Positions 1 to 64,000 of a stretch of DNA of 64,000 nucleotides are shown piece by piece. The number at the start of each line of letters is the position of its first letter. The first letter of the stretch is position 1. The DNA comes from Candidatus Pacearchaeota archaeon (lineage in GTDB: Archaea; Nanobdellota; Nanobdellia; Pacearchaeales; GW2011-AR1). The translations under genes and the position numbers were made by a program. The stretch lies in the NCBI GenBank assembly GCA_038885615.1, contig JAVZZP010000001.1, forward strand, positions 198,646-262,645. The letters are read 5' to 3'. The notes under the pieces were generated by a model. That model did not search any database, had not been told where the DNA came from, and saw only the letters and a program-made list of their open reading frames with translations.

Positions 1-666
1 GCTTCTGCCAAATAATCTCTTGAAGAAGCATCCAATTTTACTCCAAAATCCTTGTGGTTTTGGTGTTGGATTTGGTCTTTGATTGTTTACAATCGGCTTA
101 TCAAATGTTTCAATTTTATTTGGTTGACCATTATTATACTCAGAAGTTTGTTTTGATTTGTAAACAATTAATTTTCCATCTGAAAATCCTGCAATTGAAT
201 ATTCAATTGTTTCTTTTATTAGAGGGTTGCTTTCATCAACATAACCTCCATAAGGTTCTACATCTTCTAACAAAAGAGTTAAATCAGAAGGAGAATAAAC
301 ATCCATATAAACAGGATTACCTGCATTATCTCTTCCTCCAGTTACAACTTTCTTAGATTCTAATTTTAAATTTTTGAGGTCAAGAGTATTAAATTTTTCT
401 TTTGTTGTCCAATAAACATTCAATGAATTAAATTTATATCCTTTTTCTAAGCAAGCACCATTTTGTATTTGATATGCTTCATAGGTATCAACCATAGGTC
501 CAGTATAATAACCTATTAAAACCACATCTGAAAATTCATTTAGATTTACAAATTTAACACATCTGTCTAATGGATGAGAATTTTCAGGAATAACATCAGC
601 AGAAACTAAAAAAGCCAAACTAACCAAAGTTAGTAAAGCGATTGGCAAAATTATTTTTTTATTCAT
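1..666 (-). CDS. secreted hypothetical protein (N-terminal signal peptide), 3' partial at window edge
   Basis: Minus-strand ORF starts at ATG 664-666 and runs open in frame to base 1 (checked by hand, no stops). N-terminus MNKKIILPIALLTLVSLAFLVSA looks like a signal peptide. It is not in the ORF track because it runs off the window. Confidence 0.5.
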   Translation of the reverse strand, partial: MNKKIILPIALLTLVSLAFLVSADVIPENSHPLDRCVKFVNLNEFSDVVLIGYYTGPMVDTYEAYQIQNGACLEKGYKFNSLNVYWTTKEKFNTLDLKNLKLESKKVVTGGRDNAGNPVYMDVYSPSDLTLLLEDVEPYGGYVDESNPLIKETIEYSIAGFSDGKLIVYKSKQTSEYNNGQPNKIETFDKPIVNNQRPNPTPKPQGFWSKIGCFFKRLFGRS

Positions 667-699
667 CTTAACATATAAATTCAAAACATATTTATAAAT

Positions 700-990
700 C
701 TTTGTTTTTCGTTTCGTCTTTTTCACACGAGCAAAGCGAGTGCGAGGTGGGGCTTCTGACTTTTCTCGTCGGTAAATTGAAAATCCTATTGGGAAGAACC
801 TATGCGATTTAACGATGTTTTTTCGAACGAAGTGAGAAAAAATATGGGTCGAAGGTGCAACCTCGGAGCCGTTAAATTGTTGTTATGTGCCCTGAGCGAT
901 TAGCGAAGGTTGATTTTTAGTGCAACGTTCCGCAGGAAAAAATCGAAGTTTGCCCCCGAGCGTTTTTTAGTTAGTCGTCAGGAAATCCCA
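700..990. other. GC-rich (~50% GC) noncoding island downstream of copA; candidate structured RNA or att-like element
   Basis: The copA to secreted-protein intergenic region is far more GC-rich than the ~30% GC context. It contains gtgcaac and cgaagg sub-repeats and a 14-nt repeat (704-717) shared with the island at 5029-5042. Confidence 0.3.
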
Positions 991-997
991 ACTATTT

Positions 998-2911
998 TTA
1001 TAATTTCTTTCTATATTTTTTCATTAATAGAGAATTTGAAACAACAGAAACAGAACTAAAAGCCATAGCTATTCCTGCAATAATTGGGTTAAGTAAAAAT
1101 CCTGTGAATGGATATAACAAACCAGCAGCTATAGGTATGCCCATAGAATTGTAAAAAAATGCCCAGAAAAGATTTTGTTTAATCTTTTTTATAGTATAAT
1201 TACTTAAATCTATTGCAGTTACCACATCTCTTAAATCATTTTTAACCAACACAATTTGCCCAGTTTCAAGCGCAACATCTGTTCCTGCACCTATTGCAAT
1301 ACCTATATCTGCCCTAGCAAGTGCCGGAGCATCATTGATACCATCACCAACCATCGCTACGATCTTACCCTTTTTCTGTAACTTACTAATCTCTTTTTCT
1401 TTATCTTCAGGCAGAACTTCAGCTAAAACATAATCTATACCAAGCTGCCTTGCAATCGCATTTGCTGTCCTTTTATTATCACCAGTAATCATAATTACTT
1501 CTTTACCCATTTTATGTAGTTTTTGAACAGCCTCTTTAGAAAACTCTTTTAAAGTATCTGCAACGGCAATCAGACCAACAACTTTTCTATTAACTGCTAA
1601 AATCATAACTGTTTTCCCTTCATTTTCTAAATTACTTATTTTTTCTTCAAATGTTTCAATTTTTATTTTATGCTTTTTCATTAAATTTCTATTACCAAAA
1701 AGAATCTCGTTTTTATTGTACTTCGCGATGATTCCATGTCCCGGGATTGCTTTAAAGAATTTAGCATCTGGAATTTTCATTTTTTCTTCTCTGGCTTTGT
1801 TAATAATGGAGTCTGCAAGAGGATGTTCTGATTTTTTTTCCGAAATAGCAGCATATTTTAGAATCTCTTTTTTATCTAATCTACCTACTGCTAAAATATC
1901 TGTAACCACTGGTTTTCCTTCTGTTAAAGTTCCTGTTTTATCAAAAACAATAGTTGTTAATTTATGCGCGTTTTCTAAAGCTTCTGCACCTTTAATTAAT
2001 ATTCCATTTTCTGCGCCTTTCCCTGTCCCAACCATTATTGCCGTTGGGGTTGCAAGACCCAAAGCACAAGGACATGCTATAATTAAAACTGCTATGAAAA
2101 TGCTCAGCGAAAAAACAAAACTTTCTCCTAAAATAAAATACCAAAATATAAAAGCTAAAATTGCAATACTAATAACCGCTGGGACAAAATAGCTACTCAC
2201 TTTATCTGCTAATCTTTGGATTGGTGCTTTGCTTCCTTGAGCTTCCTCTACTAATTTTATTATTTGATTAAGAGCAGTATCTTTTCCAACCTTAGTTGCT
2301 TTGAATTTGAATGAACCATGTTTATTGATTGTTGCCCCTATTACTGTATCCCCTTTCTTTTTTTCTATAGGCATACTTTCCCCTGTTATCATAGATTCAT
2401 CAACAGAAGAAATACCATCTATAACTATTCCATCAACAGGTATTTTTTGTCCTGGTTTTACTACGATAATATCCCCAACAATAACTTCATTAATTGGAAT
2501 TTGCACTTCTTTACCATCTCTGATAACAATCGCATTCTTCGGTTGTAAGCCCATTAGTTTTTTTATGGCTTCTGATGCCTTCCCTTTTGTTACAGCTTCA
2601 AGCCATTTTCCAAGAATAATAAATGTTATTATTATGGAAGAAGTCTCAAAATAAACATTATCTCCTAGAATATTAGGGAAGAGTACAACAAAAAAGCTGT
2701 AAAAGTAAGCAGCAGATGTTCCTATAGCTATCAAAGTGTCCATGTTTGCAGTTTTTGCTTTCAACGCTAAAAATGCTCCTCTATAGAATCTGTATCCAAC
2801 AATAAACTGGATAGGAGTTGCAAGCAGAAGGAGTATTATATTTTTGTATGGAATTTCTATATTCAACCATTCAAATGGCATTGCAATTAAAAAGATTGGG
2901 ATTGATAACAA
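998..2911 (-). CDS. copA: copper-translocating P1B-type ATPase CopA (ATPase body), in frame with the upstream HMA ORF across a TAG
   Basis: Motifs CPC ([13 protein letters not shown]), DKTGT (FDKTGTLT), MITGDN and [10 protein letters not shown]. No HMA domain and no ATG start. The listed start is TTG, preceded by 39 open codons up to TAG 3029-3031. Confidence 0.9.
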
Positions 2912-3028
2912 TAAAGAAAAAAGAAATGAAGATTTTAATGTTTTAATATCTTTTTCTCTAACTTCCTTTTCCCTATCAACAGCTTTTCCTGCTTCGTGAT
3001 CAACTTCTTTAATAACCTTATATCCTAA

Positions 3029-3214
3029 CTATTCAATAACATTATTTATCTCATTTTCATTAACCAAAGCTTCATTAAATTCAACAGTTGCTTTTTCTGT
3101 TGCGAAGTTAACATTTGCTTTAATAATTCCATCTAATTTTTTGAGGTTTGATTCTATCTTTTGTGCGCAAGAGGCACAATGCATGCCTGAGATTGGGATT
3201 ATTATTTTTTTCAT
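3029..3214 (-). CDS. copZ: heavy-metal-associated (HMA) copper chaperone CopZ-like domain ORF
   Basis: GMHCASC metal-binding motif. SD-like ggaggt lies upstream of ATG at 3214. Terminates with TAG 3029-3031 in the same frame as copA. Confidence 0.8.
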   Translation of the reverse strand: MKKIIIPISGMHCASCAQKIESNLKKLDGIIKANVNFATEKATVEFNEALVNENEINNVIE

Positions 3215-3328
3215 TTTTTTACCTCCTAAAACCACAACCACATCCTCCACCACTCCCCCACAACTTCCACTACCTCAGCAGCAACCTCCACCAGTAATCG
3301 GTTGTTCATTAGTAGTTTGTTGGCTGCT

Positions 3329-3982
3329 TTATTTAATTGAAGAATCATCTAAGACTGTTGCTTTGTAAGTGTTGAAAACATCCAATGAAAGTATTTCCTG
3401 CTTTGATGTTTTTGTGGAATCATAACTTATTGTGAATATGTTTGGGAATTTAAATTCTGTGTTTGTAATACCATCAATTTTATTCAGCTCTCCAGTTATT
3501 AGCGGAGCATGACCCGGACAAGGAATTGCAACTTGAATTGTTAAGGTAGATTGCGAGCCTTGGACCCCTACAAATGCGCCAGTTACTGTTGGATTTGAGA
3601 TTAAATTTGTTGCATAAGGAAAGATTATCATAAATAAAAACAAATTAGTCAAGATTGTTGTACCGTAAAGTATTGTTAGATATTTCCATTTTCTTTTAAT
3701 TCCTGAAATCGATAGTATTTCATTTCTTTTTAGATATATAATTGCTGAAATTGTAGCAAAAACAAAAGATAATCCTATCAAGATGTAAAAGAAATAGGGG
3801 TTAAGCAACAATGGCTTAAAGAAAGTTGTCATAGCTGTTACGCCTAAAACAGTAAAGACAATAAAAGCTATGCAACCGAAGTGTGGGATTAAACCATAAA
3901 CTATTCCTGCCAAAAATCCCTTTCCTTCTTTCTTATCAACTTTCTTACAACAATCTGGTTTTTCGTTATTTGAATTATCCAT
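3329..3982 (-). CDS. polytopic membrane protein with Cys motifs (DCCKK, PCPGH), function unknown, in cop operon
   Basis: Several hydrophobic helices; Cys-rich N- and C-terminal segments. Co-oriented between copZ and the thioredoxin-like gene. Confidence 0.35.
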   Translation of the reverse strand: MDNSNNEKPDCCKKVDKKEGKGFLAGIVYGLIPHFGCIAFIVFTVLGVTAMTTFFKPLLLNPYFFYILIGLSFVFATISAIIYLKRNEILSISGIKRKWKYLTILYGTTILTNLFLFMIIFPYATNLISNPTVTGAFVGVQGSQSTLTIQVAIPCPGHAPLITGELNKIDGITNTEFKFPNIFTISYDSTKTSKQEILSLDVFNTYKATVLDDSSIK

Positions 3983-4031
3983 AAAAAACTAACAACTGAA
4001 ACAGCTTATTAATCTTTGTATGAAACTAGTT

Positions 4032-4406
4032 TCACTGCAAATTTTTCTTAATGGCTTCTTTAATTATTTCCTTTGGCGGATAAGGATATTTTTTACCCTT
4101 ATAGAAATAAATTCTACATCCACAACTACATTCTTGTTTCACAAATGGGGTTGCTCTTTTGGTGTGTTCAGCAAGTTCTTCACATGGTAAACATCTACTC
4201 TTGCTAATTTCTTCTTGAATATCCTTTCCATTAATTCTGATAGTTGGTGAACCACTAAAATTATATTTATTTGCTTTTTTATCTGAATCGATCAAAATCT
4301 CTTTAACATCAGCTTTTACTTTAAGTTCTCTCAAACTTTTTCTAATCAATTCTTTAGTCTTTAGACACCAAGGACAATCCAAAATGTATAAAAGTTCAAT
4401 TTTCAT
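4032..4406 (-). CDS. thioredoxin-fold protein (CPWC active-site motif) with Cys-rich C-terminus
   Basis: LDCPWC motif in glutaredoxin/thioredoxin-like context; C-terminal CxCGC. Confidence 0.5.
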   Translation of the reverse strand: MKIELLYILDCPWCLKTKELIRKSLRELKVKADVKEILIDSDKKANKYNFSGSPTIRINGKDIQEEISKSRCLPCEELAEHTKRATPFVKQECSCGCRIYFYKGKKYPYPPKEIIKEAIKKNLQ

Positions 4407-4409
4407 AGT

Positions 4410-4922
4410 TTATCCCTTTTGTTTTAATATAACAACATTAGTCATACCTCGTCTTTTTCTTTCAACTAATCCCTTGCCTTCTAATTTATCAAGAATTCTT
4501 GTAATTTTAACTTTAGTGAATTTTGTTTTATCTACTAAATCTGATTGAAAAATAGTTCCTTCAGATTCAATTATTTTCTCAAAAACTTGTTTTTCATCAT
4601 TATCAAGCTTGCTTAATATTTTTTGATAATGTTCTTTTGCGATTTTCTTTGGTTCAATTTGTTGTTTTATTGCTTTGACTTTAGTTATTATTTTCTCTTC
4701 TTTCCCGAAGAAAATTAGATATAATCCAACTATTACAATAAAAACCATTATTCCTATGCTTACATTAGTCTGGAAATTTATAGAACCCCACATGGGGCAA
4801 GTAGGACCGTGTTCACACGATTTATTAACAATATTGGTCATTGCTCTATTGAAGGAAAATATTATAAAACCCATTAATGCAACTATTCCTAAAACCATAA
4901 ATCCTGCAATTCTATTCTTCAT
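4410..4922 (-). CDS. membrane-anchored winged-helix transcriptional regulator (2 TM flanking a CEHGPTCPMW motif, C-terminal wHTH)
   Basis: N-terminal TM, Cys/His/Met-rich loop, second TM, then a MarR/ArsR-like wHTH (KITRILDKLEGKGLVERKRRG). First gene of the minus-strand cop operon. Confidence 0.5.
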   Translation of the reverse strand: MKNRIAGFMVLGIVALMGFIIFSFNRAMTNIVNKSCEHGPTCPMWGSINFQTNVSIGIMVFIVIVGLYLIFFGKEEKIITKVKAIKQQIEPKKIAKEHYQKILSKLDNDEKQVFEKIIESEGTIFQSDLVDKTKFTKVKITRILDKLEGKGLVERKRRGMTNVVILKQKG

Positions 4923-4984
4923 ATTTATAATGTAATTGTTACTCTTTAAAAAGTTTCTTTTTTGTTTTACTATTATTCTGTCAA

Positions 4985-5065
4985 GGATAGGCTATGTATA
5001 CTGAAGGGACTCTGCGGGGCTTCCGTTCGTTTTTCGTTTCGTAGCGAGGGGGCAAATTGCAACTA
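4985..5065. other. GC-rich noncoding island between cop operon and integrase; contains a direct repeat of the 704-717 sequence
   Basis: gcggggcttccgttcgtttttcgtttcgtagcgagggggcaaattgc. The 14-mer gtttttcgtttcgt at 5029-5042 is identical to 704-717. ggggcttc is also shared. Confidence 0.35.
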
Positions 5066-5133
5066 ACACCTATTTCACTAATAAAAAATAAGGGAAATAA
5101 TAATATTTAAATAGTTTTTGGATAAAAATAGAT

Positions 5134-5929
5134 ATGGAAGATTTACTTAAAAATAAAGAGGAAATAATTCTAAAACTTAAAGAAGAATTAAAATTGAGAA
5201 AATACTCTCCAAGAACGATAGATAAATATACTTACATAATCTGCAAGTTCCTAAATTCTGGTAAAAGCATAAGAGAATTTTTGCTCGCTTATTCAGACAA
5301 GAGCAGATCTAGTGCAAGAACAGTATATTTTGCACTTCAGTTTTTATATAAGAATATCCTTAATATACCTTTTAAAGAAAAAGTACCTTTAATTAAAAGA
5401 AAAATCACATTACCTAATGTAATTAACAAAAAAGAAGTAACATCGATGATTAGTTCAACAAAAAATATGCAACATAGATTAATTTTAATGTTCTTATATT
5501 ATTCTGGACTAAGACTCCATGAACTTTTAAATTTAAAATGGGAAAATCTCGATTTTGAAAGAAAAACAATCAATTTAAAAATAGCTAAAAGAAGAACATC
5601 AGAGAACTATATTTTTGCATGAAAAGATAATAGAATTCCTAAAAATAGCTGGAATTAAAAAACAAGGATTAATTTTTATGTCTAATAGAAATAAAAAATA
5701 TTCAGAGGAATCTATTCAACAGATAGTTAAAGAAGCTGCAAAAAGAACAAACATTAAAAAAAGAGTCACTCCTCATACTTTAAGACATAGTTTCGCTACT
5801 CACCTACTGGAAGCAGGAGCAGATATAAGATATATTCAACAGCTTCTAGGTCACAAAAACCTACAAACGACACAAATCTATACTCATGTAGCAAATAGAG
5901 ATATAAATAAATTTGCAAATTTGCTTTAA
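5134..5929 (+). pseudogene. tyrosine recombinase/integrase (XerC/D family) disrupted by a frameshift in a TTTTT run near 5612-5616
   Basis: Two overlapping ORFs (5134-5622 and 5615-5929). Together they give an R...HxxR...Y recombinase ([27 protein letters not shown]). Removing one T restores ...[11 protein letters not shown]..., which aligns with the intact paralog at 42405-43286. Confidence 0.8.
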
Positions 5930-5951
5930 TAAAGTAAAAATAACTCAAAAA

Positions 5952-6536
5952 TCAAACTCCTTGCCTATCTAACTCATTATGTATCAAAACAAAAACATGC
6001 GAAGCAAAAAGTGTTTTGGGAGAAACAGAAATTTTGTCTATTCTTTTTAATAAATGCCTTTTTTCATAAGGAAAACCTTCGTGATCGCCGATCAAAAAAA
6101 CCTCGTTTCCTCTAAATTGAATTTCTCTTATATCCTGGCCTTTTTTATCCAACAAAAAAATGTTTTTTCCTTGAGAATCGAGCTCTTCAATCAGCTCATT
6201 AAGTGATTTTTTTTCAACAAAAACTCCGGGAAAAGCACTTACAATTTTTCCTTTCTCTTTAGGGCATTTGAACAAAATTCTTTTAATCAAACCTGCAACA
6301 TCTTTTTTCGAAAGAGGCAAGTCTTGATGATATTCAATAATTATATGAACCGGAGGGTTTGGTTTTCCCTCAAAAACCAGATGTAATTTTGTGTCTTTTC
6401 TCATATCATGCGAAAGAAAAAAACAGGAAATAATAACATTAATTGCAATATCCATTCTTCCTGCCGCCATTAAATCATTTTTTATCAAAGCGCCAGAAGT
6501 GACTGCTGATTTTGAGTAATAAATAAATTCTCTCAT
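5952..6536 (-). CDS. trmY: tRNA (pseudouridine54-N1)-methyltransferase TrmY (SPOUT class)
   Basis: MREFI...GRMD...FFLSHD...PNPPV...IGDHEGF...SLSP..L.A.H..V.IHNELD matches the Mja_1640-type TrmY family. True start is the ATG at 6536; the longer listed ORF is an upstream extension. Confidence 0.7.
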   Translation of the reverse strand: MREFIYYSKSAVTSGALIKNDLMAAGRMDIAINVIISCFFLSHDMRKDTKLHLVFEGKPNPPVHIIIEYHQDLPLSKKDVAGLIKRILFKCPKEKGKIVSAFPGVFVEKKSLNELIEELDSQGKNIFLLDKKGQDIREIQFRGNEVFLIGDHEGFPYEKRHLLKRIDKISVSPKTLFASHVFVLIHNELDRQGV

Positions 6537-6605
6537 AAAAAAAGAAAGAAAAAAGAGTTTAAAAGATTTAGTAAGGTTTTTATATTGAATTTTCCCGATA
6601 TAAAC

Positions 6606-8048
6606 ATGACAAAAAAATTTTATGTCACAACAGCAATAGACTACCCTAACTCTGATCCACATTTGGGGCATGCTTATCAAAAAATTATAGCCGATGTTTT
6701 AGCTAGATGGCACAAAGTTTTGGGAGAAAAAGTTTGGTTTCTTACTGGAACTGACGAACATGGAAAAAAATTGCAGAGAGAAGCAGAAAAAAATGGCAAA
6801 ACACCTAGAGAATTTGTTGATGAACAGGCATTAAAATTTAAAGAAGCCTGGAAATTCCTTAATATTGAATACGATAGATTCATAAGAACTACGGACGAAG
6901 ACCATGAAAAACTTGTTCAAGAAGTTATTGAAAAATGCAAAAAAAATGATGATATATACTTGGGAGAATATGAAGGTTATTATTGCGTTGGTTGTGAAGG
7001 ATATCTAACAGAAAAAGATCTAGTTGACGGAAAATGTCCTTATCATAAAAAAGAACCTGAGTTAATAAAAGAGGAAAGTTATTTTTTTAGATTGAGCAAA
7101 TATCAAAAATTTCTTCTTGAGCTTTATGAAAAAAATCCAAAGTTTGTCTTGCCTGAAGAAAGAAAAAATGAGATTGTTTCAAGAATAAAAGAAGGTTTAA
7201 AAGATTTAAGTATTTCAAGAACAAGCTTTAATTGGGGTGTTCCTTTTCCAGGAGACAAAAAGCATGTTGTTTATGTTTGGTTTGATGCTTTATTTAATTA
7301 TATCAGTGGTGCAGGAAAAAATAGTGAATTCTGGCCGGCAGATGTCCATTTATTAGGGAAAGACAATGGTTGGTTTCATGGAGTTTATTGGCCTGCTTTC
7401 TTAAAATCTGCCGGTTATGAACTTCCTAAAACAGTTTTCGTTCATGGTTTTCTTTCTTTTAACGGACAAAAGATAAGCAAAAGTTTAGGTAATGGTATAT
7501 CTCCGAAATACTTAGTTGAAAAATACGGGAGTGACACAATAAGATATTTTATTTGCAGACAATTTCCTTTTGCCGAAGGAAAAGATGGGGACTTTTCTGA
7601 AAAAGCATTGATAGACAGACATAATAATGAGCTTGCAAACAAATGGGGGAATCTTGTTTCTAGAACCTCTGCTTTAATAGAAAAAAAAGGGATAGAAAAA
7701 TGCGAAAATTCCCTAAAAAGAAAGATAGATATAGAAAAAATAAAAAATCTTTTTGAGAACTTTGAAATAGACAAGGTTTTGAATGAAATTTTTGGTTTCA
7801 TAGATGAATGCAACGAATATTTGCAGCAAAAAAAACCCTGGGAAACAAAAAACAAAGAAGTTTTATACGAAATTGCTGATTCAATAAAAATTATCTCTAT
7901 TTTGCTTTGGCCTTTTATGCCTTCCTCCTCGGAAAGTGTTGCAAAACAATTTGGGTTTAAAGTCGGTTTTGATAGCTTGAAAGAAATTGATAAAACTCTG
8001 TCCTTAAGAGAAATAAAAAAAGAAGAGGCATTATTTAAAAAAATTTAA
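6606..8048 (+). CDS. metG: methionyl-tRNA synthetase (catalytic core, no C-terminal tRNA-binding domain)
   Basis: HIGH-type motif (HLGHAY) and KMSKS motif (KISKSLGN). TATA-like tttatatt about 25 nt upstream of ATG 6606 suggests a leaderless start; the listed 6585 start is TTG. Confidence 0.9.
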   Translation: MTKKFYVTTAIDYPNSDPHLGHAYQKIIADVLARWHKVLGEKVWFLTGTDEHGKKLQREAEKNGKTPREFVDEQALKFKEAWKFLNIEYDRFIRTTDEDHEKLVQEVIEKCKKNDDIYLGEYEGYYCVGCEGYLTEKDLVDGKCPYHKKEPELIKEESYFFRLSKYQKFLLELYEKNPKFVLPEERKNEIVSRIKEGLKDLSISRTSFNWGVPFPGDKKHVVYVWFDALFNYISGAGKNSEFWPADVHLLGKDNGWFHGVYWPAFLKSAGYELPKTVFVHGFLSFNGQKISKSLGNGISPKYLVEKYGSDTIRYFICRQFPFAEGKDGDFSEKALIDRHNNELANKWGNLVSRTSALIEKKGIEKCENSLKRKIDIEKIKNLFENFEIDKVLNEIFGFIDECNEYLQQKKPWETKNKEVLYEIADSIKIISILLWPFMPSSSESVAKQFGFKVGFDSLKEIDKTLSLREIKKEEALFKKI

Positions 8049-8072
8049 AAAGAGGAAAAAGCTAAGAATAAA

Positions 8073-8492
8073 ATGAAAAAAGAGGAAAATATTGAAGAAA
8101 AGAAGATTGTAAAAACAAAAAAAATTCCTAGAAGTTTTTTATATGTTTTAACTATTGTTAGTGTTTTAGGTTTTTTAGGAATAGCTAGCAAAACTTTATT
8201 TGAAAAAAACATTGACAAATACATAGAAATTCTCTGGCTTTTTGTTTTTGGTTTTGGATTATTAATCGAAGCAGATTTGAAAAGGCTTTTCAGAATAAAA
8301 AAAACCGGAATAACATCTGAAAAATTTAGGGGGCTTGTAACTGCTATTTTGGGATGTTTAGCAATATTGACCGGAATAATTCTTTTGCCGAAAATTAATA
8401 TAATAACCCCTGCTTTGTTGGCAGTCCAAGGAATAATCTCGGTTATTGCAATAATTTTTATAATAATACAAACAGTTGTTTTGAAGGATTAA
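8073..8492 (+). CDS. small membrane protein (4 predicted TM), hypothetical
   Basis: Hydrophobic helices; no recognisable motif. Confidence 0.35.
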   Translation: MKKEENIEEKKIVKTKKIPRSFLYVLTIVSVLGFLGIASKTLFEKNIDKYIEILWLFVFGFGLLIEADLKRLFRIKKTGITSEKFRGLVTAILGCLAILTGIILLPKINIITPALLAVQGIISVIAIIFIIIQTVVLKD

Positions 8493-8592
8493 TTTATTGA
8501 TGTGATAATATTTTAAAAGAGGTCTATGAGGTTCATGAAGTTAGATCGTATTAACTCAAAACTAAACCGATTTTTTAACTAATAAAAAATTC

Positions 8593-10092
8593 TCAGCACC
8601 TTTCAACGCTGCTTGCTTTTTTAACTTCTTCTATTGCAGGCTTATTTTTTCCAAAGAACTCAATTGCTTCTGCTAACTCTTTATGGGTTTTCGCATATTC
8701 TTCAATAGAAATTCCTTTTTGATAGGCTTCGCATGCCTGGACTAAGGCTGTTGCGCCCACTCTCGTTCCCTTAGGATGGGCATGAACTCCTGCCCCCATT
8801 GTAGTAATGAAATCGACATTCCCCATAACTTCTATGAAAGGTTTAAGCTTTGTCGGATTTAAGCCGCCTGAAATTATAGGGCAGCATTTTTTAATTCCTC
8901 GCCAAGAATCATCTTCAAGAATAACATGGTGGGCTAAATCTTCGTGAACAATTTTTATTAAGTCCTTGTCGTTTTCAGGAATTTTTGTCCATTCTTGTTC
9001 AAAAAAATGACCTTTTGATTTAAAATATTGAATTCCGTGAGCTGCAACAATATCTTCTTCTGGGGAACCTTTCATTTTTCCTACTCCTGCTGTACCAGTG
9101 TGTATTCCGGAAGCTCCTGCAAGACGAGCAAACTTAGATAAAACTAGAACACTAAATCCAATAGGATTTTCAGGCCGAGTAAATCCGCCGTGACCTGCTC
9201 TGTGAAAATGTATAAAAACATCGGGATATCTTCTTCTTAATGTTTGGACTGCCATCCATCCTGCTGTGATTCCATCGATTAAAAAAGCATAACTTCCTTT
9301 TTCAAAACCAGCATTTCTTATTAGTTCGCAACGCCTTATCATTTCATCAAAATCTGCTGCCGAGACATTAAAAGAATGAACTTTTTTTCTTCCAGTTTCT
9401 TTTACTGCTTTGTCCATCGCTTTTTTAACATATTGAACCATTTTATCATAAGGACAAAAATCTTGATCTGCTTGCGGTTCATCGTTTTTTACAAAATCTC
9501 CGCCCCCAACCCAGAAGTCATAGCAAACCTCGGCATATTCAGAAGCAGTTAAACCCATTTTTGGTTTGATTATTGTTCCTAAAATTGGTCTTCCATAAAC
9601 ATTAAGATATTTTCTCATATCATCTAGAGTATAAGAAGGTCCGTCGTATTGTTCTAACATCGCAGGAGGAAACCAAACATCTAACAATTTTAAGGCAGAA
9701 ACTTCTTTTATTCCTAGAATATTTCCAACGAGATAAGTCAAAATATTTTGTACATTTCCTTTTCTATCGAATAATCTCCAAGGATAAGCAATCCAGACGA
9801 GATTTCTTTTTAAGTCAATTTGATAAACAAGAGCGTTTAATTCTCTTGAAAAAGGAGTTTCTGTATTTACTTTGAAATTCGTTCCTGTTGAACTCTCAGC
9901 TGCAACTTCTGCTGCTGCTTGCAAAATATTAAGTTTTCCACCAGGAATCAAATGAAAAACAGCAAGAAGATAATTTCCATTTCTAGGATCTTTTAAGTCC
10001 AAATTTACATACGCCTGTTGATGAGGATTTAAACTAGCAAGAATTTTTTTTATTTGCGCAGTTTGAGATTTATTAGAATTTTTTTTAACCAT
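8593..10092 (-). CDS. rbcL: ribulose-1,5-bisphosphate carboxylase large subunit, form II/III-like
   Basis: GGGDFVKNDE with the carbamylated Lys and Mg ligands; HRAGHGG; SGGLNP...GAGVHAHPKG...GA.A..QA. At 499 aa it is consistent with II/III-type enzymes carrying an insertion. Confidence 0.9.
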   Translation of the reverse strand: MVKKNSNKSQTAQIKKILASLNPHQQAYVNLDLKDPRNGNYLLAVFHLIPGGKLNILQAAAEVAAESSTGTNFKVNTETPFSRELNALVYQIDLKRNLVWIAYPWRLFDRKGNVQNILTYLVGNILGIKEVSALKLLDVWFPPAMLEQYDGPSYTLDDMRKYLNVYGRPILGTIIKPKMGLTASEYAEVCYDFWVGGGDFVKNDEPQADQDFCPYDKMVQYVKKAMDKAVKETGRKKVHSFNVSAADFDEMIRRCELIRNAGFEKGSYAFLIDGITAGWMAVQTLRRRYPDVFIHFHRAGHGGFTRPENPIGFSVLVLSKFARLAGASGIHTGTAGVGKMKGSPEEDIVAAHGIQYFKSKGHFFEQEWTKIPENDKDLIKIVHEDLAHHVILEDDSWRGIKKCCPIISGGLNPTKLKPFIEVMGNVDFITTMGAGVHAHPKGTRVGATALVQACEAYQKGISIEEYAKTHKELAEAIEFFGKNKPAIEEVKKASSVERC

Positions 10093-10187
10093 TTTACCTC
10101 TTTTAATTTTTTAAGAGAAGGAGGTTTATAAGGGTTTTGTATTCTCTGTTAACAAATTCTTAAAAATTCAGTTAAATGATATAAATT

Positions 10188-11120
10188 ATGAAACTTTTTG
10201 TATTTGGGGTTACGGGCGATTTATTTAGAAGAAAAGTTTTGAAAGCACTATCTGAAATAAAAAACTTGGAAATAATTGGTTTAACTAGAAAAAATAATGT
10301 CGAAAATAAAAAAGAAAAGCTTGAATATCTTAAAATATCATTTGAAAATGAAAAAGTTTTTTGTGAAAGATGTTCGAAATTTTTTTCTAAAAGCGAAATA
10401 AATTATTTTTATATTTCTCTTCCGCCAGATAAAATTTTTGAAGCCATTAATTACATAAACGACATAAAAAATGAAGGTTACAAAGTAAGAATTTTGATTG
10501 AAAAACCCTTTGGAGCAAATTTAAATGAAGCTTTAAAGTTAAAAGATTTTATAGAAAAAAATAATCTTATAGAATATGTATTTCTAGCAGATCATTATCT
10601 TTTCAAAGAGGGTTTTCTCTTAAATAAAAATAAAAAACCAAAAAAAGTTTCAATCGTAAACTTAGAAAGTGTTGGACTAGAAGGAAGAACTTTTTATGAT
10701 TCTATAGGGGCATTAGGGGATATGGTACAAAGCCACTTTTTTAATATGCTAACTTTTCTTTTTGGAGAAAGTTTTATTGAAAGAACAAAAGTAAAAGAGC
10801 TAAATTTGGGGCAATATAAAGATTACACAAAAGAATTAGGAAGAGAATCTCATACTGAAACCTATGCTAAATTAGTTCTAAAACAAGAGAATAAAGAAGC
10901 ATTTTTAGAAACAGGTAAAAAATTTGAAGAAAAGATTAGTTTTCTGGAGATTGACGGGGAAAGATTTGATTTGACGGCTGGAAAAGATCCTTATTTATTA
11001 ATGTTTGAAGATTTCTTCCAAGGAAAAAAAGAAAATTTTCCTACAATTGAAATGGCAATCAAAAACTGGAAAAAAATTGAAGAAATAAAAAAGATAAAAA
11101 CAAATTTAGAGATTTATTGA
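10188..11120 (+). CDS. glucose-6-phosphate dehydrogenase-like protein, shortened (310 aa)
   Basis: FGVTGDLFRRK (NADP-binding), EKPFG, DHYLFKE (as in RIDHYLGKE), EGRTFYDSIGALGDMVQSH (GGYFD...RDMMQNH), SHTETYA (S.TETFA). About 150 aa of the C-terminal domain are missing. Confidence 0.6.
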   Translation: MKLFVFGVTGDLFRRKVLKALSEIKNLEIIGLTRKNNVENKKEKLEYLKISFENEKVFCERCSKFFSKSEINYFYISLPPDKIFEAINYINDIKNEGYKVRILIEKPFGANLNEALKLKDFIEKNNLIEYVFLADHYLFKEGFLLNKNKKPKKVSIVNLESVGLEGRTFYDSIGALGDMVQSHFFNMLTFLFGESFIERTKVKELNLGQYKDYTKELGRESHTETYAKLVLKQENKEAFLETGKKFEEKISFLEIDGERFDLTAGKDPYLLMFEDFFQGKKENFPTIEMAIKNWKKIEEIKKIKTNLEIY

Positions 11121-11194
11121 ATAGCTTTTAAATGTAAACTTAAAATCATCTAAAAGTTTGGTAATAAATAGTGAGAAAATATAATCTTAATTAC

Positions 11195-12559
11195 CTAAAC
11201 CCTCACCAACTCCCAACTTTCTTTTTTATCTCGGATTTCCCAGCCAAGCAACTTTAATTTTTCACGAAGTTCGTCGGCTTTTTTCCAATCTTTTTCTTGA
11301 CGGGCTTTTTGCCTTTCCTCTGCAATTTTTTTTATCTCATCTGGAATTTGGATTTCTTCTTTTTCAAACAAACCCAAACCTAAAACCTCATCGAATTTTT
11401 TTATTGTCCAGAATTTTCCTTCTGCTTTTTCATCTCTTAAAAAGTCCCATAAGACAGAAAGAGCTTTCGGCGTGTTTAAATCATCGTTAATTGCTTTTTC
11501 AAATTTTTTTAAGTACTCTTCATTTATTTTTCCATCATCATTAAGTTGTAAGCATAGATTTTTTAATCTCTTATATGAGTTTTGAGAATTTTCTAAAATT
11601 TCCAAAGAAAAATCCAATGGTTTTCTATAAACAGCTGTTAAAACAAAATACCTATATGACAAAGGCAAAAAACCTTTTTCCTCTAATTCACTTAATGTGT
11701 AAAGTCCTCCTTTTGATTTTGAAACTTTTTCTCCTTTAAAGGTTAAAAAATTCTCGTGAAGCCAAAAACGAACGAACTTTTTTCCGGTAGCTGCCTCGCT
11801 TTGAGCAATCTCATTTGTGTGATGAACTGGAATATGATCAATGCCTCCTGTGTGAATGTCGATTGTTTCTCCAAGATATTTCATTGCCATTGCAGAACAC
11901 TCAATGTGCCAACCAGGGAAACCCAACCCCCAAGGAGATTCCCACTCTTGTTGTCTTAAGCCGGGTTTCTCAGAAAATTTCCATAAAGCAAAATCTGTTG
12001 GATTTCTTTTTTCTTTTAAATCAACTCTTTTTCCAGCTTGCAAACCTTCTTTCTTTAATCTAGCAAGTTTTCCGTAATTTTCAAATTTTGAACTGTCAAA
12101 ATAAATTCCATCTGAAGTCCTATAAGTAAAACCTCTTTCTTCGAGTTTTTTTATCAACTCAATCATTTCTTTTATGTGTTCTGTCGCCCAACTCCAAACA
12201 AAAGGCTCTTCGATATTAAGCTTCTTTAAATCTTCATGAAAAAGATTAAAATAATAATGAGTTATTTCTTTAGCTGTTTTTCCTTCTCGTTTAGCAGCTT
12301 TTTCAATTTTGTCCTCGCCTTCATCAGCATCGGAGGTTAAATGACCAACATCTGTAACATTTATGACTTTCTTGACTTGAAAACCATTAAACTTTAAAGT
12401 TCTTGAAAGAATATCCGAAAAAATATATGCCTTAAGATTCCCTATATGCTGATACCAATAAACAGTTGGCCCGCAAGTGTACATAGTAACGATCGGGGGA
12501 TTCAATGGCTTAAAAATTTCTTTCTTTCTCGTTAAAGTGTTATAAAGTTTGAGGGACAT
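11195..12559 (-). CDS. cysS: cysteinyl-tRNA synthetase
   Basis: HIGN motif ([10 protein letters not shown]), KMSKS motif (KVSKSKGG) and a CysRS-like anticodon-binding C-terminus. Ends with a genuine TAG stop. Confidence 0.9.
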
Positions 12560-12567
12560 AAGAAAGA

Positions 12568-13434
12568 TTAGATTTCTAGTATTTTAAATCTTCCCTCTGT
12601 TGCGCTACCAACATTGAAAACTTTTGATTTGCCTATTTTTGTTTCTCCGTGACTTTCGTGAATGTGGCCAGAGAAAACAAAATCCGGTTGAAATCTTTTT
12701 ATTATTTCTTTTTCAAGAAAAGAACCGTAATGTTTGCCTTTTGCAGGGCCTTTTTTTATTAAATCAAGTTTTGTTTTATAAGGGCAATTATGTGTTAAGA
12801 AAATTATTGGCTTTTTTGCTCTTTTCTGAATTTTTTTTGCTTTTCTGAATAATTTAATCAGTGCAACCTCTCTTCTTCTATATTCTATTTTTGCTTTAAC
12901 AAAATTAAAAAAAACAAGAATTTTTTCTTTGTTTGTTTTTGCCTCTTTTAAGGATTTTTTCAGAACATCTTTTGTTAAAATTCCAGGAGAAGTTGAACTT
13001 CCTCCTCCGACAAGAATAAAACTTTTTTCATTGATTAAACTAAAATCAACTAGTCTAAAATTTCCGTCATTGAGTTTTTTAAAAGAAAAATTTTTATCTT
13101 TTCTTTTTCCAACAATGTCGTATGGATAAGGACAAGGATCCCAATTTCCGTGAATAGCATAAATTTTTATGCCTAAACTCTTTAGTTTTTCAATAACTTC
13201 TTTTCCTCTTTCAAAGGAATTTTTTTCTATTTTTTCATATTTTTTTAAGATTTTTTCTGGAATTTCTTCTTCGTCTTTTCCATAAATATAATTAAAATAA
13301 AATTTTGCTGCCCCTTCACTTCCACAAAAATCTCCGAAAGATAAAATAAATTCTGGTTTTTCAGCTTGTATTTTTTTAATAATCTTTTTTGTTAATTCTC
13401 CATGAAAATCTCCTAAAACAAAAATTTTTGTCAT
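12568..13434 (-). CDS. calcineurin-like metallophosphoesterase
   Basis: GDFHG, GNWD and GHIHE motifs. Confidence 0.7.
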   Translation of the reverse strand: MTKIFVLGDFHGELTKKIIKKIQAEKPEFILSFGDFCGSEGAAKFYFNYIYGKDEEEIPEKILKKYEKIEKNSFERGKEVIEKLKSLGIKIYAIHGNWDPCPYPYDIVGKRKDKNFSFKKLNDGNFRLVDFSLINEKSFILVGGGSSTSPGILTKDVLKKSLKEAKTNKEKILVFFNFVKAKIEYRRREVALIKLFRKAKKIQKRAKKPIIFLTHNCPYKTKLDLIKKGPAKGKHYGSFLEKEIIKRFQPDFVFSGHIHESHGETKIGKSKVFNVGSATEGRFKILEI

Positions 13435-13463
13435 AAAAAATAGAGCAAAAATAGGTTTAAAAG

Positions 13464-14021
13464 TTAATCTCTAAACTTTACATAAACTTGTGTTGTTGCA
13501 TAATTATTTTCGTTTGCTTTGACATCAATTCTAAATCTAACTGTACAGAGAGGATCACCCTCTCCTGTTTCAAATAAAATAACTATCGGCTCATTTTCTC
13601 CTGTAGGAATTGGAATATCTTCTCCTCTATAAGATTCTGCTACAAAAAGATTTAATATGTCTTCTTTAGAAACACCACAATCATTTTCTACATTCGAAAC
13701 AGGAGTTATCTCATAAGAAAAAAGAGCATTTTTTGCCTGGCTTCCTGAAAGTTTATTTTTTATTCCTATAGCAAAACCTTCTTGTTTTCCTTGTCTAACC
13801 TCTATTTGTTTTGTTGAAGGATAAATAACAATTTTTTTATCTTCTCCAAAAAGTTTATTTATTTCATTAGAAACTTGGTCATTTAAGCCAGACACTGCTC
13901 TTTGACTACCAAAAAAAATATTTCTCACAAGCATAATACCTAAAACAAGCATTACCATTGCTATAACAACTATAACAATCGTCCCGATAGAAAGTTCCAT
14001 TGCTGCTTTTTTAGTTTTCAT
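13464..14021 (-). CDS. archaeal type IV pilin-like protein (class III signal peptide)
   Basis: N-terminus KKAAMELSIGTIVIVVIAMVMLVLG resembles archaeal prepilin signals (GIGTLIVFIAMV-type). Confidence 0.45.
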   Translation of the reverse strand: MKTKKAAMELSIGTIVIVVIAMVMLVLGIMLVRNIFFGSQRAVSGLNDQVSNEINKLFGEDKKIVIYPSTKQIEVRQGKQEGFAIGIKNKLSGSQAKNALFSYEITPVSNVENDCGVSKEDILNLFVAESYRGEDIPIPTGENEPIVILFETGEGDPLCTVRFRIDVKANENNYATTQVYVKFRD

Positions 14022-14227
14022 TTTTCAAAATACTCCTTTATAGGATAAAATGCAAACAAAATGGATATAACCAAGAAGGCCCACTTCCAGTCTTCTAAAT
14101 CAGAAATAATCTGAGGAAAAATTGCAACTAAAAAGAGCGCGAGAAAAAAAACCGACAACTTCATAAATGCAGCTCCAAAAGCACTTAACCTTTTTCTTTT
14201 TTCTTTTTTTACACCTTCTTTTTTCAT
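14018..14227 (-). CDS. small membrane protein, hypothetical
   Basis: 69-aa ORF with two hydrophobic helices, overlapping the pilin-like gene by 4 nt. Confidence 0.3.
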   Translation of the reverse strand: MKKEGVKKEKRKRLSAFGAAFMKLSVFFLALFLVAIFPQIISDLEDWKWAFLVISILFAFYPIKEYFEK

Positions 14228-14264
14228 AATAAGTTGAATTATCTTTGGTTTAAAAAGTTTTTGA

Positions 14265-14336
14265 TGGGGCTGGGGAGAATCGAACTCCCGACACCACGGT
14301 CTTCAGCCGTGTGCTCTCCCACTGAGCTACAACCCC
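14265..14336 (-). tRNA. tRNA-Phe (anticodon GAA)
   Basis: Minus-strand reverse complement GGGGUUGUAGCUCAGUGGGAGAGCACACGGCUGAAGACCGUGGUGUCGGGAGUUCGAUUCUCCCCAGCCCCA folds as a cloverleaf; anticodon loop CUGAAGA. No encoded CCA. Confidence 0.9.
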
Positions 14337-14412
14337 TTAAGTTAAAAAAGAAAAAAGTGGTTTTTAAGTTTATTGTATATAAATTTAAAAATGATAAAAA
14401 AAAGAAGAATAC

Positions 14413-14970
14413 ATGATTAACGTAAAAGAAAAAAACCTTGAAGAAGTTCAAGAGAAATTAAATTCTATAAAAACAAATTTAAATAAAGCAGAATATCTAG
14501 AAAGTGTGCTAAAAAAGAACATCTCGCTTGATATAAACAGATTTATTTTAAAGAACTTATGTGAGATATATGAAAAAGAAAAACTTTTTGAAAGAGCTGC
14601 AAAATCTTATTCCTTAAGAGCTAGACTTGACAGCACATTTAAAGAAAAAATTGAAAATCTATTAAAGGCATCTGAAAACTTTTGCAAGGTAGTAAAAATT
14701 GAGGATGCGGAACAAATGCTTTTGGCAGCCTATAGGGAAGCAAACGATTCTGAAAGAAGAGAAATATTGAGAAAAAGAAAAGAAAGTTATTTTAAATATG
14801 GGGAATATTTTGAAAATATTGGAAAAAAATCCTCTGCAGTTAAATTTTATGAAAAATTGTTTGGTATGAAACTAGAAGAAAATGAAAAAAATAAAGTTAA
14901 AGAAAAATTAATCGCTATTTATATAAAACTAGGAAAATTAAAAGAAGCAAAAGAAATTGAAAAGAAATAA
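14413..14970 (+). CDS. hypothetical coiled-coil protein
   Basis: K/E-rich 185-aa ORF; no recognisable domain. Confidence 0.35.
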   Translation: MINVKEKNLEEVQEKLNSIKTNLNKAEYLESVLKKNISLDINRFILKNLCEIYEKEKLFERAAKSYSLRARLDSTFKEKIENLLKASENFCKVVKIEDAEQMLLAAYREANDSERREILRKRKESYFKYGEYFENIGKKSSAVKFYEKLFGMKLEENEKNKVKEKLIAIYIKLGKLKEAKEIEKK

Positions 14971-14977
14971 TTTAAGT

Positions 14978-15070
14978 TTAATCTTCAATTTCTTCTATGT
15001 CTTCTTCAAAATCTTCTTCCAATTCGTCTTCTTCATCAAACTCTTCCTCTTTATCAAAATCTTCAGCCAT
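14978..15070 (-). CDS. 30-aa highly acidic peptide (MAEDFDKEEEFDEEDELEEDFEEDIEEIED)
   Basis: Clean ATG to TAA ORF, not in track because it is under 60 aa. ggagag lies 5 nt upstream of ATG. Divergent from dnaG. Confidence 0.3.
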   Translation of the reverse strand: MAEDFDKEEEFDEEDELEEDFEEDIEEIED

Positions 15071-15253
15071 TTTTCTCTCCATCTTTAATTAAAGTTGGCT
15101 AAAAATAATAATTTAAAAATCTTTCGGAAAGATTTAAAAAAGAAAAAAGGTTTAAAAAAATACTAGATAAGTGTTTTTCACCTTCATGCTCACTAAAGAA
15201 GTAAGAAAGTTACACTTATTCTAGTTTATTAACTAAATTAAAGGAGGAAAAAA

Positions 15254-16378
15254 ATGGCAAAGATAAGTCCTGCATCAATAAAGTATAATATAATGGCTAG
15301 TTTTGAGGCCGAAGGCCCTTTGGAGAAACCAGACGTTATAGGAGCAGTGTTTGGACAAACTGAAGGCCTTCTTGGTAGCAATATGGAATTAAGAGAACTA
15401 CAACAAGAAGGAAAAATAGGGAGAATAGAAGTTAATCTTACAAGAGAAGATGGAAAAACAAAAGGAGAAATAATTATTCCATCTGCTTTAGACAAAACAG
15501 AAACTGCTTTAATTGCTGCCGCACTTGAAACTATTGACAAAGTTGGTCCTACTGAAGCGAAAATAACTGTTAAGAAAATTGATGATGTAAGAGGGAGCAA
15601 GAGAGATTACATCTTAAAAAGAGCAAAGGACCTCTTGTACAGCATTAATGGAGAAGCTCCGGAAATGGAAGAGATGGAACAAGAATTAAAAGAATCAATT
15701 AGGATATCAAAAGTTTCCAGCTACGGGGAGGAAGAACTGCCTTGTGGAGATATAAGCGGAACAGAGATAATTGTTGTAGAAGGAAGAGCTGATGTAGTAA
15801 ATCTTGTAAAACACAATATAACAAATGTCATAGGAATGAATGGAACAAAACTGCCAAAAGAAATAGCTAAACTTGGCGATGAGAAAGAAATAACTCTTTT
15901 TGTAGACGGAGATAGAGGCGGTTTATTGATAGCACAAAATGTTTGCGAAAATGCAAAAATAAAATATATAGCGCAGGCCCCTGATGGAAAAGAAGTTGAA
16001 GAATTGACTGGAAAAGAAATACATATAGCCCTAAGAAAAAAGGTTGCTCCGGAAGAATTTTTTAAAAAGAATAAGGATTCTTCTGGGGCCTCTGCCTCAA
16101 AAACAACTATTGGGGAAAAAGAGAAAGAAAAACTAAGAGAAATTTCTAAAGATATAAAATCAAAGTGTCTTATTTTAAATGAAAAACTAGATGTAATAAA
16201 AAAAATATCTGTTTCCTTGATAAGAAAAATAAAATTAGAAGAAAAACCTTATTTGATTCTTGTTGAAAAAGCTAATCCAAAAATAATAGAAGAAAGTGAA
16301 AAAATAGGGGCTAAATATATTGCTGCAAAAAGTTTTGAAAAAATTATAGACACAAAAGTTGAGCTAGTTTCCATATAG
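15254..16378 (+). CDS. dnaG: archaeal DnaG-type primase (TOPRIM domain)
   Basis: TEGLLG...ELRELQQEGKIGRIE N-terminal region. TOPRIM motifs IVVEGRADV and DGDRGG. Strong SD aaggagg before ATG. Confidence 0.85.
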   Translation: MAKISPASIKYNIMASFEAEGPLEKPDVIGAVFGQTEGLLGSNMELRELQQEGKIGRIEVNLTREDGKTKGEIIIPSALDKTETALIAAALETIDKVGPTEAKITVKKIDDVRGSKRDYILKRAKDLLYSINGEAPEMEEMEQELKESIRISKVSSYGEEELPCGDISGTEIIVVEGRADVVNLVKHNITNVIGMNGTKLPKEIAKLGDEKEITLFVDGDRGGLLIAQNVCENAKIKYIAQAPDGKEVEELTGKEIHIALRKKVAPEEFFKKNKDSSGASASKTTIGEKEKEKLREISKDIKSKCLILNEKLDVIKKISVSLIRKIKLEEKPYLILVEKANPKIIEESEKIGAKYIAAKSFEKIIDTKVELVSI

Positions 16379-16408
16379 CTTTAAAAAGACAAAAGTATAT
16401 TTCTTTTT

Positions 16409-17257
16409 ATGATTTGGAGAATTCTTCCTTTAAAAAGAATAGAAAGAAACCCGTGGGAAATGTTTTATATTGGATTGTTTTACGCAAGTATTGCTTTTTT
16501 TGTTATTACATACTTCTTTTCTAAAGATGCTGTTCTAAACCAGTATAGAGGTATTTTACTTACCCTAATAACTTTAATTTGTTGTTTTCCTTATTTTTAT
16601 TTTTTTCTTAAACAAGAAGAAGGAAAAGACTTGGAAATTAGCGAAGAAGGAAAGTTAATAAAAGAGCATTGGAAAGCAATTATGGCCTTAATATGGCTTT
16701 TTATTGGATTAACTATTGGTTTCGGTTTTTGGTATTTAGTTCTTCCGGGAGAAGCTCCGAAAACTTTTGACGCACAAATAAAAACTTTTTGTTCTATAAA
16801 CAGTCCTGGTGGATATGAAGAATGCTTGAAAAAATATGGTGTAGTTACTGGCTCTGCTACCGATATAGGCCATTTTTTTGGAATTTTAATAAATAATATA
16901 GGTGTAATGATGATTACTCTTTTTTCTTCTATCATATTTGGTGCCGGCGCCATATTTATCCTCATATGGAATGCATCAGTTATTGGTGCTGCTATAGGAA
17001 TGTTTTCAAAAGACGTTGTAAAAATGCATTTTGGAGTTTTGAGATATTTTATTCACGGAATTCCCGAAATTGCTGCTTATTTTGTCGCTGCTTTAGCAGG
17101 AGGAATAATTTCTGTGGCTTTTGTGAGAAGAGATTTGAAAGGAGAAAGATTGTGGATAATTATGGAAGATGCAATAATCCTGGTAATACTTAGCGTTTTA
17201 ATTTTAATTGCTTCTGCTTTTATAGAAGTTTATATAACTCCTTTAATAATAAGATAG
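16409..17257 (+). CDS. SpoIIM-like (DUF95) polytopic membrane protein
   Basis: HGIPEIAAYFVAALAGG-type motif and about 6 TM helices. Confidence 0.4.
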   Translation: MIWRILPLKRIERNPWEMFYIGLFYASIAFFVITYFFSKDAVLNQYRGILLTLITLICCFPYFYFFLKQEEGKDLEISEEGKLIKEHWKAIMALIWLFIGLTIGFGFWYLVLPGEAPKTFDAQIKTFCSINSPGGYEECLKKYGVVTGSATDIGHFFGILINNIGVMMITLFSSIIFGAGAIFILIWNASVIGAAIGMFSKDVVKMHFGVLRYFIHGIPEIAAYFVAALAGGIISVAFVRRDLKGERLWIIMEDAIILVILSVLILIASAFIEVYITPLIIR

Positions 17258-17296
17258 CATCGAAAATATTTTAAACTATTCTTTTATAGAAACAAT

Positions 17297-17428
17297 ATGA
17301 AAACCTACAGGTGTTCAAATTGCGGGTATAAAACAAAAAAAGATAAACGCCCAGACAAATGCAATTATTGCGGTAAAAACACAATGCATGAAGAAGAAGA
17401 AATTGAAGATATTTTGAAAGAAGCTTAA
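17297..17428 (+). CDS. 43-aa zinc-ribbon protein (CxxC-x12-CxxC) with acidic tail
   Basis: MKTYRCSNCGYKTKKDKRPDKCNYCGKNTMHEEEEIEDILKEA. Not in track because it is under 60 aa. RpoP-like spacing but an atypical acidic C-terminus. Confidence 0.4.
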   Translation: MKTYRCSNCGYKTKKDKRPDKCNYCGKNTMHEEEEIEDILKEA

Positions 17429-17467
17429 AAACAAATATTTTTTAAATAAGCAAAATTTAATAATTTT

Positions 17468-18466
17468 ATGAGCATAATTATATTTTCATTAGTTATTAGT
17501 TTTATAACTTGTTTTATTTTTCTAAAATTCTGGATAAGAAAGTGCCATTATCTAGGGATGCTCTGGGAAGATATGAATAAATGGAAAACACCAAAAAATG
17601 TTGCTTCTTCCGGCGGGCTGATAGTTTTGTTTTCTTTTTTAATGGGGGTCTTCTCTTATGTTGCTCTAAGAACTTTTTGGGGCGTTGAAGAAAATACTTT
17701 AATTTTCGCTTCTCTAATGACGGTTGTTTTAGCTGGATTTATTGGCTTTATAGACGATATGCTTGGTTGGAAAAAAAAGGGTCTCTCTAAAAGAGCCAGG
17801 TTATTCGCATTATTAATTGCAGCAGTTCCTTTGATAGTAATAAACGCCGGAGAAAAAACAATAAATTTGCCTTTTCTTGGGATTGTGAATTTTGGAATAT
17901 TTTATCCCTTGTTTTTAATTCCTCTTGGAGTTGTTGGTGTAACAAGTGTTTATAATTTTCTGGCAGGTTTTAATGGTTTAGAAGCAGGTTTAGGAGTTTT
18001 AATTTTAAGTTTTTTGAGTTATGTTTCTTATGTTAGCGGAAATCCTTGGCTTTCTGTTGTAGGAATAACGATGGTTTTTTCTTTACTTGCTTTTTTAATA
18101 TTCAATTGGTGTCCAGCTAAAGTTTTCGGAGGGAATATTCTTACCTATTCTATTGGAAGTTTGATAGCAACTATGGCTATAATGGGGAATTTTGAAAAAA
18201 TAGCATTTATTACTTTTATTCCTTTTATTATTGAAATGATTCTCAAGTTAAGAGGAAAACTTGAAATTCAATCATTCGGCAAACCGAACAAAGATGGTTC
18301 TCTTTCTTTAAAGTATGAAAAAATCTGCGGCTTAACTCATTTTGGAATTTGGTTCCTTTCTAAGTTTAAGAAAAGAGTTTATGAAAAAGATGTTGTTTTG
18401 CTTATACTTTTTATTGAATTTATTTTTATTGGAATTGCGTTTTTGTCGTTTAAAGGGTTGTTTTGA
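17468..18466 (+). CDS. glycosyltransferase family 4 UDP-GlcNAc:dolichyl-phosphate GlcNAc-1-P transferase (AglH/MraY-WecA superfamily)
   Basis: FIDDMLG and VYNFLAGFNGLEAG motifs; about 10 TM helices. Confidence 0.8.
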   Translation: MSIIIFSLVISFITCFIFLKFWIRKCHYLGMLWEDMNKWKTPKNVASSGGLIVLFSFLMGVFSYVALRTFWGVEENTLIFASLMTVVLAGFIGFIDDMLGWKKKGLSKRARLFALLIAAVPLIVINAGEKTINLPFLGIVNFGIFYPLFLIPLGVVGVTSVYNFLAGFNGLEAGLGVLILSFLSYVSYVSGNPWLSVVGITMVFSLLAFLIFNWCPAKVFGGNILTYSIGSLIATMAIMGNFEKIAFITFIPFIIEMILKLRGKLEIQSFGKPNKDGSLSLKYEKICGLTHFGIWFLSKFKKRVYEKDVVLLILFIEFIFIGIAFLSFKGLF

Positions 18467-18505
18467 ATAAGGTAGATTTTTAAATCCTCTTAAATTATAA
18501 AAAAA

Positions 18506-21256
18506 ATGGCAAAAAAGAAAGAAAGCGAAGAAATAAAAGAATTCTTAAAAAATTTAATAAAAAATCAAAAATTTCTTTGGGGAGTAACAATTCTTATTTT
18601 TTTAGTAATTCTTTATAGCTCTGTTTCAATAAGATTGAGTAATGTTCCAATTCTAAAAGATCAAACAACTGGAAAATATACTTCAAATGACTTAGACTCT
18701 TTGTATTTTTATAGAATAGCAGAAACAAGGTTAAAGCTAGGTTATTTACCTGAATTAGATGAACTGAGAAGTCCTGGTTACAATATAGAGTGGATTCCTG
18801 AACTTATCGATGATTATTTAATCTGGAACTATAAAATATTAAGAATTTTTAATCCCGAGATAACTTTTGATTATGCGGCAACAATTTCTGCACCAATATT
18901 TTTTGCTATAGGATTAATTTTGTTTTTCATTCTTTCTTATTTATTAACAAAATCAAAAATCGCTAGTTTAATAGGAAGTGCTTTTTTAGCTTTTGCTCCA
19001 GGTTTTTTATTTAGAAGTATTGCTGGTTTTTATGATCACGACCATATAGGAGTATTTGCGATTTTTGCCTTAATGATTGGGCTTTATTTTTCTTTAAAAA
19101 ACTATGAAAAAAATTGGAAAAATTCTTTATTGTATGGGGTTTTATGCGGTTTTTTAACTGCTTTGGTTTTAGTTTCGTGGGGCGGAGCAATAACTTTTGT
19201 CTTGGTTTTCTTTCCTTTAACTATGCTTTTACATTATTTATTTAATTCTGAAAAAAAAGAAAATTTTTTCTTGTTTTATTTTATTTGGATTGTTTTTTCT
19301 GTTATTTTTACTCCAATTCTAGGAAGCAAAGCAGAGTATATGTATTCCAGGTTTTTAGATAGTCAGGGAGTATTAGTTTTGTTTGTTTTTGTTTTTTCTA
19401 TTATTGATTTTCTTTTTTTGAAGTACAAAGAAAAAATAAAATTTTTAAAAATTAAAGAAAATTATTTTCATTTTTATTCTCTTGGGGTTAGTGCTATTCT
19501 TGGAATTATTGGTTTGGTTGCAATAGGAAAACACCCTATTCAAATGTTTAGAAGGGCCTGGGCGACATTAATTTATCCTTTCTTTGGGGATTTTGGTGGA
19601 AGACTTGGAACCACGGTAGCTGAAAACGCTCAACCGCACTTAGTTGATTTAATAAACCAAAATGGGCAGATATTGTTTTTATTTTTTCTTATTGGTTTAA
19701 TCTTTGTCTGTGCTAATCTAAGTTTAAATTCTAAGAGCATAAAAACCAAAATAGCTTTTTCTGGATCAAGTATGCTGTTGCTTTTTGGAATTCTTTTTTC
19801 AAGAATTTCTGACAGTAGTTTGCTTAATGGAGAGAATTTTATAAGCCAGGCGCTTTATGCTATTAGCGGGGTTGTCTTCTTAACTTTCTTATTTTATATT
19901 TCTTCAAAAGAGAGGTTTAAGATTTCGATTGACGAAGTAATCTTGTTTGCTCTTGCTGTAACTGTAGCTATGAATGCGAGGGCAGCTATAAGAAGCTTTT
20001 TCTTAATAACTCCTTTTATTTGTTTGATAGCGGCCGACGGAATTTCAGAGTTTATAAAAAGAATAAAGAAAAAAGAAGACAAAGAAATAAAATACATTTA
20101 TTTTAGTGTTGTTTTAATAACAATAATTTTATCATATGTCTATATTTTTGGCGTTCCTTTTGTCCAAGGAAATTTAAGCTTCGGAATTTATGAAATTTCA
20201 AAAATCCAAGCATCTAGAATTGGGCCTTCTGCAAATATTCAGTGGCAAAATGCGATGAAATGGGTTAGAGAAAACACAAATGAAAAAGACATTTTTACTC
20301 ACTGGTGGGATTATGGTTATTTTATACAAACTTTGGCCAACAGGCCAACCGTAACAGACGGGGGGCATTCTGGCGGAGACCACACAGACCATTATAACGG
20401 AAGATATTTATTGACAACTCCAAATCCAAAAACAGCTTTAAGCTATATGAAAACTTGGAATGTTTCTTATTTGCTAATTGACCCAACCGAGATGGGAAAA
20501 TATGGTGCTTTCTCAAAAATAGGAAGCAATGATTCTTGGGATAGAGTTTCAGCGGGAATTTTTGGAGGTCCGTTAGATGAAAGACAAACTCAGGAAACAT
20601 CAAAAGGAGAAATAAGGGTTTATCAATTAGGAGGTTGTGTTGATGGAGATATTTCTTTTGAAACAGATAATGGCTCAAAAGTTTTCATTCCAGGAATAAC
20701 TGTAACAAAAACACAACAAATGGTTTGCAATGCTTATGTTGCAGGAGTTATTGTTGAGATTGAAAATTTAGGAAATTTCAGTTCTATAAAACAGCCAACA
20801 GCAGTTTTCTTTTATAATAACAAACAACATAGAATCCCAATAAAACACATTTACAGAGATGGAGAAATATTCTCTTTTGAGAAAGGCATTGATTCTTTGA
20901 TTTATTTTATACCTTTAATAGATGAAAAACAAGGAAAAATCGTTGATAGCGGTGCGATAATTTATCTATCTCCACGAACATTTAATAGCTTAATGGGAAG
21001 ACTTTACATTTTAAATGATCCTTATAACGAATATCCTACAATAAAAAAAGCTCATTTTGAGGATGATCCTGTTGTTGCATATTTCAAGCAGTTTTATCCC
21101 GGTTTAAATGAATTTATTTGGTATCAAGGAATAAGAGCTCCTCTAAAAATATGGAAAGTTGAATATCCCGAAGATACGCCAGTCTATAAAGAATTTTTAG
21201 ATCCAGACTACTTTATTAAAAATGGATTTGGGGGTATGGATAAATTTTTTGAGTAA
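18506..21256 (+). CDS. aglB: archaeal oligosaccharyltransferase AglB/STT3
   Basis: WWDYGY motif (THWWDYGYFIQ); 13-TM N-terminal domain plus a large C-terminal soluble domain. Confidence 0.9.
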   Translation: MAKKKESEEIKEFLKNLIKNQKFLWGVTILIFLVILYSSVSIRLSNVPILKDQTTGKYTSNDLDSLYFYRIAETRLKLGYLPELDELRSPGYNIEWIPELIDDYLIWNYKILRIFNPEITFDYAATISAPIFFAIGLILFFILSYLLTKSKIASLIGSAFLAFAPGFLFRSIAGFYDHDHIGVFAIFALMIGLYFSLKNYEKNWKNSLLYGVLCGFLTALVLVSWGGAITFVLVFFPLTMLLHYLFNSEKKENFFLFYFIWIVFSVIFTPILGSKAEYMYSRFLDSQGVLVLFVFVFSIIDFLFLKYKEKIKFLKIKENYFHFYSLGVSAILGIIGLVAIGKHPIQMFRRAWATLIYPFFGDFGGRLGTTVAENAQPHLVDLINQNGQILFLFFLIGLIFVCANLSLNSKSIKTKIAFSGSSMLLLFGILFSRISDSSLLNGENFISQALYAISGVVFLTFLFYISSKERFKISIDEVILFALAVTVAMNARAAIRSFFLITPFICLIAADGISEFIKRIKKKEDKEIKYIYFSVVLITIILSYVYIFGVPFVQGNLSFGIYEISKIQASRIGPSANIQWQNAMKWVRENTNEKDIFTHWWDYGYFIQTLANRPTVTDGGHSGGDHTDHYNGRYLLTTPNPKTALSYMKTWNVSYLLIDPTEMGKYGAFSKIGSNDSWDRVSAGIFGGPLDERQTQETSKGEIRVYQLGGCVDGDISFETDNGSKVFIPGITVTKTQQMVCNAYVAGVIVEIENLGNFSSIKQPTAVFFYNNKQHRIPIKHIYRDGEIFSFEKGIDSLIYFIPLIDEKQGKIVDSGAIIYLSPRTFNSLMGRLYILNDPYNEYPTIKKAHFEDDPVVAYFKQFYPGLNEFIWYQGIRAPLKIWKVEYPEDTPVYKEFLDPDYFIKNGFGGMDKFFE

Positions 21257-21259
21257 AAG

Positions 21260-21601
21260 ATGGAAAAATATCTTCTCTATTTATTGGTTCTTTTTTGTGC
21301 TTTGCTTGGTTCATTAGGGCAGACTTTTTTTAAAATAGCCTCAAAAGATTTTTCTTTTAGTTTTAATGGGCTTTTTTTAAACTTTCATTTGATTTTAGGA
21401 ATTATCTTTTATGGAACTTCTGCCCTGCTTTTTGTTTATTCATTGAAATTTGGAGAATTATCAATTCTATATCCGATTATTGCAACTAGCTATATTTTTG
21501 TAACTATTCTTTCTTTTATAGTTTTTAAAGAGAGTTTAAACTTATATAAAATATTAGGTGTTTTAGCTATAATTTTCGGAATTTGGCTCATAACAAAATG
21601 A
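21260..21601 (+). CDS. small 4-TM EamA/SMR-like membrane protein (ArnE/F- or GtrA-like flippase candidate)
   Basis: 113 aa; LGSLGQTFFKIASK motif. Its 3' end overlaps the start of the downstream GT2 gene. Confidence 0.45.
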   Translation: MEKYLLYLLVLFCALLGSLGQTFFKIASKDFSFSFNGLFLNFHLILGIIFYGTSALLFVYSLKFGELSILYPIIATSYIFVTILSFIVFKESLNLYKILGVLAIIFGIWLITK

Positions 21602-22269
21602 AAAAGGTTTCTATAATAATTCCTGTTTATAATGAAGAAAAAACAATAAAAAAAGTTTTAGAAGATGTTTTAAAACTAAAATTAAAAAAAGAAATAATCG
21701 TAATAAATGATGGAAGTAAAGATAATACCTTAAAAGAATTAAGAAAATTTAGTAAAAAAATAATTGTTGTCTCTTATAAAAAAAATAAGGGAAAAGGATA
21801 TGCATTAAGAAAAGGAATAGAAAAAGCAGTAGGGGATTTTATTGTGTTTCAAGATGCAGATTTAGAATATAATCCTAAAGATATCCCCTCTTTAATTAAA
21901 GAGTTAGAAAAAGAGAAAGTTGTTTATGGTTCTAGATTTTTAAAGAAAAATAAGAAAGGTTGTTTAGCAAATTATTTAGCTAATATTTTTCTTTCTTTTT
22001 TGACTTCTTTATTTTATTGGCAAAGAGTAACTGATATGGAAACAGGATATAAAGCATTTAGGAAAGAAGTTTTAAAAGAATTGAATCTTGTTTCGGATGG
22101 GTTTGAAATAGAGCCAGAAATAACCTCAAAAATTTTAAAAAAAAGAATTAAGATAAAAGAAATTCCAATAGAGTATCTTCCAAGAACAAAAAAAGAAGGC
22201 AAAAAAATAAAATTTATTGATGGAATAAAAGCTGTTTTTGCTTTGATAAAATGGAGAATAAAAAATTAA
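21583..22269 (+). CDS. GT2 polyprenyl-phosphate glycosyltransferase (GtrB/DPM1/ArnC-like)
   Basis: IIIPVYNEE, DGSKDNT and QDADL (DXD) motifs. Confidence 0.8.
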   Translation: MAHNKMKKVSIIIPVYNEEKTIKKVLEDVLKLKLKKEIIVINDGSKDNTLKELRKFSKKIIVVSYKKNKGKGYALRKGIEKAVGDFIVFQDADLEYNPKDIPSLIKELEKEKVVYGSRFLKKNKKGCLANYLANIFLSFLTSLFYWQRVTDMETGYKAFRKEVLKELNLVSDGFEIEPEITSKILKKRIKIKEIPIEYLPRTKKEGKKIKFIDGIKAVFALIKWRIKN

Positions 22270-23759
22270 GAAATAATTCTAAAACCTTTTATCTCCCAAA
22301 GGGTTGCATTTATTTCTCTATCTCTTAATTGCTTCTCAAAAGTTTTTATCTCTTTTGCTTTCATTTCTAATTTAACTGGAAAACCTTGTTGTGTTTGAAC
22401 TTGCAAAACAATTTTACCTTCTTTTGGATAAAAAGGATCAACTAACCATGAATGAAGATTATCTGTAAAAAAGTAAATGGTATTATTTGTCGAAAGGAGA
22501 TAATTAAAACCACTTCTATAATCTAAAATATTTTTGTCTTTAATAAAAGTTGTATAAACAACCCATTCTGGAACAACCAAAACAGCATCTTTTGGAAGAT
22601 TTTGAGAGGAATATTCTGAAATTTGTTTTATTGGGTCGTAAAAATTAAATATAATTATTTGATCTTGCTTAGGTAAAAAAACAAAAATTTGTTCGAAAGC
22701 ATATAAAAGAGTAACTAGAAAGACTATCAGATAAAAGTATTTTTTGTTTATTTTTTTTAGTCTGTTAAAAATAAAAACAAAAAATAAGGTTGAAAAAAGA
22801 ACCATAATTATTAAAACCTCACAATAAAATCTTAAAGATCTTGACCACCACCATATATGTAACAAAGTATAAACTACAAACCAAACAAAAAAGGTTGCCA
22901 ACATCTTGTTTTTATATTCTTTAAATAAAAAGATAATAAACCCTCCAATAAAAAAGATAACAAAAAAAACTCCTGCATCTTTTAACAAAAACAAGTATTC
23001 TAAAGTATGTTGAAATGTAATTCCCGTATCTCCAGAATTGTAACTATTAGCAAAAGGATTCCCAAAAACAATAAAATTTCTTAAAAACCAAGGGCCTAAA
23101 ATTAAGATAGCAATACCTATAGCAATAAATGTTTTTTTAGAAAAGAAGAAATCTTCAAAATCTTTTTTTCTTAAAAACATATAAAAAGCGATTGGAAAAA
23201 TAAGTAAAAGACCATCATAGCGAATTAATGCTGAAAAAGAAAGACATGCTGTTGCCGGAATTATTAAATTTCTTTTTTCGTAGGATTTTATAAATAAATA
23301 AAGACCGAGTGTAGAAAAAAACAAGAAAGGTATTTCAGAACAAATTAAAGTTGAATTTGCAATAAATATTGAATTGAGGGTAATTAAAAAAGAAGAAACC
23401 ATACCGCCAAATACACCAAAAAGTTCCTTTCCTATGAAGAAAGAAAGAATTATAGAAATAACTGCAAAAAAGTATATTAAGATAATGCCCAAATGCTGAT
23501 TGTTAGAAAGAAATAGTGAAAAAGGAGTTAACAAGATAGGAAGTCCTGGAGGGTATTGTGCATGAGGGTAATTACCATCTAAAGTGTATCCTTTTCCTTT
23601 AATTAAATTTTCAGATAATCTAACATACCAAAATGCGTCTTGACTTGCAGTTGAAGACCAATTAATAAAATAATAAACCCAAATTACTGAAAATCCTAAA
23701 ATAAATGATAAGAGAAAAAAATACTCTTTTTTAATAACTTTAGCAGTTTTATCTTTCAT
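22266..23759 (-). CDS. GT-C fold membrane glycosyltransferase (ArnT/PMT family 39-like)
   Basis: 497 aa with about 12 TM helices. N-terminal region resembles the PMT_2/ArnT family. Confidence 0.55.
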   Translation of the reverse strand: MKDKTAKVIKKEYFFLLSFILGFSVIWVYYFINWSSTASQDAFWYVRLSENLIKGKGYTLDGNYPHAQYPPGLPILLTPFSLFLSNNQHLGIILIYFFAVISIILSFFIGKELFGVFGGMVSSFLITLNSIFIANSTLICSEIPFLFFSTLGLYLFIKSYEKRNLIIPATACLSFSALIRYDGLLLIFPIAFYMFLRKKDFEDFFFSKKTFIAIGIAILILGPWFLRNFIVFGNPFANSYNSGDTGITFQHTLEYLFLLKDAGVFFVIFFIGGFIIFLFKEYKNKMLATFFVWFVVYTLLHIWWWSRSLRFYCEVLIIMVLFSTLFFVFIFNRLKKINKKYFYLIVFLVTLLYAFEQIFVFLPKQDQIIIFNFYDPIKQISEYSSQNLPKDAVLVVPEWVVYTTFIKDKNILDYRSGFNYLLSTNNTIYFFTDNLHSWLVDPFYPKEGKIVLQVQTQQGFPVKLEMKAKEIKTFEKQLRDREINATLWEIKGFRIIS

Positions 23760-23819
23760 AGATTTAATAATTTTGATAAATATATAAAGGTTTTTAAAAT
23801 AAAATTTTTAATATTTTAT

Positions 23820-24380
23820 ATGATAAAAAAAATTAACAAGTTTTTATCTGAAAGATTAAAATTTGTAATTTTAAAAGATTACCCAAGACATTCTGTAAGA
23901 TTTGCTAAAAAACATTTTAATAATAAAGAAATTGTTTGCATAGAAATAGACACTTTTGAAGGTTTTAATGCTAAGATCATTCTAAAAGAGTTAAATGTGA
24001 AAAGGATATATCTTATAGATCCATATGAAGAATATTCTGAATACATAAAATCTGAAAAAGATAAAAACAAAGAAAAATTATCTAAAACAGAAAAAGCTGC
24101 TAAAAAAAGATTAAAAAAATATTCTGATAAAATATTATGGATAAAAGATTATTCTAATAATGCAATTAAAAAAATAAAAGAAAAAGTTGATTTTATTTAC
24201 ATTGATGGAAACCACGAATACAAATATGTAAAAGAATATATGAATAAATACTGGCCTATAGTAAAAAAAGGAGGAATTATGGCAGGCCATGATATTGCTT
24301 CTTTTAGAGGAGTTGGACAAGCATTAATTGAATTTTGTTCAAAAAAAAAGATAGTGCCATATATTTCTAGAACCGACTGA
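23820..24380 (+). CDS. class I SAM-dependent methyltransferase (TylF/Methyltransf_24-like)
   Basis: IDGNHEYKYV...GGIMAGHDI pattern. Confidence 0.45.
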   Translation: MIKKINKFLSERLKFVILKDYPRHSVRFAKKHFNNKEIVCIEIDTFEGFNAKIILKELNVKRIYLIDPYEEYSEYIKSEKDKNKEKLSKTEKAAKKRLKKYSDKILWIKDYSNNAIKKIKEKVDFIYIDGNHEYKYVKEYMNKYWPIVKKGGIMAGHDIASFRGVGQALIEFCSKKKIVPYISRTD

Positions 24381-25270
24381 TGGATAGTGAAAAAATGAAT
24401 GAAAAAATTTGTATTGTTTCAACCGTAAGAAGCAATAAAAAAACAATTGAACAGTGGATAAATTATCATTTAAATATTGGTGTAGACAAAATTTTTTTAT
24501 TTTTAGATAAAAGAAATAAAAATATTAAGGGTTTGATAAATTTAAAAAAGAAATATGGGAAGAAAGTAAGTTTTTTTTATTCTGAAGATCATAAATCAAG
24601 TATAGAGATTAGACAAAGAAAAAATAGTATAAAAGCTTTAAAAATTGCTTTAAATGAAAATTTTGATTGGATATGTCATTTAGATATTGATGAATTAATT
24701 TATTTTAAAGAAAAAATGAAAAATAGTTTATCAAAAGTTTCAAAAAAATATGATTACATCAGGCTTCCGACCTTAGAAGCAGTTATTGAAAAAGAAAATT
24801 ATAAAAATCCTTTCTATGAGATAAAATTATTTAAAAATAACTTTTGGAAATTTTCAAAAATCTTCTTTAATGCCCATATAGCAGGAAAGTCTATAACAAG
24901 AGTTAAACCATACATAATGGATTTAGGTATTCATCAACCAAATTCAAACAAAAAACTTAAATGGACAATACTTCCTTTTAATGCCTATATACTTCATTTT
25001 TACTGTGTTAATTTTAAAGATTTTTTAGAAAAGTGGCGTTGGAGAATAGACGGATCTGGTGTCGCTAGAGAAATGGGCAAAAGAGGGGAAAGAATATTAA
25101 GTTTAATTGACAAAAAATTAAAAAAAGGGAAAATACTTGAATTAAAAGATTTCTATAAAAAAAAATTTATCTCACCAAAAAAATTTAACAATTTATTAAC
25201 TTTATTAAGAGTATACAAAAATATAGAATTAAACAGAAAATTATTCTTATGGAAAAATATGACTTCTTAA
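24380..25270 (+). CDS. GT-A fold glycosyltransferase-like protein
   Basis: HLDIDELI (DXD-like) and a nucleotide-sugar transferase-like N-terminus. Confidence 0.35.
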   Translation: MDSEKMNEKICIVSTVRSNKKTIEQWINYHLNIGVDKIFLFLDKRNKNIKGLINLKKKYGKKVSFFYSEDHKSSIEIRQRKNSIKALKIALNENFDWICHLDIDELIYFKEKMKNSLSKVSKKYDYIRLPTLEAVIEKENYKNPFYEIKLFKNNFWKFSKIFFNAHIAGKSITRVKPYIMDLGIHQPNSNKKLKWTILPFNAYILHFYCVNFKDFLEKWRWRIDGSGVAREMGKRGERILSLIDKKLKKGKILELKDFYKKKFISPKKFNNLLTLLRVYKNIELNRKLFLWKNMTS

Positions 25271-26355
25271 TCGTCGGGGCAGGTCCATCTGGTTGCGTTA
25301 TGGCTGAAAGACTTGCGTCTATAAGAAAAAAGATTTTAATGATAGATAAACGAGACCATATCGGTGGAAATTGTTATGATTATTATGACGATTTTGGTGT
25401 TTTGGTTCATAAATATGGACCACATTATTTCAGGGCAAAAGATAAAGTAGTAATAGATTATTTATCTAATTTTACAGAGTGGATAGAACAGAGATATAAA
25501 GTAGCTGTTTGTATAAAAGGAAAAGTTTATTCTTTTCCTATAAATAAAAAAACAATTGAACAGTTTTTTAATGTAAAACTAAAGGATGAAGAAGAAGTTA
25601 AGAGGTTTTTAGAAGAAAGAAGGCAAAAGGAAATTATAGAACCAAAAAATGCAGAAGAACAAGTTTTATCTCTCGTAGGAAAAGAAATTTACGAAGGGTT
25701 TTTTAAAGGTTATACAAAAAAACAATGGGGAATAGAACCAAAGTTTTTAGATAAAGAAGTTACTGCTAGAATCCCAATAAGGTATAATGAAAATGACGAT
25801 TATATAATAGAAGGTTTTCAAGCAATGCCAAAAGAAGGTTACACAAAAATGTTTGAAAAAATGATTTCCAATAAGAATATTAAACTTATCTTAAGTAAAA
25901 CTTATGAAAATAATTTATCAAAAATAGCAAAAAAAATTATATGGACTGGCCCAATAGATGAATATTTTAATTATAAATTTGGAAATTTACCATATAGAAG
26001 CTTAAAATTTATTTTCGCTTCTTTTAGAAAAGAGTATGTTCAAGAGATCGGACAAATAAACTATCCTGAAGAAGATATTCCCTATACAAGAATAGTAGAG
26101 ATAAAGCATGTAACTAAACAATCATGCCCAAATACCACCATATCTATTGAATTTCCTGAAGAAAGGGGCGAACCTTATTATCCAATGCCGACAAAAGAAG
26201 CAAAAGATTTATACAAAAAATACGAAGAGCTTGCAAAAAAAGAGAAAAATGTTTATTTTTTAGGAAGATTAGCAAAATATAAATACTTAAATATGGACCA
26301 GTGTATAGAGGAGGCACTAAACTTATTTGAGGAGATAAAAAATGAAACCCTCTAA
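25249..26355 (+). CDS. glf: UDP-galactopyranose mutase
   Basis: YDFLIVGAGPSGCVMAERLA (FAD-binding), IDKRDHIGGNCY and VLVHKYGPHYF motifs. Confidence 0.9.
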   Translation: MEKYDFLIVGAGPSGCVMAERLASIRKKILMIDKRDHIGGNCYDYYDDFGVLVHKYGPHYFRAKDKVVIDYLSNFTEWIEQRYKVAVCIKGKVYSFPINKKTIEQFFNVKLKDEEEVKRFLEERRQKEIIEPKNAEEQVLSLVGKEIYEGFFKGYTKKQWGIEPKFLDKEVTARIPIRYNENDDYIIEGFQAMPKEGYTKMFEKMISNKNIKLILSKTYENNLSKIAKKIIWTGPIDEYFNYKFGNLPYRSLKFIFASFRKEYVQEIGQINYPEEDIPYTRIVEIKHVTKQSCPNTTISIEFPEERGEPYYPMPTKEAKDLYKKYEELAKKEKNVYFLGRLAKYKYLNMDQCIEEALNLFEEIKNETL

Positions 26356-27229
26356 AATAAAAATATTAATTGTAGGTCATAAAGATTTTCCGTTTATAAA
26401 AGACGAGATCTATCAACCTATACAGGCAGGGAGAAGTATTTCAAAAATAAAATTACCAAAACCGTGGATAGGAGATGATACTGGAGAGAACATTTCTCAG
26501 AAAAATAGAGAATACTGTGAATTAACGGCGATGTATTGGGCCTGGAAAAATTACAAAAAAATAGGAAATCCGGATTATATAGGATTATGTCATTATAGAA
26601 GGTATTTTGCCCTAAAACCTAGAATCAATAAAAAGAATCAAATTTATTCTATTATTTATTTTTACGGAAAAAAAATTTCTGATAAGTTAAACTTGTTTTT
26701 TTTAATAAGAAAAATATATAGATACTTTTTAAAAAAAAGTATTTCTGAAGAAGAACAAAAGAAAAATTTTTCAGAATTTGAAAAAAATCACCTTGGTGAA
26801 ATAAATAAAATAAAAAAAATAATAGAGGATTATGATATTATTCTTCCAATAAGATATGAAGTTCCAAATCCTCCTATCAAAAATCATTACAATAAGTATG
26901 GAAAGGTGCATGAAGAAGATTTAAAAAAACTTGAATTTATTATAAAGAAATATTTTCCTAAAGAAAAAAAATACTTATCTATTGTACTGAAATCAAAAAG
27001 CGCATATTTTTGTAATCTTTTTATTATGAAAAAAGAAGTTTTTTGCAGATATTCAAAATGGCTATTTGAGATATTAGCAAAAGTTGAAGATTTATTAGAC
27101 CTAGAAAAAAGGGAAGGATATGATAGGCGAGCTATCGGTCTATTGGGTGAGATTCTTTTAAATGTTTGGATAGAAAAAAACAAAAAAAAATATAAAATAA
27201 AAGAAATGCCCGTAATATCTTTTAATTAA
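26342..27229 (+). CDS. DUF4422-family protein (putative galactofuranosyl transferase)
   Basis: MYWAWKNY and YIGLCHYRRYF motifs; immediately downstream of glf. Confidence 0.45.
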   Translation: MKPSKIKILIVGHKDFPFIKDEIYQPIQAGRSISKIKLPKPWIGDDTGENISQKNREYCELTAMYWAWKNYKKIGNPDYIGLCHYRRYFALKPRINKKNQIYSIIYFYGKKISDKLNLFFLIRKIYRYFLKKSISEEEQKKNFSEFEKNHLGEINKIKKIIEDYDIILPIRYEVPNPPIKNHYNKYGKVHEEDLKKLEFIIKKYFPKEKKYLSIVLKSKSAYFCNLFIMKKEVFCRYSKWLFEILAKVEDLLDLEKREGYDRRAIGLLGEILLNVWIEKNKKKYKIKEMPVISFN

Positions 27230-27232
27230 AAA

Positions 27233-28165
27233 ATGACTCGTCTCCTCAATTTCCTTCGGCAAAGACCAGAACTTTACGAAGAGCTTAGAAGAATTTATGG
27301 AAAAACAATTGGTTTTTGGTGGTTGAAAACTCTTTATCTAAAAAAAGTTGGACTTTGGAATGGAGAAAGAAGAATTAAAATCCTGGATGATAAAGAGGCA
27401 AATAAAATAATTATTGAAAAACTTAAATCAAAAGAACCTTTTATGGTTTGCCGTTATGGAAGCACGGAGTTTAGAAATCTCTTCAATGATGAACTTGAGA
27501 ATTTATGCTTTTATTCAGGTTTTTTTCCAAATGACAAAAAACTTCTTCCAAAATTTAGAAGGGTTTATTTTGAAGCATCAAAACAGATTGACTATCTTTG
27601 TGTTTGGAACTATCTAAATCATTTTAATTGGAAAAGAAAATGGATAAGAAATTTTCCGAATATAAAAGCTTTTTTTAGTTTGGGTGTTTTGAGTCATTTA
27701 GAGCCTTGGGTTAAGGCGTTGGAAGGAAAAAAAGTTCTTGTGATTCATCCTTTTGAAGAAACAATAAAAAAACAATATAAAAAGATGGGCAAACTCAAAA
27801 TTCTTCCGAAATTAAAGAAACTTGAAATAATAAAAGCAGTTCAGACTATTGCAGGAGAAAAAGACGAAAGGTTTAAAGACTGGTTTGAAGCTTTAGATTA
27901 TATGAAAAAAGAAATTGACAAAAAAGATTTCGATGTGGCTTTAATAGGTTGTGGTGCTTATGGTTTGCCTCTTGCCGCTTATGTCAAGCAAAGAGGAAAG
28001 CAAGGGATACATGTTGGCGGAGCGCTACAATACTTTTTTGGTATAAAAGCTAAAGCAATAGAAAATAAAGAAAAAGAAATGAGAATAAATAAATATTGGA
28101 CTAAACCGACTGAAGAGGAAAAACCAAAGAATTATAAAAAAATCGAAAATGGGAGGTACTGGTAA
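27233..28165 (+). CDS. GT-D type (DUF1792) glycosyltransferase
   Basis: PFMVCRYGSTEF (RxGDGE-like) and ALIGCGAYGLPLAAYVK motifs. Confidence 0.45.
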   Translation: MTRLLNFLRQRPELYEELRRIYGKTIGFWWLKTLYLKKVGLWNGERRIKILDDKEANKIIIEKLKSKEPFMVCRYGSTEFRNLFNDELENLCFYSGFFPNDKKLLPKFRRVYFEASKQIDYLCVWNYLNHFNWKRKWIRNFPNIKAFFSLGVLSHLEPWVKALEGKKVLVIHPFEETIKKQYKKMGKLKILPKLKKLEIIKAVQTIAGEKDERFKDWFEALDYMKKEIDKKDFDVALIGCGAYGLPLAAYVKQRGKQGIHVGGALQYFFGIKAKAIENKEKEMRINKYWTKPTEEEKPKNYKKIENGRYW

Positions 28166-28689
28166 TGAGAAACAGATATATTGAGATATGGAAAGAAATA
28201 AACAAAGACAAGAAGCCAATCAAAATAATTGATATTGGAGGAAGAAATGAAGAGCTCTTAAAATTTAAACCGAAAGATATTTTGTGCAAATATAAAAATT
28301 TTGATATTAAAAAGGGAGAAGATATAGAAAAAAAAATTAAGGAAAAAGAAAAATTTGATATTATAATTTTCTCACATGTAATAGAACATTTAACAGATAA
28401 AAAAACGGCCCTTATTAATATAAGAAAAATGATGCATAAAAAATCAAGATTGATTTTATTAACACCTAACTCTCTTTCTTGGAGAAGAATAATTTTTTAT
28501 ATATTTAATAAAAGAATGGAGAGTTATGGAGGTTATGAAACACATCTTTGTTGCTTTAATATAGAAGTTTTAAAAAATCTCTTAGAGAGATTTTCATTTA
28601 AAATAGAAAAAATTAAATTTTATGACTTCTTTTTACCTTTTAATTTAGGTAAGTTTTCAGAGGAAATAATGGTTGTTTGTAAAAAATGA
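28165..28689 (+). CDS. class I SAM-dependent methyltransferase (Methyltransf_11/23-like)
   Basis: IIDIGGRNEE ... IIFSHVIEHL ... LILLTPN. Confidence 0.55.
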   Translation: MRNRYIEIWKEINKDKKPIKIIDIGGRNEELLKFKPKDILCKYKNFDIKKGEDIEKKIKEKEKFDIIIFSHVIEHLTDKKTALINIRKMMHKKSRLILLTPNSLSWRRIIFYIFNKRMESYGGYETHLCCFNIEVLKNLLERFSFKIEKIKFYDFFLPFNLGKFSEEIMVVCKK

Positions 28690-29582
28690 AAAACCCAAAA
28701 CACTTTAAACTAACAACACCTGTCCTTTTCCTAATTTTTAATAGACTAGAAACTACAAAAAAAGTTTTTGGTGAAATTAGAAAGGCAAAACCGACAAAAC
28801 TTTATATAGCAGCAGACGGGCCAAGAAACGAGGAAGAAAAAAAGAAAACAGACGCTGTCAGAAAATATGTTTTAAGCCATATTGATTGGCCGTGTAAAGT
28901 GAAAACTTTATTTAGAGAGAAAAATTTGGGATGTAGAATAGCTTCTAATAAAGCAATAAGCTGGGTATTAAATTTAGAAGATAGATGTATGGTTTTGGAA
29001 GATGATACTATCCCTAGTAAGACCTATTTTAGATTTATGCAAGAGATACTTGAATACTATAAAAATAATGAGAAGATAATGAGTGTGGGAGGAGTTAATT
29101 TCTTAAAAAGAGTAAATATAAGTGAGAGCTACTTTTTTTCTAAAGTTCACACTAGCGGTACTGGAATATGGAGAAGATCTTGGCAGAAACAAGATTTAGA
29201 TGTAAAGAGATATTTAGAAATAGAAAAAAGTAATGAATTGTATAAGTATATTCCTAATATTATTGAAAGAGTGTTATGGAAAAAAAGAGTAAAGGATATG
29301 CTATCAAGAAAAGTAGACTCTTGGGGCTATGCTTTTCAGATAGCACATTTTATAAATAGAGGTCTTTGTGTTATTCCAAAAGTGAATCTAATAAAAAACA
29401 TAGGGTTCGATGAAGAAGCAACCCATACAAGATTTAATAAAATAGATAAAAAGTATATTTCTCTTCCTAAATTTGAATTGAAATTTCCATTGGTACACCC
29501 AAAAAAAATTGAAATAAATAAAGAATTAGAGAAAAAACTACTGATTCTTGAGATAAAAAGAATTCTTTTAAAAAGATTATAA
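28686..29582 (+). CDS. nucleotide-diphospho-sugar transferase (GT-A/GT2-like)
   Basis: N-terminus PVLFLIFNRLETT...LYIAADGPR is typical of GT-A enzymes. Confidence 0.45.
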   Translation: MKNPKHFKLTTPVLFLIFNRLETTKKVFGEIRKAKPTKLYIAADGPRNEEEKKKTDAVRKYVLSHIDWPCKVKTLFREKNLGCRIASNKAISWVLNLEDRCMVLEDDTIPSKTYFRFMQEILEYYKNNEKIMSVGGVNFLKRVNISESYFFSKVHTSGTGIWRRSWQKQDLDVKRYLEIEKSNELYKYIPNIIERVLWKKRVKDMLSRKVDSWGYAFQIAHFINRGLCVIPKVNLIKNIGFDEEATHTRFNKIDKKYISLPKFELKFPLVHPKKIEINKELEKKLLILEIKRILLKRL

Positions 29583-29583
29583 G

Positions 29584-30540
29584 ATGATAAAGCAATATCC
29601 TAAAATTTTTTGTAAAAAGATAAGAGTAAAATTAAAAGAAATGTTTTATCGGCCTAAAGCATACATTTTTATAATCCATAGGGTAGAAGAAATAAATAAA
29701 GAAGGCATAAAAATAAACGAAATTCTAAAAATTTCTCCTAAGAGTTTAGAGGAATTTATAATTTTATGTAGGAAGAAAAAATATAATTTTATTAGTATTG
29801 AAAGATTTATTAAAATGTTCAAAAAAAAAGAATTAACTGGAAAAGAGATTATATTGACAATTGATGACGGCTATAAAGATGTTTTTGAAAGAGGGTTATC
29901 AATTCTTGAAAAATATAAAATCCCTTTTGTATTTTATCTGAGCACTTCTTTTTTAGAAAGAAGATTTTTTTATTGGTGGTATTTATTAGAAGAGATTATT
30001 TTAAAAAATGAGGAGGTCATATTTAAAAATAAGAAATACAAATGTAAAAGTCTAAAAGAAAAAAATGCTCTTTTTAAAAAAATTAGGAGAAAGATTGCTT
30101 TCTTAAAAGATGAAGAAGAATTAAAAGACCTGTTCTCTAATTACGAATTGAAGGTTAAAAAGGATTATTATAATTCTCTTTTTCTACAGTGGAAAGAGAT
30201 TAGAGAAAAATTAAAAAACCCCTTAATAACTATCGGGAATCACGGGGATGGCCATTTCTTTTTCAATTCTAAAGAAGAGGAGGAAATAGAAAAGGATATA
30301 ATAAAAGCACAAAATTTAATAAAAAAAAATCTTAATATAAAAACAAAACATTTTTCTTATCCTTATGGGGATATAATCTCTATTTCAAAAAAACATTCGG
30401 AAATAATAAAAAGATTAGGATTTGTTAGTGGAGTTACGACGGAAAATAGACCTGTTAATTACAAAGATGATCTACTTTATCTGCCTAGGATTAATTTAAG
30501 CGAATTTAATTATAAGAAAATTATAAGAAAATTAAAATGA
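29584..30540 (+). CDS. polysaccharide deacetylase (CE4/NodB-like)
   Basis: ILTIDDGYKDV and GNHGDGH motifs. Confidence 0.7.
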   Translation: MIKQYPKIFCKKIRVKLKEMFYRPKAYIFIIHRVEEINKEGIKINEILKISPKSLEEFIILCRKKKYNFISIERFIKMFKKKELTGKEIILTIDDGYKDVFERGLSILEKYKIPFVFYLSTSFLERRFFYWWYLLEEIILKNEEVIFKNKKYKCKSLKEKNALFKKIRRKIAFLKDEEELKDLFSNYELKVKKDYYNSLFLQWKEIREKLKNPLITIGNHGDGHFFFNSKEEEEIEKDIIKAQNLIKKNLNIKTKHFSYPYGDIISISKKHSEIIKRLGFVSGVTTENRPVNYKDDLLYLPRINLSEFNYKKIIRKLK

Positions 30541-31364
30541 AAAAACCATTAATATCCGTTATCATTCCCGTGTATAATAGCAAAAAGTTCTTAAGAAAGT
30601 GCTTAAATTCTATAATTAATCAAACCTTAAAAAATATAGAAATAATTTGTATAAATGACAATTCAAATGATTCTTCCTTAAAGATTTTAAAAGATTATCA
30701 AAAAAAAGACCGAAGAATAAAAGTATTTAATCAAAAAATGAATAGAGGACAGGGTTTTTGTAGGAATCTTGGATTAAGAATAGCTAAAGGAGAGTATATT
30801 TCATTTATAGATTCAGATGACTGGATAAATAAAACATATTTAGAAAGATTATACAAAACTGCAAAGAAAAAAAATGCAGAAGTTGTAATTTGCTCTATGT
30901 TTAATGAGAAAACAAACAAATATTACTACTTCTTTAAAGAAAAAAAGGTTTATTATAATATAAAAGAAAAAATAAAGATTTCTCAAATAGAAAAAAGAGG
31001 ATCTGTATGTAATGTCTTATTTTCAAAAAAACTTCTCAAAAAGAATCATCTTTTTTTTGAAGAAGGTGTTTTTTATGAAGATATTCTTTTTATGTTAAAG
31101 GCAGTATATTTTTGTAATAAAATAGTGACTGTTCCAAAAGCAACCTATTACTATAGGTATAACCCTTCCTCAACAATTAATACTTTAAACGAGAAAAAAA
31201 TAGAGGACCTTTATAATGCTAGAAAAAAAATGAAAGAATTTTCTAAAAGATATAAATTTAGATTAATTTTTAGAATTCACGGAAGTATTCCTGTTCCTTT
31301 TTTTATCTTAAAGTTATTTACTTTACTGAGACTAATGTACTTAAAACATAAATTTAAAAATTAA
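30537..31364 (+). CDS. GT2 family glycosyltransferase
   Basis: ISVIIPVYNSKKFLRKCLNSIINQT, NDNSNDSS and DSDDW motifs. Confidence 0.8.
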   Translation: MKKPLISVIIPVYNSKKFLRKCLNSIINQTLKNIEIICINDNSNDSSLKILKDYQKKDRRIKVFNQKMNRGQGFCRNLGLRIAKGEYISFIDSDDWINKTYLERLYKTAKKKNAEVVICSMFNEKTNKYYYFFKEKKVYYNIKEKIKISQIEKRGSVCNVLFSKKLLKKNHLFFEEGVFYEDILFMLKAVYFCNKIVTVPKATYYYRYNPSSTINTLNEKKIEDLYNARKKMKEFSKRYKFRLIFRIHGSIPVPFFILKLFTLLRLMYLKHKFKN

Positions 31365-31468
31365 GTTTTTCAAAAAGGACGAGAAAAGAATTATTGTTTA
31401 AGATCAGGTAGAAAGATAGGCTAGCCCTTATTTAATAAACCGTATACCAAAAAAGAAAAATTTCTTTA

Positions 31469-31770
31469 ATGGAGGCTGGCAGCGGTACAGGTCAGGGTTC
31501 AATAAATATTTATTAAAAAATAAAGACAAAATAAGAAATCTTACTATGTTGGATTATTCAAAAAAGATGTTAAGATTAAGCAAAGAAATGCGAACAGGAG
31601 GAATGTTAAAGCAAAATATATCATTGGATATATTGAAAAATTAATTCCAAGGAAAAGTTTGATTTGAGATTCATGAAGAAGTTATGGAACGTTTAAGAAA
31701 TTTAGATGTCGGCGTTAATAATTTATTAAAACATTTAAATGAAGGAGGAGTAATTATATCGTTTTCCTAA
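31469..31770 (+). pseudogene. decayed class I SAM-dependent methyltransferase pseudogene
   Basis: Three frames carry methyltransferase pieces: MEAGSGTGQGS (motif I), ANRRNVKAKYIIGYIEKLIPRKSLI (motif II/III region) and HEEVMERLRNLDVGVNNLLKHLNEGGVIISFS (C-terminus), separated by stops and frameshifts. No intact ORF exists. Confidence 0.55.
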
Positions 31771-32073
31771 TGCTTTAAACGACATTTTATTAAAAAATAT
31801 ATTCAACGTTTTTGGAGTACGGGAATAGGATAGTATGGTTATAAAAAATATAATGTTAAATTAAAAAAAATTAAATCTAGAAGCTAGAAATCTAATATAT
31901 TCGGTTTTCTTATTTATTTTCATACAATGTTGCAGCAACTTAATAAATAATAAAAAAGTTCTATAAATCCATGATAGAACAAATAATTTTTTTAATTTAT
32001 GTTTGCAAAAAACTTAAAAACAAAACCTTCTTCATAAAACCAAGAGCATACTACTAAATAAAAACCTTTCCTT

Positions 32074-32805
32074 TTAATCCTTTAAATCAATCTTTACCCT
32101 TCCAAAAAGCAAATAGAAAACAGCAATAAAACTTCTCCAAACTTTTATTTTTGAGTATTTAAAGTCTGTAACTAGACGATAAAACCACTCCATTCCTATT
32201 TTTCTTACAAAAGAAGGAGCCTCTTTCTTTTTTCCTAAGAGAAAATCCATTGCTGCGCCAACATTAAAGAAATATATTGCATTAGTTTTTTTAAAAAGCT
32301 GATAAGAGAGAATGTTTTGTTTGGGGCTTGCTATTCCAACCCATACAAAGTCAGCCTTGAATTTATTTATTTTTTTAGATATTTTTTCTATTTCCTCATC
32401 GGGAAAGACAACATCTTTTATATAGGGAGGATTGTAACAATCAACTTTTTTTAAATAGGGGAAGTTTTTTCTTAAAACATTTAAATCCTTTTTTTCTAAA
32501 CCTATAAAAAAATGTTTTTTTGAAGAAGAAAGTTCTTTGTTTAAAAAGATCTCTCTCGTAAAAGTTGGTCCACGCACTCTTGAAATTTTTTTAAATTTTT
32601 TTAGAGAAAGAAAAAAAGCTGGAAAAAAACCGTCGAGAAGATTTATAGTATTTTTTTCTTCAGAAACTGCTTCTCTGAAAGTTTTTTCTTTAAAAAATAA
32701 ATAAACACAATAAAGATTTAGAAAATTAAATATTTTTCTTTCGGATGATTTTTTTACAATATTAATAATATCTTCAAGACATGCTCTCTTAAAAAAAATC
32801 TTCAT
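32074..32805 (-). CDS. WecB/TagA/CpsF family (GT26) glycosyltransferase
   Basis: VWVGIASPKQN, NVGAAMDFLLGKKKEAP and MEWFYRL motifs. Confidence 0.75.
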   Translation of the reverse strand: MKIFFKRACLEDIINIVKKSSERKIFNFLNLYCVYLFFKEKTFREAVSEEKNTINLLDGFFPAFFLSLKKFKKISRVRGPTFTREIFLNKELSSSKKHFFIGLEKKDLNVLRKNFPYLKKVDCYNPPYIKDVVFPDEEIEKISKKINKFKADFVWVGIASPKQNILSYQLFKKTNAIYFFNVGAAMDFLLGKKKEAPSFVRKIGMEWFYRLVTDFKYSKIKVWRSFIAVFYLLFGRVKIDLKD

Positions 32806-32889
32806 GAAAGTAATAGTAAAAAAAGTATTAAAAGCCTTTCTAAATTATGAAAACAAAAACCTTAAAAATATTGAAAAAATTTAAGGATT

Positions 32890-33474
32890 ATGAAAAAAGA
32901 GATGATAATTTTAATAATTGTTATTTCTCTTTTAGGTTTTGTAAAGGCAGACGCGTCAGGCATTTTTATAGGAAACGAGAGTTATACGCAAACAGAAACC
33001 TCAGCTGAAATGGAGATTCTAGCAAATTTAGAATCAACTCAATCTTGGGCGGAAGTTGAGATTAATACAACAGAAATTCATTTTGGAAATGTAATTCCAA
33101 TGTCTCCTTGGAATACTTATAGAGCAAAGTATAAGATAAAAGCAAGAGGAAATATAAACATTGAAGTTACACCAATACTTGTTAATAGCAATGATGAAAT
33201 TTTTTCTAATCTTTATTTCGCAAGAACTTATGAATCAAGCAAAAGCAAATGGACAAAAATCGGAAGTTATAAAATGATATTTAACCTAACTGAAAATGCA
33301 GGTTATTGGAGTATTATAGGCTCAACAGGATTACAAAATGCTACATGGAGCGGCACAAATGGAGATCAATCTGTTTTATTAGATTTATCTGATTATAAAA
33401 AACCAATTCCTTTTGATATTCAAAATTATAGAAACGCTATAAGATTCAGAATTGTTCCGGTATGGCAAGATTAA
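32890..33474 (+). CDS. secreted hypothetical protein (signal peptide)
   Basis: MKKEMIILIIVISLLGFVKADA signal sequence. Confidence 0.4.
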   Translation: MKKEMIILIIVISLLGFVKADASGIFIGNESYTQTETSAEMEILANLESTQSWAEVEINTTEIHFGNVIPMSPWNTYRAKYKIKARGNINIEVTPILVNSNDEIFSNLYFARTYESSKSKWTKIGSYKMIFNLTENAGYWSIIGSTGLQNATWSGTNGDQSVLLDLSDYKKPIPFDIQNYRNAIRFRIVPVWQD

Positions 33475-33980
33475 TAAAAATAACAAAAGTCTTTATTTTA
33501 CTTATACTCATTTTATCTTTTTCCTCAGCAATAAAAATTTCACCAACAAAACAAACACTTGAAATGAAACAAGGCGAAACAAAATGTGTTAATATTTGGA
33601 TTTTGCCTGAAAAAAATTATACGATTGGCTCAAAATGGTCTTTTGATGGAAAAGGTGATTTAGAAAAGTACAACTTAACTGCTGAAAAGATAAAAGTTGA
33701 AATTGAGTACAATTATTCAGAAGGAAAATACGAATTTTGTTTCACACCTAAATATGGTGGAAATTTTTCTGGAATAATTTATTTTTACGACGAAGAAAAT
33801 ATGATTGAAATTGGAAGTTGGGTTGACTTAAAAGTTGAGGGTGAAAAATTCGTTGAAAAAATATCTCTTTTCGCTGGAAATATCATTAGGGAATACAAAA
33901 AAAATGAAATTAATACTTTATTAATGATATGCCTCATACTTTTAATTATTGCTTTTTTTGCGATTGTCAGATATTCCTGA
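33462..33980 (+). CDS. surface protein with signal peptide and C-terminal TM anchor
   Basis: N-terminal signal peptide; C-terminal LLMICLILLIIAFFAIVRYS helix. Confidence 0.4.
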   Translation: MARLIKITKVFILLILILSFSSAIKISPTKQTLEMKQGETKCVNIWILPEKNYTIGSKWSFDGKGDLEKYNLTAEKIKVEIEYNYSEGKYEFCFTPKYGGNFSGIIYFYDEENMIEIGSWVDLKVEGEKFVEKISLFAGNIIREYKKNEINTLLMICLILLIIAFFAIVRYS

Positions 33981-35288
33981 TTTAAAAAAAAGAATAGCTA
34001 GTAAAAAACTCCTGCTCAAAATTGTAGCTAAAGCTGCACCTATCGTTGCATGATACATTGAAAATTGTAAAAAATATTTTATCAAAAAGAAATTAAGAAT
34101 TATATTTAAAGTAGTAGAAAAAATAAGTGTCTTAGCCAAAAACTTATTTTTTGACTGAGAAACATAAAAGTTTGAAAAAATTGCATTAAAAGAATCAATT
34201 AATAAAAGAACAGAGATTATTCTCAAAATGCTTGAAGCCAAAAGATATTCTTTGCCATAAGCTACTTTAACAACAAAAGAAGAAAAAACCGAAGTTCCCA
34301 AAATTGCTGCTAAAGAAAAGATAAAAGTTATTATCAATGATTTTTTTAAAGCTATATTTAATCTTTCTTTTGGGAGTTTGGCAAATATAGGAAAAAAGGC
34401 TGCTGCAAATGGGATTAAAACACTAACCGAACCGAGTAAGGCAAAGGCTGCTTGATAATACGCTAAATAAGATGATTCAACAAATCTTCCGAGCATGATT
34501 ATATCGATAGTACCAAAAAATATTCCTGTTAGGGCAGTTGCACTTAAAGGCAAAATAAAATTAATAACTTCCTTTTTTTCTTCACTTGATAAATCATTTT
34601 TTCTATACTTTTTAATTCTTGGATAAAGAAAGAAAATTGAAAGAAAAAAACAAACTGAGAGTGATAAAAAAATTCCAAAGAGAAATATTTCTTTTGAAGA
34701 ATCTAAAAGCAAAATAATTGTTATAGGAACTAAAATCAAACGAATTATTTGATAAAAAATCTCTTTATAAAAAGGATATTTAAAATTGTTTCTTGCTTGA
34801 AATAGCCCGATAACAAAACCCAGTAGACTATTAAAAATAACATAAAAAGAGCCTGCAAGCAAGGCCAAAAAAATAGGTTTTTTATAATAAAAATTTGCAA
34901 TAAAATAAGAGGATAAAACTAAAACAAAAGAAACTAAAAGGGTTAATTTTATTTTTAAATTCCTTATAAAAAAAACATATGCTCCTGCTTTTTTCGGATT
35001 ACGCCCATACTTAGATAAATATCTTATCAAGGCACTTCCAATGCCCAAATCTGTAAAAGCTCCAAAAATTAATATTGTTGATAAAGCTAAAGTATAGAGA
35101 CCAAAGTTTTCTGGAAGAAGCATTCGTGCAAGTATTATTGTAAAAATCAGACTTCCACCCTTTGCTACAACATTTGTAAAAAACTGAAAAATAGAATTTT
35201 TTATCGCAATCCCTGTATTACCTGAAAAATCTCTCTTGACGATTCTTCGCGTAATTACAATTATCTTTGTTTTTAATAAATTTAACAT
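33942..35288 (-). CDS. Wzx-like oligosaccharide flippase (MOP superfamily)
   Basis: About 12 TM helices; polysaccharide_biosynth-type N-terminus (GLYTLALSTILIFGAFTDLGIGSALIRYLSK). Confidence 0.65.
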   Translation of the reverse strand: MLNLLKTKIIVITRRIVKRDFSGNTGIAIKNSIFQFFTNVVAKGGSLIFTIILARMLLPENFGLYTLALSTILIFGAFTDLGIGSALIRYLSKYGRNPKKAGAYVFFIRNLKIKLTLLVSFVLVLSSYFIANFYYKKPIFLALLAGSFYVIFNSLLGFVIGLFQARNNFKYPFYKEIFYQIIRLILVPITIILLLDSSKEIFLFGIFLSLSVCFFLSIFFLYPRIKKYRKNDLSSEEKKEVINFILPLSATALTGIFFGTIDIIMLGRFVESSYLAYYQAAFALLGSVSVLIPFAAAFFPIFAKLPKERLNIALKKSLIITFIFSLAAILGTSVFSSFVVKVAYGKEYLLASSILRIISVLLLIDSFNAIFSNFYVSQSKNKFLAKTLIFSTTLNIILNFFLIKYFLQFSMYHATIGAALATILSRSFLLAILFFKSGISDNRKKSNN

Positions 35289-35293
35289 ATAGA

Positions 35294-35749
35294 TTAATGT
35301 TTTTTATGTTTTTTATGTTTTTTCAAATGATAGAACCAACTTACTTTATGAAATACATTTAATTCCGAGTTATAAAGGTCTATCCAATCTAAGATAAGAT
35401 GAAAAATAAAACCAATTAATACATATAAAAATATTTTATTAAAAAAAGAAAATAAAAAAATCAAAATTAAAACTTCAACTGAATGAAAAAGTCTAAAAGG
35501 ATAAATATATTTTTTTCTTTGTTCTTTATTTAAGCTTAAAACAAAATCTCTTCTATCTCTTGCCCACTTAAAAAATTTCATAGGGCTAATACTCTTTTTC
35601 TTTAGAACAAAAAGAAAAACAATATCTAAATCTATAAAAAACCAGGTAGACAAAAAAAGAGCAGTGAATTCTAAAAGAGAAATATTAAAAATAAAATAAA
35701 AAATCAATGAAAAGATAAAACCAAGAAAAAAATGGTTTGAAGGCCTCAT
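35294..35749 (-). CDS. membrane protein, hypothetical (His/Lys-rich tail HKKHKKHKKH)
   Basis: Four hydrophobic helices; no motif recognised. Confidence 0.3.
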   Translation of the reverse strand: MRPSNHFFLGFIFSLIFYFIFNISLLEFTALFLSTWFFIDLDIVFLFVLKKKSISPMKFFKWARDRRDFVLSLNKEQRKKYIYPFRLFHSVEVLILIFLFSFFNKIFLYVLIGFIFHLILDWIDLYNSELNVFHKVSWFYHLKKHKKHKKH

Positions 35750-37299
35750 TAGCCCTCCATTTGTCTAACTAAATCGGAAAAGGCAGGCCTTGTTATTAAA
35801 ACTCCTACTGAAATTCCTATTAAGGTTGTAATTGCGAAACCCTTAAGCAATCCTGCCGAAACAGCACCAATACCTATAAATGTTAGGGCTCCTGTCAAAG
35901 GAAGCAAGGCAACGGCTGTTGTTGAAAACGAGCAAATAATAATAAAAAGAGCTTTTTTGATTTTTTCTTTAATTGTTTCTTCTTTAACTTTTGCTTCGTC
36001 CAAAATAACGATCATACTGTCAATTCCTGTACCTATAGTGGCTAAAATACCTGCAATAGAAGGCAAGTCAAGATTCCAATTTATTAAAGCAGCTATTCCC
36101 AAAATAATTATTATTTCTGATACTAAAAATAAGAGCATCAACAAAGACTGCTTTATTTTTCTATATCTAACGAAAATAATTAAGCCAACTGCTAAGAAAG
36201 CAAAAAAACCGGCAATTAGAATTTGTTTTAAAAAATCGTTTCCCAATCTTGAGGATATTCTATCTAACTTAACAATTTCTAGTTTAAAAGGCAGACTTCC
36301 TGTAATTAAAACTGTTTGAAGCTTTTTCATTTGTTTTTCTGCTTCTTTATAGGCTTCTTCTCTTGTTGTTCCAGAACCAGAACCAGAAATTTGAACTTGG
36401 GTTGTTTCTCTTCCTCGCAAATCTGCAGCAATAGACAAAGAATCTGTTAATTGGTCATCTAAATAAAAGTCAATTGTCTTAGACAAATATCTTCCACCGG
36501 ATGAAGTATTAATCTCTAGGTTTTTTGTGACTTCTGCAAATCTTTCTGCTGCTTTCTTGCTTAACGAAATAGAAAACGCAAAATTGCAAACCTCCAAATT
36601 CCCTGATTTGAAGCATTCCTTTATGCCAGAATCTTTTCCAGTTCTTCCAACATAAGTTATATCCTCATTTCCTCCAATAAAAACAGTTTCATTGCCAATT
36701 TTTGCTTCAAATTTTCCTTGCTTAGCAATCAATTCTTCTAAGTCGGAAGGAGAGGAACCTGCAATTTCAACCAACATAAAATTATTTCTATCAAAATCTG
36801 AAACTTTTCTTATAGAAACATCTGTTAAACCATAAACATTAAATCTTTCTTGAGAAACTGCGATTAAATCATCTAGTTGCTGTTCTGAAAGAGGAACATC
36901 TGCCTTGACTAAAGCTCTTGCTCCACCCTGAATATCTAAACCTGTTTTTATTCTTGTTTTTGGTAGATCTGAAAAAGTTGCTTTCTTAAAATCCTCAATA
37001 GAGAATTCCCCGATAATCATTTTTTCTTCAGTCTTTATTTCAAATCGGGAATTGTTACTAAAAGAATAAATTATTGAGTTAAAATCATCTAGAGAGCTTA
37101 TTTTCTTTCCATTTATTTCAATAATTTTAGTTCCGACTCTCAATCCCTGTTCATAAAGAGAAGAATTTTTTTCTAGAGAACTAACTAAAACACCTTTTTC
37201 TAAAAAAAGAGGGGGAATTGAGAATATTGAAATTAAAGAAAGCAAAGTTACAACGATAACAAACCAAACCTTAAATGTGATTTTCATTTTTTTCAACAA
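35749..37299 (-). CDS. secD: protein-export membrane protein SecD
   Basis: GLDIQGG signature, a large first periplasmic domain and C-terminal TM bundle (GTGIDSMIVILD). Confidence 0.7.
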   Translation of the reverse strand: MLKKMKITFKVWFVIVVTLLSLISIFSIPPLFLEKGVLVSSLEKNSSLYEQGLRVGTKIIEINGKKISSLDDFNSIIYSFSNNSRFEIKTEEKMIIGEFSIEDFKKATFSDLPKTRIKTGLDIQGGARALVKADVPLSEQQLDDLIAVSQERFNVYGLTDVSIRKVSDFDRNNFMLVEIAGSSPSDLEELIAKQGKFEAKIGNETVFIGGNEDITYVGRTGKDSGIKECFKSGNLEVCNFAFSISLSKKAAERFAEVTKNLEINTSSGGRYLSKTIDFYLDDQLTDSLSIAADLRGRETTQVQISGSGSGTTREEAYKEAEKQMKKLQTVLITGSLPFKLEIVKLDRISSRLGNDFLKQILIAGFFAFLAVGLIIFVRYRKIKQSLLMLLFLVSEIIIILGIAALINWNLDLPSIAGILATIGTGIDSMIVILDEAKVKEETIKEKIKKALFIIICSFSTTAVALLPLTGALTFIGIGAVSAGLLKGFAITTLIGISVGVLITRPAFSDLVRQMEG

Positions 37300-38302
37300 A
37301 CCATTTAATTAATGAAGCATTAAAAACCCATGTATTAAAAATATCAAAGCAGAGGCCAATAATTAAAACAGTAAATATTTGATTCAAAACGCTTTGAAAT
37401 CTATAAACAAAAATTAGAGAAAAAACTATCGCTGCTAGAGAAGTAAAAGTCATAGCCATACCTGTTTTGAAAGCTTTAAAAATTTCTTCATTGACGGAGG
37501 TTTTTTTTCTTTTGAGAACTCTTGTAGTCAACAAAACATTTGTATCTACGGAATAACCAAGCAACATTAAAAAAGCAACTATGCCTGCTGTAGAAATTTT
37601 CATTTCCATTAAGTTTACTACAAACAGTGTTAAAATTATATCTGAAGCTGCAGCAAAAATAACTGCTATGGAGGGCATTGAAAATTTGTAATATATGACC
37701 ATTAAAAAGGCCGCTACCAAGAATAAAAATATTGCGAATACTCCAGAGGATTTAGAAGATGAAAAAGAAAATCTTACTAGAATAGCTAAAATAATTGTTA
37801 AAAAAACAGCTAAAAACTTAATTTTTTTACCCTTAGAGAAAATAAGAAAAACAACTAAAGACATTAAAAAAAAAGCTAAAATTAGGGAAGAAATAAGCTG
37901 ATTGTAAAAATTCTTGCTTAAAGAAGATGATGTTGTTTCTATTGAAGAGTTTTCTTGTGATAGTTTTTCACCTAAAAAAGATTCTAAAAGAGAAATCGTT
38001 TTGTTAGTATCTTTTTCTGCAACTGTTAAAATAATGTTACTTTTTTTGCCGGTGTTGTCCGTTATTGTTTTTATCTCAAAATCAGTAAATTCCTTTGAAA
38101 GAAAGTTTGAAAGATCTTTTTCATTTATCTCTGAAAAGAGAGTTATAGTTGTTCCCCCGGTCAGTGAAACATCCTTAAAAAATAAATCTCCTGTTTGAAA
38201 ATAGAAATAAAAAATATATCCCAAAGAAATAAAAAAGATTATTAGAGGCAAAAAAATAAATAACTTATAGTTGTTGTTATAAAACTTTCTGATTTTTTCC
38301 AT
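37271..38302 (-). CDS. secF: protein-export membrane protein SecF
   Basis: TM1, a periplasmic domain of about 110 aa and a 5-TM bundle. Overlaps secD by 29 nt. Confidence 0.7.
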   Translation of the reverse strand: MEKIRKFYNNNYKLFIFLPLIIFFISLGYIFYFYFQTGDLFFKDVSLTGGTTITLFSEINEKDLSNFLSKEFTDFEIKTITDNTGKKSNIILTVAEKDTNKTISLLESFLGEKLSQENSSIETTSSSLSKNFYNQLISSLILAFFLMSLVVFLIFSKGKKIKFLAVFLTIILAILVRFSFSSSKSSGVFAIFLFLVAAFLMVIYYKFSMPSIAVIFAAASDIILTLFVVNLMEMKISTAGIVAFLMLLGYSVDTNVLLTTRVLKRKKTSVNEEIFKAFKTGMAMTFTSLAAIVFSLIFVYRFQSVLNQIFTVLIIGLCFDIFNTWVFNASLIKWFVEKNENHI

Positions 38303-38340
38303 TAAAAAAGAAAATTAAATTAGTTTTTAAGTGTTTTGAA

Positions 38341-38411
38341 TGCGCGGGCCGGGATTCGAACCCGGGTCACAAGCTTGGAAGGCTAGTATTCTGCCACTGA
38401 ACTACCCACGC
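38341..38411 (-). tRNA. tRNA-Gly (anticodon UCC)
   Basis: Reverse complement GCGUGGGUAGUUCAGUGGCAGAAUACUAGCCUUCCAAGCUUGUGACCCGGGUUCGAAUCCCGGCCCGCGCA folds as a cloverleaf; anticodon loop CUUCCAA. One U-U mismatch in the anticodon stem. Confidence 0.8.
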
Positions 38412-38498
38412 ATATTTTTTATTTATAAAATTAAGTTTTAAACCTTGCGTTTGCATAAAAGATAAGTTTTTATAGGATAAATTTTAAAAAAAATTAAC

Positions 38499-38630
38499 GA
38501 GGGGATGCCGGAGTGGCCAAACGGGCAGGACTTAAGAAGCTCTCTTTAAAAAGAGACCTTGGAGAGAAACCAAGGAAATTAAGATATCCTGTGGCTTTTG
38601 CCTGCGGGGGTTCGAATCCTCCTCCCCTCA
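38499..38630 (+). tRNA. tRNA-Leu (anticodon UAA), class II, with 49-nt intron at the canonical 37/38 position (about 38537-38585)
   Basis: Acceptor GAGGGGA/UCCCCUC, 3-bp D-stem, anticodon arm CAGGA-CUUAAG[intron]A-UCCUG, long variable arm UGGCUUUUGCCUGC, T-arm GGGGG-UUCGAAU-CCUCC, discriminator A. The intron contains the hairpin ccttgg-agagaaa-ccaagg. Confidence 0.8.
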
Positions 38631-38713
38631 TTGAGATTCTCACACTTCGGTTTTTACAAACCTGCGGGCTCAGAAAACAAGTTTTCTGGGACTTCCATTC
38701 TTACAATGTAAGT

Positions 38714-38734
38714 GTTCGAATCCTCTTCCCATCA
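38714..38734 (+). repeat. degenerate direct repeat of the tRNA-Leu 3' end (19/21 nt)
   Basis: gttcgaatcctcttcccatca versus gttcgaatcctcctcccctca at 38610-38630; the intervening 83 nt do not fold as a tRNA. Confidence 0.6.
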
Positions 38735-38833
38735 TAAAAGCAAAGCTTTAAAAACAAAATTTCAAATAAAAAATAACCTGCGAGCTAACGCGTTTAGTAG
38801 GTAAAACTGCTTCTCGTTAGCTTATATTAAAAA

Positions 38834-39205
38834 ATGAAACAAAACATATCAAAAACAAAAATTGAAAAAAAAGCTTCAAAAAAAACAAACAAAGAATTAG
38901 CTAAGCTGATAAACTCTTTAAAAAAGATTAATCTTGAATATGCTCATTATTTATCTTTTCCAAAAAGAAAAAGAATAGAAAAGAACCTTGATGAGATAGA
39001 AAAAGAAACAAAAGAAAATGATGTTGTCTTTGTCCCAGGAAAAGTTTTAAGTAGCGGAGAGTTGAATAAAAAAATAAAAATTATAGCTTGGAAATTTTCA
39101 GAAAAAGCTGTTGAAAAAATAAAAAAATCTAAAAGTGAAGCTATTTTGATAGAAGAAGAATTAAAGAAAAATCCACAATTAAAAGGAGTTAAATTATTAA
39201 AATGA
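38834..39205 (+). CDS. rpl18e: ribosomal protein L18e
   Basis: Basic 123-aa protein at the conserved position upstream of rpl13-rps9. Confidence 0.7.
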   Translation: MKQNISKTKIEKKASKKTNKELAKLINSLKKINLEYAHYLSFPKRKRIEKNLDEIEKETKENDVVFVPGKVLSSGELNKKIKIIAWKFSEKAVEKIKKSKSEAILIEEELKKNPQLKGVKLLK

Positions 39206-39600
39206 AAATCTATGTCGATGCAGACGGAGTTCAAATAGGAAGATTGGGAAGTTTTGTAGCTAAAAAGGCATTAGAAGGTGATGAAGTTATTGTCTTAAAT
39301 TCTGAAAAAGCAATAATATCTGGAAAAAAAGAGAATGTTCTTAATGAAATTATAAATTGGAAAAATAAAGGTGGAAAAAGCTTGAAAGGTCCGAAGGTTT
39401 CTAGATACCCTCATTTACTTTTAAAGAGAATGATAAGAGGAATGCTTCCATGGGATAAAACTCGAGGGAGAGAGGCATATAAAAGAATAAAATGCTTTTT
39501 AAGTGGTGATGTAAAAGCCGATGGAAAAATAATAAAGCTTGATACAAAAAAACCATTAAAATTTGTCCAACTAAATGAAATTTGTAAACTTCTAGGATGA
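39202..39600 (+). CDS. rpl13: ribosomal protein uL13
   Basis: ...VSRYPHLLLKRMIRGMLPWDKTRGREAYKRIK... is typical of uL13. Confidence 0.9.
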   Translation: MKIYVDADGVQIGRLGSFVAKKALEGDEVIVLNSEKAIISGKKENVLNEIINWKNKGGKSLKGPKVSRYPHLLLKRMIRGMLPWDKTRGREAYKRIKCFLSGDVKADGKIIKLDTKKPLKFVQLNEICKLLG

Positions 39601-40004
39601 CGGAAAAAAGCATAGTTGTATCTGGAAAAAGAAAGACTGCAATAGCTAAAGCGACAATAAAAGAAGGTAATGGAAAGATAACTATAAATAAAAAAGGACT
39701 TTTCTACTTTCCACCTTTAAACAGGATGGAAGTTGAAGAACCTTTGTTAATTGCAGACGAAGTTTTAGGAAAAAGAGATTACGATATTGAGGTTAATGTT
39801 AAAGGTGGGGGGATTGCTTCACAGACGGAAGCAACGAGATTAGCTGTTGCGAGGGCTATTATCAAATTCACAAAAAATGAATCTTTGAAAAGAGCTTATT
39901 TAAATTACGACAGAAATCTTTTAGTTGCAGACACGAGAAGAAAAGAAACATATAAACCGAGGGACTCAAAAGCAAGAGCAAGAAGGCAGAAGAGTTACAG
40001 ATAA
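39597..40004 (+). CDS. rps9: ribosomal protein uS9
   Basis: GGGIASQTEA...ARAI and C-terminal ...RRQKSYR. Confidence 0.9.
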   Translation: MTEKSIVVSGKRKTAIAKATIKEGNGKITINKKGLFYFPPLNRMEVEEPLLIADEVLGKRDYDIEVNVKGGGIASQTEATRLAVARAIIKFTKNESLKRAYLNYDRNLLVADTRRKETYKPRDSKARARRQKSYR

Positions 40005-40412
40005 TTATATTTCTATATTGTACCAATAGTCTGTTAAATCAAAACGAGGGGGCAAAACTTGATAGTCGGAATGAACGAAATAAAGATCAATCCATCTTCT
40101 TTTTTCTTCTGTTTTTTGTTTTAAAATTGGATCGAGAACTTTCCTTTTGTATTCTAATAGATCCATAGGCAGAGCATTCGGAACAACTAACTTAAAATCA
40201 ACATCGCTTCTTTCATTATCCCAATTATTCTCCGTAGCGTGAGAGCCAATTAAATAAACTTTTTCTACTAGTCTAAAATCGTCTGGGAAAATAAAATTTT
40301 CTTGGCAAAAATTTTCAAGGTTACCTAAATAAACTTTTTTTGCTCTTTCTAGCTTTAATAAAAGTTCAACTGTTGGATTTCCTTCTTTGTCTAAAAATCT
40401 TTGATTTGGCAT
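40005..40412 (-). CDS. Pol-beta superfamily nucleotidyltransferase (NTP_transf_2, MNT-like)
   Basis: LIGSHATENNWDNERSDVDF matches the GS...DxD nucleotidyltransferase motif. Confidence 0.65.
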   Translation of the reverse strand: MPNQRFLDKEGNPTVELLLKLERAKKVYLGNLENFCQENFIFPDDFRLVEKVYLIGSHATENNWDNERSDVDFKLVVPNALPMDLLEYKRKVLDPILKQKTEEKRRWIDLYFVHSDYQVLPPRFDLTDYWYNIEI

Positions 40413-40505
40413 AAAAATAATAAAAAACTGGGGTTTATAAATGTTGTCTTATTATAGTAGTTACAAAAAAGAAAGATTTAAATAGAGAAAAAAATAATAA
40501 AGAAT

Positions 40506-41315
40506 ATGGGGAAGATAGAATATAAACCAAGAAGAATTGATGATTTATTAATTGTGGAAGGATTATGCGGAATTGCTCAACTAGATAAAGAACCAAGTAC
40601 AAGAAACACCTGGTTTGTTGTTGGGGGAATTGCGACTCAGAGTTATCTTCCTAGTAGATGCAGAAGACCTACTTCCGATATAGATTTGGCTTTATTAACA
40701 CCTCTAAGTTATTCAGATTTTAAAAAATATTCAAAACCTGTAAGAGAATATTTAGGTGATAAGGGATTTAATGTAGAAGAAAAAAAGGGACATAATGCCT
40801 ATATGATAATATATACTCAAGAAGAACAAAGAGGAGTGATAGAGTTTTCTAGAAGAAATAAAAAAAAGATTTCAAAAGTTATTAAAAGATTAGAAGACGA
40901 ATTAGAAAATTCTAGAGTAAAAATAGTAGAAGGAAGAAATGAAAGTTATCGCGTTTCTAGTCCTGAAGACATTGTTTCTCCAAAAATAGTAAGGGGAATA
41001 AGAGCGCTAAAAGAATATGAGGAACTAGAAGCATATCTAAAGAATGCTTATCCTATAACCGATGATGGAATAGAAAGAGATTTAAGAAAAATAGATGAGA
41101 TAAGGGAAGAGGCAAGAATGTTAAATGATGATTTGAGTTTAGTTACTAGATTAAGGTTCGCAGCAGATGTATATGATATAAAGGTTCTGTCAGAATTAAC
41201 AGGATTTAATATAGAATATTTAAAAAAATCTATGAGTAGATGGGATTCTCTTCAAGAAGATTCCCCTGAAAAAAGAAAAATAATTAGTTGCCTTTTGCCT
41301 TTTTTAGATTTTTAA
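40506..41315 (+). CDS. AbiEii/DUF1814-like nucleotidyltransferase
   Basis: VVGGIATQSYLPSRCRRPTSDIDLAL (GG...R.TSDIDL motif) in a 269-aa protein, divergent from the MNT-like gene. Confidence 0.45.
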   Translation: MGKIEYKPRRIDDLLIVEGLCGIAQLDKEPSTRNTWFVVGGIATQSYLPSRCRRPTSDIDLALLTPLSYSDFKKYSKPVREYLGDKGFNVEEKKGHNAYMIIYTQEEQRGVIEFSRRNKKKISKVIKRLEDELENSRVKIVEGRNESYRVSSPEDIVSPKIVRGIRALKEYEELEAYLKNAYPITDDGIERDLRKIDEIREEARMLNDDLSLVTRLRFAADVYDIKVLSELTGFNIEYLKKSMSRWDSLQEDSPEKRKIISCLLPFLDF

Positions 41316-41818
41316 ATCTTTCTCTGCACAGCATAAAAAATTTCTGGAGAAATTAAAGGCTTATGGTTTCCTTTAAAGATTTTTCCTCCGAATTTTATTT
41401 CTCCGAGATAAGTTCTATTTGTTAATATTTTTTTTAGACCATTAACTGAAAGAGAATATTTTTTTGCGAGAGCATTGAGAGAAATATCTGTTTCCAAGAA
41501 TTCTTTAAAAATTGAGTGAACCTTTGACGAATCTTGGTTTTCGACTAAATTTCCATCGATTAAATCATAGCCAAGAGGTGCTCTGGACATTATTTTGCCG
41601 CATTCTGCTTTTTTTTCCATTCCTTTCTTTTGAGAATCGCCAAATTTTTGGCCGTATTTTTTAAAAGTTTCAAGATTTTTCCAATCAACTTTTTCTTCTG
41701 TATATCTATAAAAGTCTTCGGTATTTTTTGGAGCAAAAAAAGCACAAAAAGAACAAAGTTTTTTCCCAAATATTTCTTTTTCCTTAATATCTATATACCC
41801 GCATTTTTCACAAACCAT
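41312..41818 (-). CDS. serine-recombinase Recombinase-domain protein lacking the catalytic resolvase domain; N-terminal Zn ribbon
   Basis: APLGYDLIDGNLVENQDSSKVHSIFKEF...ILTNRTYLGEIKFGGKIFKGNHKPLISPEIFYAVQ matches the PF07508-type recombinase domain. N-terminal CxxC...CxxC; no catalytic Ser region. Confidence 0.55.
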   Translation of the reverse strand: MVCEKCGYIDIKEKEIFGKKLCSFCAFFAPKNTEDFYRYTEEKVDWKNLETFKKYGQKFGDSQKKGMEKKAECGKIMSRAPLGYDLIDGNLVENQDSSKVHSIFKEFLETDISLNALAKKYSLSVNGLKKILTNRTYLGEIKFGGKIFKGNHKPLISPEIFYAVQRKI

Positions 41819-41896
41819 CTTTAAATAAATTTTTTTTCTTTTAAATATATTTTGAATTCTAAAAAAGATTTAAAAGAATAATGAAAAAAACAAAAA

Positions 41897-42475
41897 ATGA
41901 GTGAAAATCTTTGGTGTGGTGCAGACGATTCAAATCATGCTGGAACAACAAAAGGCGAGTTTATTGTTGTAACTTTTTCTACACTAAAAGAAGATAGTAT
42001 TGTGAAACCATTTCCAAATCACCGCCAAAGAGATGAAACAAATTTATGGTTAGAAAACCAACGAAGAGATTTCAGATTTACTCTTTTAACAAGAGAAGAT
42101 TATAGGCATCGCGGAGATAATGTACCAAAAATTGCCCCTTTTATTGTCGCTTATTATTTAAGAGAAAAAAAAGAAGCTTATAAACAAGTTAACTTATACT
42201 TAGATGGATGGTTAAATGGAGAGACAAAAAGGTTTATTCGAGAAATTATATCTGCGGAAGGAATAGAAAGAGTTGTTGTAGATAACTTTACAAAAAAAGG
42301 AAAAAATAAATTTCAAAAAAGGCATTTTTGTCCTGAACTGGTTTATAGAGCCGATAATTTAGCACATATGTTATTTAGATATGATGGACCAATAGAAGAA
42401 TTACTTAATGACTCTCGTCTTGTTCCTTTTGAATCTCTGCAGAAAATTGCTCACGAAAAAGGATATTGTCTATAG
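41897..42475 (+). CDS. hypothetical protein (WCGADDSNHAG motif; possible C-terminal Rx5H HEPN-like motif)
   Basis: No confident family match. RADNLAH near the C-terminus fits Rx4-6H. Convergently overlaps the recombinase gene by about 70 nt. Confidence 0.25.
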   Translation: MSENLWCGADDSNHAGTTKGEFIVVTFSTLKEDSIVKPFPNHRQRDETNLWLENQRRDFRFTLLTREDYRHRGDNVPKIAPFIVAYYLREKKEAYKQVNLYLDGWLNGETKRFIREIISAEGIERVVVDNFTKKGKNKFQKRHFCPELVYRADNLAHMLFRYDGPIEELLNDSRLVPFESLQKIAHEKGYCL

Positions 42476-43286
42476 GGCTTTTTATTTTTCTTAATTCTTC
42501 GTTTGAAACATGGGTGTAGATTTGAGTTGTTGATAAATTTGTATGGCCTAAAAGTTCTTGAATTTTTCTTATATCTATGCCAGATTCAAGAAGATGGGTA
42601 GCAAAAGAATGTCTTAAAGTATGTGGGTGAACTTCTTTATCTATTCCGGCTTTTTTAGCCGCAGATTGAACTATTTTTTGGATGTTTCTTTCAGAAAGAG
42701 GTTTATCTTTTGAAGAAAAAAGATATTCTTGATTTTCATTTTTTCTTTTTTCTACAATCTCCTTTAAATCCTCTAAAAGAGAATCCGGGATATTAAAAAT
42801 TCTATCTTTTTTTCCTTTTCCTTGACGAATAAAACCAATTTTCTCATTAAAATTTATATCTTCAATTTTAAGATGCGTCAGTTCTGAAACTCTCATTCCA
42901 CAGGCATAAAGAAGAGATACCATTAATCTTGACTTTTTATTTTTTATAACTAAAATAAGACGAGAGACTTCTTCCTTTGTTAAAACGGCAGGTATCTTTT
43001 TTTCTCTTTTTGGTCTTTTTATACCTTCTGTTATATCTTTTTTCAATATTGAGGAAAAAGAAAATTTTATTGCTGCTAAAAAAGATATTATTGAAATTGC
43101 TGCCTTGTCTGAAAGTTTTTCAACAATATACTTCTTGACGTCATCTGAATCTATTTTTTCCAAGGGTTTATTAGTATAGTCTAGAAAAAGCCTGTTTTTT
43201 ATAAGATAATTTTTTATAGTGTGCTCCGAGTTCTTTGAAATTTTTAACTCTATTTCCAGTTTTTTTAAAAATTCTTCTTTTTCCAT
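42405..43286 (-). CDS. tyrosine recombinase XerC/D (XerA-like), intact
   Basis: GMRVSEL (Arg), [15 protein letters not shown] (HxxR) and IYTHV (Tyr). 293 aa; paralog of the frameshifted copy at 5134-5929. Confidence 0.85.
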   Translation of the reverse strand: MEKEEFLKKLEIELKISKNSEHTIKNYLIKNRLFLDYTNKPLEKIDSDDVKKYIVEKLSDKAAISIISFLAAIKFSFSSILKKDITEGIKRPKREKKIPAVLTKEEVSRLILVIKNKKSRLMVSLLYACGMRVSELTHLKIEDINFNEKIGFIRQGKGKKDRIFNIPDSLLEDLKEIVEKRKNENQEYLFSSKDKPLSERNIQKIVQSAAKKAGIDKEVHPHTLRHSFATHLLESGIDIRKIQELLGHTNLSTTQIYTHVSNEELRKIKSPIDNILFREQFSAEIQKEQDESH

Positions 43287-43322
43287 AACAAAGATTATGC
43301 GAAGTTATTTAAATAAGTTTTT

Positions 43323-43671
43323 ATGTTGAATTTTATGGAAAAAATAAGCTGGCAAGATTTTGAGAAAGTTGAGTTAAGGGTTGGAACAATATTAAATGCT
43401 GAAGATTTCCCGGAAGCAAGAAAAGCTGCCTACAAACTAACTATTGATTTAGGCTATTTCGGAATAAAAAAATCTAGCGCTCAAATTACTAAACTGTATA
43501 AAAAAGAAGAACTAGTCGGAAAACAAGTTTTTATGTGTCACCAACTTTCCACCAAAACAAATTGCAAATTTTGTTTCTGAAGTTTTAGTAACAGGTTTTG
43601 TCCTTGATAATGGCGAAGTGGTCTTGGCTGTACCTGAAAGAAAAATCCCTAATGGAACAAAGTTATTATAG
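43323..43671 (+). pseudogene. tRNA-binding domain protein (Trbp111/CsaA, MetRS C-terminal-like) with a frameshift in an AAAA run
   Basis: [12 protein letters not shown]...LVGK in frame 1, then [49 protein letters not shown] in the +1 frame. The join lies at ggaaaacaag (about 43515-43524). Confidence 0.65.
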
Positions 43672-43705
43672 ATAACTTTTTATAGTTAAAAATAAAATAA
43701 AAAAA

Positions 43706-44452
43706 ATGGCAAGAGGTGCTAGTGGTTCTTTAAAAGAAGTTGAAGAATTTCCTCGCAGAATAAAGATATTTTTGTGGATAATTATCTTGCTCTTTTTAAC
43801 AGGAACTTTATCTTTCAAACTTTTAGGTGAAAACACTTTTTTTGATGCTTTTTTTAGAACATTACAGACCCTTGCATTTATGTTTAAGGATGAAGCAAAT
43901 GTTGGAGAAAGATTCTTAGAGATATTTTTAGCAATAGTTGGGGTTTTCTTTGTTTGGTGGGTTTTGTGGAGTATAGCTGACATGTTGCTTGATGGAAGTT
44001 TGAGGAAATATTTAAAAACAAAGTATTATCAGTTAAAATTAAAAGAAATGGAAAATCATATTATAATAGCTGGTGGGGGAAGATCAGGCGAAGAAATAGC
44101 AAAAATTCTAACTGGAAAAAAAGAAAAGTTTGTAATTACTGATGTAAATAAAGAAGTTGTTGATAATCTAAGAAAAAAAGGTTATATCGTAATTGAAGGA
44201 AGCCCTGATCAAGAAGAAACTTTGCTTAATGCAGGAATAAAAAAAGCTAAGAAACTTATTTTGACCACACCAAAAACAGAAGTAAACCTAATGGCTACGA
44301 TAACTGCAAAAGAACTTAACCCAAATATAGAAGTTTATGCTAGATGTGAGAATCCAAAACATATTTCCAAGTTAAAAAAAGCGGGAGCAAAAATTGCTGT
44401 TGTACCTGAAGTTATAGCTGCTGACAAGATGGCTGAGGAGTTGGGGATTTAA
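43706..44452 (+). CDS. RCK/TrkA-N domain ion-channel-like protein (2 TM plus Rossmann domain), no canonical GYG filter
   Basis: IIIAGGGRSGEEIAK glycine-rich NAD-binding fold, with two N-terminal TM helices. Confidence 0.55.
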   Translation: MARGASGSLKEVEEFPRRIKIFLWIIILLFLTGTLSFKLLGENTFFDAFFRTLQTLAFMFKDEANVGERFLEIFLAIVGVFFVWWVLWSIADMLLDGSLRKYLKTKYYQLKLKEMENHIIIAGGGRSGEEIAKILTGKKEKFVITDVNKEVVDNLRKKGYIVIEGSPDQEETLLNAGIKKAKKLILTTPKTEVNLMATITAKELNPNIEVYARCENPKHISKLKKAGAKIAVVPEVIAADKMAEELGI

Positions 44453-44760
44453 CTAAGGTAAGCTTAGTGCATAAAAATAAGGAAATTTTAGGTTCGCATA
44501 ATATATCTTATACGAACTTTTTTAGTTTTTTAAAGATAAAAAAAAGATTATTTAAACTAAGGTAAGCTTAGTACAAAAAAATTATTTGAATATTTTAATA
44601 ATAATTATCTTTAAAGAACATAAATAAGAATAAAAAAAGTTTAAGTAATACTGAGAACAAAAGAAAAAAGAACCAGACAAAATAATGCACCCCCTTAAAT
44701 AAAAGTTGGCTGAAGTATAAAATTCTTAACAGGTTTGCACAAAGGTTAACTTAGTTAACT
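44451..44760. repeat. AT-rich intergenic region with repeated hairpin elements
   Basis: actaaggtaagcttagt occurs twice, about 100 nt apart (about 44454-44470 and 44552-44568), each a 6-bp stem hairpin. Also gttcgcata...tatacgaac and gttaac-tta-gttaac palindromes. Confidence 0.4.
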
Positions 44761-45010
44761 ACTCAAAAAATCTAAAAACAATTGAAAGAATGGTAAAAAT
44801 AATAACAATCCAACCAGTTACAATCGTAACAACTAAAGGAATAAAAATAACTTTTAAATTTAAAATTCCTGTTGCCATACCAGCACCTACACTCAGAGAA
44901 ACTAGAATACTTACTATCCAACTCAAAAAAGATACTACTTTATCTAACCTAAAAGAGTTCTTGTTTTTTTCTTTTATATTTTGATCTTTTCCGTTTTTCA
45001 TATTAACCAA
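44759..45010 (-). CDS. small membrane protein, hypothetical
   Basis: 83 aa, two TM helices. Confidence 0.3.
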   Translation of the reverse strand: MVNMKNGKDQNIKEKNKNSFRLDKVVSFLSWIVSILVSLSVGAGMATGILNLKVIFIPLVVTIVTGWIVIIFTILSIVFRFFE

Positions 45011-45293
45011 TCTTTCTTTTTCTTGAAAGTAAAGTAATAGTTAAAAATATGGCTACAAAAGAAAAGGCTAAGGAGTATAAAACACTCTTTAAAGGATCTA
45101 AATATCGACCAAAATAAAGATTCTCGCTTATTGTTTTCCCAGTAGTGAAACTAAAAGAACAAAAATCCCAGGAAGAAGGAACACTTATAATGTTGTGTAC
45201 TTTTTTACATGGGACTATAGAAAAGTTAAATGAAAGATATACTAAAAGCAAAGAAAAAATAAAGGAAATTAAAATTTTCCGTGTAAATTTCAT
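45003..45293 (-). CDS. small membrane protein, hypothetical
   Basis: 96 aa, two to three TM helices. Confidence 0.3.
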   Translation of the reverse strand: MKFTRKILISFIFSLLLVYLSFNFSIVPCKKVHNIISVPSSWDFCSFSFTTGKTISENLYFGRYLDPLKSVLYSLAFSFVAIFLTITLLSRKRKIG

Positions 45294-45349
45294 AAAATAA
45301 TAGAGGTTTTGGAGTTTAAAAAGTTATTGGTTAAAACAAAAAATTAAAC

Positions 45350-45540
45350 AAAGTGTTTATAAAGATTCAAAAAAAATGGGTGTTTAAACAGCTTTTAAAA
45401 AAAAGTCTTTATTTAGAGAAAAAAACAAAGAAAAAAAATATTGTGAAAAATTATCGTCTATTTTTTTAGGTGTTTGGTGTTTAAACAGGTAAAATAAACG
45501 GCTGTTTAAATTATAAACACGCTGTTTGAACAGGTCAAAA
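45350..45540. promoter_or_regulatory. cluster of about five palindromic TGTTTAAACA / CTGTTYRAACAG motifs upstream of the wHTH gene at 45580
   Basis: gtgtttataaag, ggtgtttaaacagct, ggtgtttggtgtttaaacagg, ggctgtttaaatt, gctgtttgaacaggtc. The same motif recurs three times in tandem inside the gene (about 45860-45895). Confidence 0.5.
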
Positions 45541-45579
45541 AAAGGAAAAATTTAAAAAGGAAAAAGAAAAAATAAATTT

Positions 45580-46194
45580 ATGCTCTGGTTTTTTAAAAGA
45601 AAAAGGGAGATAGAAAACCTAAAAGAAGAAGTTATTAATTCTTTTTCTAGAGTAAAGGAAGATTTTTCAAAGATTGGATCTTGGATAAAAAATTTCGACG
45701 AAAAAAATACGAACAATGAAAAAGAGATCTTATTATTGAAGGAAAAGATTGGTTTTTTAGAAAATGAAATAGCCGAAATAAAAGAAGCTCTTGTTATCTT
45801 AAAAGGAGGGGTGTTTAAACATAAACAAACAGCTGTTTATAAACAAACAGGGGGTGTTGATGTTCAAACAGCTGTTCAAACAGCTGTTCAAACAGCTATT
45901 TTAGACAGATTAACTCCTAGTGAAAGATCAATTGTTTTAGCATTAATTTACTCTGACATGAAACTGAGTTACGAAGATCTTGCTGCGATGCTAGGAAAAG
46001 ATAAAAGCACTATAAGAGGACAAATAAACGCAATAAAGCAGAAAAGTGAGGGTTTAATAGAAGAAATAACTGAAGAAAACGGAAAAAAGAGAGTTTTTAT
46101 CCCAGAAGAAATAGGAAAAATGTTAATAAAAACTATAAAAGTGAGAGTAAAAAACAAAAAAGAAAGGGAAAAAGAAGAGAATAATCAAATCTAA
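45580..46194 (+). CDS. coiled-coil plus winged-helix DNA-binding protein with a VQTA tandem-repeat linker
   Basis: C-terminal SIVLALIYSDMKLSYEDLAAMLGKDKSTIRGQINAIK (wHTH). Linker encoded by a 12-nt tandem repeat gttcaaacagct x3. Confidence 0.5.
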   Translation: MLWFFKRKREIENLKEEVINSFSRVKEDFSKIGSWIKNFDEKNTNNEKEILLLKEKIGFLENEIAEIKEALVILKGGVFKHKQTAVYKQTGGVDVQTAVQTAVQTAILDRLTPSERSIVLALIYSDMKLSYEDLAAMLGKDKSTIRGQINAIKQKSEGLIEEITEENGKKRVFIPEEIGKMLIKTIKVRVKNKKEREKEENNQI

Positions 46195-46253
46195 AATAAA
46201 AAAGTGAGAAGCAAATTGAAATAATTTATTCGTTTAAACGAATAGTTAAAAAT

Positions 46254-46952
46254 CTATATCTCTCTTAGTCTTAAAAGAGTAGAAAGTGGGACTAATTTTT
46301 TAAAATCGGGAGATATTTTCAATTTTACTTGCTTGTTATTTTGCTTAATTTTAAAAAGTGGAACTCCTTTAAGTAGCAATTTATTCGTATAATCTCTTAT
46401 TGAAGACTCTGTAAGGTTTAAATGATTTGCTAAAACGCGATAAGTTATGTCTTCTAAACCCTGATCCTCTAAAGAATATATTGTAGAAAAAAGCAGCATC
46501 TCTCTATTAGTTAATGACTTAAATTTAACTCTTATCTCTTTCTTAATGCTATCCAATGAATCTAGGAGATCTTGGGCCTTTTTTAATTCATCTATTGATG
46601 ACTTTTTAATATCAGGACTTATAAAAAAATGTCCAAATGAGGAATTTATGTCTGTCTGTTGGTTTGTCTGTCTGTCTGTTGGTTTGTCTGTTGTAACCCC
46701 CTTATTTCCTGTGGAAATATCGAAATTTTGGCTTTTTAACCCCTTTATTTCCTGTGGAAGTGCTGTGAAATCTGTTGGATTATCTGCTGTTATTTGATTT
46801 TCTGTCGTACTTTTTCCTTCTATCTGCTGTTTTTTTTGTGGGGCCTCTTTTTGCTCTAATTCATAAATCTTTTCATTTAATCTCTTAATCTCTTCTTTTA
46901 AAAATGAAATTTCTTCTTTAACTTTAATAAATGCCTCTTTTACAGGATCCAT
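46254..46952 (-). CDS. coiled-coil plus winged-helix DNA-binding protein, paralog of 45580-46194, with a repetitive linker
   Basis: C-terminal MLLFSTIYSLEDQGLEDITYRVLANHLNLTESSIRDYTNKLL. The coding region has internal nucleotide repeats (gtctgttggtttgtctgtct x2; aaccccttatttcctgtggaa x2). Confidence 0.5.
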   Translation of the reverse strand: MDPVKEAFIKVKEEISFLKEEIKRLNEKIYELEQKEAPQKKQQIEGKSTTENQITADNPTDFTALPQEIKGLKSQNFDISTGNKGVTTDKPTDRQTNQQTDINSSFGHFFISPDIKKSSIDELKKAQDLLDSLDSIKKEIRVKFKSLTNREMLLFSTIYSLEDQGLEDITYRVLANHLNLTESSIRDYTNKLLLKGVPLFKIKQNNKQVKLKISPDFKKLVPLSTLLRLREI

Positions 46953-46986
46953 AAAAAAAACAATACAAATGCCTTTAAAATTTTAT

Positions 46987-47280
46987 TTATTGTTTATAAT
47001 AACTTTTATTTTTTATAATTGAGTTATATTTTTCATAAACCTGACTTGGAATTGACCAACGAATTCTTTTTGAGTAATCTTTTCCGTTGCTATTTTTAGA
47101 TATTCTAATAACCAAATTCTCTTTTTCAAGCTCTAGAAGAACGTTTTTAATAAACTCTTCATCCCTAACTAACTCTTCTGCTATTTCAGAGGTAAAAAGA
47201 GATCTAGGAAAAGAATTAAAAAGGCAAAAAACGACATTTTCTTTAATCTTTTTAATTTTTTCTTTTGAAAGTTTGGGCAT
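46987..47280 (-). CDS. small winged-helix DNA-binding protein
   Basis: FTSEIAEELVRDEEFIKNVLLELEKENLVIR pattern. Confidence 0.45.
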   Translation of the reverse strand: MPKLSKEKIKKIKENVVFCLFNSFPRSLFTSEIAEELVRDEEFIKNVLLELEKENLVIRISKNSNGKDYSKRIRWSIPSQVYEKYNSIIKNKSYYKQ

Positions 47281-47313
47281 AAAAATAAATAAAATAGCGA
47301 ATTTTTATACTTT

Positions 47314-49863
47314 ATGGAAGAAATAGAATTTGCTAAAAAAGAAGAAGATAATAAAATAAACGAAATGCTAGATGAAACTCTAAAAAAATGGTTTTTTTCT
47401 AAGTTTGAAAAGTACTCTGAAACACAAAAATACTCCATACCTGAAATAAAAGCTAAGAATAATATTTTGATTGCTGCTCCTACGGGAGGTACAAAAACAT
47501 TGAGTTCTTTTTTGGCAATATTTGATAGGTTAATAAGATTAATAAAAACAAATTCTTTAGAAGAAAAAATTTATGCAGTTTATTGCTCCCCTCTAAAAGC
47601 ACTTTCAAATGATGTATACTTTAATATAATAACCCCTATTGAAGAAATTAACAATCTTTTGAAAAATGATGGCTTTGAAAAAACAATAAGGGTTGGTCTA
47701 AGAACAGGAGATAGCAGCCAGAAAGAAAGAGAAAAACATAAAAAAGAAATACCGCATATCCTAATAACTACTCCTGAAAGTCTAGCGATTCTTCTTAATA
47801 CTTCGCTAAAAGAGTCATTAAAGTTTATAGAGTATGTTATAATAGATGAAGTTCATTCTTTGGCCGAAAACAAAAGAGGAGTTCATTTATCCTTAACATT
47901 AGAAAGATTAGAAGAAATCTCTCAAAAAAGCTTTGTTAGGATAGGACTTTCTGCTACAGTTGCACCTTTAGAAGAAATAGCAAAATATTTAGTTGGTAAA
48001 GGGAGGAGTTGTAAAATAGCTGATGTGTACATACCTAAAAAGTTTAGTATTGAAATAATAAATAGTTTGAAAGATATTGATACAAATAATAAACTTCTAG
48101 AAAAAATTAATGAAATAGTTGAAAAACAAAGAACAACTCTTATTTTTACAAATACTAGAGCAGCTACTGAAAGAATAATAAAGAACTTAAAAGAGAAATT
48201 TCCAACAAAATATTTGGATAATATTGGTGCACATCACTCTTCCTTATCAAAAGAAGAAAGAAAAATTGTAGAAGAAAAGCTAAGGAATGGGAAATTAAAA
48301 GTTGTAGTTTCTTCAACGTCTCTTGAATTAGGTATAGACATAGGATTTATTGATTTGGTAATATTATTAGGCAGTCCAAAATCTGTTTCAAGGGCTTTAC
48401 AAAGGATAGGAAGAGCAGGGCATAAGTTACATGAAACAGCTAAAGGTGTTTTTGTGATAAGTGATTATGATGATCTTGTAGAATGTTCTGTAATAAAAAA
48501 GAACTCTTTGGAAAAAAAGATAGATAAAGTCCATATACCAAAAAACTGCTTAGATGTTCTTTCTCAACATATAGTTGGAATGGTTTTAAACAAAGATTAT
48601 AATCTGAATGATTTATTTGAAATAATAAAAAAAAGTTATTGCTATAAAGAATTAACAAGAGAAGAATTTTTGTCAGTTATATCTTATTTAGCTGGAGAAT
48701 ATTCTCTTAAAATAAAAAATTTTTATCCTAAACTGTACTATGACAAGGAAAAGAATATTGTTAAAAAAAGAGGAAAATTGCTTAAAGTTATATATTTAAC
48801 AAACATAGGAACAATACCTGATGAAAGTTACTTGAATGTTTTAACAAAAGAAAAAAAAGAAATCGGAAAAATAGATGAAATTTTTTTTGATTCTTTAAGA
48901 AAAGGCGATGTTTTTTCTTTAGGTGGCAAACCATATACTTTTCTTTATGAAAAAGGAATGAATGTGTATGTTGCTCCTTCTGAAAGAAGCCCAAACATTC
49001 CACACTGGTATTCTGAAATGCTCCCTTTATCCTTTACAACTGCGGAATCTATCCAAAATTTCAGAAAATTATTAAAAGAGAAAATAGAAAAAGAATTACC
49101 AAAAAAAGAAATAATTGACTTTATAAAATCATATCTTTATTCCAATGAAGAAAATGCTGAAGAAATTTACAACTATTTTATAAAACAAAAAAAAGTATCT
49201 CATATACCAAATGAAAAAGAAATTTTAATAGAAAATTATACAGGAGAAAAAAACTTTTTTTTATTTCACTGCGTTTTTGGAAGAAGAATAAACGACGCAT
49301 TCTCTAGATTGTTATCCTATCTTTTAGCTATGGAAAGAAAAAAAGATGTAGAAATTGGAGTAAATGATAATGGATTTTATTTAGCTGGAGAAGACCTAAA
49401 TTTTCAATTGATAGATAGAACAGTGAATAAAATAAGAAAAGACAATATAAGAGAATTACTTGAAAAATCCTTGGAAAAAACAGAAATTTTGAAAAGAAGA
49501 TTTAGGCATTGCGCTACTAGAGGACTAATGATCTTAAGAAATTATAAAGGAAAAAGAAAGAGTGTTGGAAAACAAAAAATGTCTTCAAAAATAATGTTAG
49601 GTGTTATTTCCAAATTAACAAAAAACTTTCCTTTGCTAAAGGAAGCAAAACGAGAAATATTAGAAGATGTAATGGACATAAAAAATCTAGAAAGAATTAT
49701 AGAAAAAATAGAAAGAAAAGAAATAGTTTTTATTAAGAAAAAAACCATTATACCTAGTCCTTTTGCTATCAATCTTGTTTTTCAAAGTCATCAAGATTAT
49801 TTAAGAATAGAGGATAAAATAAAATTTTTAAAAAGAATGCATGAGATCTATGAAAAACTATAA
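47314..49863 (+). CDS. lhr: Lhr-core type DEAD/DEAH-box helicase
   Basis: Motif I AAPTGGTKT, motif II IIDEVH, SAT region; the 849-aa length and C-terminal domains are typical of Lhr-core. Confidence 0.8.
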   Translation: MEEIEFAKKEEDNKINEMLDETLKKWFFSKFEKYSETQKYSIPEIKAKNNILIAAPTGGTKTLSSFLAIFDRLIRLIKTNSLEEKIYAVYCSPLKALSNDVYFNIITPIEEINNLLKNDGFEKTIRVGLRTGDSSQKEREKHKKEIPHILITTPESLAILLNTSLKESLKFIEYVIIDEVHSLAENKRGVHLSLTLERLEEISQKSFVRIGLSATVAPLEEIAKYLVGKGRSCKIADVYIPKKFSIEIINSLKDIDTNNKLLEKINEIVEKQRTTLIFTNTRAATERIIKNLKEKFPTKYLDNIGAHHSSLSKEERKIVEEKLRNGKLKVVVSSTSLELGIDIGFIDLVILLGSPKSVSRALQRIGRAGHKLHETAKGVFVISDYDDLVECSVIKKNSLEKKIDKVHIPKNCLDVLSQHIVGMVLNKDYNLNDLFEIIKKSYCYKELTREEFLSVISYLAGEYSLKIKNFYPKLYYDKEKNIVKKRGKLLKVIYLTNIGTIPDESYLNVLTKEKKEIGKIDEIFFDSLRKGDVFSLGGKPYTFLYEKGMNVYVAPSERSPNIPHWYSEMLPLSFTTAESIQNFRKLLKEKIEKELPKKEIIDFIKSYLYSNEENAEEIYNYFIKQKKVSHIPNEKEILIENYTGEKNFFLFHCVFGRRINDAFSRLLSYLLAMERKKDVEIGVNDNGFYLAGEDLNFQLIDRTVNKIRKDNIRELLEKSLEKTEILKRRFRHCATRGLMILRNYKGKRKSVGKQKMSSKIMLGVISKLTKNFPLLKEAKREILEDVMDIKNLERIIEKIERKEIVFIKKKTIIPSPFAINLVFQSHQDYLRIEDKIKFLKRMHEIYEKL

Positions 49864-50566
49864 CTTAATTGGGCCAACAATATATTTGAAAAAAGAAAAA
49901 GTTTTAATTATTGGAGATACTCATTGCGGATTTGAAAAAGAGCTAAGAAGAAAATTTGGCAGTTTGTATTTGGGCCAAGAAGAAAAAAGTTTAAAGTTAA
50001 TAAGAGAAATCTTAGGAAAGATAAAGATAATAAAAGAAATAATTTTTTTAGGAGATATAACTCACTCTTTTAAATACAAAAAAGATGAAGTAACAGAATT
50101 CAAAAAAATAATTGAACTTGTAAAGAAAAAAGAAGAAAAAATTAAGATAATCGTAACTAAAGGAAATCATGATTTATTCTTAAAAGAAGAGTTTTTTGAA
50201 AATAAAGCAAAAATAGTTGATTTTTATATAAAAAAAGATATTCTTTTTATTCATGGTGACAAAAAATCCTTAGAAAAAGCTAGAAAAGAGATAGAAAAAG
50301 CTAAAAAAATTTTTTTTGGTCATTTTCATCCTGCAATAGAATTAACTGATGGAATAAAAAAAGAGATGTATAAATGTTTTTTAATAGGAAAATATGATAA
50401 AAAAGAATATTTTTTATTACCGAGTTTTTTTCCTTTAATTGAAGGAAGAGACATAAGAAAAAACAATGAGATTAATCTTAGTTTAATAAACAACTTGAAT
50501 GTTTTTGTAATAGATGATGAGTTTAATGTTTATGACTTCAAAAAATTAAATAACTTAAAAAATTAA
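49841..50566 (+). CDS. Lhr-associated metallophosphoesterase (MPE-like)
   Basis: IIGDTHCG, GDITH, GNHD and GHFH motifs; the gene overlaps the lhr 3' end. Confidence 0.6.
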   Translation: MRSMKNYNLIGPTIYLKKEKVLIIGDTHCGFEKELRRKFGSLYLGQEEKSLKLIREILGKIKIIKEIIFLGDITHSFKYKKDEVTEFKKIIELVKKKEEKIKIIVTKGNHDLFLKEEFFENKAKIVDFYIKKDILFIHGDKKSLEKARKEIEKAKKIFFGHFHPAIELTDGIKKEMYKCFLIGKYDKKEYFLLPSFFPLIEGRDIRKNNEINLSLINNLNVFVIDDEFNVYDFKKLNNLKN

Positions 50567-50570
50567 AGAA

Positions 50571-50651
50571 CGCTCCCACCAGGAATCGAACCTGGAAGCC
50601 CGAAAGGGCGCGGTTTTCGAGACCGCTGCACTACCATTGTGCGATGGGAGC
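50571..50651 (-). tRNA. tRNA-Ser (anticodon CGA), class II
   Basis: Reverse complement GCUCCCAUCGCACAAUGGUAGUGCAGCGGUCUCGAAAACCGCGCCCUUUCGGGCUUCCAGGUUCGAUUCCUGGUGGGAGCG has a long variable arm; anticodon loop CUCGAAA. Confidence 0.8.
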
Positions 50652-50694
50652 TAAAAAATAAAAGAAAAAAGAAGTTAAAAAGATAACGAAAAAT

Positions 50695-51129
50695 TTAAAT
50701 AAACATTTCCATCCAAATTCTTTCATCTCTCTTAAATTCTTTAAAGCCTATTTTTTTATAAAAATTTTCTGAATTCATTTGAGGATAGGTTGTTAAAAAA
50801 ATTCTTTTATATTTGTTTTTGCACAAAAATATCGCTTTTTCTATAAGTTTTTTACCTAAGCCTTTGCCTCTTTTTTCTTTTTTAATATAAATTCTAGAAA
50901 ACCTAGCATCATCTCCTTCCTTTTTTATGCCGAGTGTTCCTATTATTTCACTTTCTTCCTCTATAACTAAAAATTTTTCATATTCTTTTTTTATATTGTC
51001 TAAATCTTTAAGATTAGAAGCAGAATTAAAAATTTCTAATAAAACTTCCTTAATAAAATTTTTTATTTTTTCTCTGTCTTCTTCTTTATATTCTCTTATT
51101 CTCATTAAAAATTTACTCTTTATTCCCAA
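50695..51129 (-). CDS. GNAT family N-acetyltransferase
   Basis: RGKGLGKKLIEKAI acetyl-CoA binding motif. Confidence 0.75.
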   Translation of the reverse strand: MGIKSKFLMRIREYKEEDREKIKNFIKEVLLEIFNSASNLKDLDNIKKEYEKFLVIEEESEIIGTLGIKKEGDDARFSRIYIKKEKRGKGLGKKLIEKAIFLCKNKYKRIFLTTYPQMNSENFYKKIGFKEFKRDERIWMEMFI

Positions 51130-51529
51130 TTTTTAAAGAAGGTAATCTTATATGAATAGGCAAACCCAGCTCTTCTTCAAGTTCAATTGCTCTAATAGAA
51201 CATTTTTGCATTATAAGATTTAAAACAACTGTCTGAAAGTCATTATTTAATTTTTTATCTTTCCATTCTTTAAGAACTTCTTTAAAAGTCTTAGAATCTG
51301 TTTTTAACAAAGTAAAACCTTCTAAAAGAATTTCAGCAAAATCTTTATATGTGACTTTAAAAGAAAAATCTATTTTTAGAACATCTTCTTTAAGAAGATT
51401 GACCTCATGCTTTTCAATAGAAGAAATATTTATAGAGTTGTTTATTTCAAGAGTGCCTTTGAAATTTTGATTTTTCCAACCTGATATTTTTGTTAAGTTA
51501 AATCCTAAAACTGAAATTTCCATTGCCAT
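51113..51529 (-). CDS. hypothetical protein
   Basis: 138-aa ORF, no motif recognised. Confidence 0.3.
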   Translation of the reverse strand: MAMEISVLGFNLTKISGWKNQNFKGTLEINNSINISSIEKHEVNLLKEDVLKIDFSFKVTYKDFAEILLEGFTLLKTDSKTFKEVLKEWKDKKLNNDFQTVVLNLIMQKCSIRAIELEEELGLPIHIRLPSLKIGNKE

Positions 51530-51574
51530 AAAAGAAAAATAAAGATTAGTTTATAAATCTATTCCTTTAAAAAA

Positions 51575-51829
51575 TTAAAATAAATCTTCTTCACTTATAA
51601 CAACGAAATCACCTATTGCTATAACTGAATGATATGGAATAAAAGCTTCTTTATTGCCATTTTTTTCTATAGCTAAATTCATAGCATAAGTTGTTAGATC
51701 TCTTAAAACTAAATTTATTAGTTCTCCTGTCTTTGTTTCGAAAGTTATATCTTTAACAGTGCCTAATCTTTTTCCTTCTTTTGTAACAACTAATTTTCCT
51801 AAAAAAAATTTGTAAGGTCTTTTTTCCAT
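51575..51829 (-). CDS. PRC-barrel domain protein
   Basis: LGKLVVTKEGKRLGTVKDITFETKTGELINLVL pattern. Confidence 0.45.
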   Translation of the reverse strand: MEKRPYKFFLGKLVVTKEGKRLGTVKDITFETKTGELINLVLRDLTTYAMNLAIEKNGNKEAFIPYHSVIAIGDFVVISEEDLF

Positions 51830-51888
51830 AAGAAAAAAAGAAAAATATAGTTTTTAAATCTTTTTATGTTAAAGAAAATAAATAGAAA

Positions 51889-52067
51889 ATCTCTCTGAGA
51901 GGATAATTTCCTATGGAAAATAATGTCTGAAAAAATAATGGAAACTAAAAATATAAAATATATATTATATTATAGAAAAGTTTTTAAATAAATATTAAAA
52001 TTTTTCAAAACAAAAATCTTTTTAAATATTTTGTTTTTTTTCCATAGGAAAAAGAAGGGTGAGAGAA
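51889..52067. promoter_or_regulatory. predicted oriC: two inverted ORB-like elements flanking an AT-rich DUE, immediately upstream of orc1/cdc6
   Basis: tttcctatggaaaa at 51907-51920 and its exact reverse complement ttttccataggaaa at 52038-52051 (TTCC-N-GGAAA mini-ORB core), each extended by a gagag/G-rich element. A 117-bp AT-rich spacer lies between them. Confidence 0.6.
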
Positions 52068-52167
52068 TTTTTCATAAAAGTTCGTATAATCTCCTAAAGA
52101 AATGAGGGTATTTTACCACTATTTCGAGTAAATAAATCTTTTTATATTCATCATATTTTTTTTCTTT

Positions 52168-53382
52168 ATGGCTGTTGAACTATCAAATATATTCAATTCT
52201 GCTTTAGAAAACTCTTTGTTCTTAAACAAAAGTGTTTTACAATCTAGTTATAATCCTTCCACAATACCTCATAGAGAAAAACAAATTGAGCAAATAGCAT
52301 CTATTCTAGCCCCTTCTCTAAGAGGTGAAAAAGTTAGTAATTTATTTGTTTATGGAAAGACAGGTACTGGTAAAACTCTTTCAATTTTATATGTCAAAGA
52401 TGAACTTTTAAAAAAAGCTAAAGAAATTAATGCTAATTTAAGAATAGAATATTTGAATTGTAAATTAAGAAAAGTTTCTGACACTGAATATAGGATTTTG
52501 GCTGCTTTAATAGAAGAACTCGGAGGAAGTGTTCCTGCAACTGGTCTTCCGACTCAACAAGTTTATAACAAATTTGTAGAACTGATTGATTCAAAAAAAC
52601 AGCTAATAATTTTAATTTTGGATGAAGTTGATCAGGTTGTTAAAAGAATCTCAGATAGTTTTCTTTATAGCTTATTAAGATTAAATTCTGAATTGAGCAA
52701 GTCTCAAATTTCTTTAATAGGTATTTCTAACGATGTTACTTTTTTGGACAATATAGACCCAAGAGTTAGAAGTTCTTTGGGGGAAGAGGAAATTCTTTTT
52801 CCAACTTATAATGCTTTACAGTTGCAAGATATTCTAAGAGAGAGGTCTAAGTTAGCTTTTAAGGAAAATGTTGTTGATGACGCAGTAATTTCTAAATGTG
52901 CTGCTTTAGCTGCAAGAGAGCACGGAGATGCAAGGAGGGCTCTTGATTTATTAAGAATTGCAGGAGAGTTAGCAGAAAGAGAGGGAAAAAAGTTAATAAC
53001 TCTTGAAAATTTAGATATGGCAAATGAGAAAATAGAAAGGGACAAAATTTTAGATCTTGTTGAAAGTCAACCAATTCAATGCCAAGTCGTTTTGTATTCT
53101 ATTATAGTTTTAACAAAGCAAAAACAAAATGAGAAATCAAAAATTTTTTTTACGGGAGATGTTTATAATATTTATAGCGATCTTTGTAAAAGATTAAAAC
53201 TTGAAGTTTTAACTCAAAGAAGAGTTTCAGACATCATTGCAGATTTTGATATGTTTGGTTTAATAAATGCAGTAGTTATCTCTAAAGGTCGCCACGGAAG
53301 AACTAGAGAAATAAAGCTTTCCATACCTCAAAATATAATTGAAAAAGTAGAACAAATCTTAAAAAAAAGTTTATCTCTTTAA
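52168..53382 (+). CDS. cdc6: Orc1/Cdc6 replication initiator
   Basis: Walker A GKTGTGKT and Walker B ILDEVD, with a winged-helix C-terminus. Confidence 0.9.
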   Translation: MAVELSNIFNSALENSLFLNKSVLQSSYNPSTIPHREKQIEQIASILAPSLRGEKVSNLFVYGKTGTGKTLSILYVKDELLKKAKEINANLRIEYLNCKLRKVSDTEYRILAALIEELGGSVPATGLPTQQVYNKFVELIDSKKQLIILILDEVDQVVKRISDSFLYSLLRLNSELSKSQISLIGISNDVTFLDNIDPRVRSSLGEEEILFPTYNALQLQDILRERSKLAFKENVVDDAVISKCAALAAREHGDARRALDLLRIAGELAEREGKKLITLENLDMANEKIERDKILDLVESQPIQCQVVLYSIIVLTKQKQNEKSKIFFTGDVYNIYSDLCKRLKLEVLTQRRVSDIIADFDMFGLINAVVISKGRHGRTREIKLSIPQNIIEKVEQILKKSLSL

Positions 53383-53387
53383 TTTTT

Positions 53388-54902
53388 ATGGCAAACGGGA
53401 ACGAATTATTGAAGTTTTGTATTCAGAATAGCATAGTTTTTGATAAAGATTTATTTGAAAATCTTAACAAACTAAACAAAGAACTGGCGATAAAAATAAT
53501 TTTTTCTTTTTCTAAATTAGGAAAAAAAGGATTAATTTCAAAGAAAATTTTTTTAGATTCATACTACGAGATAAAAAGTTTTTTTAGTGAAGAGGAATTT
53601 ATTTTTGTCAAAAATTTTTTTATTTCATTAGGTTTTAAGGAGCAACAAATAAAAAAAAATATAGAAGAGAAAAAAATTTTAGATGATTTTAGAATAATTT
53701 CTTCTTTCAATTCTTCTCCGAAGAAAATTTCAGTTTCAGATTTTGTTGATATGTTTAATTATAGGTATAATTTTTTAAAAGATATTTTAATTAAAAAAAA
53801 CCTTGGAAATTATAAATCTCTAAGGAAAATTTCTAAGGATTCATCTAACTCAATTGTCGTAGTTTCCATTTTGAATAAGAGAATTACAAAAAATAATAAC
53901 ATTATTTTCGATGTAGAAGATTCTTCAGGTGTTGGAAAAATTGTTGTTAATTCTTTAAAAGAGGAACTTTTTGAAAAAGCAAAAAAAATTCTTTTAGATG
54001 ATGTTGTTGCATTTTCTGTTATATCAAAAGGAGATATTTTTTTTGCTAAAGAAATATTTTTTCCAGATTGCTTTTTAGAAGAGAAAAAAAAGTCGAGTAA
54101 AGAAGAAATTGTCGCATTCATTTCAGATTTGCATGTAGGTTCAACAATGTTCTTAGAAAAAAATTTTAGAAAATTTTTGGAGTGGGTAAATTCCAATGAT
54201 TCTTTTTCTTCTAAATTGAAGTATATATTTATAATTGGGGACTGTGTTGATGGTACTGCTGTTTATCCTGATCAAGAGAGGTTTTTGTTAATAAAAGATA
54301 TGTATAAACAATATGACTTTTTGGCAGATCTTTTAGAGAGTATAAGAAAAGACATAAAGATTATAGTTTGTCCTGGGCAGCATGACGCTGTCTGGGTAGG
54401 AGAACCTCAACCACAAATTCCTAAAGATTGGGCAAGAAGAATTTATGAAATGGGAAATGTTTTTCTTGTTTCTAACCCATGTCTTGTTGAAATAGGTGGC
54501 ATTTTTAAGGTTTTAATGTATCACGGGGCAGGAATGCACGGAATTATAGAGTCTATTGATGAAATAAGAACGAACTTTGGTCATAGATCGCCTGCAAGAG
54601 TGGTTAAAGAAATGTTAAGAAGAAGACTTCTCTGTCCTCCTCATGGAAGTTATGATTACATTCCTTCTTCTAAGAAAGATTATCATCTAATAGAAGAAAT
54701 TCCTGATATTGTTTGTACTGGCGACCAGCATAGACCAGAAGTTTCTTATTATAATAATATTCTTATTGTTTCTTCTTCTTGTTGGCAATCAAAAACGCCC
54801 TTCGAGGAGAAAGTGGGCCACGAACCAGATCCTTGCAAAGTGCCGTTATTTAATTTAAAAACTAGGGAAATTAAAATATTGGACTTTTCAGATGAAAAAT
54901 AA
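53388..54902 (+). CDS. polB: DNA polymerase II (PolD) small subunit DP1
   Basis: Calcineurin-like phosphoesterase C-terminal domain (DLHVGS, GDCVDG, CPGQHD). Overlaps the large-subunit gene. Confidence 0.85.
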   Translation: MANGNELLKFCIQNSIVFDKDLFENLNKLNKELAIKIIFSFSKLGKKGLISKKIFLDSYYEIKSFFSEEEFIFVKNFFISLGFKEQQIKKNIEEKKILDDFRIISSFNSSPKKISVSDFVDMFNYRYNFLKDILIKKNLGNYKSLRKISKDSSNSIVVVSILNKRITKNNNIIFDVEDSSGVGKIVVNSLKEELFEKAKKILLDDVVAFSVISKGDIFFAKEIFFPDCFLEEKKKSSKEEIVAFISDLHVGSTMFLEKNFRKFLEWVNSNDSFSSKLKYIFIIGDCVDGTAVYPDQERFLLIKDMYKQYDFLADLLESIRKDIKIIVCPGQHDAVWVGEPQPQIPKDWARRIYEMGNVFLVSNPCLVEIGGIFKVLMYHGAGMHGIIESIDEIRTNFGHRSPARVVKEMLRRRLLCPPHGSYDYIPSSKKDYHLIEEIPDIVCTGDQHRPEVSYYNNILIVSSSCWQSKTPFEEKVGHEPDPCKVPLFNLKTREIKILDFSDEK

Positions 54903-57900
54903 ATCAGAAGAATACTTCAGAGTTTTGAATGAGAAAGTAAAAGAAGAGTATGAATTAGCTAAGAAAGCACGAGAAAAGGGCTTTGACAATACAAACGAGG
55001 TAGAAGTCCCTCTTGCTTCAAGCTTAGCAGAAAAAGCAGTTGGTTTAATTGCTACTATTTATCCTCAACTCAAAGATTCAAAAATTTCTAAAAGAATAAT
55101 TGAGTTAGAAGAAGAATATGGAAAACTTGATCCAGCTATTTGCTTAAAAATAGCGGAAGAAATTGCTAAAGAAAAATTTTGCAAGTTTAAGAGCTTATTA
55201 GAGGGAATTGACGCAGGCATAAGGGTTGGTTTTGCTTATATAACCTTAGGTGTTGTTTCCTCTCCAATAGAAGGTTTTACCGGTTTAAAAATTGGAAAAA
55301 GAAGGGATGGAAAAGAATATTTTATGCCTTATTTTTCTGGGCCGATAAGAAGTGCAGGGGGTACAGGGGCAGCTTTTTCTTTGATAATAATAGATTATTT
55401 AAGGGAAATATTTGGTTATGAAAAATATGATCCGAGCCAAGAGGAAATAAAAAGAGTTTTTACAGAAATTGTTGATTATCATGAAAGAATAACCAACTTG
55501 CAGTATTTTCCAACGGAGGAAGAAATTTTGTTTTTGGCAGAAAATGTTCCGTTACAAATTTGCGGCGATCCAACAGAAGAACTAGAGGTTTCAAATTTTA
55601 AAGATCTCCCGAGAATTGATACAAATAGGATAAGAGGAGGAATTTGTTTAGTTTTGGCAGAAGGGCTTGCTCAAAAAGCTGCTAAAATTTTGAGAATGGT
55701 TAAGGGATTGAGAGAGAAAGGTTTTAAATTATCTGATTGGGATTTTTTAGAGAAGTATGTTGAGATTCATAAAAAAAGAGAAAAGGGTTCAAAAGATATT
55801 ACACCTACATACATAAAAGATCTTGTTGCAGGGAGACCTATATTTGGTCATCCTTCTAGAAGTGGAGCGTTTAGATTTAGATATGGTCGTGGGAGAACTT
55901 CTGGTTTTTCAGCTACTTCTATTCATCCCGCAACGATGTTTTTAACAAACTCCTTTATTTCTAATGGAACTCAGTTGAAAATAGAAAGGCCAACAAAAGG
56001 ATGCGTTGTTACAGCATGCGATTTAATTGAAGGGCCGATTGTTAAATTAAAAAACGGCTCTGTAAAAAAAATAAGTGATGTTGAGGAAGCAAAAAAGATT
56101 TATGAAAATGTAGAAGAAATTCTTTATTTGGGAGATATTCTTTTTTCTTTAGGAGATGTTATAAATAGAAATTCTGAATTAATAAGGCCAGGGTATGTTG
56201 AAGAGTGGTGGTATTTAGAATTAAAAAGTTTTATTAAAGAAGATATCAATCCTTTTGCCGTTTCTTTAGAGGAGGCGATTTTTTATTCAGAAAAGTATAA
56301 AGTTCCTCTACATCCAAAATATATTTTTTATTGGTCTCAGGTCCAAAAAGAGATGTTTCTTAATCTTTTAGAATTAATTTCAGAAGGAACCTACAATGAA
56401 AAGTTAATATTACCTTATTCTTCTTCTTTCAAAGAGAAATTTATTTTGGGAAAAAGATGCTTGGAAATTGCAGGTATTGAACATGATGTTTTTCTAGATA
56501 ACATTATTCTAAAAGAAACAAATGCTTTTTTCATAAATTTAGGCTTAACAAAAGAGAATTTTAAGGAAAAATCAAAGGAACTTTTTCAAAAATTTTCTGA
56601 ATCAAACAAAGACGTTTTAGACTTTATTAATGATTTTTCTTTTTTTAAAATAAAGGATAAAGCAGGGGAATTTATAGGGGCTAGAATGGGAAGGCCTGAA
56701 AAAGCAAAACTGAGAAAACTTACTGGAAGCCCAAATGTTCTTTTTCCGGTTGGAGAAGAAGGTGGCAGATTTAGGAGCGTGAATGAAGCATGTAGTATAG
56801 GTTTTGTTAGCGCAGATTTTCCTCTTTTTTATTGCCCAAAATGTGAAAAAGAAGTAATATATCCTAAATGTCCTTTTTGTAATGAACAGGCAGAAAAAAG
56901 ATTTTTTTGTGAAGACTGCGGCGGAATTATTAGGAAGAAGTGTGAGCATAAAAATTGTTTTGGTTTTAAAACAAAAAAACTAAATGTAAAAGATTATTTT
57001 GATAATGCAGTTTCTTTATTAAATTTGGATAAAAACGAACTTCCCCAATTGATAAAAGGCGTAAGAGGTACTTCTAGCGAAAATCACGAAGTTGAGAATC
57101 TAGTGAAGGGCTTTTTAAGGGCGAAATATGGGCTTTGTGTAAATAAAGATGGAACGATAAGATATGACGCTACAGAAATTCCAATGACTCATTTTAAGCC
57201 CTTTGAGATAGGTATCTCTTTAGAGAAATTAAAAGAACTTGGTTATAATTATGATTCTTTCGGAAATCCTTTGGAAAAAGAAGATCAAATTGTTACACTA
57301 ATGCCACACGACATTTTATTGCCTTCTTGTCCTGTTTCGGCTGATGAAAAAGCAGATGATGTTTTTTTCAAGGTTTCTAAATTTCTTGATGAACTCTTAG
57401 AGAAACTATACGGTTTGCCACCTTTTTATAATTTAAAATCAAAAGAAGAACTTATTGGCAAACTAGTTGTTTGCATGGCACCGCATAATTGTGCAGGAGT
57501 TATTGGAAGAATAATAGGTTTTACTAAAATGCAGGGAATTGTAGCAAGTCCTTTTATGCATGCAGCGATGAGAAGAGATTGTGATGGTGATGAAGCAGCA
57601 GTTATGTTGTTATTGGATGTCTTAATTAACTTTTCATTGAAATATTTACCTTCACATCGTGGGGGAACTCAGGATGCTCCTTTAGTTTTGAATACCCACA
57701 TAAGAGAAGGAGAAGTGGATGACCAAATTTTAGACCTTGAAACTTGCTGGAATTATCCTCTAGAACTTTATCAATTGGCAGAAAACAAGAAACATTCTTC
57801 AGAAGTAAAAATCGATAATGTTAAAATTTTTTTGAAAAAAGGAATAAACTCTTTTGAAGAGATAGGTTTTACTCATGACACTTCTAACATTCATTTAGGG

Positions 57901-58329
57901 GTCTTTAATTCTTCTTATAAATATTTGCCGAATATGAAAGAAAAAGTTGAAAAACAAATGGAAGTTGTTAATAAAATAAGGGCTGTTGATGCTTCAGATG
58001 TTGCTCGTTTGATTATTGATAGGCATTTTATTAGAGATATAAGAGGAAATTTAAGAAAGTTTTCACAACAGGAATTTCGTTGTAGCACTTGCAATGAAAA
58101 ATATAGAAGGCCTCCTTTATGCGGAAAATGCTTGAAATGTGGCGGAAAAATTATTTTTACTATTTCAGAGGGTTCAATAAAAAAATATTTGGAGTTTGCT
58201 CTCAATCTGGCTAGGAATTATAACATACCTCCATACTTAAAGCAGTCTTTAGATTTAGCTAAAAAATACATAGAGGAAGTTTTTGGAAAAGAGGAAGACA
58301 AGCAAGTTGATTTGAAGAGTTGGTTTTGA
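54892..58329 (+). CDS. polC: DNA polymerase II (PolD) large subunit DP2
   Basis: GRPIFGHPSRSGAFRFRYGRGRTSG region, Zn-finger clusters (CPKCEKEVIYPKCPFC; CSTCNEKYRRPPLCGKCLKCGG). 1145 aa, no intein. Confidence 0.9.
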   Translation: MKNKSEEYFRVLNEKVKEEYELAKKAREKGFDNTNEVEVPLASSLAEKAVGLIATIYPQLKDSKISKRIIELEEEYGKLDPAICLKIAEEIAKEKFCKFKSLLEGIDAGIRVGFAYITLGVVSSPIEGFTGLKIGKRRDGKEYFMPYFSGPIRSAGGTGAAFSLIIIDYLREIFGYEKYDPSQEEIKRVFTEIVDYHERITNLQYFPTEEEILFLAENVPLQICGDPTEELEVSNFKDLPRIDTNRIRGGICLVLAEGLAQKAAKILRMVKGLREKGFKLSDWDFLEKYVEIHKKREKGSKDITPTYIKDLVAGRPIFGHPSRSGAFRFRYGRGRTSGFSATSIHPATMFLTNSFISNGTQLKIERPTKGCVVTACDLIEGPIVKLKNGSVKKISDVEEAKKIYENVEEILYLGDILFSLGDVINRNSELIRPGYVEEWWYLELKSFIKEDINPFAVSLEEAIFYSEKYKVPLHPKYIFYWSQVQKEMFLNLLELISEGTYNEKLILPYSSSFKEKFILGKRCLEIAGIEHDVFLDNIILKETNAFFINLGLTKENFKEKSKELFQKFSESNKDVLDFINDFSFFKIKDKAGEFIGARMGRPEKAKLRKLTGSPNVLFPVGEEGGRFRSVNEACSIGFVSADFPLFYCPKCEKEVIYPKCPFCNEQAEKRFFCEDCGGIIRKKCEHKNCFGFKTKKLNVKDYFDNAVSLLNLDKNELPQLIKGVRGTSSENHEVENLVKGFLRAKYGLCVNKDGTIRYDATEIPMTHFKPFEIGISLEKLKELGYNYDSFGNPLEKEDQIVTLMPHDILLPSCPVSADEKADDVFFKVSKFLDELLEKLYGLPPFYNLKSKEELIGKLVVCMAPHNCAGVIGRIIGFTKMQGIVASPFMHAAMRRDCDGDEAAVMLLLDVLINFSLKYLPSHRGGTQDAPLVLNTHIREGEVDDQILDLETCWNYPLELYQLAENKKHSSEVKIDNVKIFLKKGINSFEEIGFTHDTSNIHLGVFNSSYKYLPNMKEKVEKQMEVVNKIRAVDASDVARLIIDRHFIRDIRGNLRKFSQQEFRCSTCNEKYRRPPLCGKCLKCGGKIIFTISEGSIKKYLEFALNLARNYNIPPYLKQSLDLAKKYIEEVFGKEEDKQVDLKSWF

Positions 58330-58336
58330 ATCTAAA

Positions 58337-59530
58337 TTAGAAAGGTAGATACCACAAAATTGTTGGTAGCATTAAGCAGCCCATTAAAAATCCTTTTCTT
58401 ACACCTAAATAACTTGCTGTTAAGCCGAGCAAAGTTGAAGAAACAAGAACTAGAATTCCTTTAAATCCGCTAACAAGAAAAACAACTAGAAACAAAAAGA
58501 AAATTATTCCTTTTGAGAGTTTATCGTAATTTATTTTTGTTATGTTTTTAGCAAAGAACTTTGAAATTTTTAAGGTTAGAAAAAAACAAATTATTGTTGT
58601 TAAAATCATTGTTGCTATAATGTATGTTAATTCTGTTTTTCCTATTGTTGTTAATTGAGAAATTGCTGCTGCTAGACCGCTTCTTTTTTTGTTTGTCAAA
58701 TAAAAAATTAGGAAAGAAACAGACAAAACTAGAGTATTTGTGCTTCCAACCAAAATTAAAAATTCTTTTTGAGAAATTCTTTTAAAAAAACTTGTTCCTA
58801 TAATTGCAGATTGGCTTGCACCCATCCCTGGAAGAAAAGAGCAAATTGGAGAAACAATTGTCGTGGCTAAAAAAGGTTTTTTTATTTCTTTAAAATTAAT
58901 TTTTGTTTTTTCAATTTTTTGTTCTGGTGGAGATGAATTTTGAGAGATAGAATAAATTAAAGTACTTGTCCCGAACAATCCTGTTAGCAAAGGCAGTAGT
59001 GGTTGGTTTATTGAAAGATTTGTTGAAGCAATTCCGAGAATTCCGGACAAAATAAAAATTATGAAAGCTTTTTTTCTTTCTTCTTCTTTTATTAAGAGAA
59101 AAATAGCTGCCCAAATTAAAAAGAAAGCCATCATTTTTTCAATGAAGTTTTGAATTTTTGGAATAATAAAGATTAAAAGGGGTGTAATTAATAAAAAAAT
59201 AACTACAGCGATTATTGAACCAATAAGAGTTGATTGTACTGCTTCATGACCTCGACCTTCAAGAAGCATTTTATGGCCTGGCAAAACAGAAAGAGAGTTT
59301 TCTTCGTCTGGAGCACCAAGATAAATTGAGGGGATTGCATCAATGAAAGTGTTTGTCAAGCCCATTGAAACTATTAAAACTACTATTGATATTGGAGAGA
59401 AATAATTTAGAAGTAATGGAGAAATTGAAAGAAGAAAAACAGCTAAAAGATTTGTATGGATTCCAGGTGTTAGACCCGTTATAACTCCTAGCAAAATTCC
59501 AACAAAAAGAAAAATTAGCAATTCAAACAT
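58337..59530 (-). CDS. TctA-like (DUF112) polytopic membrane protein
   Basis: N-terminus LLGVITGLTPGIHTNL resembles the TctA family; about 10 TM helices. Confidence 0.45.
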   Translation of the reverse strand: MFELLIFLFVGILLGVITGLTPGIHTNLLAVFLLSISPLLLNYFSPISIVVLIVSMGLTNTFIDAIPSIYLGAPDEENSLSVLPGHKMLLEGRGHEAVQSTLIGSIIAVVIFLLITPLLIFIIPKIQNFIEKMMAFFLIWAAIFLLIKEEERKKAFIIFILSGILGIASTNLSINQPLLPLLTGLFGTSTLIYSISQNSSPPEQKIEKTKINFKEIKKPFLATTIVSPICSFLPGMGASQSAIIGTSFFKRISQKEFLILVGSTNTLVLSVSFLIFYLTNKKRSGLAAAISQLTTIGKTELTYIIATMILTTIICFFLTLKISKFFAKNITKINYDKLSKGIIFFLFLVVFLVSGFKGILVLVSSTLLGLTASYLGVRKGFLMGCLMLPTILWYLPF

Positions 59531-59787
59531 ATTATTTTTGTTGCAATTATTTGATTTTTATTTTGGAAGGAGCCAAAAATTTTTATTTCATTTTCTTTTT
59601 TTAAACTGATTTGTTTATCAAAAATAAGTATCTCTACAGAAGGGTTTTCTAAAACTATCGTTTTTGGAAAGCCATTTTTTATTTCTTTTATTTTTCCTTC
59701 AACGACAGGTTTTTGAAATTCTGAAAGCAAAAGCAAAATCAAAATTAAGATTATGCTTAAAATCAGGAAAAGACGTTCTTTTCTCAT
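59515..59787 (-). CDS. small secreted/membrane-anchored protein
   Basis: N-terminal hydrophobic segment; 90 aa. Confidence 0.3.
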   Translation of the reverse strand: MRKERLFLILSIILILILLLLSEFQKPVVEGKIKEIKNGFPKTIVLENPSVEILIFDKQISLKKENEIKIFGSFQNKNQIIATKIICLNC

Positions 59788-60689
59788 TCTACTTTCAACT
59801 CAACAACATCTTTATCTTTTAATATATGATCAAGACCGACTGTTTGTCCTGGAAACTTTGAGGATGGGCCCCAAATTTTTGCGTTTTTTACTTTATTCAG
59901 AAGATTTCTAGAAATTTTTTCAATAGCATCTTTTATTGTTGAGTTTTCTTTCAAAATAAGCGGTTCTTTAGAGGGTTCTTTTTTTGGTTCTTTTGTATAA
60001 ACCCTAACAACATTAAAACTTTCAAAAATTTTTCTTTTTAGTTCCTCTAGATTTTCGTTTTGATTTAGCAAAAAGAAAGAAAAGAATTCTTTGTATTTTG
60101 ATTTTATTGTTTCTTTTATTTTTCTTTTTTCTTCTTCAGAAAGCAAATCTGTTTTGTTAAAAACTAGAATTTTTTTCGCCTTTGATTTTTCTAAAAAAGG
60201 TTTTGAGTTTGTTATTTGCTCTAGATTTTCAACAACCAAAATTAAGGTGTCTGTATTATTTACTATTCCTCTATCCTCATTTGGAAAAGAAGGCATGTCT
60301 ATAATTTGAATTTTTATGTCCTCGAAATCAAAAGTTCCTAAATCAGGTTCTATTGTTGAGAAAGGATGCTGGGAGATTTCAATGTTTTGCTTCGTTAGAT
60401 TTTTGAAAAGGGTTGTTTTTCCAGAGTTGGGAAAACCCACAAGAACACATTGAATTTCTGCTTTTTTTATCCCTTTTTGAGTTGTTTTTCCAGATGATTT
60501 TTGTTTTTCCAGGTTTTCTGTTAGTTTTTTTAAACGACTTCTTAATTCTGCCCGGAGATTTTCAGCTCCCTTGTGAGAAGGAGCGAGAGAAATCATTTTT
60601 TTGAGTTTTTCAATTTTTTCTTCAAGTGTTTTGGCTTCTAAATATTCTTTTTCTGCTTTTACAAATTCAGGGCTTGCATTGACCGGCAT
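59784..60689 (-). CDS. DRG-family (Obg-like) GTPase with C-terminal TGS domain
   Basis: DRG-like N-terminus (KAEKEYLEAKT...LRAELRSRLKKL), G1 motif GFPNSGKTT, TGS-like C-terminus (AKIWGPSSKFPGQTVGLDHILKDKDVVEL). Confidence 0.75.
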   Translation of the reverse strand: MPVNASPEFVKAEKEYLEAKTLEEKIEKLKKMISLAPSHKGAENLRAELRSRLKKLTENLEKQKSSGKTTQKGIKKAEIQCVLVGFPNSGKTTLFKNLTKQNIEISQHPFSTIEPDLGTFDFEDIKIQIIDMPSFPNEDRGIVNNTDTLILVVENLEQITNSKPFLEKSKAKKILVFNKTDLLSEEEKRKIKETIKSKYKEFFSFFLLNQNENLEELKRKIFESFNVVRVYTKEPKKEPSKEPLILKENSTIKDAIEKISRNLLNKVKNAKIWGPSSKFPGQTVGLDHILKDKDVVELKVE

Positions 60690-60784
60690 ATTTTTATTTG
60701 GAAAACTGTTTTTATAAAATTTGTTAATTCTTTTTAGTTTTAAATATTAGTTAACTTTTTAACTTTCTTTTATTTTTCTTTTTT

Positions 60785-61447
60785 ATGAGATTGGGGGTTT
60801 TATTTTCAGGTGGAAAAGATTCAACTTACGCAACTTTCCTCGCTAAAAAAGAAGGTTATGAAATTTCTTGTTTAATTTCTGTTTTTTCAGAAAACAAAGA
60901 TAGTTTTATGTTTCACACTCCTGCAACGAATATGGTTGAAAAGCAGGCAAAATTAATGGGTGCTCCTGTAATTATAAGAAATACTAAAGGGCAAAAAGAA
61001 AAAGAACTAAAGGATTTAGAAGAGGTAATAAAAGAAGCTATAAAAAAATACAAAATTGAGGGCGTAGTTACAGGTGCTGTTGAAAGTGTTTATCAGGCAT
61101 CTAGAATACAAAAAATTTGCAATGAACTTAAAATTGAGTGCTTTAATCCGCTCTGGCAGAAAAACCAATTTGAACTTTTAGAAGAATTATTAAAGAACAA
61201 TTTTAAGGTTATTATTTCTGCTGTTGCTGCTTATCCTTTTGATAAATTATGGATAGGAAGGGAAATTAATAAAAAAACCATCTCAGAACTTAAAAAAATT
61301 CATGAAAATTTTAAGATAAATCCTGCCGGAGAGGGCGGAGAGTTTGAAAGTTTGGTTTTGAATTGTCCTTTGTTTAAAGAAGAATTAAAAGTTAAACTTA
61401 AAGAAGTTATTGGTCAAGGAAATTCTTGGAGAGGTATTTTTGAATGA
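60785..61447 (+). CDS. Dph6-like PP-loop ATPase (diphthine-ammonia ligase domain, MJ0570 family)
   Basis: FSGGKDS PP-loop and the overall MJ0570-family pattern. Confidence 0.7.
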   Translation: MRLGVLFSGGKDSTYATFLAKKEGYEISCLISVFSENKDSFMFHTPATNMVEKQAKLMGAPVIIRNTKGQKEKELKDLEEVIKEAIKKYKIEGVVTGAVESVYQASRIQKICNELKIECFNPLWQKNQFELLEELLKNNFKVIISAVAAYPFDKLWIGREINKKTISELKKIHENFKINPAGEGGEFESLVLNCPLFKEELKVKLKEVIGQGNSWRGIFE

Positions 61448-61980
61448 GGGTTTTGATAATTTCAACCTGCAAGGAAAAATTACACGAGTTTGAATTTGTT
61501 GAGCCGATAAAAGATATTGTAAAAGAAAGAAGTTTTGATTTTTTTGTTAAGAATTACAGAGGAGTTTGCGAAGAGGATTTTAAGAATTGCAATAAAATTA
61601 TTATTTCCGGTACTTCTTTAAGAGATAATGACTTTTTGAATTATATTGAGAAGTTTGGTTTTCTTAAAGATATAGAAAAGCCTATTTTAGGAATATGCGC
61701 AGGGATGCAAATTTTAGGAATTCTGTTTAAAGGTAGGATAAAGAAAAAAACAGAGATAGGTCTTCTAAGAGAAAATTTTTTAAAAAATTTTTTAGGTTTA
61801 GAAGGGCAAAAAGAAGTTTGGCATCTTCATAACAATTTTGTAAGTTTCGGTAAAGATTGGGAGGTTTTTTGTCAGAGCAACGGAATTCAGAAAGCAGTAA
61901 AGCATAAGAAAAAAGAAATTTATTGCTGTTTATTTCATCCAGAGGTTAGGAATAAAGATATTATAAGGAGATTTTTATAG
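61444..61980 (+). CDS. class I glutamine amidotransferase
   Basis: GICAGMQIL (catalytic Cys) and CLFHPEV (His). Confidence 0.6.
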   Translation: MRVLIISTCKEKLHEFEFVEPIKDIVKERSFDFFVKNYRGVCEEDFKNCNKIIISGTSLRDNDFLNYIEKFGFLKDIEKPILGICAGMQILGILFKGRIKKKTEIGLLRENFLKNFLGLEGQKEVWHLHNNFVSFGKDWEVFCQSNGIQKAVKHKKKEIYCCLFHPEVRNKDIIRRFL

Positions 61981-61982
61981 GT

Positions 61983-64000
61983 CTAATTCTTTCTCTTTAC
62001 AAACTCCTGCATATTTTCTGTCCAAAAATTTTTTTTGTTGTTTATGTATTTAAGAATATCAAAAACAATTAAGACCGATAAAGAAGTTATAATTCCAAAA
62101 AATAAGTAAAAAGTTTTTATTGGTGTTGTTTCAAAAATTTTATTAAAGAGAGGATTATAAATTGTTAAAATAGTGATTATTATTGCGAATAAAGAAGCAA
62201 AGAAAAGAGGCTTATTTGTGAAAGGGCTTCTGTTGAGAGAGGTTTTTCTGAATGAACGGAAGTTAAATGCGTTTGTTATTCCGAAGAAAACCATTGTTGC
62301 AAAAGTTATTGTTCTTGCAGCTATTTCTTCTTTTCCTTTTTGCAATACATAATAAAACATTGCTAATGAGCCAAGAGACATAATTATTCCAGCAAGAACC
62401 ATCATAAAAAATAAGGGGCCCGTAATTATCTCAGATTTTTTTCTTGGTTTATGATTTACTACATCATGAGAATAAGGATTAAAGGCAAGAGTTATTGCAG
62501 TTATTTCGTCGGAAAAAAGATTCATAAACAAAATTTGTATGGCAACAAGAGGGGCCGGCAGATTTAAAAGAATTGCTAAAAAAATAAGCATAACCTGTGA
62601 GAAATTTATAGAAATTTGATATGTTGTAAACTTTTGGATATTTGAGAAAATTGTTCTTCCTTCTTTTATTGCTTCAACTATTGTTGCAAAATTGTCATCT
62701 TTTAAAGTTATGTCAGCTACCTCTCTCGAGACATCTGTTCCAGCTTTCCCCATTGCTACACCAATATGTGCTTCTTTTAGGGAAGGAGCGTCATTTACTC
62801 CGTCCCCAGTCATTGTTACGATTTCTCCGTTCATTTTTAGTGCTTTAACAATTTTTAGTTTGTGTTCTGGTTTTACTCTTGCGAAAATCACTATTTCACC
62901 TACTATTTTTGAAAGTTCCTCTTCTGTTAGTTTTTCTAGTTCTTTTCCTTCAATGACTTTTCCAGAAAGACCAATTTGGTCTCCGATAGAAATAGCTGTT
63001 TCTTTATTATCACCCGTGATCATTTTAACTTTTATTCCTGCCTGCTTGCAAGTTCTTATTGCTTCAGCAACTTCAGGTTTTGGCGGATCTTCTATTGCAA
63101 CAATTCCTAAAAAAATTAGATCTTCTTCTTTTATTGTATTTGTTTTTACTGGCTTATAGGCAAGTCCGAGTGTTCTATATGCTTCTGAGTTAAATTCCTT
63201 ATTTATTTCTAGAATTTTTTTCTTTTCTTTTTCTGTCATTCTGAAAATTCCATCCTTTCTTTCAATAAACTTGCATTTTTCAATAAGAATTTCAACAGCC
63301 CCTTTTGTGTAAATTATTTTTTCTTTGTCTTTCACTTGTAAAACGGACATAATTTTTCTAGAAGAATTAAAAGGTATTTCTTCTATTCTTTTTCCTTTAA
63401 TATCTTCTTTGTATAAATCAATTTTTGAGGCAAGAACTAGCAATGATGCTTCTGTTGGCGAACCAATTATTTTAAATTCTTTATCTTCGCCTGTTCTTTC
63501 TATGAGAGCATCATTACAATAGACGCCAGTTTCAATTAATTTCATTAAAACTCTTTCTTTTTTTGGATTAATTTTTTCTTTTTCTAAAAAGAAATCACCA
63601 TGACCTTCATAACCAACTCCCGAAACATCAAAAATTTTACCATCGGTCAAAATTTTTTTTACAGTCATTTCACCTTTTGTTATTGTTCCTGTTTTGTCAG
63701 AGCAAATTACTGTTGTTTCCCCGAGGGTTTCTATAACAGACATTCTATTTACTATTGCATTTTTTTTCGCCATTCTATAGGCTCCTGTAGATAGAGAAGT
63801 TATTAAAACGACTGGAAAACCTTCTGGAAAAGATGCGACTGCGACAGCAACCGCTATAATCATCGCTTCAATTAATCTTTCATTAGTTAACTGCGGGGCT
63901 TTGAGAATCATCATTAATGCAGTAAGCAAGGAAAAAGTTATTCCAAAAATTGCCAATCTTTTTGCTATTCTGTTCATTTTTTTCTGAAGAGGCAATTCTT
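61983..64000 (-). CDS. type II P-type cation-transporting ATPase, 5' partial at window edge
   Basis: DKTGTIT, PEGFPVV (PEGLP-like), MITGDNKETA and GDGVNDAPSL motifs. The N-terminal actuator domain and TM1-2 region lie beyond the window. Confidence 0.85.
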   Translation of the reverse strand, partial: ELPLQKKMNRIAKRLAIFGITFSLLTALMMILKAPQLTNERLIEAMIIAVAVAVASFPEGFPVVLITSLSTGAYRMAKKNAIVNRMSVIETLGETTVICSDKTGTITKGEMTVKKILTDGKIFDVSGVGYEGHGDFFLEKEKINPKKERVLMKLIETGVYCNDALIERTGEDKEFKIIGSPTEASLLVLASKIDLYKEDIKGKRIEEIPFNSSRKIMSVLQVKDKEKIIYTKGAVEILIEKCKFIERKDGIFRMTEKEKKKILEINKEFNSEAYRTLGLAYKPVKTNTIKEEDLIFLGIVAIEDPPKPEVAEAIRTCKQAGIKVKMITGDNKETAISIGDQIGLSGKVIEGKELEKLTEEELSKIVGEIVIFARVKPEHKLKIVKALKMNGEIVTMTGDGVNDAPSLKEAHIGVAMGKAGTDVSREVADITLKDDNFATIVEAIKEGRTIFSNIQKFTTYQISINFSQVMLIFLAILLNLPAPLVAIQILFMNLFSDEITAITLAFNPYSHDVVNHKPRKKSEIITGPLFFMMVLAGIIMSLGSLAMFYYVLQKGKEEIAARTITFATMVFFGITNAFNFRSFRKTSLNRSPFTNKPLFFASLFAIIITILTIYNPLFNKIFETTPIKTFYLFFGIITSLSVLIVFDILKYINNKKNFWTENMQEFVKRKN

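Follow-up and report, generated by a model that had tools for sequence, protein, structure and literature searches.

A copper-export operon in a probable integron-like cassette array beside a Xer-type recombinase gene of a Pacearchaeota archaeon

We analysed a stretch of 64,000 nucleotides from a Candidatus Pacearchaeota archaeon (hereafter the window), in which a copper-export (cop) operon lies between two GC-rich intergenic islands and next to a disrupted tyrosine recombinase gene. Comparison with other contigs suggests, with a probability of roughly 0.7, that this region forms the end nearest the integrase of an integron-like array of gene cassettes, and the cop genes probably sit in a swappable cassette of this Xer-run gene-capture array. 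The array is widespread in tiny DPANN archaea, and in the literature that we examined we found no description of a Xer-run integron-like array from this group. An earlier note on this DNA had proposed a site-specifically integrated metal-resistance cassette with a 14-nt direct repeat as its att core. This was half right, as the cassette is supported and the att core is not.

The two islands and the genes between them

As stated in the earlier note, exact copies of the 14-mer GTTTTTCGTTTCGT lie at 704-717 and 5029-5042; the 64-kb window contains no others. The repeat widens to 16 of 17 matching positions over 701-717 and 5026-5042. The word GGGGCTTC, also said to be common to both islands, lies at 749 and 5016 and at no other place within positions 1-6000. 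For an exact 14-mer common to intergenic stretches of 331 and 211 nt, an expectation of ~3e-4 occurrences by chance was calculated under uniform composition. The GC content is 29.0% in the window, 31.6% in the cop operon and 50.6% in the second island (island B, 4985-5065), in agreement with the figure of about 50% given before; for the first (island A, 700-990) that figure was slightly generous, because its GC content is 43.6%, with a local peak of 50% at 844-962. Besides four tRNA genes, the two islands are the only GC-rich noncoding DNA in the window.

The cop operon (998-4922, minus strand) begins with a gene for a membrane-anchored MarR/DUF7343 regulator (4410-4922; Pfam), whose product is 100% identical to an NCBI Pacearchaeota MAG protein (P0001). 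It is followed by genes for a DUF2703/thioredoxin-like protein (4032-4406; Pfam) and a Cys-rich membrane protein (3329-3982), which has no Pfam match and is 86% identical to its equivalent in four contigs (L081-L084) with the same cop gene order around the DUF2703 gene. These genes are as previously described, except that the former copZ and copA, an HMA-domain ORF (3029-3253) and an ATPase ORF (998-3028; Pfam E1-E2_ATPase and Hydrolase), lie in the same frame with one TAG (3029-3031) between them. In relatives, CopA is a single fused protein of 736-738 aa with Gln at the TAG position, and the window's copA is 88% identical to the 738-aa fused CopA of L081, one of these. The two ORFs are one P1B-type ATPase gene (copA, 998-3253) split by a CAG-to-TAG nonsense codon, and the operon therefore has four genes instead of five. 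Codon usage, for which a deviation was to be sought, is not anomalous in the cop genes, and neither is GC3.

Comparison with related copies gives an element of ~300 nt, which reads on the window's plus strand as a GC-rich U module (~95 nt), an AAC box of the form (T/G)AAC(A), an H module (~90-150 nt) whose long imperfect hairpin has two to four small ones inside it, a TGTTA box, and a D module (~100 nt) with GCA-loop hairpins and a GC-rich stretch and T-run at its end. By blastn, all three modules of island A as well as the U module of island B are 75-95% identical to copies in other contigs. Island A is a complete structured element, and island B only the first module fused to integrase-proximal DNA, which speaks against the equivalent att-like ends proposed earlier. 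In island A, U_A (700-795) contains the 14-mer and GGGGCTTC (749-756) and is 84-95% identical to sequences in six other loci (L142, 1-100; L118, 11-138 on the minus strand; L199, two copies; L156; L089; L154). After a GAAC box (796-799) comes H_A (800-885; blastn matches in L107, L119 and L093), in which a closing stem of GCGATTTAACG (804-814) and CGTTAAATTGT (870-880) surrounds two inner hairpins (815-845, 846-870) and is followed by the distal TGTTA box (881-885). H_A has the family architecture when folded as single-stranded DNA; it is diverged and folds weakly (z=-2.0), and the canonical element hairpin folds with z=-5.8. D_A (886-997) adjoins the copA stop codon, contains the GCA-loop hairpin region and GCCCCCGAGCG followed by six Ts (952-968), and is probably a bidirectional terminator; it is 83% identical to L184 972-1058 and 88% identical to about 15 other copies (blastn). 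The family HMM (nhmmer) matches 875-1041 with E=2.6e-4, its sole match below 0.1 in the window. In island B, U_B (4990-5062) holds GGGGCTTC (5016-5023) and the 14-mer, is 94% identical to L093 7158-7220, 82% to L207 and 74% to L206, and ends at a CTAACA box (5063-5068). The 14-mer is common to both islands because U_A and U_B are diverged copies of one module type, and not through duplication of a target site.

Upstream of island A lies the 5' part of a gene for a secreted or hypothetical protein (1-666, minus strand), which leaves the window and encodes a signal-peptide-like N-terminus without a Pfam match. It is preceded by an AT-rich, likely promoter region (667-699, minus strand) with a TATA-like TTTATAAAT at 691-699. 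The start of this gene, its promoter and U_A are conserved jointly in L118, L156 and L199a. The gene is the cargo of a previous, older cassette, with which U_A apparently belongs.

Co-oriented elements and exchange at the AAC box

The element family was collected through one conserved 26-mer, because of which the sample of loci is biased towards one H type. At least 120 metagenome contigs contain the 26-mer and no contig of IMG/VR does, and the family HMM gave 232 copies at 126 loci in Pacearchaeota and Woesearchaeota genomes and metagenomes. All copies are co-oriented in 59 of 59 multi-copy loci, in arrays of up to 8 copies with a median spacing of 1.14 kb. A single ORF occupies 62 of 100 intervals between copies, and the cargo is diverse: 87 inter-element ORFs match 75 different Pfam families, among them radical SAM, GNAT, methyltransferases and NYN. 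The ORFs are oriented 59:35 relative to the elements (63% uniform), and the cassettes seem to have promoter-like AT-rich regions of their own. The closest CopA genes (91-93%) sit in ordinary chromosomal loci without elements.

The family stems covary: 87.8% of cells are paired (slid controls, 38-61%), and double changes occur in 183 cells, compared with 70±6 after shuffling. The stems have 290 G·T but 82 A·C, and the plus strand is therefore the folding strand, which may fold as single-stranded DNA.

The linkage between modules was measured in 148 distinct copies (10,878 pairs) at a similarity threshold of at least 85%. Co-similarity was 0.95 within U and 0.70 within H; across the box, from U1 to H1, it was 0.07 against 0.063 expected, that is, at background. 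U_A homologues change their H module at the box, where U_A is joined to six different H modules, and all similarities of U_A to other loci stop there. From these comparative data we infer that the crossover point is the conserved AAC box, and the true junctions in the window would be the boxes at 796-799 (older cassette/cop cassette) and 5063-5068 (cop cassette/integrase-proximal site), not the 14-mer. At the latter box the similarity to L093 ends, and the U_B counterpart in L093 runs on into a normal hairpin module. In L206 and L207 the box, U_B, the likely cop promoter region (AT-rich, 4923-4989, minus strand) and marR are kept together and preceded by the hairpin of another element, and similarity to the window begins exactly at the box. 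This end of the cop cassette thus appears to move, as it has other partners at the box in two independent contigs; for the right-hand end (copA 3' end, D_A and H_A) no second context was found among the contigs compared. L027 has U plus box twice, as a perfect 45-nt repeat (837 and 2469) shortly before an intact integrase gene. No recombination product, circle or empty site, was seen directly.

In the mechanism we propose, the array has at its 3' end, on the same strand, the gene for a XerA-type recombinase, which would exchange strands at the AAC box, with roles for U and D. The order in a free cassette circle would be H-D-gene(s)-U-AAC, and recombination of the circle with the integrase-proximal site (X-AAC-inverted repeat) would place the cassette beside the integrase gene. 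The window would then consist of an older cassette of the secreted-protein gene and U_A (1-795), a GAAC junction, the newest cassette of H_A-D_A (800-997), the cop operon and U_B, and a CTAACA junction followed by an inverted-repeat core site at 5071-5099, with the integrase gene at 5134-5929 beyond it. The earlier proposal that the operon was set beside a tyrosine recombinase gene by site-specific recombination is retained here.

The recombinase and alternative readings

The XerA-like recombinase pseudogene (5134-5929, plus strand) consists of two ORFs (5134-5622 and 5615-5929) that both match Phage_integrase (Pfam, with NCBIfam matches also in both halves), confirming a frameshift, which lies near 5590-5620. 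It is 36-44% identical to other array-linked integrases. Elements and an integrase gene occur together in 14 loci. The two share a strand in every one of them, and in 13 the integrase gene lies downstream of the last element, as in the window; in the exception, L125, it is upstream of the detected elements. Ahead of every integrase gene come a U-like module, an xAAC(A) box and a short inverted repeat, which in the window is TATTTCACTAA-N7-TAAGGGAAATA (5071-5099; arms 9/11 complementary; single-stranded fold z=-3.1), a candidate attI/dif-like core site at which the recombinase may bind.

The same data could be read differently, with the host dimer resolvase XerA as the recombinase, the inverted repeat as a dif-like site, and the cassettes as Xer-exploiting, IMEX-like mobile elements piled up in tandem, as CTX, TLC and GGI are at bacterial dif, without a dedicated gene-capture platform. 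The array-linked integrases of L027 and L079 indeed pass the NCBIfam XerA_Arch cutoff and have P. abyssi XerA as their best PDB match, the integrase gene of L027, L040 and L099 has trmY immediately downstream, which is a conserved housekeeping context, and the 30-bp 11-8-11 palindrome preceding clade-1 integrase genes resembles the 11-6-11 archaeal dif (PMC2958812, PMC8371274). However, another XerA-like gene in the window (42405-43286) is intact and has a higher score, 253 bits, with the XerA model, and the array-linked integrase seems dispensable because it is frameshifted here and almost wholly deleted in the closest relative. In addition, the cassettes mostly carry one accessory gene without replication or mobility functions, and dif is not beside xerA in Thermococcales (PMC2958812). 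We consider this reading unlikely, although it is the strongest of the alternatives.

That relative, L001, has 86% nucleotide identity in metG-trmY and holds a different cassette with only the last ~97 nt of the integrase gene, and in L002 trmY adjoins acyP directly, without integrase or cassette. The locus thus differs between relatives, which supports the cassette part of the earlier proposal and points to cassette turnover. With the nonsense codon in copA and the frameshift in the integrase gene, the window's copy of the array is decaying, also as suggested before.

Somewhat less probable still is that the elements are structured noncoding RNAs or REP/BIME-like terminators or stabilisers, with the arrays and the integrase link being secondary. 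RNA genes are the typical GC-rich islands of AT-rich archaeal genomes, and the elements do covary, with G·U pairs in excess on one of the strands. The strand asymmetry also fits a transcribed RNA, as does the T-run after the GC-rich stem at the 3' end of D, seen in the consensus and at 952-968, and a palindromic T/A-run could terminate transcription both ways. Rfam has no family matching the window islands or canonical element copies, and this reading leaves unexplained why U is completely uncoupled from H at a box of 3-4 nt, the U-plus-box fragments exactly before integrase genes, and the strict co-orientation whatever the direction of the flanking genes. It is not mutually exclusive with the array reading.

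The interpretation of the earlier note, a classical integrative element with its own integrase and the 14-mer as a duplicated att core, draws on the exact repeat flanking the operon and the adjoining tyrosine recombinase gene, but is very improbable. The integrase gene is outside the repeat-bounded segment, and the islands are unequal. Moreover, the 14-mer is an internal, conserved part of the ~95-nt U module in other genomes too, at a fixed offset from the element core (66-79 nt upstream in L089, L118 and L142), and homology passes through it and ends 20-80 nt further on at the AAC boxes. Finally, that the islands are meaningless remnants of decayed pseudogenes or foreign DNA with words in common by chance can practically be dismissed, although whole-island thermodynamic folding is no better than that of shuffled sequence, because their identity to elements in many independent contigs, the HMM, the covariation and the linkage statistics all argue against chance.

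Comparison with known systems

Classical integrative elements resemble the array in having a tyrosine recombinase, inserted accessory genes and a partly duplicated site at the ends. Their borders are att direct repeats that frequently lie within tRNA genes (SSV-type in archaea), whereas the array has no tRNA target, has multiple consecutive cassettes, and has a repeat that is a site module and not the crossover core; its integrase gene lies outside the insert, as is normal for an integron-like platform and not for a classical integrated element.

With Xer/dif systems the array has in common a XerA-type recombinase and a short inverted-repeat core site alongside, and with Xer-exploiting elements (IMEX, pdif) gene modules with Xer-type sites at their borders. 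An IMEX is a self-contained phage or island, and Acinetobacter pdif modules are bounded by inversely oriented sites; the array differs from all of these as a long co-oriented series of single genes with large structured sites. For dif, one 28-bp site close to the terminus is described (PMC2958812), and the separate intact XerA-like gene in the window is a further difference.

Archaeal cassette arrays have been reported, with hosts including Nanoarchaeota (Pacearchaeales, Woesearchaeales), and most of them lack an adjacent integrase gene (Ghaly et al. 2022, PMC9668308). That study required a canonical fold of attC and an IntI that has the additional domain. It lists only 2-4 attCs per Pacearchaeales or Woesearchaeales MAG, and the conserved 23-mer of our element is absent from the portion of its supplementary files examined. 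Integrons, among them sedentary chromosomal integrons and CALINs, are built from an IntI integrase, attI and gene cassettes delimited by attC, and differ from the array in several respects. Their attC sites are 57-141 nt long with little sequence conservation, while the elements are ~300 nt, have conserved U/D flanks and a likewise conserved multi-hairpin interior, and lack the unpaired central spacer; the cassettes' own promoter-like regions and the 63% uniform ORF orientation are also unlike integrons. The array recombinase is above the XerA cutoff but below the integron-integrase HMM cutoff, and it has ~7 residues in place of the IntI-specific additional domain (~52 in VchIntIA). The likeness to integrons is nevertheless extensive: a tyrosine recombinase gene at one end of an array in which structured sites, all in the same orientation, lie between single accessory genes of great diversity, the presumed newest cassette beside the recombinase at a special proximal site, and a site forming a long imperfect hairpin between AAC and GTT triplets with a 2-nt bulge, whose distal consensus, GTTAAGT, conforms to GTTRRRY. 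As in integron attC, the folding strand is complementary to most cassette ORFs and is the integrase coding strand, and it is to the AAC box on this strand that the crossover maps. The array topology, strand asymmetry and probable crossover position are thus those of an integron, but with a recombinase that lacks the IntI-specific domain.

The islands as members of a modular element family

The window comes from a metagenome-assembled genome of a Candidatus Pacearchaeota (DPANN) archaeon. Its cop operon lies between two GC-rich noncoding patches, island A (700-990) and island B (4985-5065), which, besides tRNA genes, are the sole GC-rich noncoding stretches in the 64 kb. The 14-mer that an earlier note had seen in both, GTTTTTCGTTTCGT, is exact at 704-717 and 5029-5042 with no third copy in the 64-kb window, and the word GGGGCTTC is also present in both islands, at 749 and 5016. 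The GC content of ~50% assigned to the islands holds for 4985-5065 (50.6%) and is too high for 700-990 (43.6%); the window as a whole has 29.0%. Plain blastn of the islands against the first 85 related loci (loci and contigs compared with the window, designated by L and a number) gave AT-rich chance matches only. In L001, the closest relative, a GC-rich intergenic region bounds another insertion beside trmY and has two 10-11-mers in common with island A, and the 11-mer GAACGAAGTGA was traced to noncoding look-alikes of ~300 nt in L027, L029, L079, and L025. The 26-mer TTTGGGAAAATCCYGCAAGGATTTTC, conserved among these copies, is present in at least 120 metagenome contigs. An HMM of the family, built on 68 full copies, gave 232 copies in 126 loci among the matches listed, from a locus sample biased towards one conserved 26-mer, and its sole match in the window with E<0.1 is island A (E=2.6e-4).

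Many element copies in the metagenome contigs L086-L205 sit no more than 100-200 nt from a contig end, and the elements therefore probably break short-read metagenome assemblies of these genomes. In L025 (2358-2700, 5550-5980), a tRNA-Phe gene directly precedes one element copy, and a ~45-nt inverted repeat (2597-2640 / 5550-5597) brackets three cargo genes between two element copies, an arrangement that may stem from an inversion or mark a site of a second kind.

Read along the + strand of the window, the element comprises a GC-rich module of ~95 nt (U), a (T/G)AAC(A) box, a hairpin module (H), and a module of ~100 nt (D) with GCA-triloop hairpins and, at its end, GCGCGC, a T-run, and a T/A palindrome. 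In canonical copies, H reads TAACA-TC-GGGCTTAAAC ... GTTTAAGCCC-TGTTA and forms a long imperfect hairpin with three or four small ones inside, which folds as drawn (ssDNA z=-5.8). RNAalifold on the MAFFT alignment recovered the central hairpin alone because the copies fall in several interior classes, and we therefore counted the pairing of the hand-drawn structure instead. In 95 copies, 87.8% of the cells are paired, compared with 38-61% when the partners are slid by 1-3 columns, and double-sided changes affect 23 pairs, in 183 cells vs 70±6 in shuffles. The closing stem alternates between GGGCTTAAAC/GTTTAAGCCC, GCGATTAAAG/CTTTAATCGC, and TGGTTAAAG/CTTTAACTG, and the L stem covaries (GC/CG, CG/AU). 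The excess of G·T over A·C cells (290 vs 82) indicates that the + strand is the folding strand. The AAC and GTT triplets are paired in 80-81 of the 95 copies, the distal box has the consensus GTTAAGT, and a 2-nt bulge is present. The hairpin spans ~90-150 nt with a conserved interior and conserved flanks of ~100 nt, and it has no unpaired central spacer.

Island A is a complete, diverged element on the + strand. Its U module, U_A (700-795), is 84-95% identical in blastn to L142, L118, L199, L156, L089, and L154, and a GAAC box (796-799) marks the boundary with H_A (800-885), which has the stem GCGATTTAACG/CGTTAAATTGT, two inner hairpins, TGTTA at 881-885, a family-type fold (z=-2.0), and blastn matches of 75-82% to L107, L119, and L093. 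D_A (886-997), with GCCCCCGAGCG+T6 at 952-968, is 83-88% identical to L184 and ~15 other copies. Folding of the whole islands, each strand of both, was no better than shuffles, and within island A the H sub-module alone folds. Island B consists of a U module plus box only, with U_B (~4990-5062, + strand) 94% identical to L093 7158-7220 and a CTAACA box (5063-5068, + strand) at its end. Past the box, a normal hairpin module follows in L093, whereas the window runs on into AT-rich DNA with the inverted repeat TATTTCACTAA-N7-TAAGGGAAATA (5071-5099; 11-7-11, arms 9/11 complementary, z=-3.1), followed by the integrase gene. U_A and U_B both carry GGGGCTTC and AGCGAG in differing order and are thus diverged copies of one module type. 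Three other loci, L089, L118, and L142, have the identical 14-mer within their U modules; in two of them (L089 and L142) its position is 66-79 nt upstream of the element core on the element strand. The U_A of other genomes (L142, L118) contains a perfect 7-bp hairpin, CTCGCAC-N11-GTGCGAG, which two substitutions (TTCACAC) disrupt at 725-747 of the window.

Reassortment at the AAC box and the linked recombinase

For 148 distinct copies anchored at the box, we compared 40-nt segments in 10,878 pairs at ≥85% identity. Pairs that are similar in the distal half of U are also similar in the proximal half in 95% of cases, and the corresponding value within H is 70%; across the box, co-similarity falls to 7% (4/61), the level of the background H similarity (6.3%). 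Six different H modules are found next to U_A, each time with the change at the box. In L027, a perfect 45-nt repeat of U plus box occurs at 837 and 2469 with one gene between, and its second copy lies directly upstream of an intact integrase gene. L206 and L207, two small contigs, encode a MarR protein 86-87% identical to that of the window and keep its promoter region and U_B; their similarity to the window starts exactly at the box, and beyond it lies the hairpin of another element, not integrase-proximal DNA. These junctions imply that the gene-plus-U unit moves as a block. The start of the secreted-protein gene and U_A are likewise conserved together in L118, L156, and L199a. For the copA-side end of the cop cassette, no second context was found, and the closest CopA homologues (L208-L212) have no flanking elements. 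Indirectly, the linkage values and the aligned junctions place the crossover at the conserved R-box triplet, where cassette ends reassort.

Among the matches listed, all copies are co-oriented in 59 of 59 multi-copy loci, the largest array (L162) having eight. The median copy spacing is 1.14 kb, and 62 of 100 inter-copy intervals hold a single ORF. The 87 inter-element ORFs gave 75 Pfam families, including radical SAM, GNAT acetyltransferases, methyltransferases, NYN, and DNA methylase, and relative to the element strand 59 ORFs are antisense and 35 sense. The integrase is encoded on the element strand in all 14 loci holding both and lies downstream of the last element in 13 of them; the window has the same layout, with the integrase at 5134-5929 after 700-997 and 4990-5068. 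Each array-linked integrase gene is preceded by a U-like module, an xAAC(A) box, and then a short inverted repeat, which in one integrase clade is a 30-bp 11-8-11 palindrome, GGATATAnAAC-N8-GTTnTATATCC. In the exceptional locus, L125 (376-3711), the integrase lies upstream of the detected elements on the same strand, and its upstream region still has the U-like module, a GAAC box, and an inverted repeat. AT-rich, TATA-like, promoter-like regions precede the first gene of both window cassettes and appear to travel with the gene, and the cassettes seem to bring their own promoters.

We propose that a cassette would consist of H-D-gene(s)-U closed at the box, and that recombination between the box of such a putative circle and the integrase-proximal box would insert it beside the integrase. 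The cop cassette (800-5062) would then have been inserted last, after the one to which the secreted-protein gene and U_A belong. We infer catalysis by a XerA-type recombinase, circular intermediates, and single-strand folding. The region is probably one decaying copy of an integron-like cassette system that is widespread in DPANN archaea and presumably driven by the XerA-type recombinase.

Alternatively, the arrays could be elements that exploit the host Xer system. The array-linked recombinase is XerA-like (L027 and L079 score 228 and 239 bits on XerA_Arch, cutoff 220 bits; the two halves of the split window gene score 76.7 and 114.9 bits), it lies directly upstream of trmY in L027, L040, and L099, and the proximal palindromes resemble dif, a single 28-bp site at the replication terminus that serves dimer resolution and has two 11-bp inverted arms and a 6-bp spacer (11-6-11; PMC2958812, PMC8371274), although their spacers are 7 (window) and 8 (clade 1, one group of array-linked integrases). 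However, a second XerA-like gene (42405-43286, - strand; 293 aa) is intact in the window, has a higher XerA score (253 bits on XerA_Arch), and lies in element-free surroundings; its upstream region has neither an element nor an AAC-box site, and it probably represents the housekeeping XerA. The array-linked gene is frameshifted in the window and cut to 97 nt in L001, implying that it is dispensable, and mobility genes are absent from the cassettes. In principle, the second integrase might serve the array in trans. Upstream of it, at 43300-43660 (- strand), inspection by eye suggests a stop-interrupted reading frame for a tRNA-binding-domain-like protein on the opposite strand.

The elements may also have an RNA role. 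Rfam left the islands unmatched at gathering and permissive thresholds (E up to 10) and gave zero matches on four loci with canonical element copies, and signatures of RNase P, SRP, or C/D-box RNAs were not seen by eye in the island sequence. A viral origin was rejected because TTTGGGAAAATCCYGCAAGGATTTTC has no match in IMG/VR viral contigs, and a tRNA target because ARAGORN shows neither a tRNA nor a tRNA fragment at either island. A classical integrated element with att repeats, and with it the att-like ends put forward in the earlier note, fails on position, since the integrase (5134-5929) lies outside 704-5042, the 14-mer lies within U, and the homology breakpoints are at the AAC boxes (796-799, 5063-5068). 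The 14-mer repeat is real and non-random, but is neither a crossover core nor a target duplication.

The cop genes and the history of the locus

The gene content proposed for the region was borne out by Pfam, which identified membrane MarR/DUF7343, DUF2703/thioredoxin-like, HMA, and P-type ATPase domains and a tyrosine recombinase in two halves. The copper operon is as described except that the supposedly separate copZ and copA are in the same frame with a single TAG between them (3029-3031). All of the copA domains are present (HMA, E1-E2 ATPase, HAD hydrolase) without forming an intact single ORF, as the in-frame TAG splits the gene into an HMA-only ORF and an ATPase without a proper start, the latter annotated by NCBI as a 627-aa ATPase (P0124). 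Relatives have a fused CopA of 736-738 aa with CAG (Gln) at this position. Reassignment of the stop codon was rejected, as 6 of 42 long ORFs end in TAG, and this ordinary use makes the copA change a nonsense mutation. The earlier observation is confirmed and its interpretation upheld in part: the idea of a site-specific, decaying cassette stands, with the copA TAG, the integrase frameshift, and the breakpoints at the boxes, and loses its att-like repeat ends.

The cop operon also occurs outside cassettes, with 85-93% protein identity, in MAGs labelled Parvarchaeota and Pacearchaeota. CopA is 88-93% identical between MAGs with these two labels (L081-L084, L208-L212), and a homologue search at the protein level gave 73-84% for MAGs labelled Aenigmatarchaeota; these identities point to recent exchange of cop genes or to loose taxonomic labels. 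The deviation in codon usage that was looked for is not seen: the cop genes do not stand out from the genome in codon usage or GC3, so compositional foreignness was discarded, and the ordinary composition fits exchange among equally AT-rich DPANN genomes. A copper-export operon seemingly caught in a cassette, at 85-93% protein identity across MAGs labelled as different DPANN phyla, bears on how these tiny genomes gain and trade accessory functions.

The closest trmY loci are in Pacearchaeota and Woesearchaeota MAGs, and the MarR-like protein of the window is 100% identical to a Pacearchaeota MAG protein (P0001). The earlier note had suggested a search for an uninterrupted junction in relatives, and one is found in L002, where a trmY 82% identical to that of the window is directly followed by acyP and lysS; the left flank of the window itself lies beyond the 64 kb. 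L001 has 86% nucleotide identity over metG-trmY, and its trmY-acyP interval holds a ~97-nt 3' remnant of the integrase gene together with genes for an AsnRS-like and a HIT protein and a partial element oriented as in the window. The comparison with L001 and L002 indicates that the platform with its cassettes is an insertion here, and that its content turns over between close relatives. At 8593-10092 (- strand) lies a RuBisCO large-subunit-like gene (499 aa, 74-91% identical to related DPANN homologues), whose position relative to metG-trmY varies among relatives, implying local inversions. At 38499-38630 (+ strand), an Rfam tRNA match (41.4 bits, 132 nt) uncalled by ARAGORN is probably an intron-containing tRNA gene beside tRNA-Gly.

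Comparison with integrons

Integrons are defined by the IntI-specific domain plus short attC sites. Read on the opposite strand, the arrays have the integron layout of an integrase, a proximal site, and then an ORF and a structured site, repeated. As in integrons, the recombinase adjoins the array in a fixed orientation, and co-oriented sites separate diverse cassettes. The sites resemble attC in that the strand that folds is the complement of most cassette ORFs and carries the integrase coding sequence, the apparent crossover is at the AAC of the folding strand, GTTAAGT fits GTTRRRY, and a 2-nt bulge is present (for the integron side, PMC9668308 and general knowledge).

There are also differences. 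attC sites are recognized by R''/R' (RYYYAAC/GTTRRRY), L''/L', extrahelical bases, a length of 57-141 nt, and a structure more conserved than the sequence, whereas the sites here are ~300 nt long with conserved flanks and interior. Unlike IntI, the array-linked integrases have no additional domain around patch III; in the L027 integrase, residues 196-204 align with VchIntIA 189-242 (2a3v), ~7 residues vs ~52. They score 206-223 bits on the integron integrase model TIGR02249, below its cutoff of 265 and with the match in two stretches, while L027 and L079 exceed the archaeal XerA cutoff. Integron cassettes are promoterless, mostly co-oriented, and expressed from Pc, in contrast to the apparent own promoters and the 59:35 ORF orientation found here.

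Ghaly et al. 2022 described archaeal integrons with canonical IntI and attC, among them a few Pacearchaeales/Woesearchaeales MAGs with only 2-4 attCs (PMC9668308), and in those of its supplementary files that were searched the conserved core of the element was not found. Our literature search found no paper describing a XerA-linked cassette system of DPANN archaea, and DPANN are absent from a 2021 review of archaeal tyrosine recombinases. We give a probability of about one half to the reading that DPANN archaea (Pacearchaeota/Woesearchaeota) have a widespread integron-like capture system, with a XerA-type recombinase lacking the IntI domain and ~300-nt composite sites, which arose as an independent invention or survives as an intermediate between Xer/dif and integrons, and which serves these small-genome symbionts as a main route for swapping accessory genes, copper resistance among them. 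Concrete substrates for testing this reading are the U-AAC-H sites and the inverted repeat at the proximal site. If it is true, a platform with the topology, strand bias, and crossover position of integrons, a plain XerA-type enzyme, and much larger sites would be either a missing link or a second case of the integron principle, and the system would bear on the origin of integrons from Xer-like recombinases.

Follow-up and report, generated by a model that had tools for sequence, protein, structure and literature searches.

The P1B-1 Cu(I)-exporting ATPases are represented among solved structures by A. fulgidus CopA (3J09), in which an N-terminal HMA domain with a CxxC metal site precedes the membrane helices MA, MB and M1-M6, and which carries the motifs TGE, CPC, DKTGT, HP, GDGIND, YN and MxxSS. 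Passages of PMC7558416 and PMC3817396 describe the N-terminal metal-binding domains as regulatory and, in several CopAs, dispensable for transport, and Delta-N constructs of A. fulgidus CopA (3J08, 7R0G), purified for structural work, appear to begin before MA. A single copA gene can also give two products. In E. coli, programmed -1 frameshifting yields the chaperone CopA(Z) alongside the pump (Meydan et al. 2017 and Drees et al. 2017, as cited in a passage of PMC7558416), with a slippery sequence, a pseudoknot and the nascent chain involved. The archaeal cases of stop-codon readthrough treated in PMC8211752 are Sec and Pyl insertion; Pyl occurs in the methylamine methyltransferases of methanogens, with the pylTSBCD genes. 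Ordinary prokaryotic nonsense pseudogenes, or 'interrupted coding sequences', consist of a conserved gene with a single in-frame stop and intact orthologues. Here we compare with these systems a copA gene interrupted by one in-frame TAG, found in a 64,000-nucleotide stretch of DNA of a Candidatus Pacearchaeota archaeon (the window; 29% GC).

The minus strand contains a frame that extends from ATG 3214 to TAA 998 (998..3214; 738 codons and the TAA) and is colinear with 738-aa relatives. Its sole interruption is a TAG at 3031-3029, codon 62. Translation of the longer minus-strand span 3253..998 contains exactly one internal stop, which bears out the initial observation, made in a preliminary description of this DNA, that this TAG alone interrupts a single frame. 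The true start is ATG 3214-3212, which is preceded by the Shine-Dalgarno sequence GGAGGT (3221..3226, minus strand; a 6-nt match), and the relatives all start with MKK. Counted from this ATG rather than from GTG 3253, the N-terminal ORF has 61 codons instead of the 74 first reported, and the joined product has 738 aa rather than about 750. Codons 1-61 (3032..3214, minus strand) code an HMA fragment comprising beta1-alpha1-beta2-beta3-alpha2 and the MHCASC metal site, without beta4, and are deposited in GenBank as the 61-aa 'HMA domain protein' MEM4181785.1. Downstream of the TAG (3029..3031, minus strand), 676 codons are open. The first 39 of these, codons 63-101 (2912..3028, minus strand), contain no ATG, GTG or TTG, as had been noted, and the next possible start is TTG 2911. 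They code HMA strand beta4 (LGYKVIK), a flexible linker and the N-terminal two thirds of helix MA. The earlier assignment of this segment to the linker thus holds in part: the linker does lie here, but the first residues, LGYKVIK, belong to the HMA domain as its final beta strand. The remainder from TTG codon 102 (998..2911, minus strand) holds every catalytic and Cu-site motif; of this remainder GenBank annotates 627 aa from ATG 2881, codon 112, as the 'copper-translocating ATPase' MEM4181784.1.

Joined, the 738 aa align over their whole length with full-length heavy-metal P-type ATPases. More than 100 of its relatives are full-length fused proteins of 725-740 aa with 73-93% identity, several of them exactly 738 aa long, and among solved structures A. 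fulgidus CopA 3J09 matches best (E=7e-221, residues 6-734). The score with the NCBIfam model for copper P1B ATPases, TIGR01511, is 666 bits (cut-off 397), and the Pfam models E1-E2_ATPase and Hydrolase match with E-values of 7.7e-65 and 1.3e-39, respectively. The translation contains the P-type core motifs TGES (ITGES), DKTGT (FDKTGT), SEHP and GDGIND, together with the Cu(I) membrane-site signature CPC, YN and MxxSS (MAFSSVSV), whose residues are invariant across a 52-sequence alignment. Only the joined frame provides all eight transmembrane helices, including MA and MB, as judged from the AlphaFold (AF2) model of a colinear, 92%-identical relative (mean pLDDT 76). The whole frame thus codes a P1B-1 Cu(I)-exporting ATPase, now interrupted. 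It differs from A. fulgidus CopA and other P1B-1 ATPases in that their uninterrupted frame is here broken by the TAG at codon 62, and in having no C-terminal metal-binding domain. On the evidence of the sequence, both halves are one gene with one lesion, and the locus is copA by descent and, as written, a pseudogene or null allele.

The position of the TAG relative to the HMA fold was examined by profile alignment and in the same AF2 model. The Pfam HMA model (62 positions) aligns over its positions 2-62 to residues 6-66 of the joined protein, the alignments with solved HMA domains and CopZ proteins extend to residues 66-70, and the CopZ NCBIfam models align up to residues 66-67, with scores under their cut-offs. 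In the AF2 model the HMA domain consists of beta1 (2-9), alpha1 (14-25), beta2 (30-36), beta3 (41-46), alpha2 (53-62) and beta4 (66-67), and is followed by a disordered linker (71-78), helix MA (75-111), MB (124-152) and then M1-M6. According to the model, codon 62 is the last residue of alpha2, within the HMA fold and not at the border between a CopZ-like domain and CopA. Because the TAG precedes beta4, the upstream 61-aa product is without this strand, and it is also without the GY motif. The initial proposal that the stop separates an intact 'CopZ-like' HMA domain from copA has consequently been revised: the domain itself is cut. The ORF retains MHCASC, but in ending at residue 61, before beta4, it falls short of a stand-alone CopZ/Atx1-type chaperone. 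E. coli CopA(Z) reportedly ends past a complete first HMA domain, unlike the product described here.

Comparison with related loci identified the ancestral state of codon 62. The two closest relatives, L001 (GCA_038859645.1) and L084 (a Logan contig), are colinear with the interrupted gene without indels (92.4% and 92.1% nucleotide identity, respectively), and both have CAG at this codon; four others, L085 among them, have CAA. The TAG is therefore one C>T transition away from a Gln codon, the ancestral state. Across the relatives, position 62 is occupied by Q, K, R, H, D, E, N, S or G, and this variability indicates that the residue is not functionally critical. No stop was found at codon 62 or within the first ~100 codons in ~45 copA-type loci from species-representative genomes. 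A search of metagenome contigs with the degenerate pattern IE-NAR-LGYKVIK, in which NAR was allowed at codon 62, returned 22 loci, 12 of them copA-type, with no stop at codon 62 in any and, in the 12, none within the first ~100 codons either. In total, the codon-62 stop is absent from about 57 related copA-type loci. Every full-length relative among the matches listed is fused, the only shorter entries among them being three cut at contig ends and the 627-aa annotation of the MAG itself. Relatives with an independent copZ and a copA with its own ATG, a configuration that would have spoken against a broken gene, were not encountered: the close relatives are fused and have Gln at codon 62. An original pair of independent genes was rejected on these grounds, the TAG lying inside the HMA fold and all relatives being fused.

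Apart from the TAG, the gene shows no decay. Relative to L001, dN/dS is 0.14 overall and 0.14 for the body of the gene, 0.07 for codons 1-61 (the HMA part) and 0.41 for the linker and MA segment, which at 39 codons is a small sample. In the window lineage 12 amino-acid changes are unique, and each of them is conservative; five relatives have 10-28. On the window branch we counted 27 synonymous and 12 nonsynonymous codon changes (31% nonsynonymous), whereas neutrality predicts 74% nonsynonymous; the nonsynonymous share in the two relatives tested alike, L001 and L085, is 20-23%. These values indicate that copA has been under purifying selection for essentially the whole window branch. Since selection has acted elsewhere in the gene and the Cu(I)-ATPase motifs are intact, the stop is young. 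More exactly, this selection leaves three possibilities, a stop of very recent origin, a stop that is not real and one that is read through: a sequencing error or a read-through stop would leave the same picture of a gene without decay elsewhere.

TAG is an ordinary stop in this genome. Among the 68 long non-overlapping ORFs of the window, 43 end in TAA, 17 in TGA and 8 in TAG, and the TAG-ended genes include those for CysRS, a Toprim protein, a SpoIIM-like protein and a GATase, all with complete domains. The preliminary description had relied on cysS as an example. This gene (11195-12559, minus strand) does terminate in TAG, with the CysRS catalytic and CysS_C domains complete, and reading through it gives junk, as stated there; the TAG-ended genes of the window extend into short junk or into the next gene. 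With all three stops in use and the TAG-ended genes complete, the conclusion that the genome is not recoded stands. When same-frame neighbouring open segments were compared across the window, copA was the only genuinely coding pair separated by a single stop and with a distant start. No split genes were found elsewhere in the window, the candidate ORF pairs tested being unrelated neighbouring genes and not fragments.

The genes next to copA are also damaged. The preceding gene of the operon (3329..3982, minus strand) codes a 217-aa membrane protein whose sequence includes GLIPHxGCIAF and CPGH motifs. Compared with its homologues, which have about 245-260 aa, or about 320 aa when an N-terminal HMA domain is present, this protein is truncated. 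A Gly/Cys-rich tail (e.g. ...GGCCGGGGSCGGSGGGCGCGFRR) ends 111 of the 122 listed sequences, nearly all of them members of the family, and is kept in the 91%-identical relative from L084. Comparison with L084 identified the 114-nt G-rich 'spacer' in front of copA (3215..3328, minus strand) as the decayed remnant of this C-terminal tail. Three lesions account for it: a premature TAA at 3331-3329 (CAA in L084), a TGA at 3277-3275 (GGA in L084) and, near 3254, the loss of 1 nt. The gene ancestrally ended at TAA 3221-3219, the conserved ...SGGGCGCGFRR* can still be read past the frameshift, and the ancestral last codons AGG AGG TAA (3227-3219) make up the Shine-Dalgarno sequence of copA. Further upstream, the genes for a DUF2703/thioredoxin-like protein (4032-4406, minus strand) and for a membrane-anchored MarR/DUF7343 regulator (4410-4922, minus strand) appear intact, and the same regulator family adjoins copA in L001, L084 and L085. 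A tyrosine recombinase/integrase gene ~2 kb away (5134..5929, plus strand) is split by a frameshift near 5585-5620, with one frame covering positions 2-67 of the Phage_integrase model and the following frame positions 62-169. Its presence beside the copper cluster suggests a former mobile cassette. Including the TAG in copA, five inactivating lesions fall in three genes within about 2.7 kb.

We consider it probable that the TAG is a real, young nonsense allele of copA (Gln62, CAG to TAG) in an accessory copper-resistance operon that was already losing parts. Between the alternatives raised in the preliminary description, a recent nonsense mutation is thus preferred and a base error is possible, while programmed readthrough finds no support; most probably the stop is a commonplace loss-of-function mutation of very recent date (or a consensus error) and not a recoding signal. 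As we picture it, ribosomes would initiate at ATG 3214, terminate at the TAG and release the 61-aa HMA fragment, which probably folds poorly because it has neither the edge strand beta4 nor the conserved aromatic of the GY motif. The remaining 676 codons would be essentially untranslated, since no start codon follows the TAG for 117 nt and no Shine-Dalgarno sequence stands before TTG 2911 or ATG 2881, in contrast to the 6-nt GGAGGT match of ATG 3214. Independent expression of the downstream part is accordingly considered unlikely; a Shine-Dalgarno sequence precedes 9 of 56 genes in the window, most of which appear leaderless. Even the earliest possible restarts would remove most or all of MA. 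At most, background near-cognate misreading of the UAG might produce a trace of full-length pump, and misreading by tRNA-Gln would restore the ancestral residue. With termination at codon 62 and an untranslated remainder, copA would be a young pseudogene or null allele that has presumably lost its function, and the operon of MarR-like regulator, DUF2703 thioredoxin-like protein, Cys-tail membrane protein and CopA would be eroding in this lineage.

Such a gene is of an already known kind and calls for at most an annotation correction. As in ordinary nonsense pseudogenes, a single in-frame stop interrupts a conserved gene with intact orthologues, and the gene is accessory and lies beside a degraded integrase and another degraded gene. 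Nothing essential differs, except that this lesion is unusually recent and the 2.2-kb gene has not decayed any further. The consequence for annotation and metabolic inference is that the two proteins in GenBank would represent one disabled gene, and that a functional Cu(I) efflux pump encoded at the copA locus should probably not be assumed for the MAG. Taken with the eroded upstream gene and the frameshifted integrase, the locus would illustrate, on a small scale, how an accessory metal-resistance cluster decays within a reduced DPANN genome.

The main rival, to which we assign a minor but real share of probability, is a consensus or assembly error or a polymorphic site: the organism would have CAG, or the population would be mixed with a minority allele taken as consensus, and copA would be intact. 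A single base separates the gene from the CAG of its closest relatives, copA is otherwise flawless and under purifying selection, and the truncated proteins are singletons on one contig; no independent assembly of the same strain was found by exact-protein look-ups. Consensus substitution errors are, however, rare next to real pseudogenes. Moreover, one error cannot explain the four further independent lesions nearby, two stops and two indels, although three of them, those in the upstream tail, sit in G-rich, low-complexity DNA, where assemblies are least reliable. That the tests made revealed no split genes elsewhere in the window indicates that the assembly is not generally error-ridden. The substitution spectrum provides a further argument. 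With 3 C>T among 58 lineage-specific substitutions in copA, it is ordinary and without C>T excess, which speaks against a damage artefact and led us to rule out one of the deamination type. For these reasons an artefact at codon 62, while it would fit the pristine state of the rest of the gene, appears to us an unlikely explanation of the locus.

Very unlikely, in our analysis, is a leaky or programmed UAG that would be read through to give a small HMA protein and a full-length pump from one gene. In principle the outcome would be that of E. coli copA, a short HMA product and the complete pump from one mRNA. The perfectly preserved downstream frame is as expected of such a gene, and codon 62, a variable surface position, should tolerate any inserted residue. 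The means differ, the E. coli signals having as their counterpart here a plain in-frame TAG, followed directly by T, with no predicted stable structure and no conservation. A programmed signal should be conserved, whereas none of the about 57 copA-type loci has the stop. A 134-nt segment spanning the TAG and its downstream flank is no more stably folded than shuffled sequences (z = -0.57; 49/200 fold as well), and no tRNA with the CUA anticodon of a suppressor was detected among the four tRNAs of the window (Phe-GAA, Gly-UCC, Ser-CGA and an intron-containing Leu-UAA, found with Rfam only). The released fragment, ending before beta4, would also be an incomplete chaperone fold, unlike CopA(Z). 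Insertion of pyrrolysine, which the locus resembles in having an in-frame UAG within an archaeal gene, differs in that the ancestral residue here is an unconserved surface Gln, the host belongs to the DPANN archaea and the window has no tRNA-CUA. The archaeal precedents treated in PMC8211752 are Sec and Pyl insertion. The specific version in which a real but leaky TAG gives a small Cu-binding HMA peptide, with occasional near-cognate decoding (e.g. by tRNA-Gln) supplying the pump, strikes us as more doubtful still. If true, it would be a DPANN stop-codon counterpart of the chaperone/pump frameshift of E. coli copA, and moderately interesting as such.

We attach equally little probability to a functional fission of the gene, in which the 61-aa HMA protein would serve as a free chaperone and a shortened pump would start at TTG 2911 or ATG 2881. 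GenBank does carry two separate proteins, and the dispensability of N-terminal metal-binding domains for transport in several CopAs, like the purified Delta-N constructs, speaks for this reading. The break, however, falls within the HMA fold and not between domains, and CopZ models require about 64-68 residues. The candidate restarts lie 117-147 nt beyond the stop, without Shine-Dalgarno sequences, and codons 102 (TTG) and 112 (ATG) are placed by the AF2 model at the end of MA or after it. On the question raised earlier of whether a CopA starting at TTG 2911 would have 6 or 8 TM helices, the model indicates that a start at either codon would give a protein lacking MA. By contrast, the Delta-N constructs and every retrieved relative keep MA. 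HMA-less relatives that match only from residue ~81-87 were considered as a precedent and rejected, since they have a TRASH/YHS-type N-terminal domain and a full MA, and no relative shows a split of the kind proposed. The break inside a domain, together with a restart that would delete MA, disfavours fission. Finally, a reassigned code with TAG as sense was rejected because all three stops are in use, the TAG-ended genes are complete and a single TAG splits a gene in 64 kb.

Several further features of copA relatives and of the window were recorded. In eight related DPANN CopA loci, a TRASH/YHS-type N-terminal domain with the motif DPVCGM...YYFCS..C replaces the HMA domain. Three other copA relatives of about 1100-1170 aa match PF14890, which we take to be an intein domain; these matches suggest intein-containing CopA genes in DPANN archaea. 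The gene at 3329-3982 belongs to a large, uncharacterised family of DPANN membrane proteins encoded beside copA, with five cysteines in the conserved tail (GGCCGGGGSCG..CGCG). No Pfam model was found for it, JGI names some members 'CopZ', and the family may work together with CopA in handling copper.

The copper cluster is flanked by an exact direct repeat of 14 nt, GTTTTTCGTTTCGT (17 nt at 94%), with copies at 704-717 and 5029-5042. It is probably not an att site, a repeat of 14 nt being near chance expectation in 7 kb at 29% GC and the flanks being otherwise dissimilar. The noncoding ~280 nt downstream of copA (718-997) have a GC content of 36-38%, above that of the surroundings, and the stretch 700-997 gave no Rfam match at a relaxed threshold and no similarity to any fetched locus. 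A second P-type ATPase gene, with TAG as its stop, runs off the window end (61983-64000, minus strand). Its best matches are PMR1/SERCA Ca-type models; truncation of the protein at the window end keeps the scores below the curated cut-offs. It was accordingly rejected as a redundant Cu pump and, the other P-type ATPase being of the Ca type, no back-up Cu pump is visible in the window.

A Zn-ribbon small ORF (MKTYRCSNCGYKTKKDKRPDKCNYCGKNT..., about 43 aa; 17258-17428, plus strand) lies in frame just past the TAG of the SpoIIM-like gene (16409-17257). With its own ATG, it looks like a separate small gene rather than a readthrough extension. The tRNA-Leu (UAA) gene at 38499-38630, plus strand, which was missed by ARAGORN and found by Rfam, has an intron of ~50 nt after the anticodon loop. 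The gene at 6585-8048, plus strand, codes a methionyl-tRNA synthetase (tRNA-synt_1g, 6e-108).

Follow-up and report, generated by a model that had tools for sequence, protein, structure and literature searches.

The DNA analysed here, which we call the window, is a 64-kb stretch in which a RuBisCO gene and a 310-aa open reading frame are divergently oriented, as the initial annotation had it, and 95 bp apart. The features of this locus are as follows.

8593..10092, minus strand: RuBisCO large subunit of form II/III, 499 aa (identified by Pfam, NCBIfam, PDB phmmer and catalytic motifs)
8896-9042, minus strand: insertion of the RuBisCO relative to form II, about aa 351-399
10093..10187: divergent intergenic spacer of 95 bp, presumed to hold back-to-back promoters
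10143-10166: motif TCTCTGTTAACAAATTCTTAAAAA inside this 95-bp RuBisCO/mini-G6PD spacer
10188..11120, plus strand: miniaturised glucose-6-phosphate dehydrogenase (G6PD, Zwf-family) homologue of 310 aa, referred to as mini-G6PD
11195..12559, minus strand: cysteinyl-tRNA synthetase (CysRS), convergent with the G6PD gene and present in the syntenic block of relatives

By Pfam, the 499-aa protein is the large chain of a RuBisCO (E 3.9e-95). It scores 648 bits against the NCBIfam model PRK13475 (cut-off 489), and the type III model stays below its own cut-off. In phmmer searches of the PDB, residues 16-482 align with 8vgs_A (E 2e-281) and residues 17-480 with 5mac_A (E 1e-270), both with zero net length difference, and the alignments with form II structures end at residue 368-369, i.e. 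at the onset of the extra segment. Form II/III is recognised by a form II-like sequence in which about 29 additional aa precede the PIISGG strand (PMC6389311), and both traits are seen in the window protein. The motifs IIKPKMGL, GGDFVKNDEP, HFHRAGHG, GIHTGT, GKM and PIISGG were located, i.e. the KPK, the carbamylated Lys of DFxKxDE, HxHR, GIH, GKM and SGG elements of a form II/III active site are all in place. The initial annotation was thus right both about the catalytic residues, which the near-identical alignment to 8vgs also covers, and about the insertion, given the PRK13475 score and the lack of a net indel against 5mac. The form II/III enzyme of Methanococcoides burtonii (5mac) and 8vgs are near-identical to the window RuBisCO over about 465 residues, extra segment included, and the latter differs by about 15 additional residues at the N terminus and about 15 at the C terminus. 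Judged from its sequence it is otherwise unremarkable, an ordinary, standard form II/III enzyme of the archaeal nucleotide-salvage kind. A recent transfer of the gene was considered on the basis of GC content (RuBisCO 36%, window 29%, G6PD gene 26%) and dropped, the difference being too weak to interpret.

The partners of the AMP pathway are missing from the window, as had been noted earlier: a Pfam scan of 35 ORFs (among them all those of at least 280 aa except RuBisCO, the 310-aa protein, MetRS, CysRS, PolD-large and one 670-aa ORF) gave no Glycos_transf_3 (deoA) or IF-2B (e2b2) domain. Overall, deoA, e2b2, PRK, pgl, gnd and trxB were not found within the 64-kb window.

Residues and fold of the short G6PD homologue

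The 310-aa protein matches Pfam G6PD_N (6e-14) and G6PD_C (3e-12), the G6PD_C match covering no more than positions 20-61 of the 296 in the profile. Against the zwf equivalog TIGR00871 it reaches 79 bits, far below the cut-off of 400.6, and it falls outside that equivalog, which is defined by a full-length beta+alpha domain together with a score above the curated cut-off. Its identification as an unusually short G6PD homologue with the cofactor and catalytic motifs kept (GVTGDLFRRK, EKPFG, DHYLFKE, DMVQSH) was confirmed. The motifs are given below with their counterparts in the mechanistic reference, the G6PD of Leuconostoc mesenteroides (1dpg, 485 aa).

10206..10235, plus strand: GVTGDLFRRK, NADP-binding fingerprint, aa 7-16; K16 corresponds to K21
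10278..10292, plus strand: GLTRK, aa 31-35; the family-invariant R34 corresponds to R46
10362..10373, plus strand: CERC (C59, C62), which keeps half of the four-cysteine cluster present in most family members
10500..10514, plus strand: EKPFG, aa 105-109; corresponds to E147-K148-P149
10590..10610, plus strand: DHYLFKE, aa 135-141; corresponds to D177-H178-Y179 and K182, with a 14-aa deletion immediately after
10716..10736, plus strand: GDMVQSH, aa 177-183; D178 is the counterpart of D235, and H183 that of the general base H240
10911..10934, plus strand: TGKKFEEK, aa 242-249; K244 and K249 are the counterparts of K338 and K343, respectively
10986..11018, plus strand: DPYLLMFEDFF, aa 267-277, start of the retained C-terminal helix; Y269 corresponds to Y415

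T9, D11, L12 and K16 of the fingerprint are invariant among 54 family members. Also invariant in the family are R34, aligned with R46, the arginine that binds the NADP 2'-phosphate in the L. mesenteroides enzyme, the E, K and P of EKPFG, the residues D178, M179, Q181 and H183 of DMVQSH, and K244 and Y269, while K249 is kept in at least 90% of the members. The segment cited earlier as RIDHYLGKE reads LADHYLFKE, with D135, H136 and K140 invariant and the R-I and G positions substituted. The claim that its catalytic His and Lys are preserved therefore holds for the motif, which persists as DHYLFKE, but not for the role of the histidine: the DHYL histidine is the equivalent of H178, presumably a phosphate-binding residue, and the catalytic base is the histidine of DMVQSH (H240). 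The equivalents of K21, R46, E147/K148/P149, D177/H178/Y179/K182, E216, D235, H240, K338, K343 and Y415 are all invariant or nearly so across the family. H178, Y179, K182, E216, D235, H240, K338, K343 and Y415 are catalytic and substrate-region residues with roles in phosphate and sugar binding; every checked NADP- and G6P-contact residue of the L. mesenteroides enzyme is kept.

It is apparent that the reduction in length is distributed over the protein. Relative to canonical G6PD, about 170 residues are missing through at least six internal deletions, none of which takes away the C-terminal helix. Measured against the L. mesenteroides enzyme, the Rossmann domain is shorter by about 35 aa and the C-terminal tail by about 20 aa. 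The gap at residues 353-408 removes about 56 aa, a further 14 aa are missing behind K182-E183 and about 21 aa behind the H240 helix, and two smaller gaps together account for about 13 aa. The earlier statement that about 150 aa of the C-terminal substrate-binding sheet are lacking is not borne out, since the deletions are scattered and both the C-terminal helix and the checked substrate residues are present. The roughly 56 residues at 353-408 belong to the large beta-sheet and form part of the canonical dimer interface, therefore oligomerisation and kinetics could differ. The Helicobacter pylori G6PDH (8i37, 428 aa) is about 115 aa longer than the mini-G6PD and still has the stretch following DHYLGK, the loop behind the catalytic helix and some 40 sheet residues, all of which the mini form lacks. 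The family profile nevertheless aligns with it from end to end (residues 9-413 of 428, E 1.6e-45).

The predicted structure is that of a complete G6PD fold: the AF2 model has a pLDDT of 95, and all of the top 50 Foldseek matches in the PDB are G6PDs. The mini-G6PD shows how small the G6PD scaffold can become with the checked active-site residues still kept, a point of use to enzyme engineering and annotation alike.

A dehydrogenase of the G6PD/Gfo-Idh-MocA fold acting on another substrate, e.g. another sugar phosphate, would account for the scores far under the zwf equivalog cut-offs, for weak Pfam matches to the N- and C-terminal GFO_IDH_MocA domains and for the deleted sheet segments. We regard this as doubtful, because the equivalents of all the checked catalytic and substrate-region residues are conserved and because genes for 6-phosphogluconolactonase and 6-phosphogluconate dehydrogenase lie downstream of the mini-zwf in the CPR operons described below. 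Membership in the Gfo/Idh/MocA superfamily as such was rejected: the Pfam matches are below the gathering cut-offs and the closest fold neighbours are G6PDs. Members of that superfamily (GenD2, 6nor; myo-inositol dehydrogenase, 3cea) are 10-17% identical to the mini-G6PD and are without EKPFG, DHYLxK and DMVQxH.

The short family and its gene contexts

The mini-G6PD belongs to a family of about 85 clusters at 90% identity, 310-370 aa long, with hosts among DPANN archaea (Pacearchaeota, Woesearchaeota, Nanoarchaeota) and some CPR bacteria. Its homologues are 38-82% identical, and full-length G6PDs match at only about 25%. Clustering at 50% identity leaves about 25 clusters above 300 bits, and the short family is monophyletic in 200/200 NJ bootstraps. 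Weaker genome matches (loci L053-L083) were examined as further short forms and discarded, their ORFs of 450-730 aa being canonical enzymes or fusions. At NCBI the mini-G6PDs are annotated as hypothetical proteins. A literature search for a short G6PD in DPANN or CPR, or for a trx-trxB-zwf operon, yielded nothing specific; one Woesearchaeota paper names zwf in a figure legend. The family is a conserved, previously undescribed variant of a known enzyme.

These data bear on the suggestion that the gene is degraded, i.e. that the ORF is the decaying remnant of a truncated full-length zwf. The protein does fall short of canonical G6PD by about 170 aa, and NCBI labels it a hypothetical protein. On the other hand, relatives have the same short form, 322-324 aa long, at the same position, the family comprises the conserved clusters mentioned above, and dN/dS is 0.08 between the window gene and its nearest relative (82% identical), which points to purifying selection. 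Together with the end-to-end alignment to 8i37, C-terminal helix included, and the confident, complete fold, this refutes a pseudogene; we consider decay extremely improbable.

The recurrent partners of the family are thioredoxin and thioredoxin reductase and, in CPR bacteria, pgl and gnd. A tight run of thioredoxin (Trx), thioredoxin reductase (TrxR), wHTH and mini-G6PD genes, with gaps of -32 to +38 nt, is found in 14/48 informative loci, which are distributed across all archaeal branches of the tree. The reductase of these operons scores 327 bits against TIGR01292, slightly below the cut-off of 343.45, and carries CATC and a basic (Y/H)R(R/K/Q)xxFx(R/K)AE motif. The operons share a TATA box followed by a predicted inverted-repeat operator, TACTGCTAT-N3-ATAGCAGTA. 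In two CPR loci (L036 and L049) mini-zwf, gnd and pgl follow each other in a row, the gnd products scoring 325 and 307 bits, respectively, against TIGR00872 (cut-off 297), and in a third (L005) mini-zwf is followed by pgl. These arrangements resemble the bacterial zwf-pgl and zwf-gnd-pgl operons, but the zwf is miniature and the gnd is of the short (about 300-aa) type; the window has neither pgl nor gnd. The neighbouring genes speak for a genuine G6PD that produces NADPH, and the adjoining pgl and gnd genes of the CPR members lend indirect support to a putative G6P:NADP+ activity.

On the basis of homology, fold, residue conservation, purifying selection and gene contexts, we think it likely that the 310-aa gene encodes a functional NADP-dependent glucose-6-phosphate 1-dehydrogenase trimmed to its structural core, that the family mainly supplies the thioredoxin system, and that the pairing with RuBisCO is inherited synteny. 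The enzyme would oxidise glucose-6-phosphate to 6-phosphogluconolactone with formation of NADPH by the usual His-Asp mechanism, for which H183 and D135 of the window protein (H240 and D177 in L. mesenteroides) are the candidate residues. The main task of the family would be the delivery of NADPH to the NADPH-type thioredoxin reductase and thioredoxin, in many DPANN lineages from a tightly packed, probably autoregulated operon with trx and trxB. In CPR bacteria the mini-G6PD would act as the first enzyme of an oxidative pentose-phosphate operon of zwf, gnd and pgl.

A conserved Zwf homologue of 310-370 aa would give genome-reduced organisms a defined source of NADPH, and the operon link to an NADPH-type thioredoxin reductase suggests that it is used for thiol redox maintenance and, by extension, for ribonucleotide reduction. 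Plastid and cyanobacterial G6PDH is under post-translational control by thioredoxin. G6PDH, NADPH and thioredoxin are physiologically linked there as well; for the mini-G6PD the link consists in operon membership with trx and trxB. Most mini-G6PDs have a cysteine cluster in the cofactor domain.

The divergent pairing with RuBisCO

The divergent arrangement with RuBisCO is confined to one terminal clade of five genomes (NJ bootstrap 168/200, i.e. 84%), whose informative members are the window and loci L004, L006, L084 and L085. The usual partners of the mini-G6PD are not nearby: tblastn of the whole 64-kb window with Trx, TrxR, wHTH and 6PGL, and with HIT, gnd, response regulator and SFM1 proteins, all taken from related loci, gave no match. 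The trx-operon operator ACTG-N10-12-CAGT has zero occurrences in the window, and trx, trxB, pgl and gnd are also missing from the neighbourhood in the loci of its clade.

It is conceivable that, in this clade, RuBisCO and mini-G6PD function together as one unit, either because the oxidative pentose-phosphate pathway would provide ribulose-5-phosphate that a kinase converts to RuBP, or through co-regulation from a bidirectional promoter in nucleotide and sugar salvage. The two genes are directly adjacent in 5/5 informative members even though their G6PDs are only 48-52% identical to each other, and the pair stays together while flanking genes are inserted or replaced (HIT, a VTT-domain gene, a response regulator), which is mild evidence that it is kept together. 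The spacer is also short (53-97 bp), with a conserved GTTAAC/TTAAAAA motif, and a link between the oxidative pentose-phosphate pathway, PRK and RuBisCO has been proposed for some CPR bacteria (Jaffe et al. 2019, PMC6389311). However, PRK, gnd and pgl were not found in the window or the clade loci, DPANN archaea are generally without PRK (PMC6389311), and none of the remaining 43 informative loci of the family has RuBisCO in its neighbourhood. As the adjacency is limited to a single terminal clade, one rearrangement explains the pairing; CysRS and a 185-aa gene are likewise conserved in the block, which makes it a case of general synteny, and CysRS is simply part of that shared block, without functional implication. 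We therefore hold a functional unit to be unlikely.

The proposal that the dehydrogenase feeds or drains the salvage pathway thus finds little footing, given adjacency in one clade only and family partners that are the thioredoxin system (14/48 loci) and, in CPR bacteria, pgl and gnd. We favour inherited synteny: the pairing would have arisen once, in the Pacearchaeota clade of the window, and would be a local arrangement, perhaps with a shared bidirectional promoter, not a metabolic unit. The arrangement seems to be a derived one and is no proof of pathway coupling; that two genes are neighbours in one clade is no evidence for a pathway and calls for caution with any RuBisCO story.

[quoted passage not shown] In their survey, Spaans et al. 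2015 (PMC4518329) list G6PDH for 66% of the bacterial genomes and for 0% of the archaeal ones. A more far-reaching reading, which we offer as a tentative possibility, is that the mini-G6PD is the first widespread classical-type (Zwf) G6PD of Archaea and part of a dedicated, self-regulated DPANN module of "NADPH for thioredoxin" (trx, trxB, wHTH and mini-zwf, all governed by the same palindromic operator). It would then be a minimal catalytic core of the G6PD fold, of the size of a Gfo/Idh/MocA protein, produced by extreme reduction or surviving as a relic of an ancestral form that links both superfamilies. In the clade of the window, where the gene would have left the operon, a bidirectional promoter shared with RuBisCO could couple NADPH supply to nucleotide-ribose salvage.

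As for the spacer, which presumably contains back-to-back promoters, an almost identical copy of its motif lies upstream of the 82%-identical mini-G6PD homologue in L088, and GTTAAC with TTTAAAAAG also occurs in the spacers of L006, L084 and L085.

The RuBisCO gene and its divergent neighbour

Two divergent ORFs, separated by a spacer of 95 bp, lie exactly where the initial annotation had placed them:

8593-10092, minus strand, form II/III RuBisCO, 499 aa (ORF with Pfam, NCBIfam and PDB matches)
10188-11120, plus strand, mini-G6PD, 310 aa

The RuBisCO is an ordinary one, of a kind already known. It matches RuBisCO_large (E 3.9e-95) and scores 648 bits against the NCBIfam model PRK13475 (form II-like), i.e. 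above the cut-off of 489, and it falls under the NCBIfam type III cut-off. The structures 8vgs_A (residues 16-482 aligned, E 2e-281) and 5mac_A (residues 17-480 aligned, E 1e-270) align without net length difference, whereas the alignments to form II structures stop at residue 368-369, where an extra segment begins. An insertion of at least 29 aa defines the CPR/DPANN form II/III subgroup (Jaffe et al., PMC6389311). The full set of active-site motifs was also found, in agreement with the earlier assignment to form II/III with its insertion and catalytic residues. Neither deoA and e2b2 domains nor PRK were detected with Pfam among the 35 window ORFs scanned, and the salvage partners are, as had been noted, not in the window.

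A family of short G6PD proteins

A 'hypothetical protein' encoded on a 279,750-bp contig of a Candidatus Pacearchaeota MAG matches the 310-aa protein with 100% identity. A search of 5.8 billion proteins returned about 85 clusters of homologues with 310-370 aa and 38-82% identity to it, from Pacearchaeota, Nanoarchaeota and 'Woesearchaeota' MAGs and a few CPR bacteria, whereas canonical G6PDs (450-540 aa) matched it at just ~25% identity. In the representative library (50% identity), about 25 clusters exceeded 300 bits. NJ trees recover the short family as monophyletic with respect to the full-length G6PDs (200/200 bootstraps), and comparison with the closest relative (82% aa identity, equal length) indicates purifying selection (dN 0.09, dS 1.1, dN/dS 0.08). 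The AlphaFold2 model, based on a 54-sequence alignment, is confident (pLDDT 95, pTM 0.92), and its best 50 Foldseek matches in the PDB are all G6PDs. We therefore reject the suggestion that the gene is a degraded or truncated zwf. The mini-G6PD is most likely a core-sized NADP-dependent G6P 1-dehydrogenase; trimmed to the fold core, it would produce NADPH and 6-phosphogluconolactone, G6P and NADP being the presumed substrate and preferred cofactor.

Some proteins of 358-430 aa (P0125-P0136 and others) match end to end in a single stretch with 180-255 bits in the representative library. Since they bridge the mini form (310-345 aa) and the canonical G6PDs (450-500 aa), the shortening is graded. 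A G6PD homologue from Dojkabacteria (CPR) is a 730-aa ORF (L053:7983-10175), perhaps fused to another domain.

Over its whole length, the family profile can be aligned with H. pylori G6PDH (residues 9-413 of 428, E 1.6e-45). Compared with L. mesenteroides G6PD, the protein has been shortened at several places rather than in one block: ~35 aa are missing inside the Rossmann domain, 14 aa immediately past DHYLGKE, ~21 aa past the catalytic helix and ~56 aa of the sheet (residues 353-408), there are two further gaps of 5-8 aa, and the C-terminal tail is absent. The deletions being scattered and the C-terminal helix kept, the initial annotation, which had about 150 aa of the C-terminal sheet missing, was right in the amount but wrong in the geometry. 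The following residues of the window protein, given with their L. mesenteroides equivalents, are every one invariant or at least 90% conserved across the family: K16 (K21), R34 (R46), E105/K106/P107 (E147/K148/P149), D135/H136/Y137/K140 (D177/H178/Y179/K182), E160 (E216), D178 (D235), H183 (H240), K244 (K338), K249 (K343) and Y269 (Y415). According to the literature on the L. mesenteroides enzyme, R46 is the NADP 2'-phosphate arginine and H240 the general base.

The Rossmann domain of most members contains a cysteine cluster (columns 95-126 of A1, the alignment of 54 members), a candidate zinc site or redox switch. About 49 of the 54 have the first pair, C-x3/4-C, and 32-36 the second, C-x2-C. 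The window protein has C59-x2-C62 (10362-10373); the first pair is absent from it and from its closest relative, removed by a 14-aa deletion. The confidence of the model is lowest around this region (pLDDT 75-78, residues 31-50).

Gene contexts of the mini-G6PD

We compared 55 distinct loci, i.e. the window, contigs carrying matches and 47 species-representative genomes, whose ORFs were clustered without prior labels; the upstream side was visible in 48. In 14 of these 48, thioredoxin, thioredoxin reductase, a small wHTH regulator (Lrs14/Sta1-like) and, in last position, mini-G6PD form a same-strand run with intergene gaps of -32 to +38 nt, L039 being included on a C-terminal TrxR remnant in the upstream DNA. 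In that locus no intact trxB ORF was called, and the ~100 nt upstream of 8001 translate to AAGDITNNPLKQAITA, by which the C-terminus of the operon TrxR is recognised; possible readings are a frameshift in trxB or a fusion of trxB with zwf. The thioredoxin scores above the TIGR01068 cut-off (123 bits) and the reductase below that of TIGR01292 (327 bits, cut-off 343.45). The latter has CATC as its redox centre, together with a basic motif, (Y/H)R(R/K/Q)xxFx(R/K)AE, that is similar to the site for the 2'-phosphate of NADPH in E. coli TrxR. The user of the NADPH in most DPANN lineages would be the co-transcribed reductase, with electrons presumably flowing in that direction.

The promoters of these operons (L001:8283-8370, L003:6319-6406, L011, L018, L022, L023, L028, L030 and L034) share a TATA-like TTTAAATA directly followed by the inverted repeat TACTGCTAT-N3-ATAGCAGTA, in which CTG...CAGTA is invariant, with a CAGTAC half-site upstream. 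The operon's own regulator probably uses this repeat as its operator.

CPR bacteria have a different arrangement, in which mini-zwf starts an oxidative pentose-phosphate operon. A 6-phosphogluconolactonase gene lies at most two genes downstream in three CPR loci, two of which also have a short-type 6-phosphogluconate dehydrogenase in between (TIGR00872, 325 and 307 bits, cut-off 297), so that the zwf, gnd, pgl operon is complete:

L036:8001-10796, mini-zwf, short-type gnd (307 aa) and pgl in a row
L049:6749-9631, the same three genes in a row

Both are compact operons of minimal-size enzymes.

Five loci (the window, L004, L006, L084 and L085) have form II/III RuBisCO as divergent neighbour. 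In the NJ tree the RuBisCO-linked members make up one terminal clade (168/200 bootstraps), whereas the thioredoxin-linked ones are dispersed across the whole archaeal part, base included. We conclude that the thioredoxin operon is the more widespread organisation and probably also the older one, and that the pairing with RuBisCO arose later by rearrangement.

One may ask whether the pairing reflects functional coupling. It is kept in 5/5 informative genomes of the clade despite a G6PD identity of ~50%, while genes around it (HIT hydrolase, VTT-domain protein, response regulator) were gained or lost, and the short spacer (53-97 bp) holds a conserved GTTAAC/TTAAAAA element. The window carries the motif TCTCTGTTAACAAATTCTTAAAAA (10143-10166, upstream of the G6PD start), nearly identical in L088, the locus of the 82%-identical homologue, and present on the opposite strand in L004 as TCTCTGTTTACAAA; GTTAAC and TTTAAAAAG occur in L006, L084 and L085. 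[quoted passage not shown] However, DPANN archaea are reported to be generally without PRK (PMC6389311), and PRK, gnd and pgl were found neither in the window nor in the clade loci. The operator of the thioredoxin operons is absent from the window. The conserved block also includes CysRS and a 185-aa gene, and general synteny thus accounts for the data. We consider coupling unlikely; rather, the gene would have been relocated beside RuBisCO in the window lineage, with its NADPH consumer elsewhere in the genome.

In three of the five RuBisCO-linked loci a convergent HIT-family nucleotide hydrolase gene (128-135 aa) directly follows mini-G6PD (L006:8956-9348, L084:6972-7358, L085:5276-5683); no HIT homologue was found in the window.

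Our literature searches turned up neither a described miniature G6PD from DPANN or CPR organisms nor a described trx-trxB-zwf operon. According to a review (PMC4518329), 0% of archaeal genomes have classical G6PDH; zwf is named in a figure legend of one study on Woesearchaeota. The mini-G6PDs are annotated as G6PD in JGI pipelines and as hypothetical at NCBI. We thus regard the RuBisCO as known and the mini-G6PD as a new form of a known enzyme.

Other features of the window

The window has a G+C content of ~29% and an archaeal gene content (Orc1/Cdc6, PolD small subunit, AglB/STT3, SecDF).

17468-35288, large glycosylation and surface-polysaccharide cluster
38499-38630, plus strand, tRNA match of 132 nt (Rfam, 41 bits; not called by ARAGORN)
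42405-43286, minus strand, tyrosine recombinase (Phage_integrase, E 1e-52)
52168-53382, Orc1/Cdc6
53388-54902, PolD small subunit, after Orc1/Cdc6

The cluster encodes GT4, AglB/STT3 (916 aa), several GT2, a PMT-like transferase and UDP-galactopyranose mutase, as well as DUF4422, a GT-D-like gene, polysaccharide deacetylase, WecG/TagA and a Wzx-like flippase. The tRNA match would fit an archaeal tRNA with an intron, and the recombinase is either XerC/D-like or part of an integrated element. A 1145-aa ORF after the PolD small subunit is probably the large subunit. Within the window, G+C reaches its minimum (23.6%, 2-kb bin 50001-52000) directly upstream of Orc1/Cdc6, and 50001-58329 is a candidate replication-origin region.
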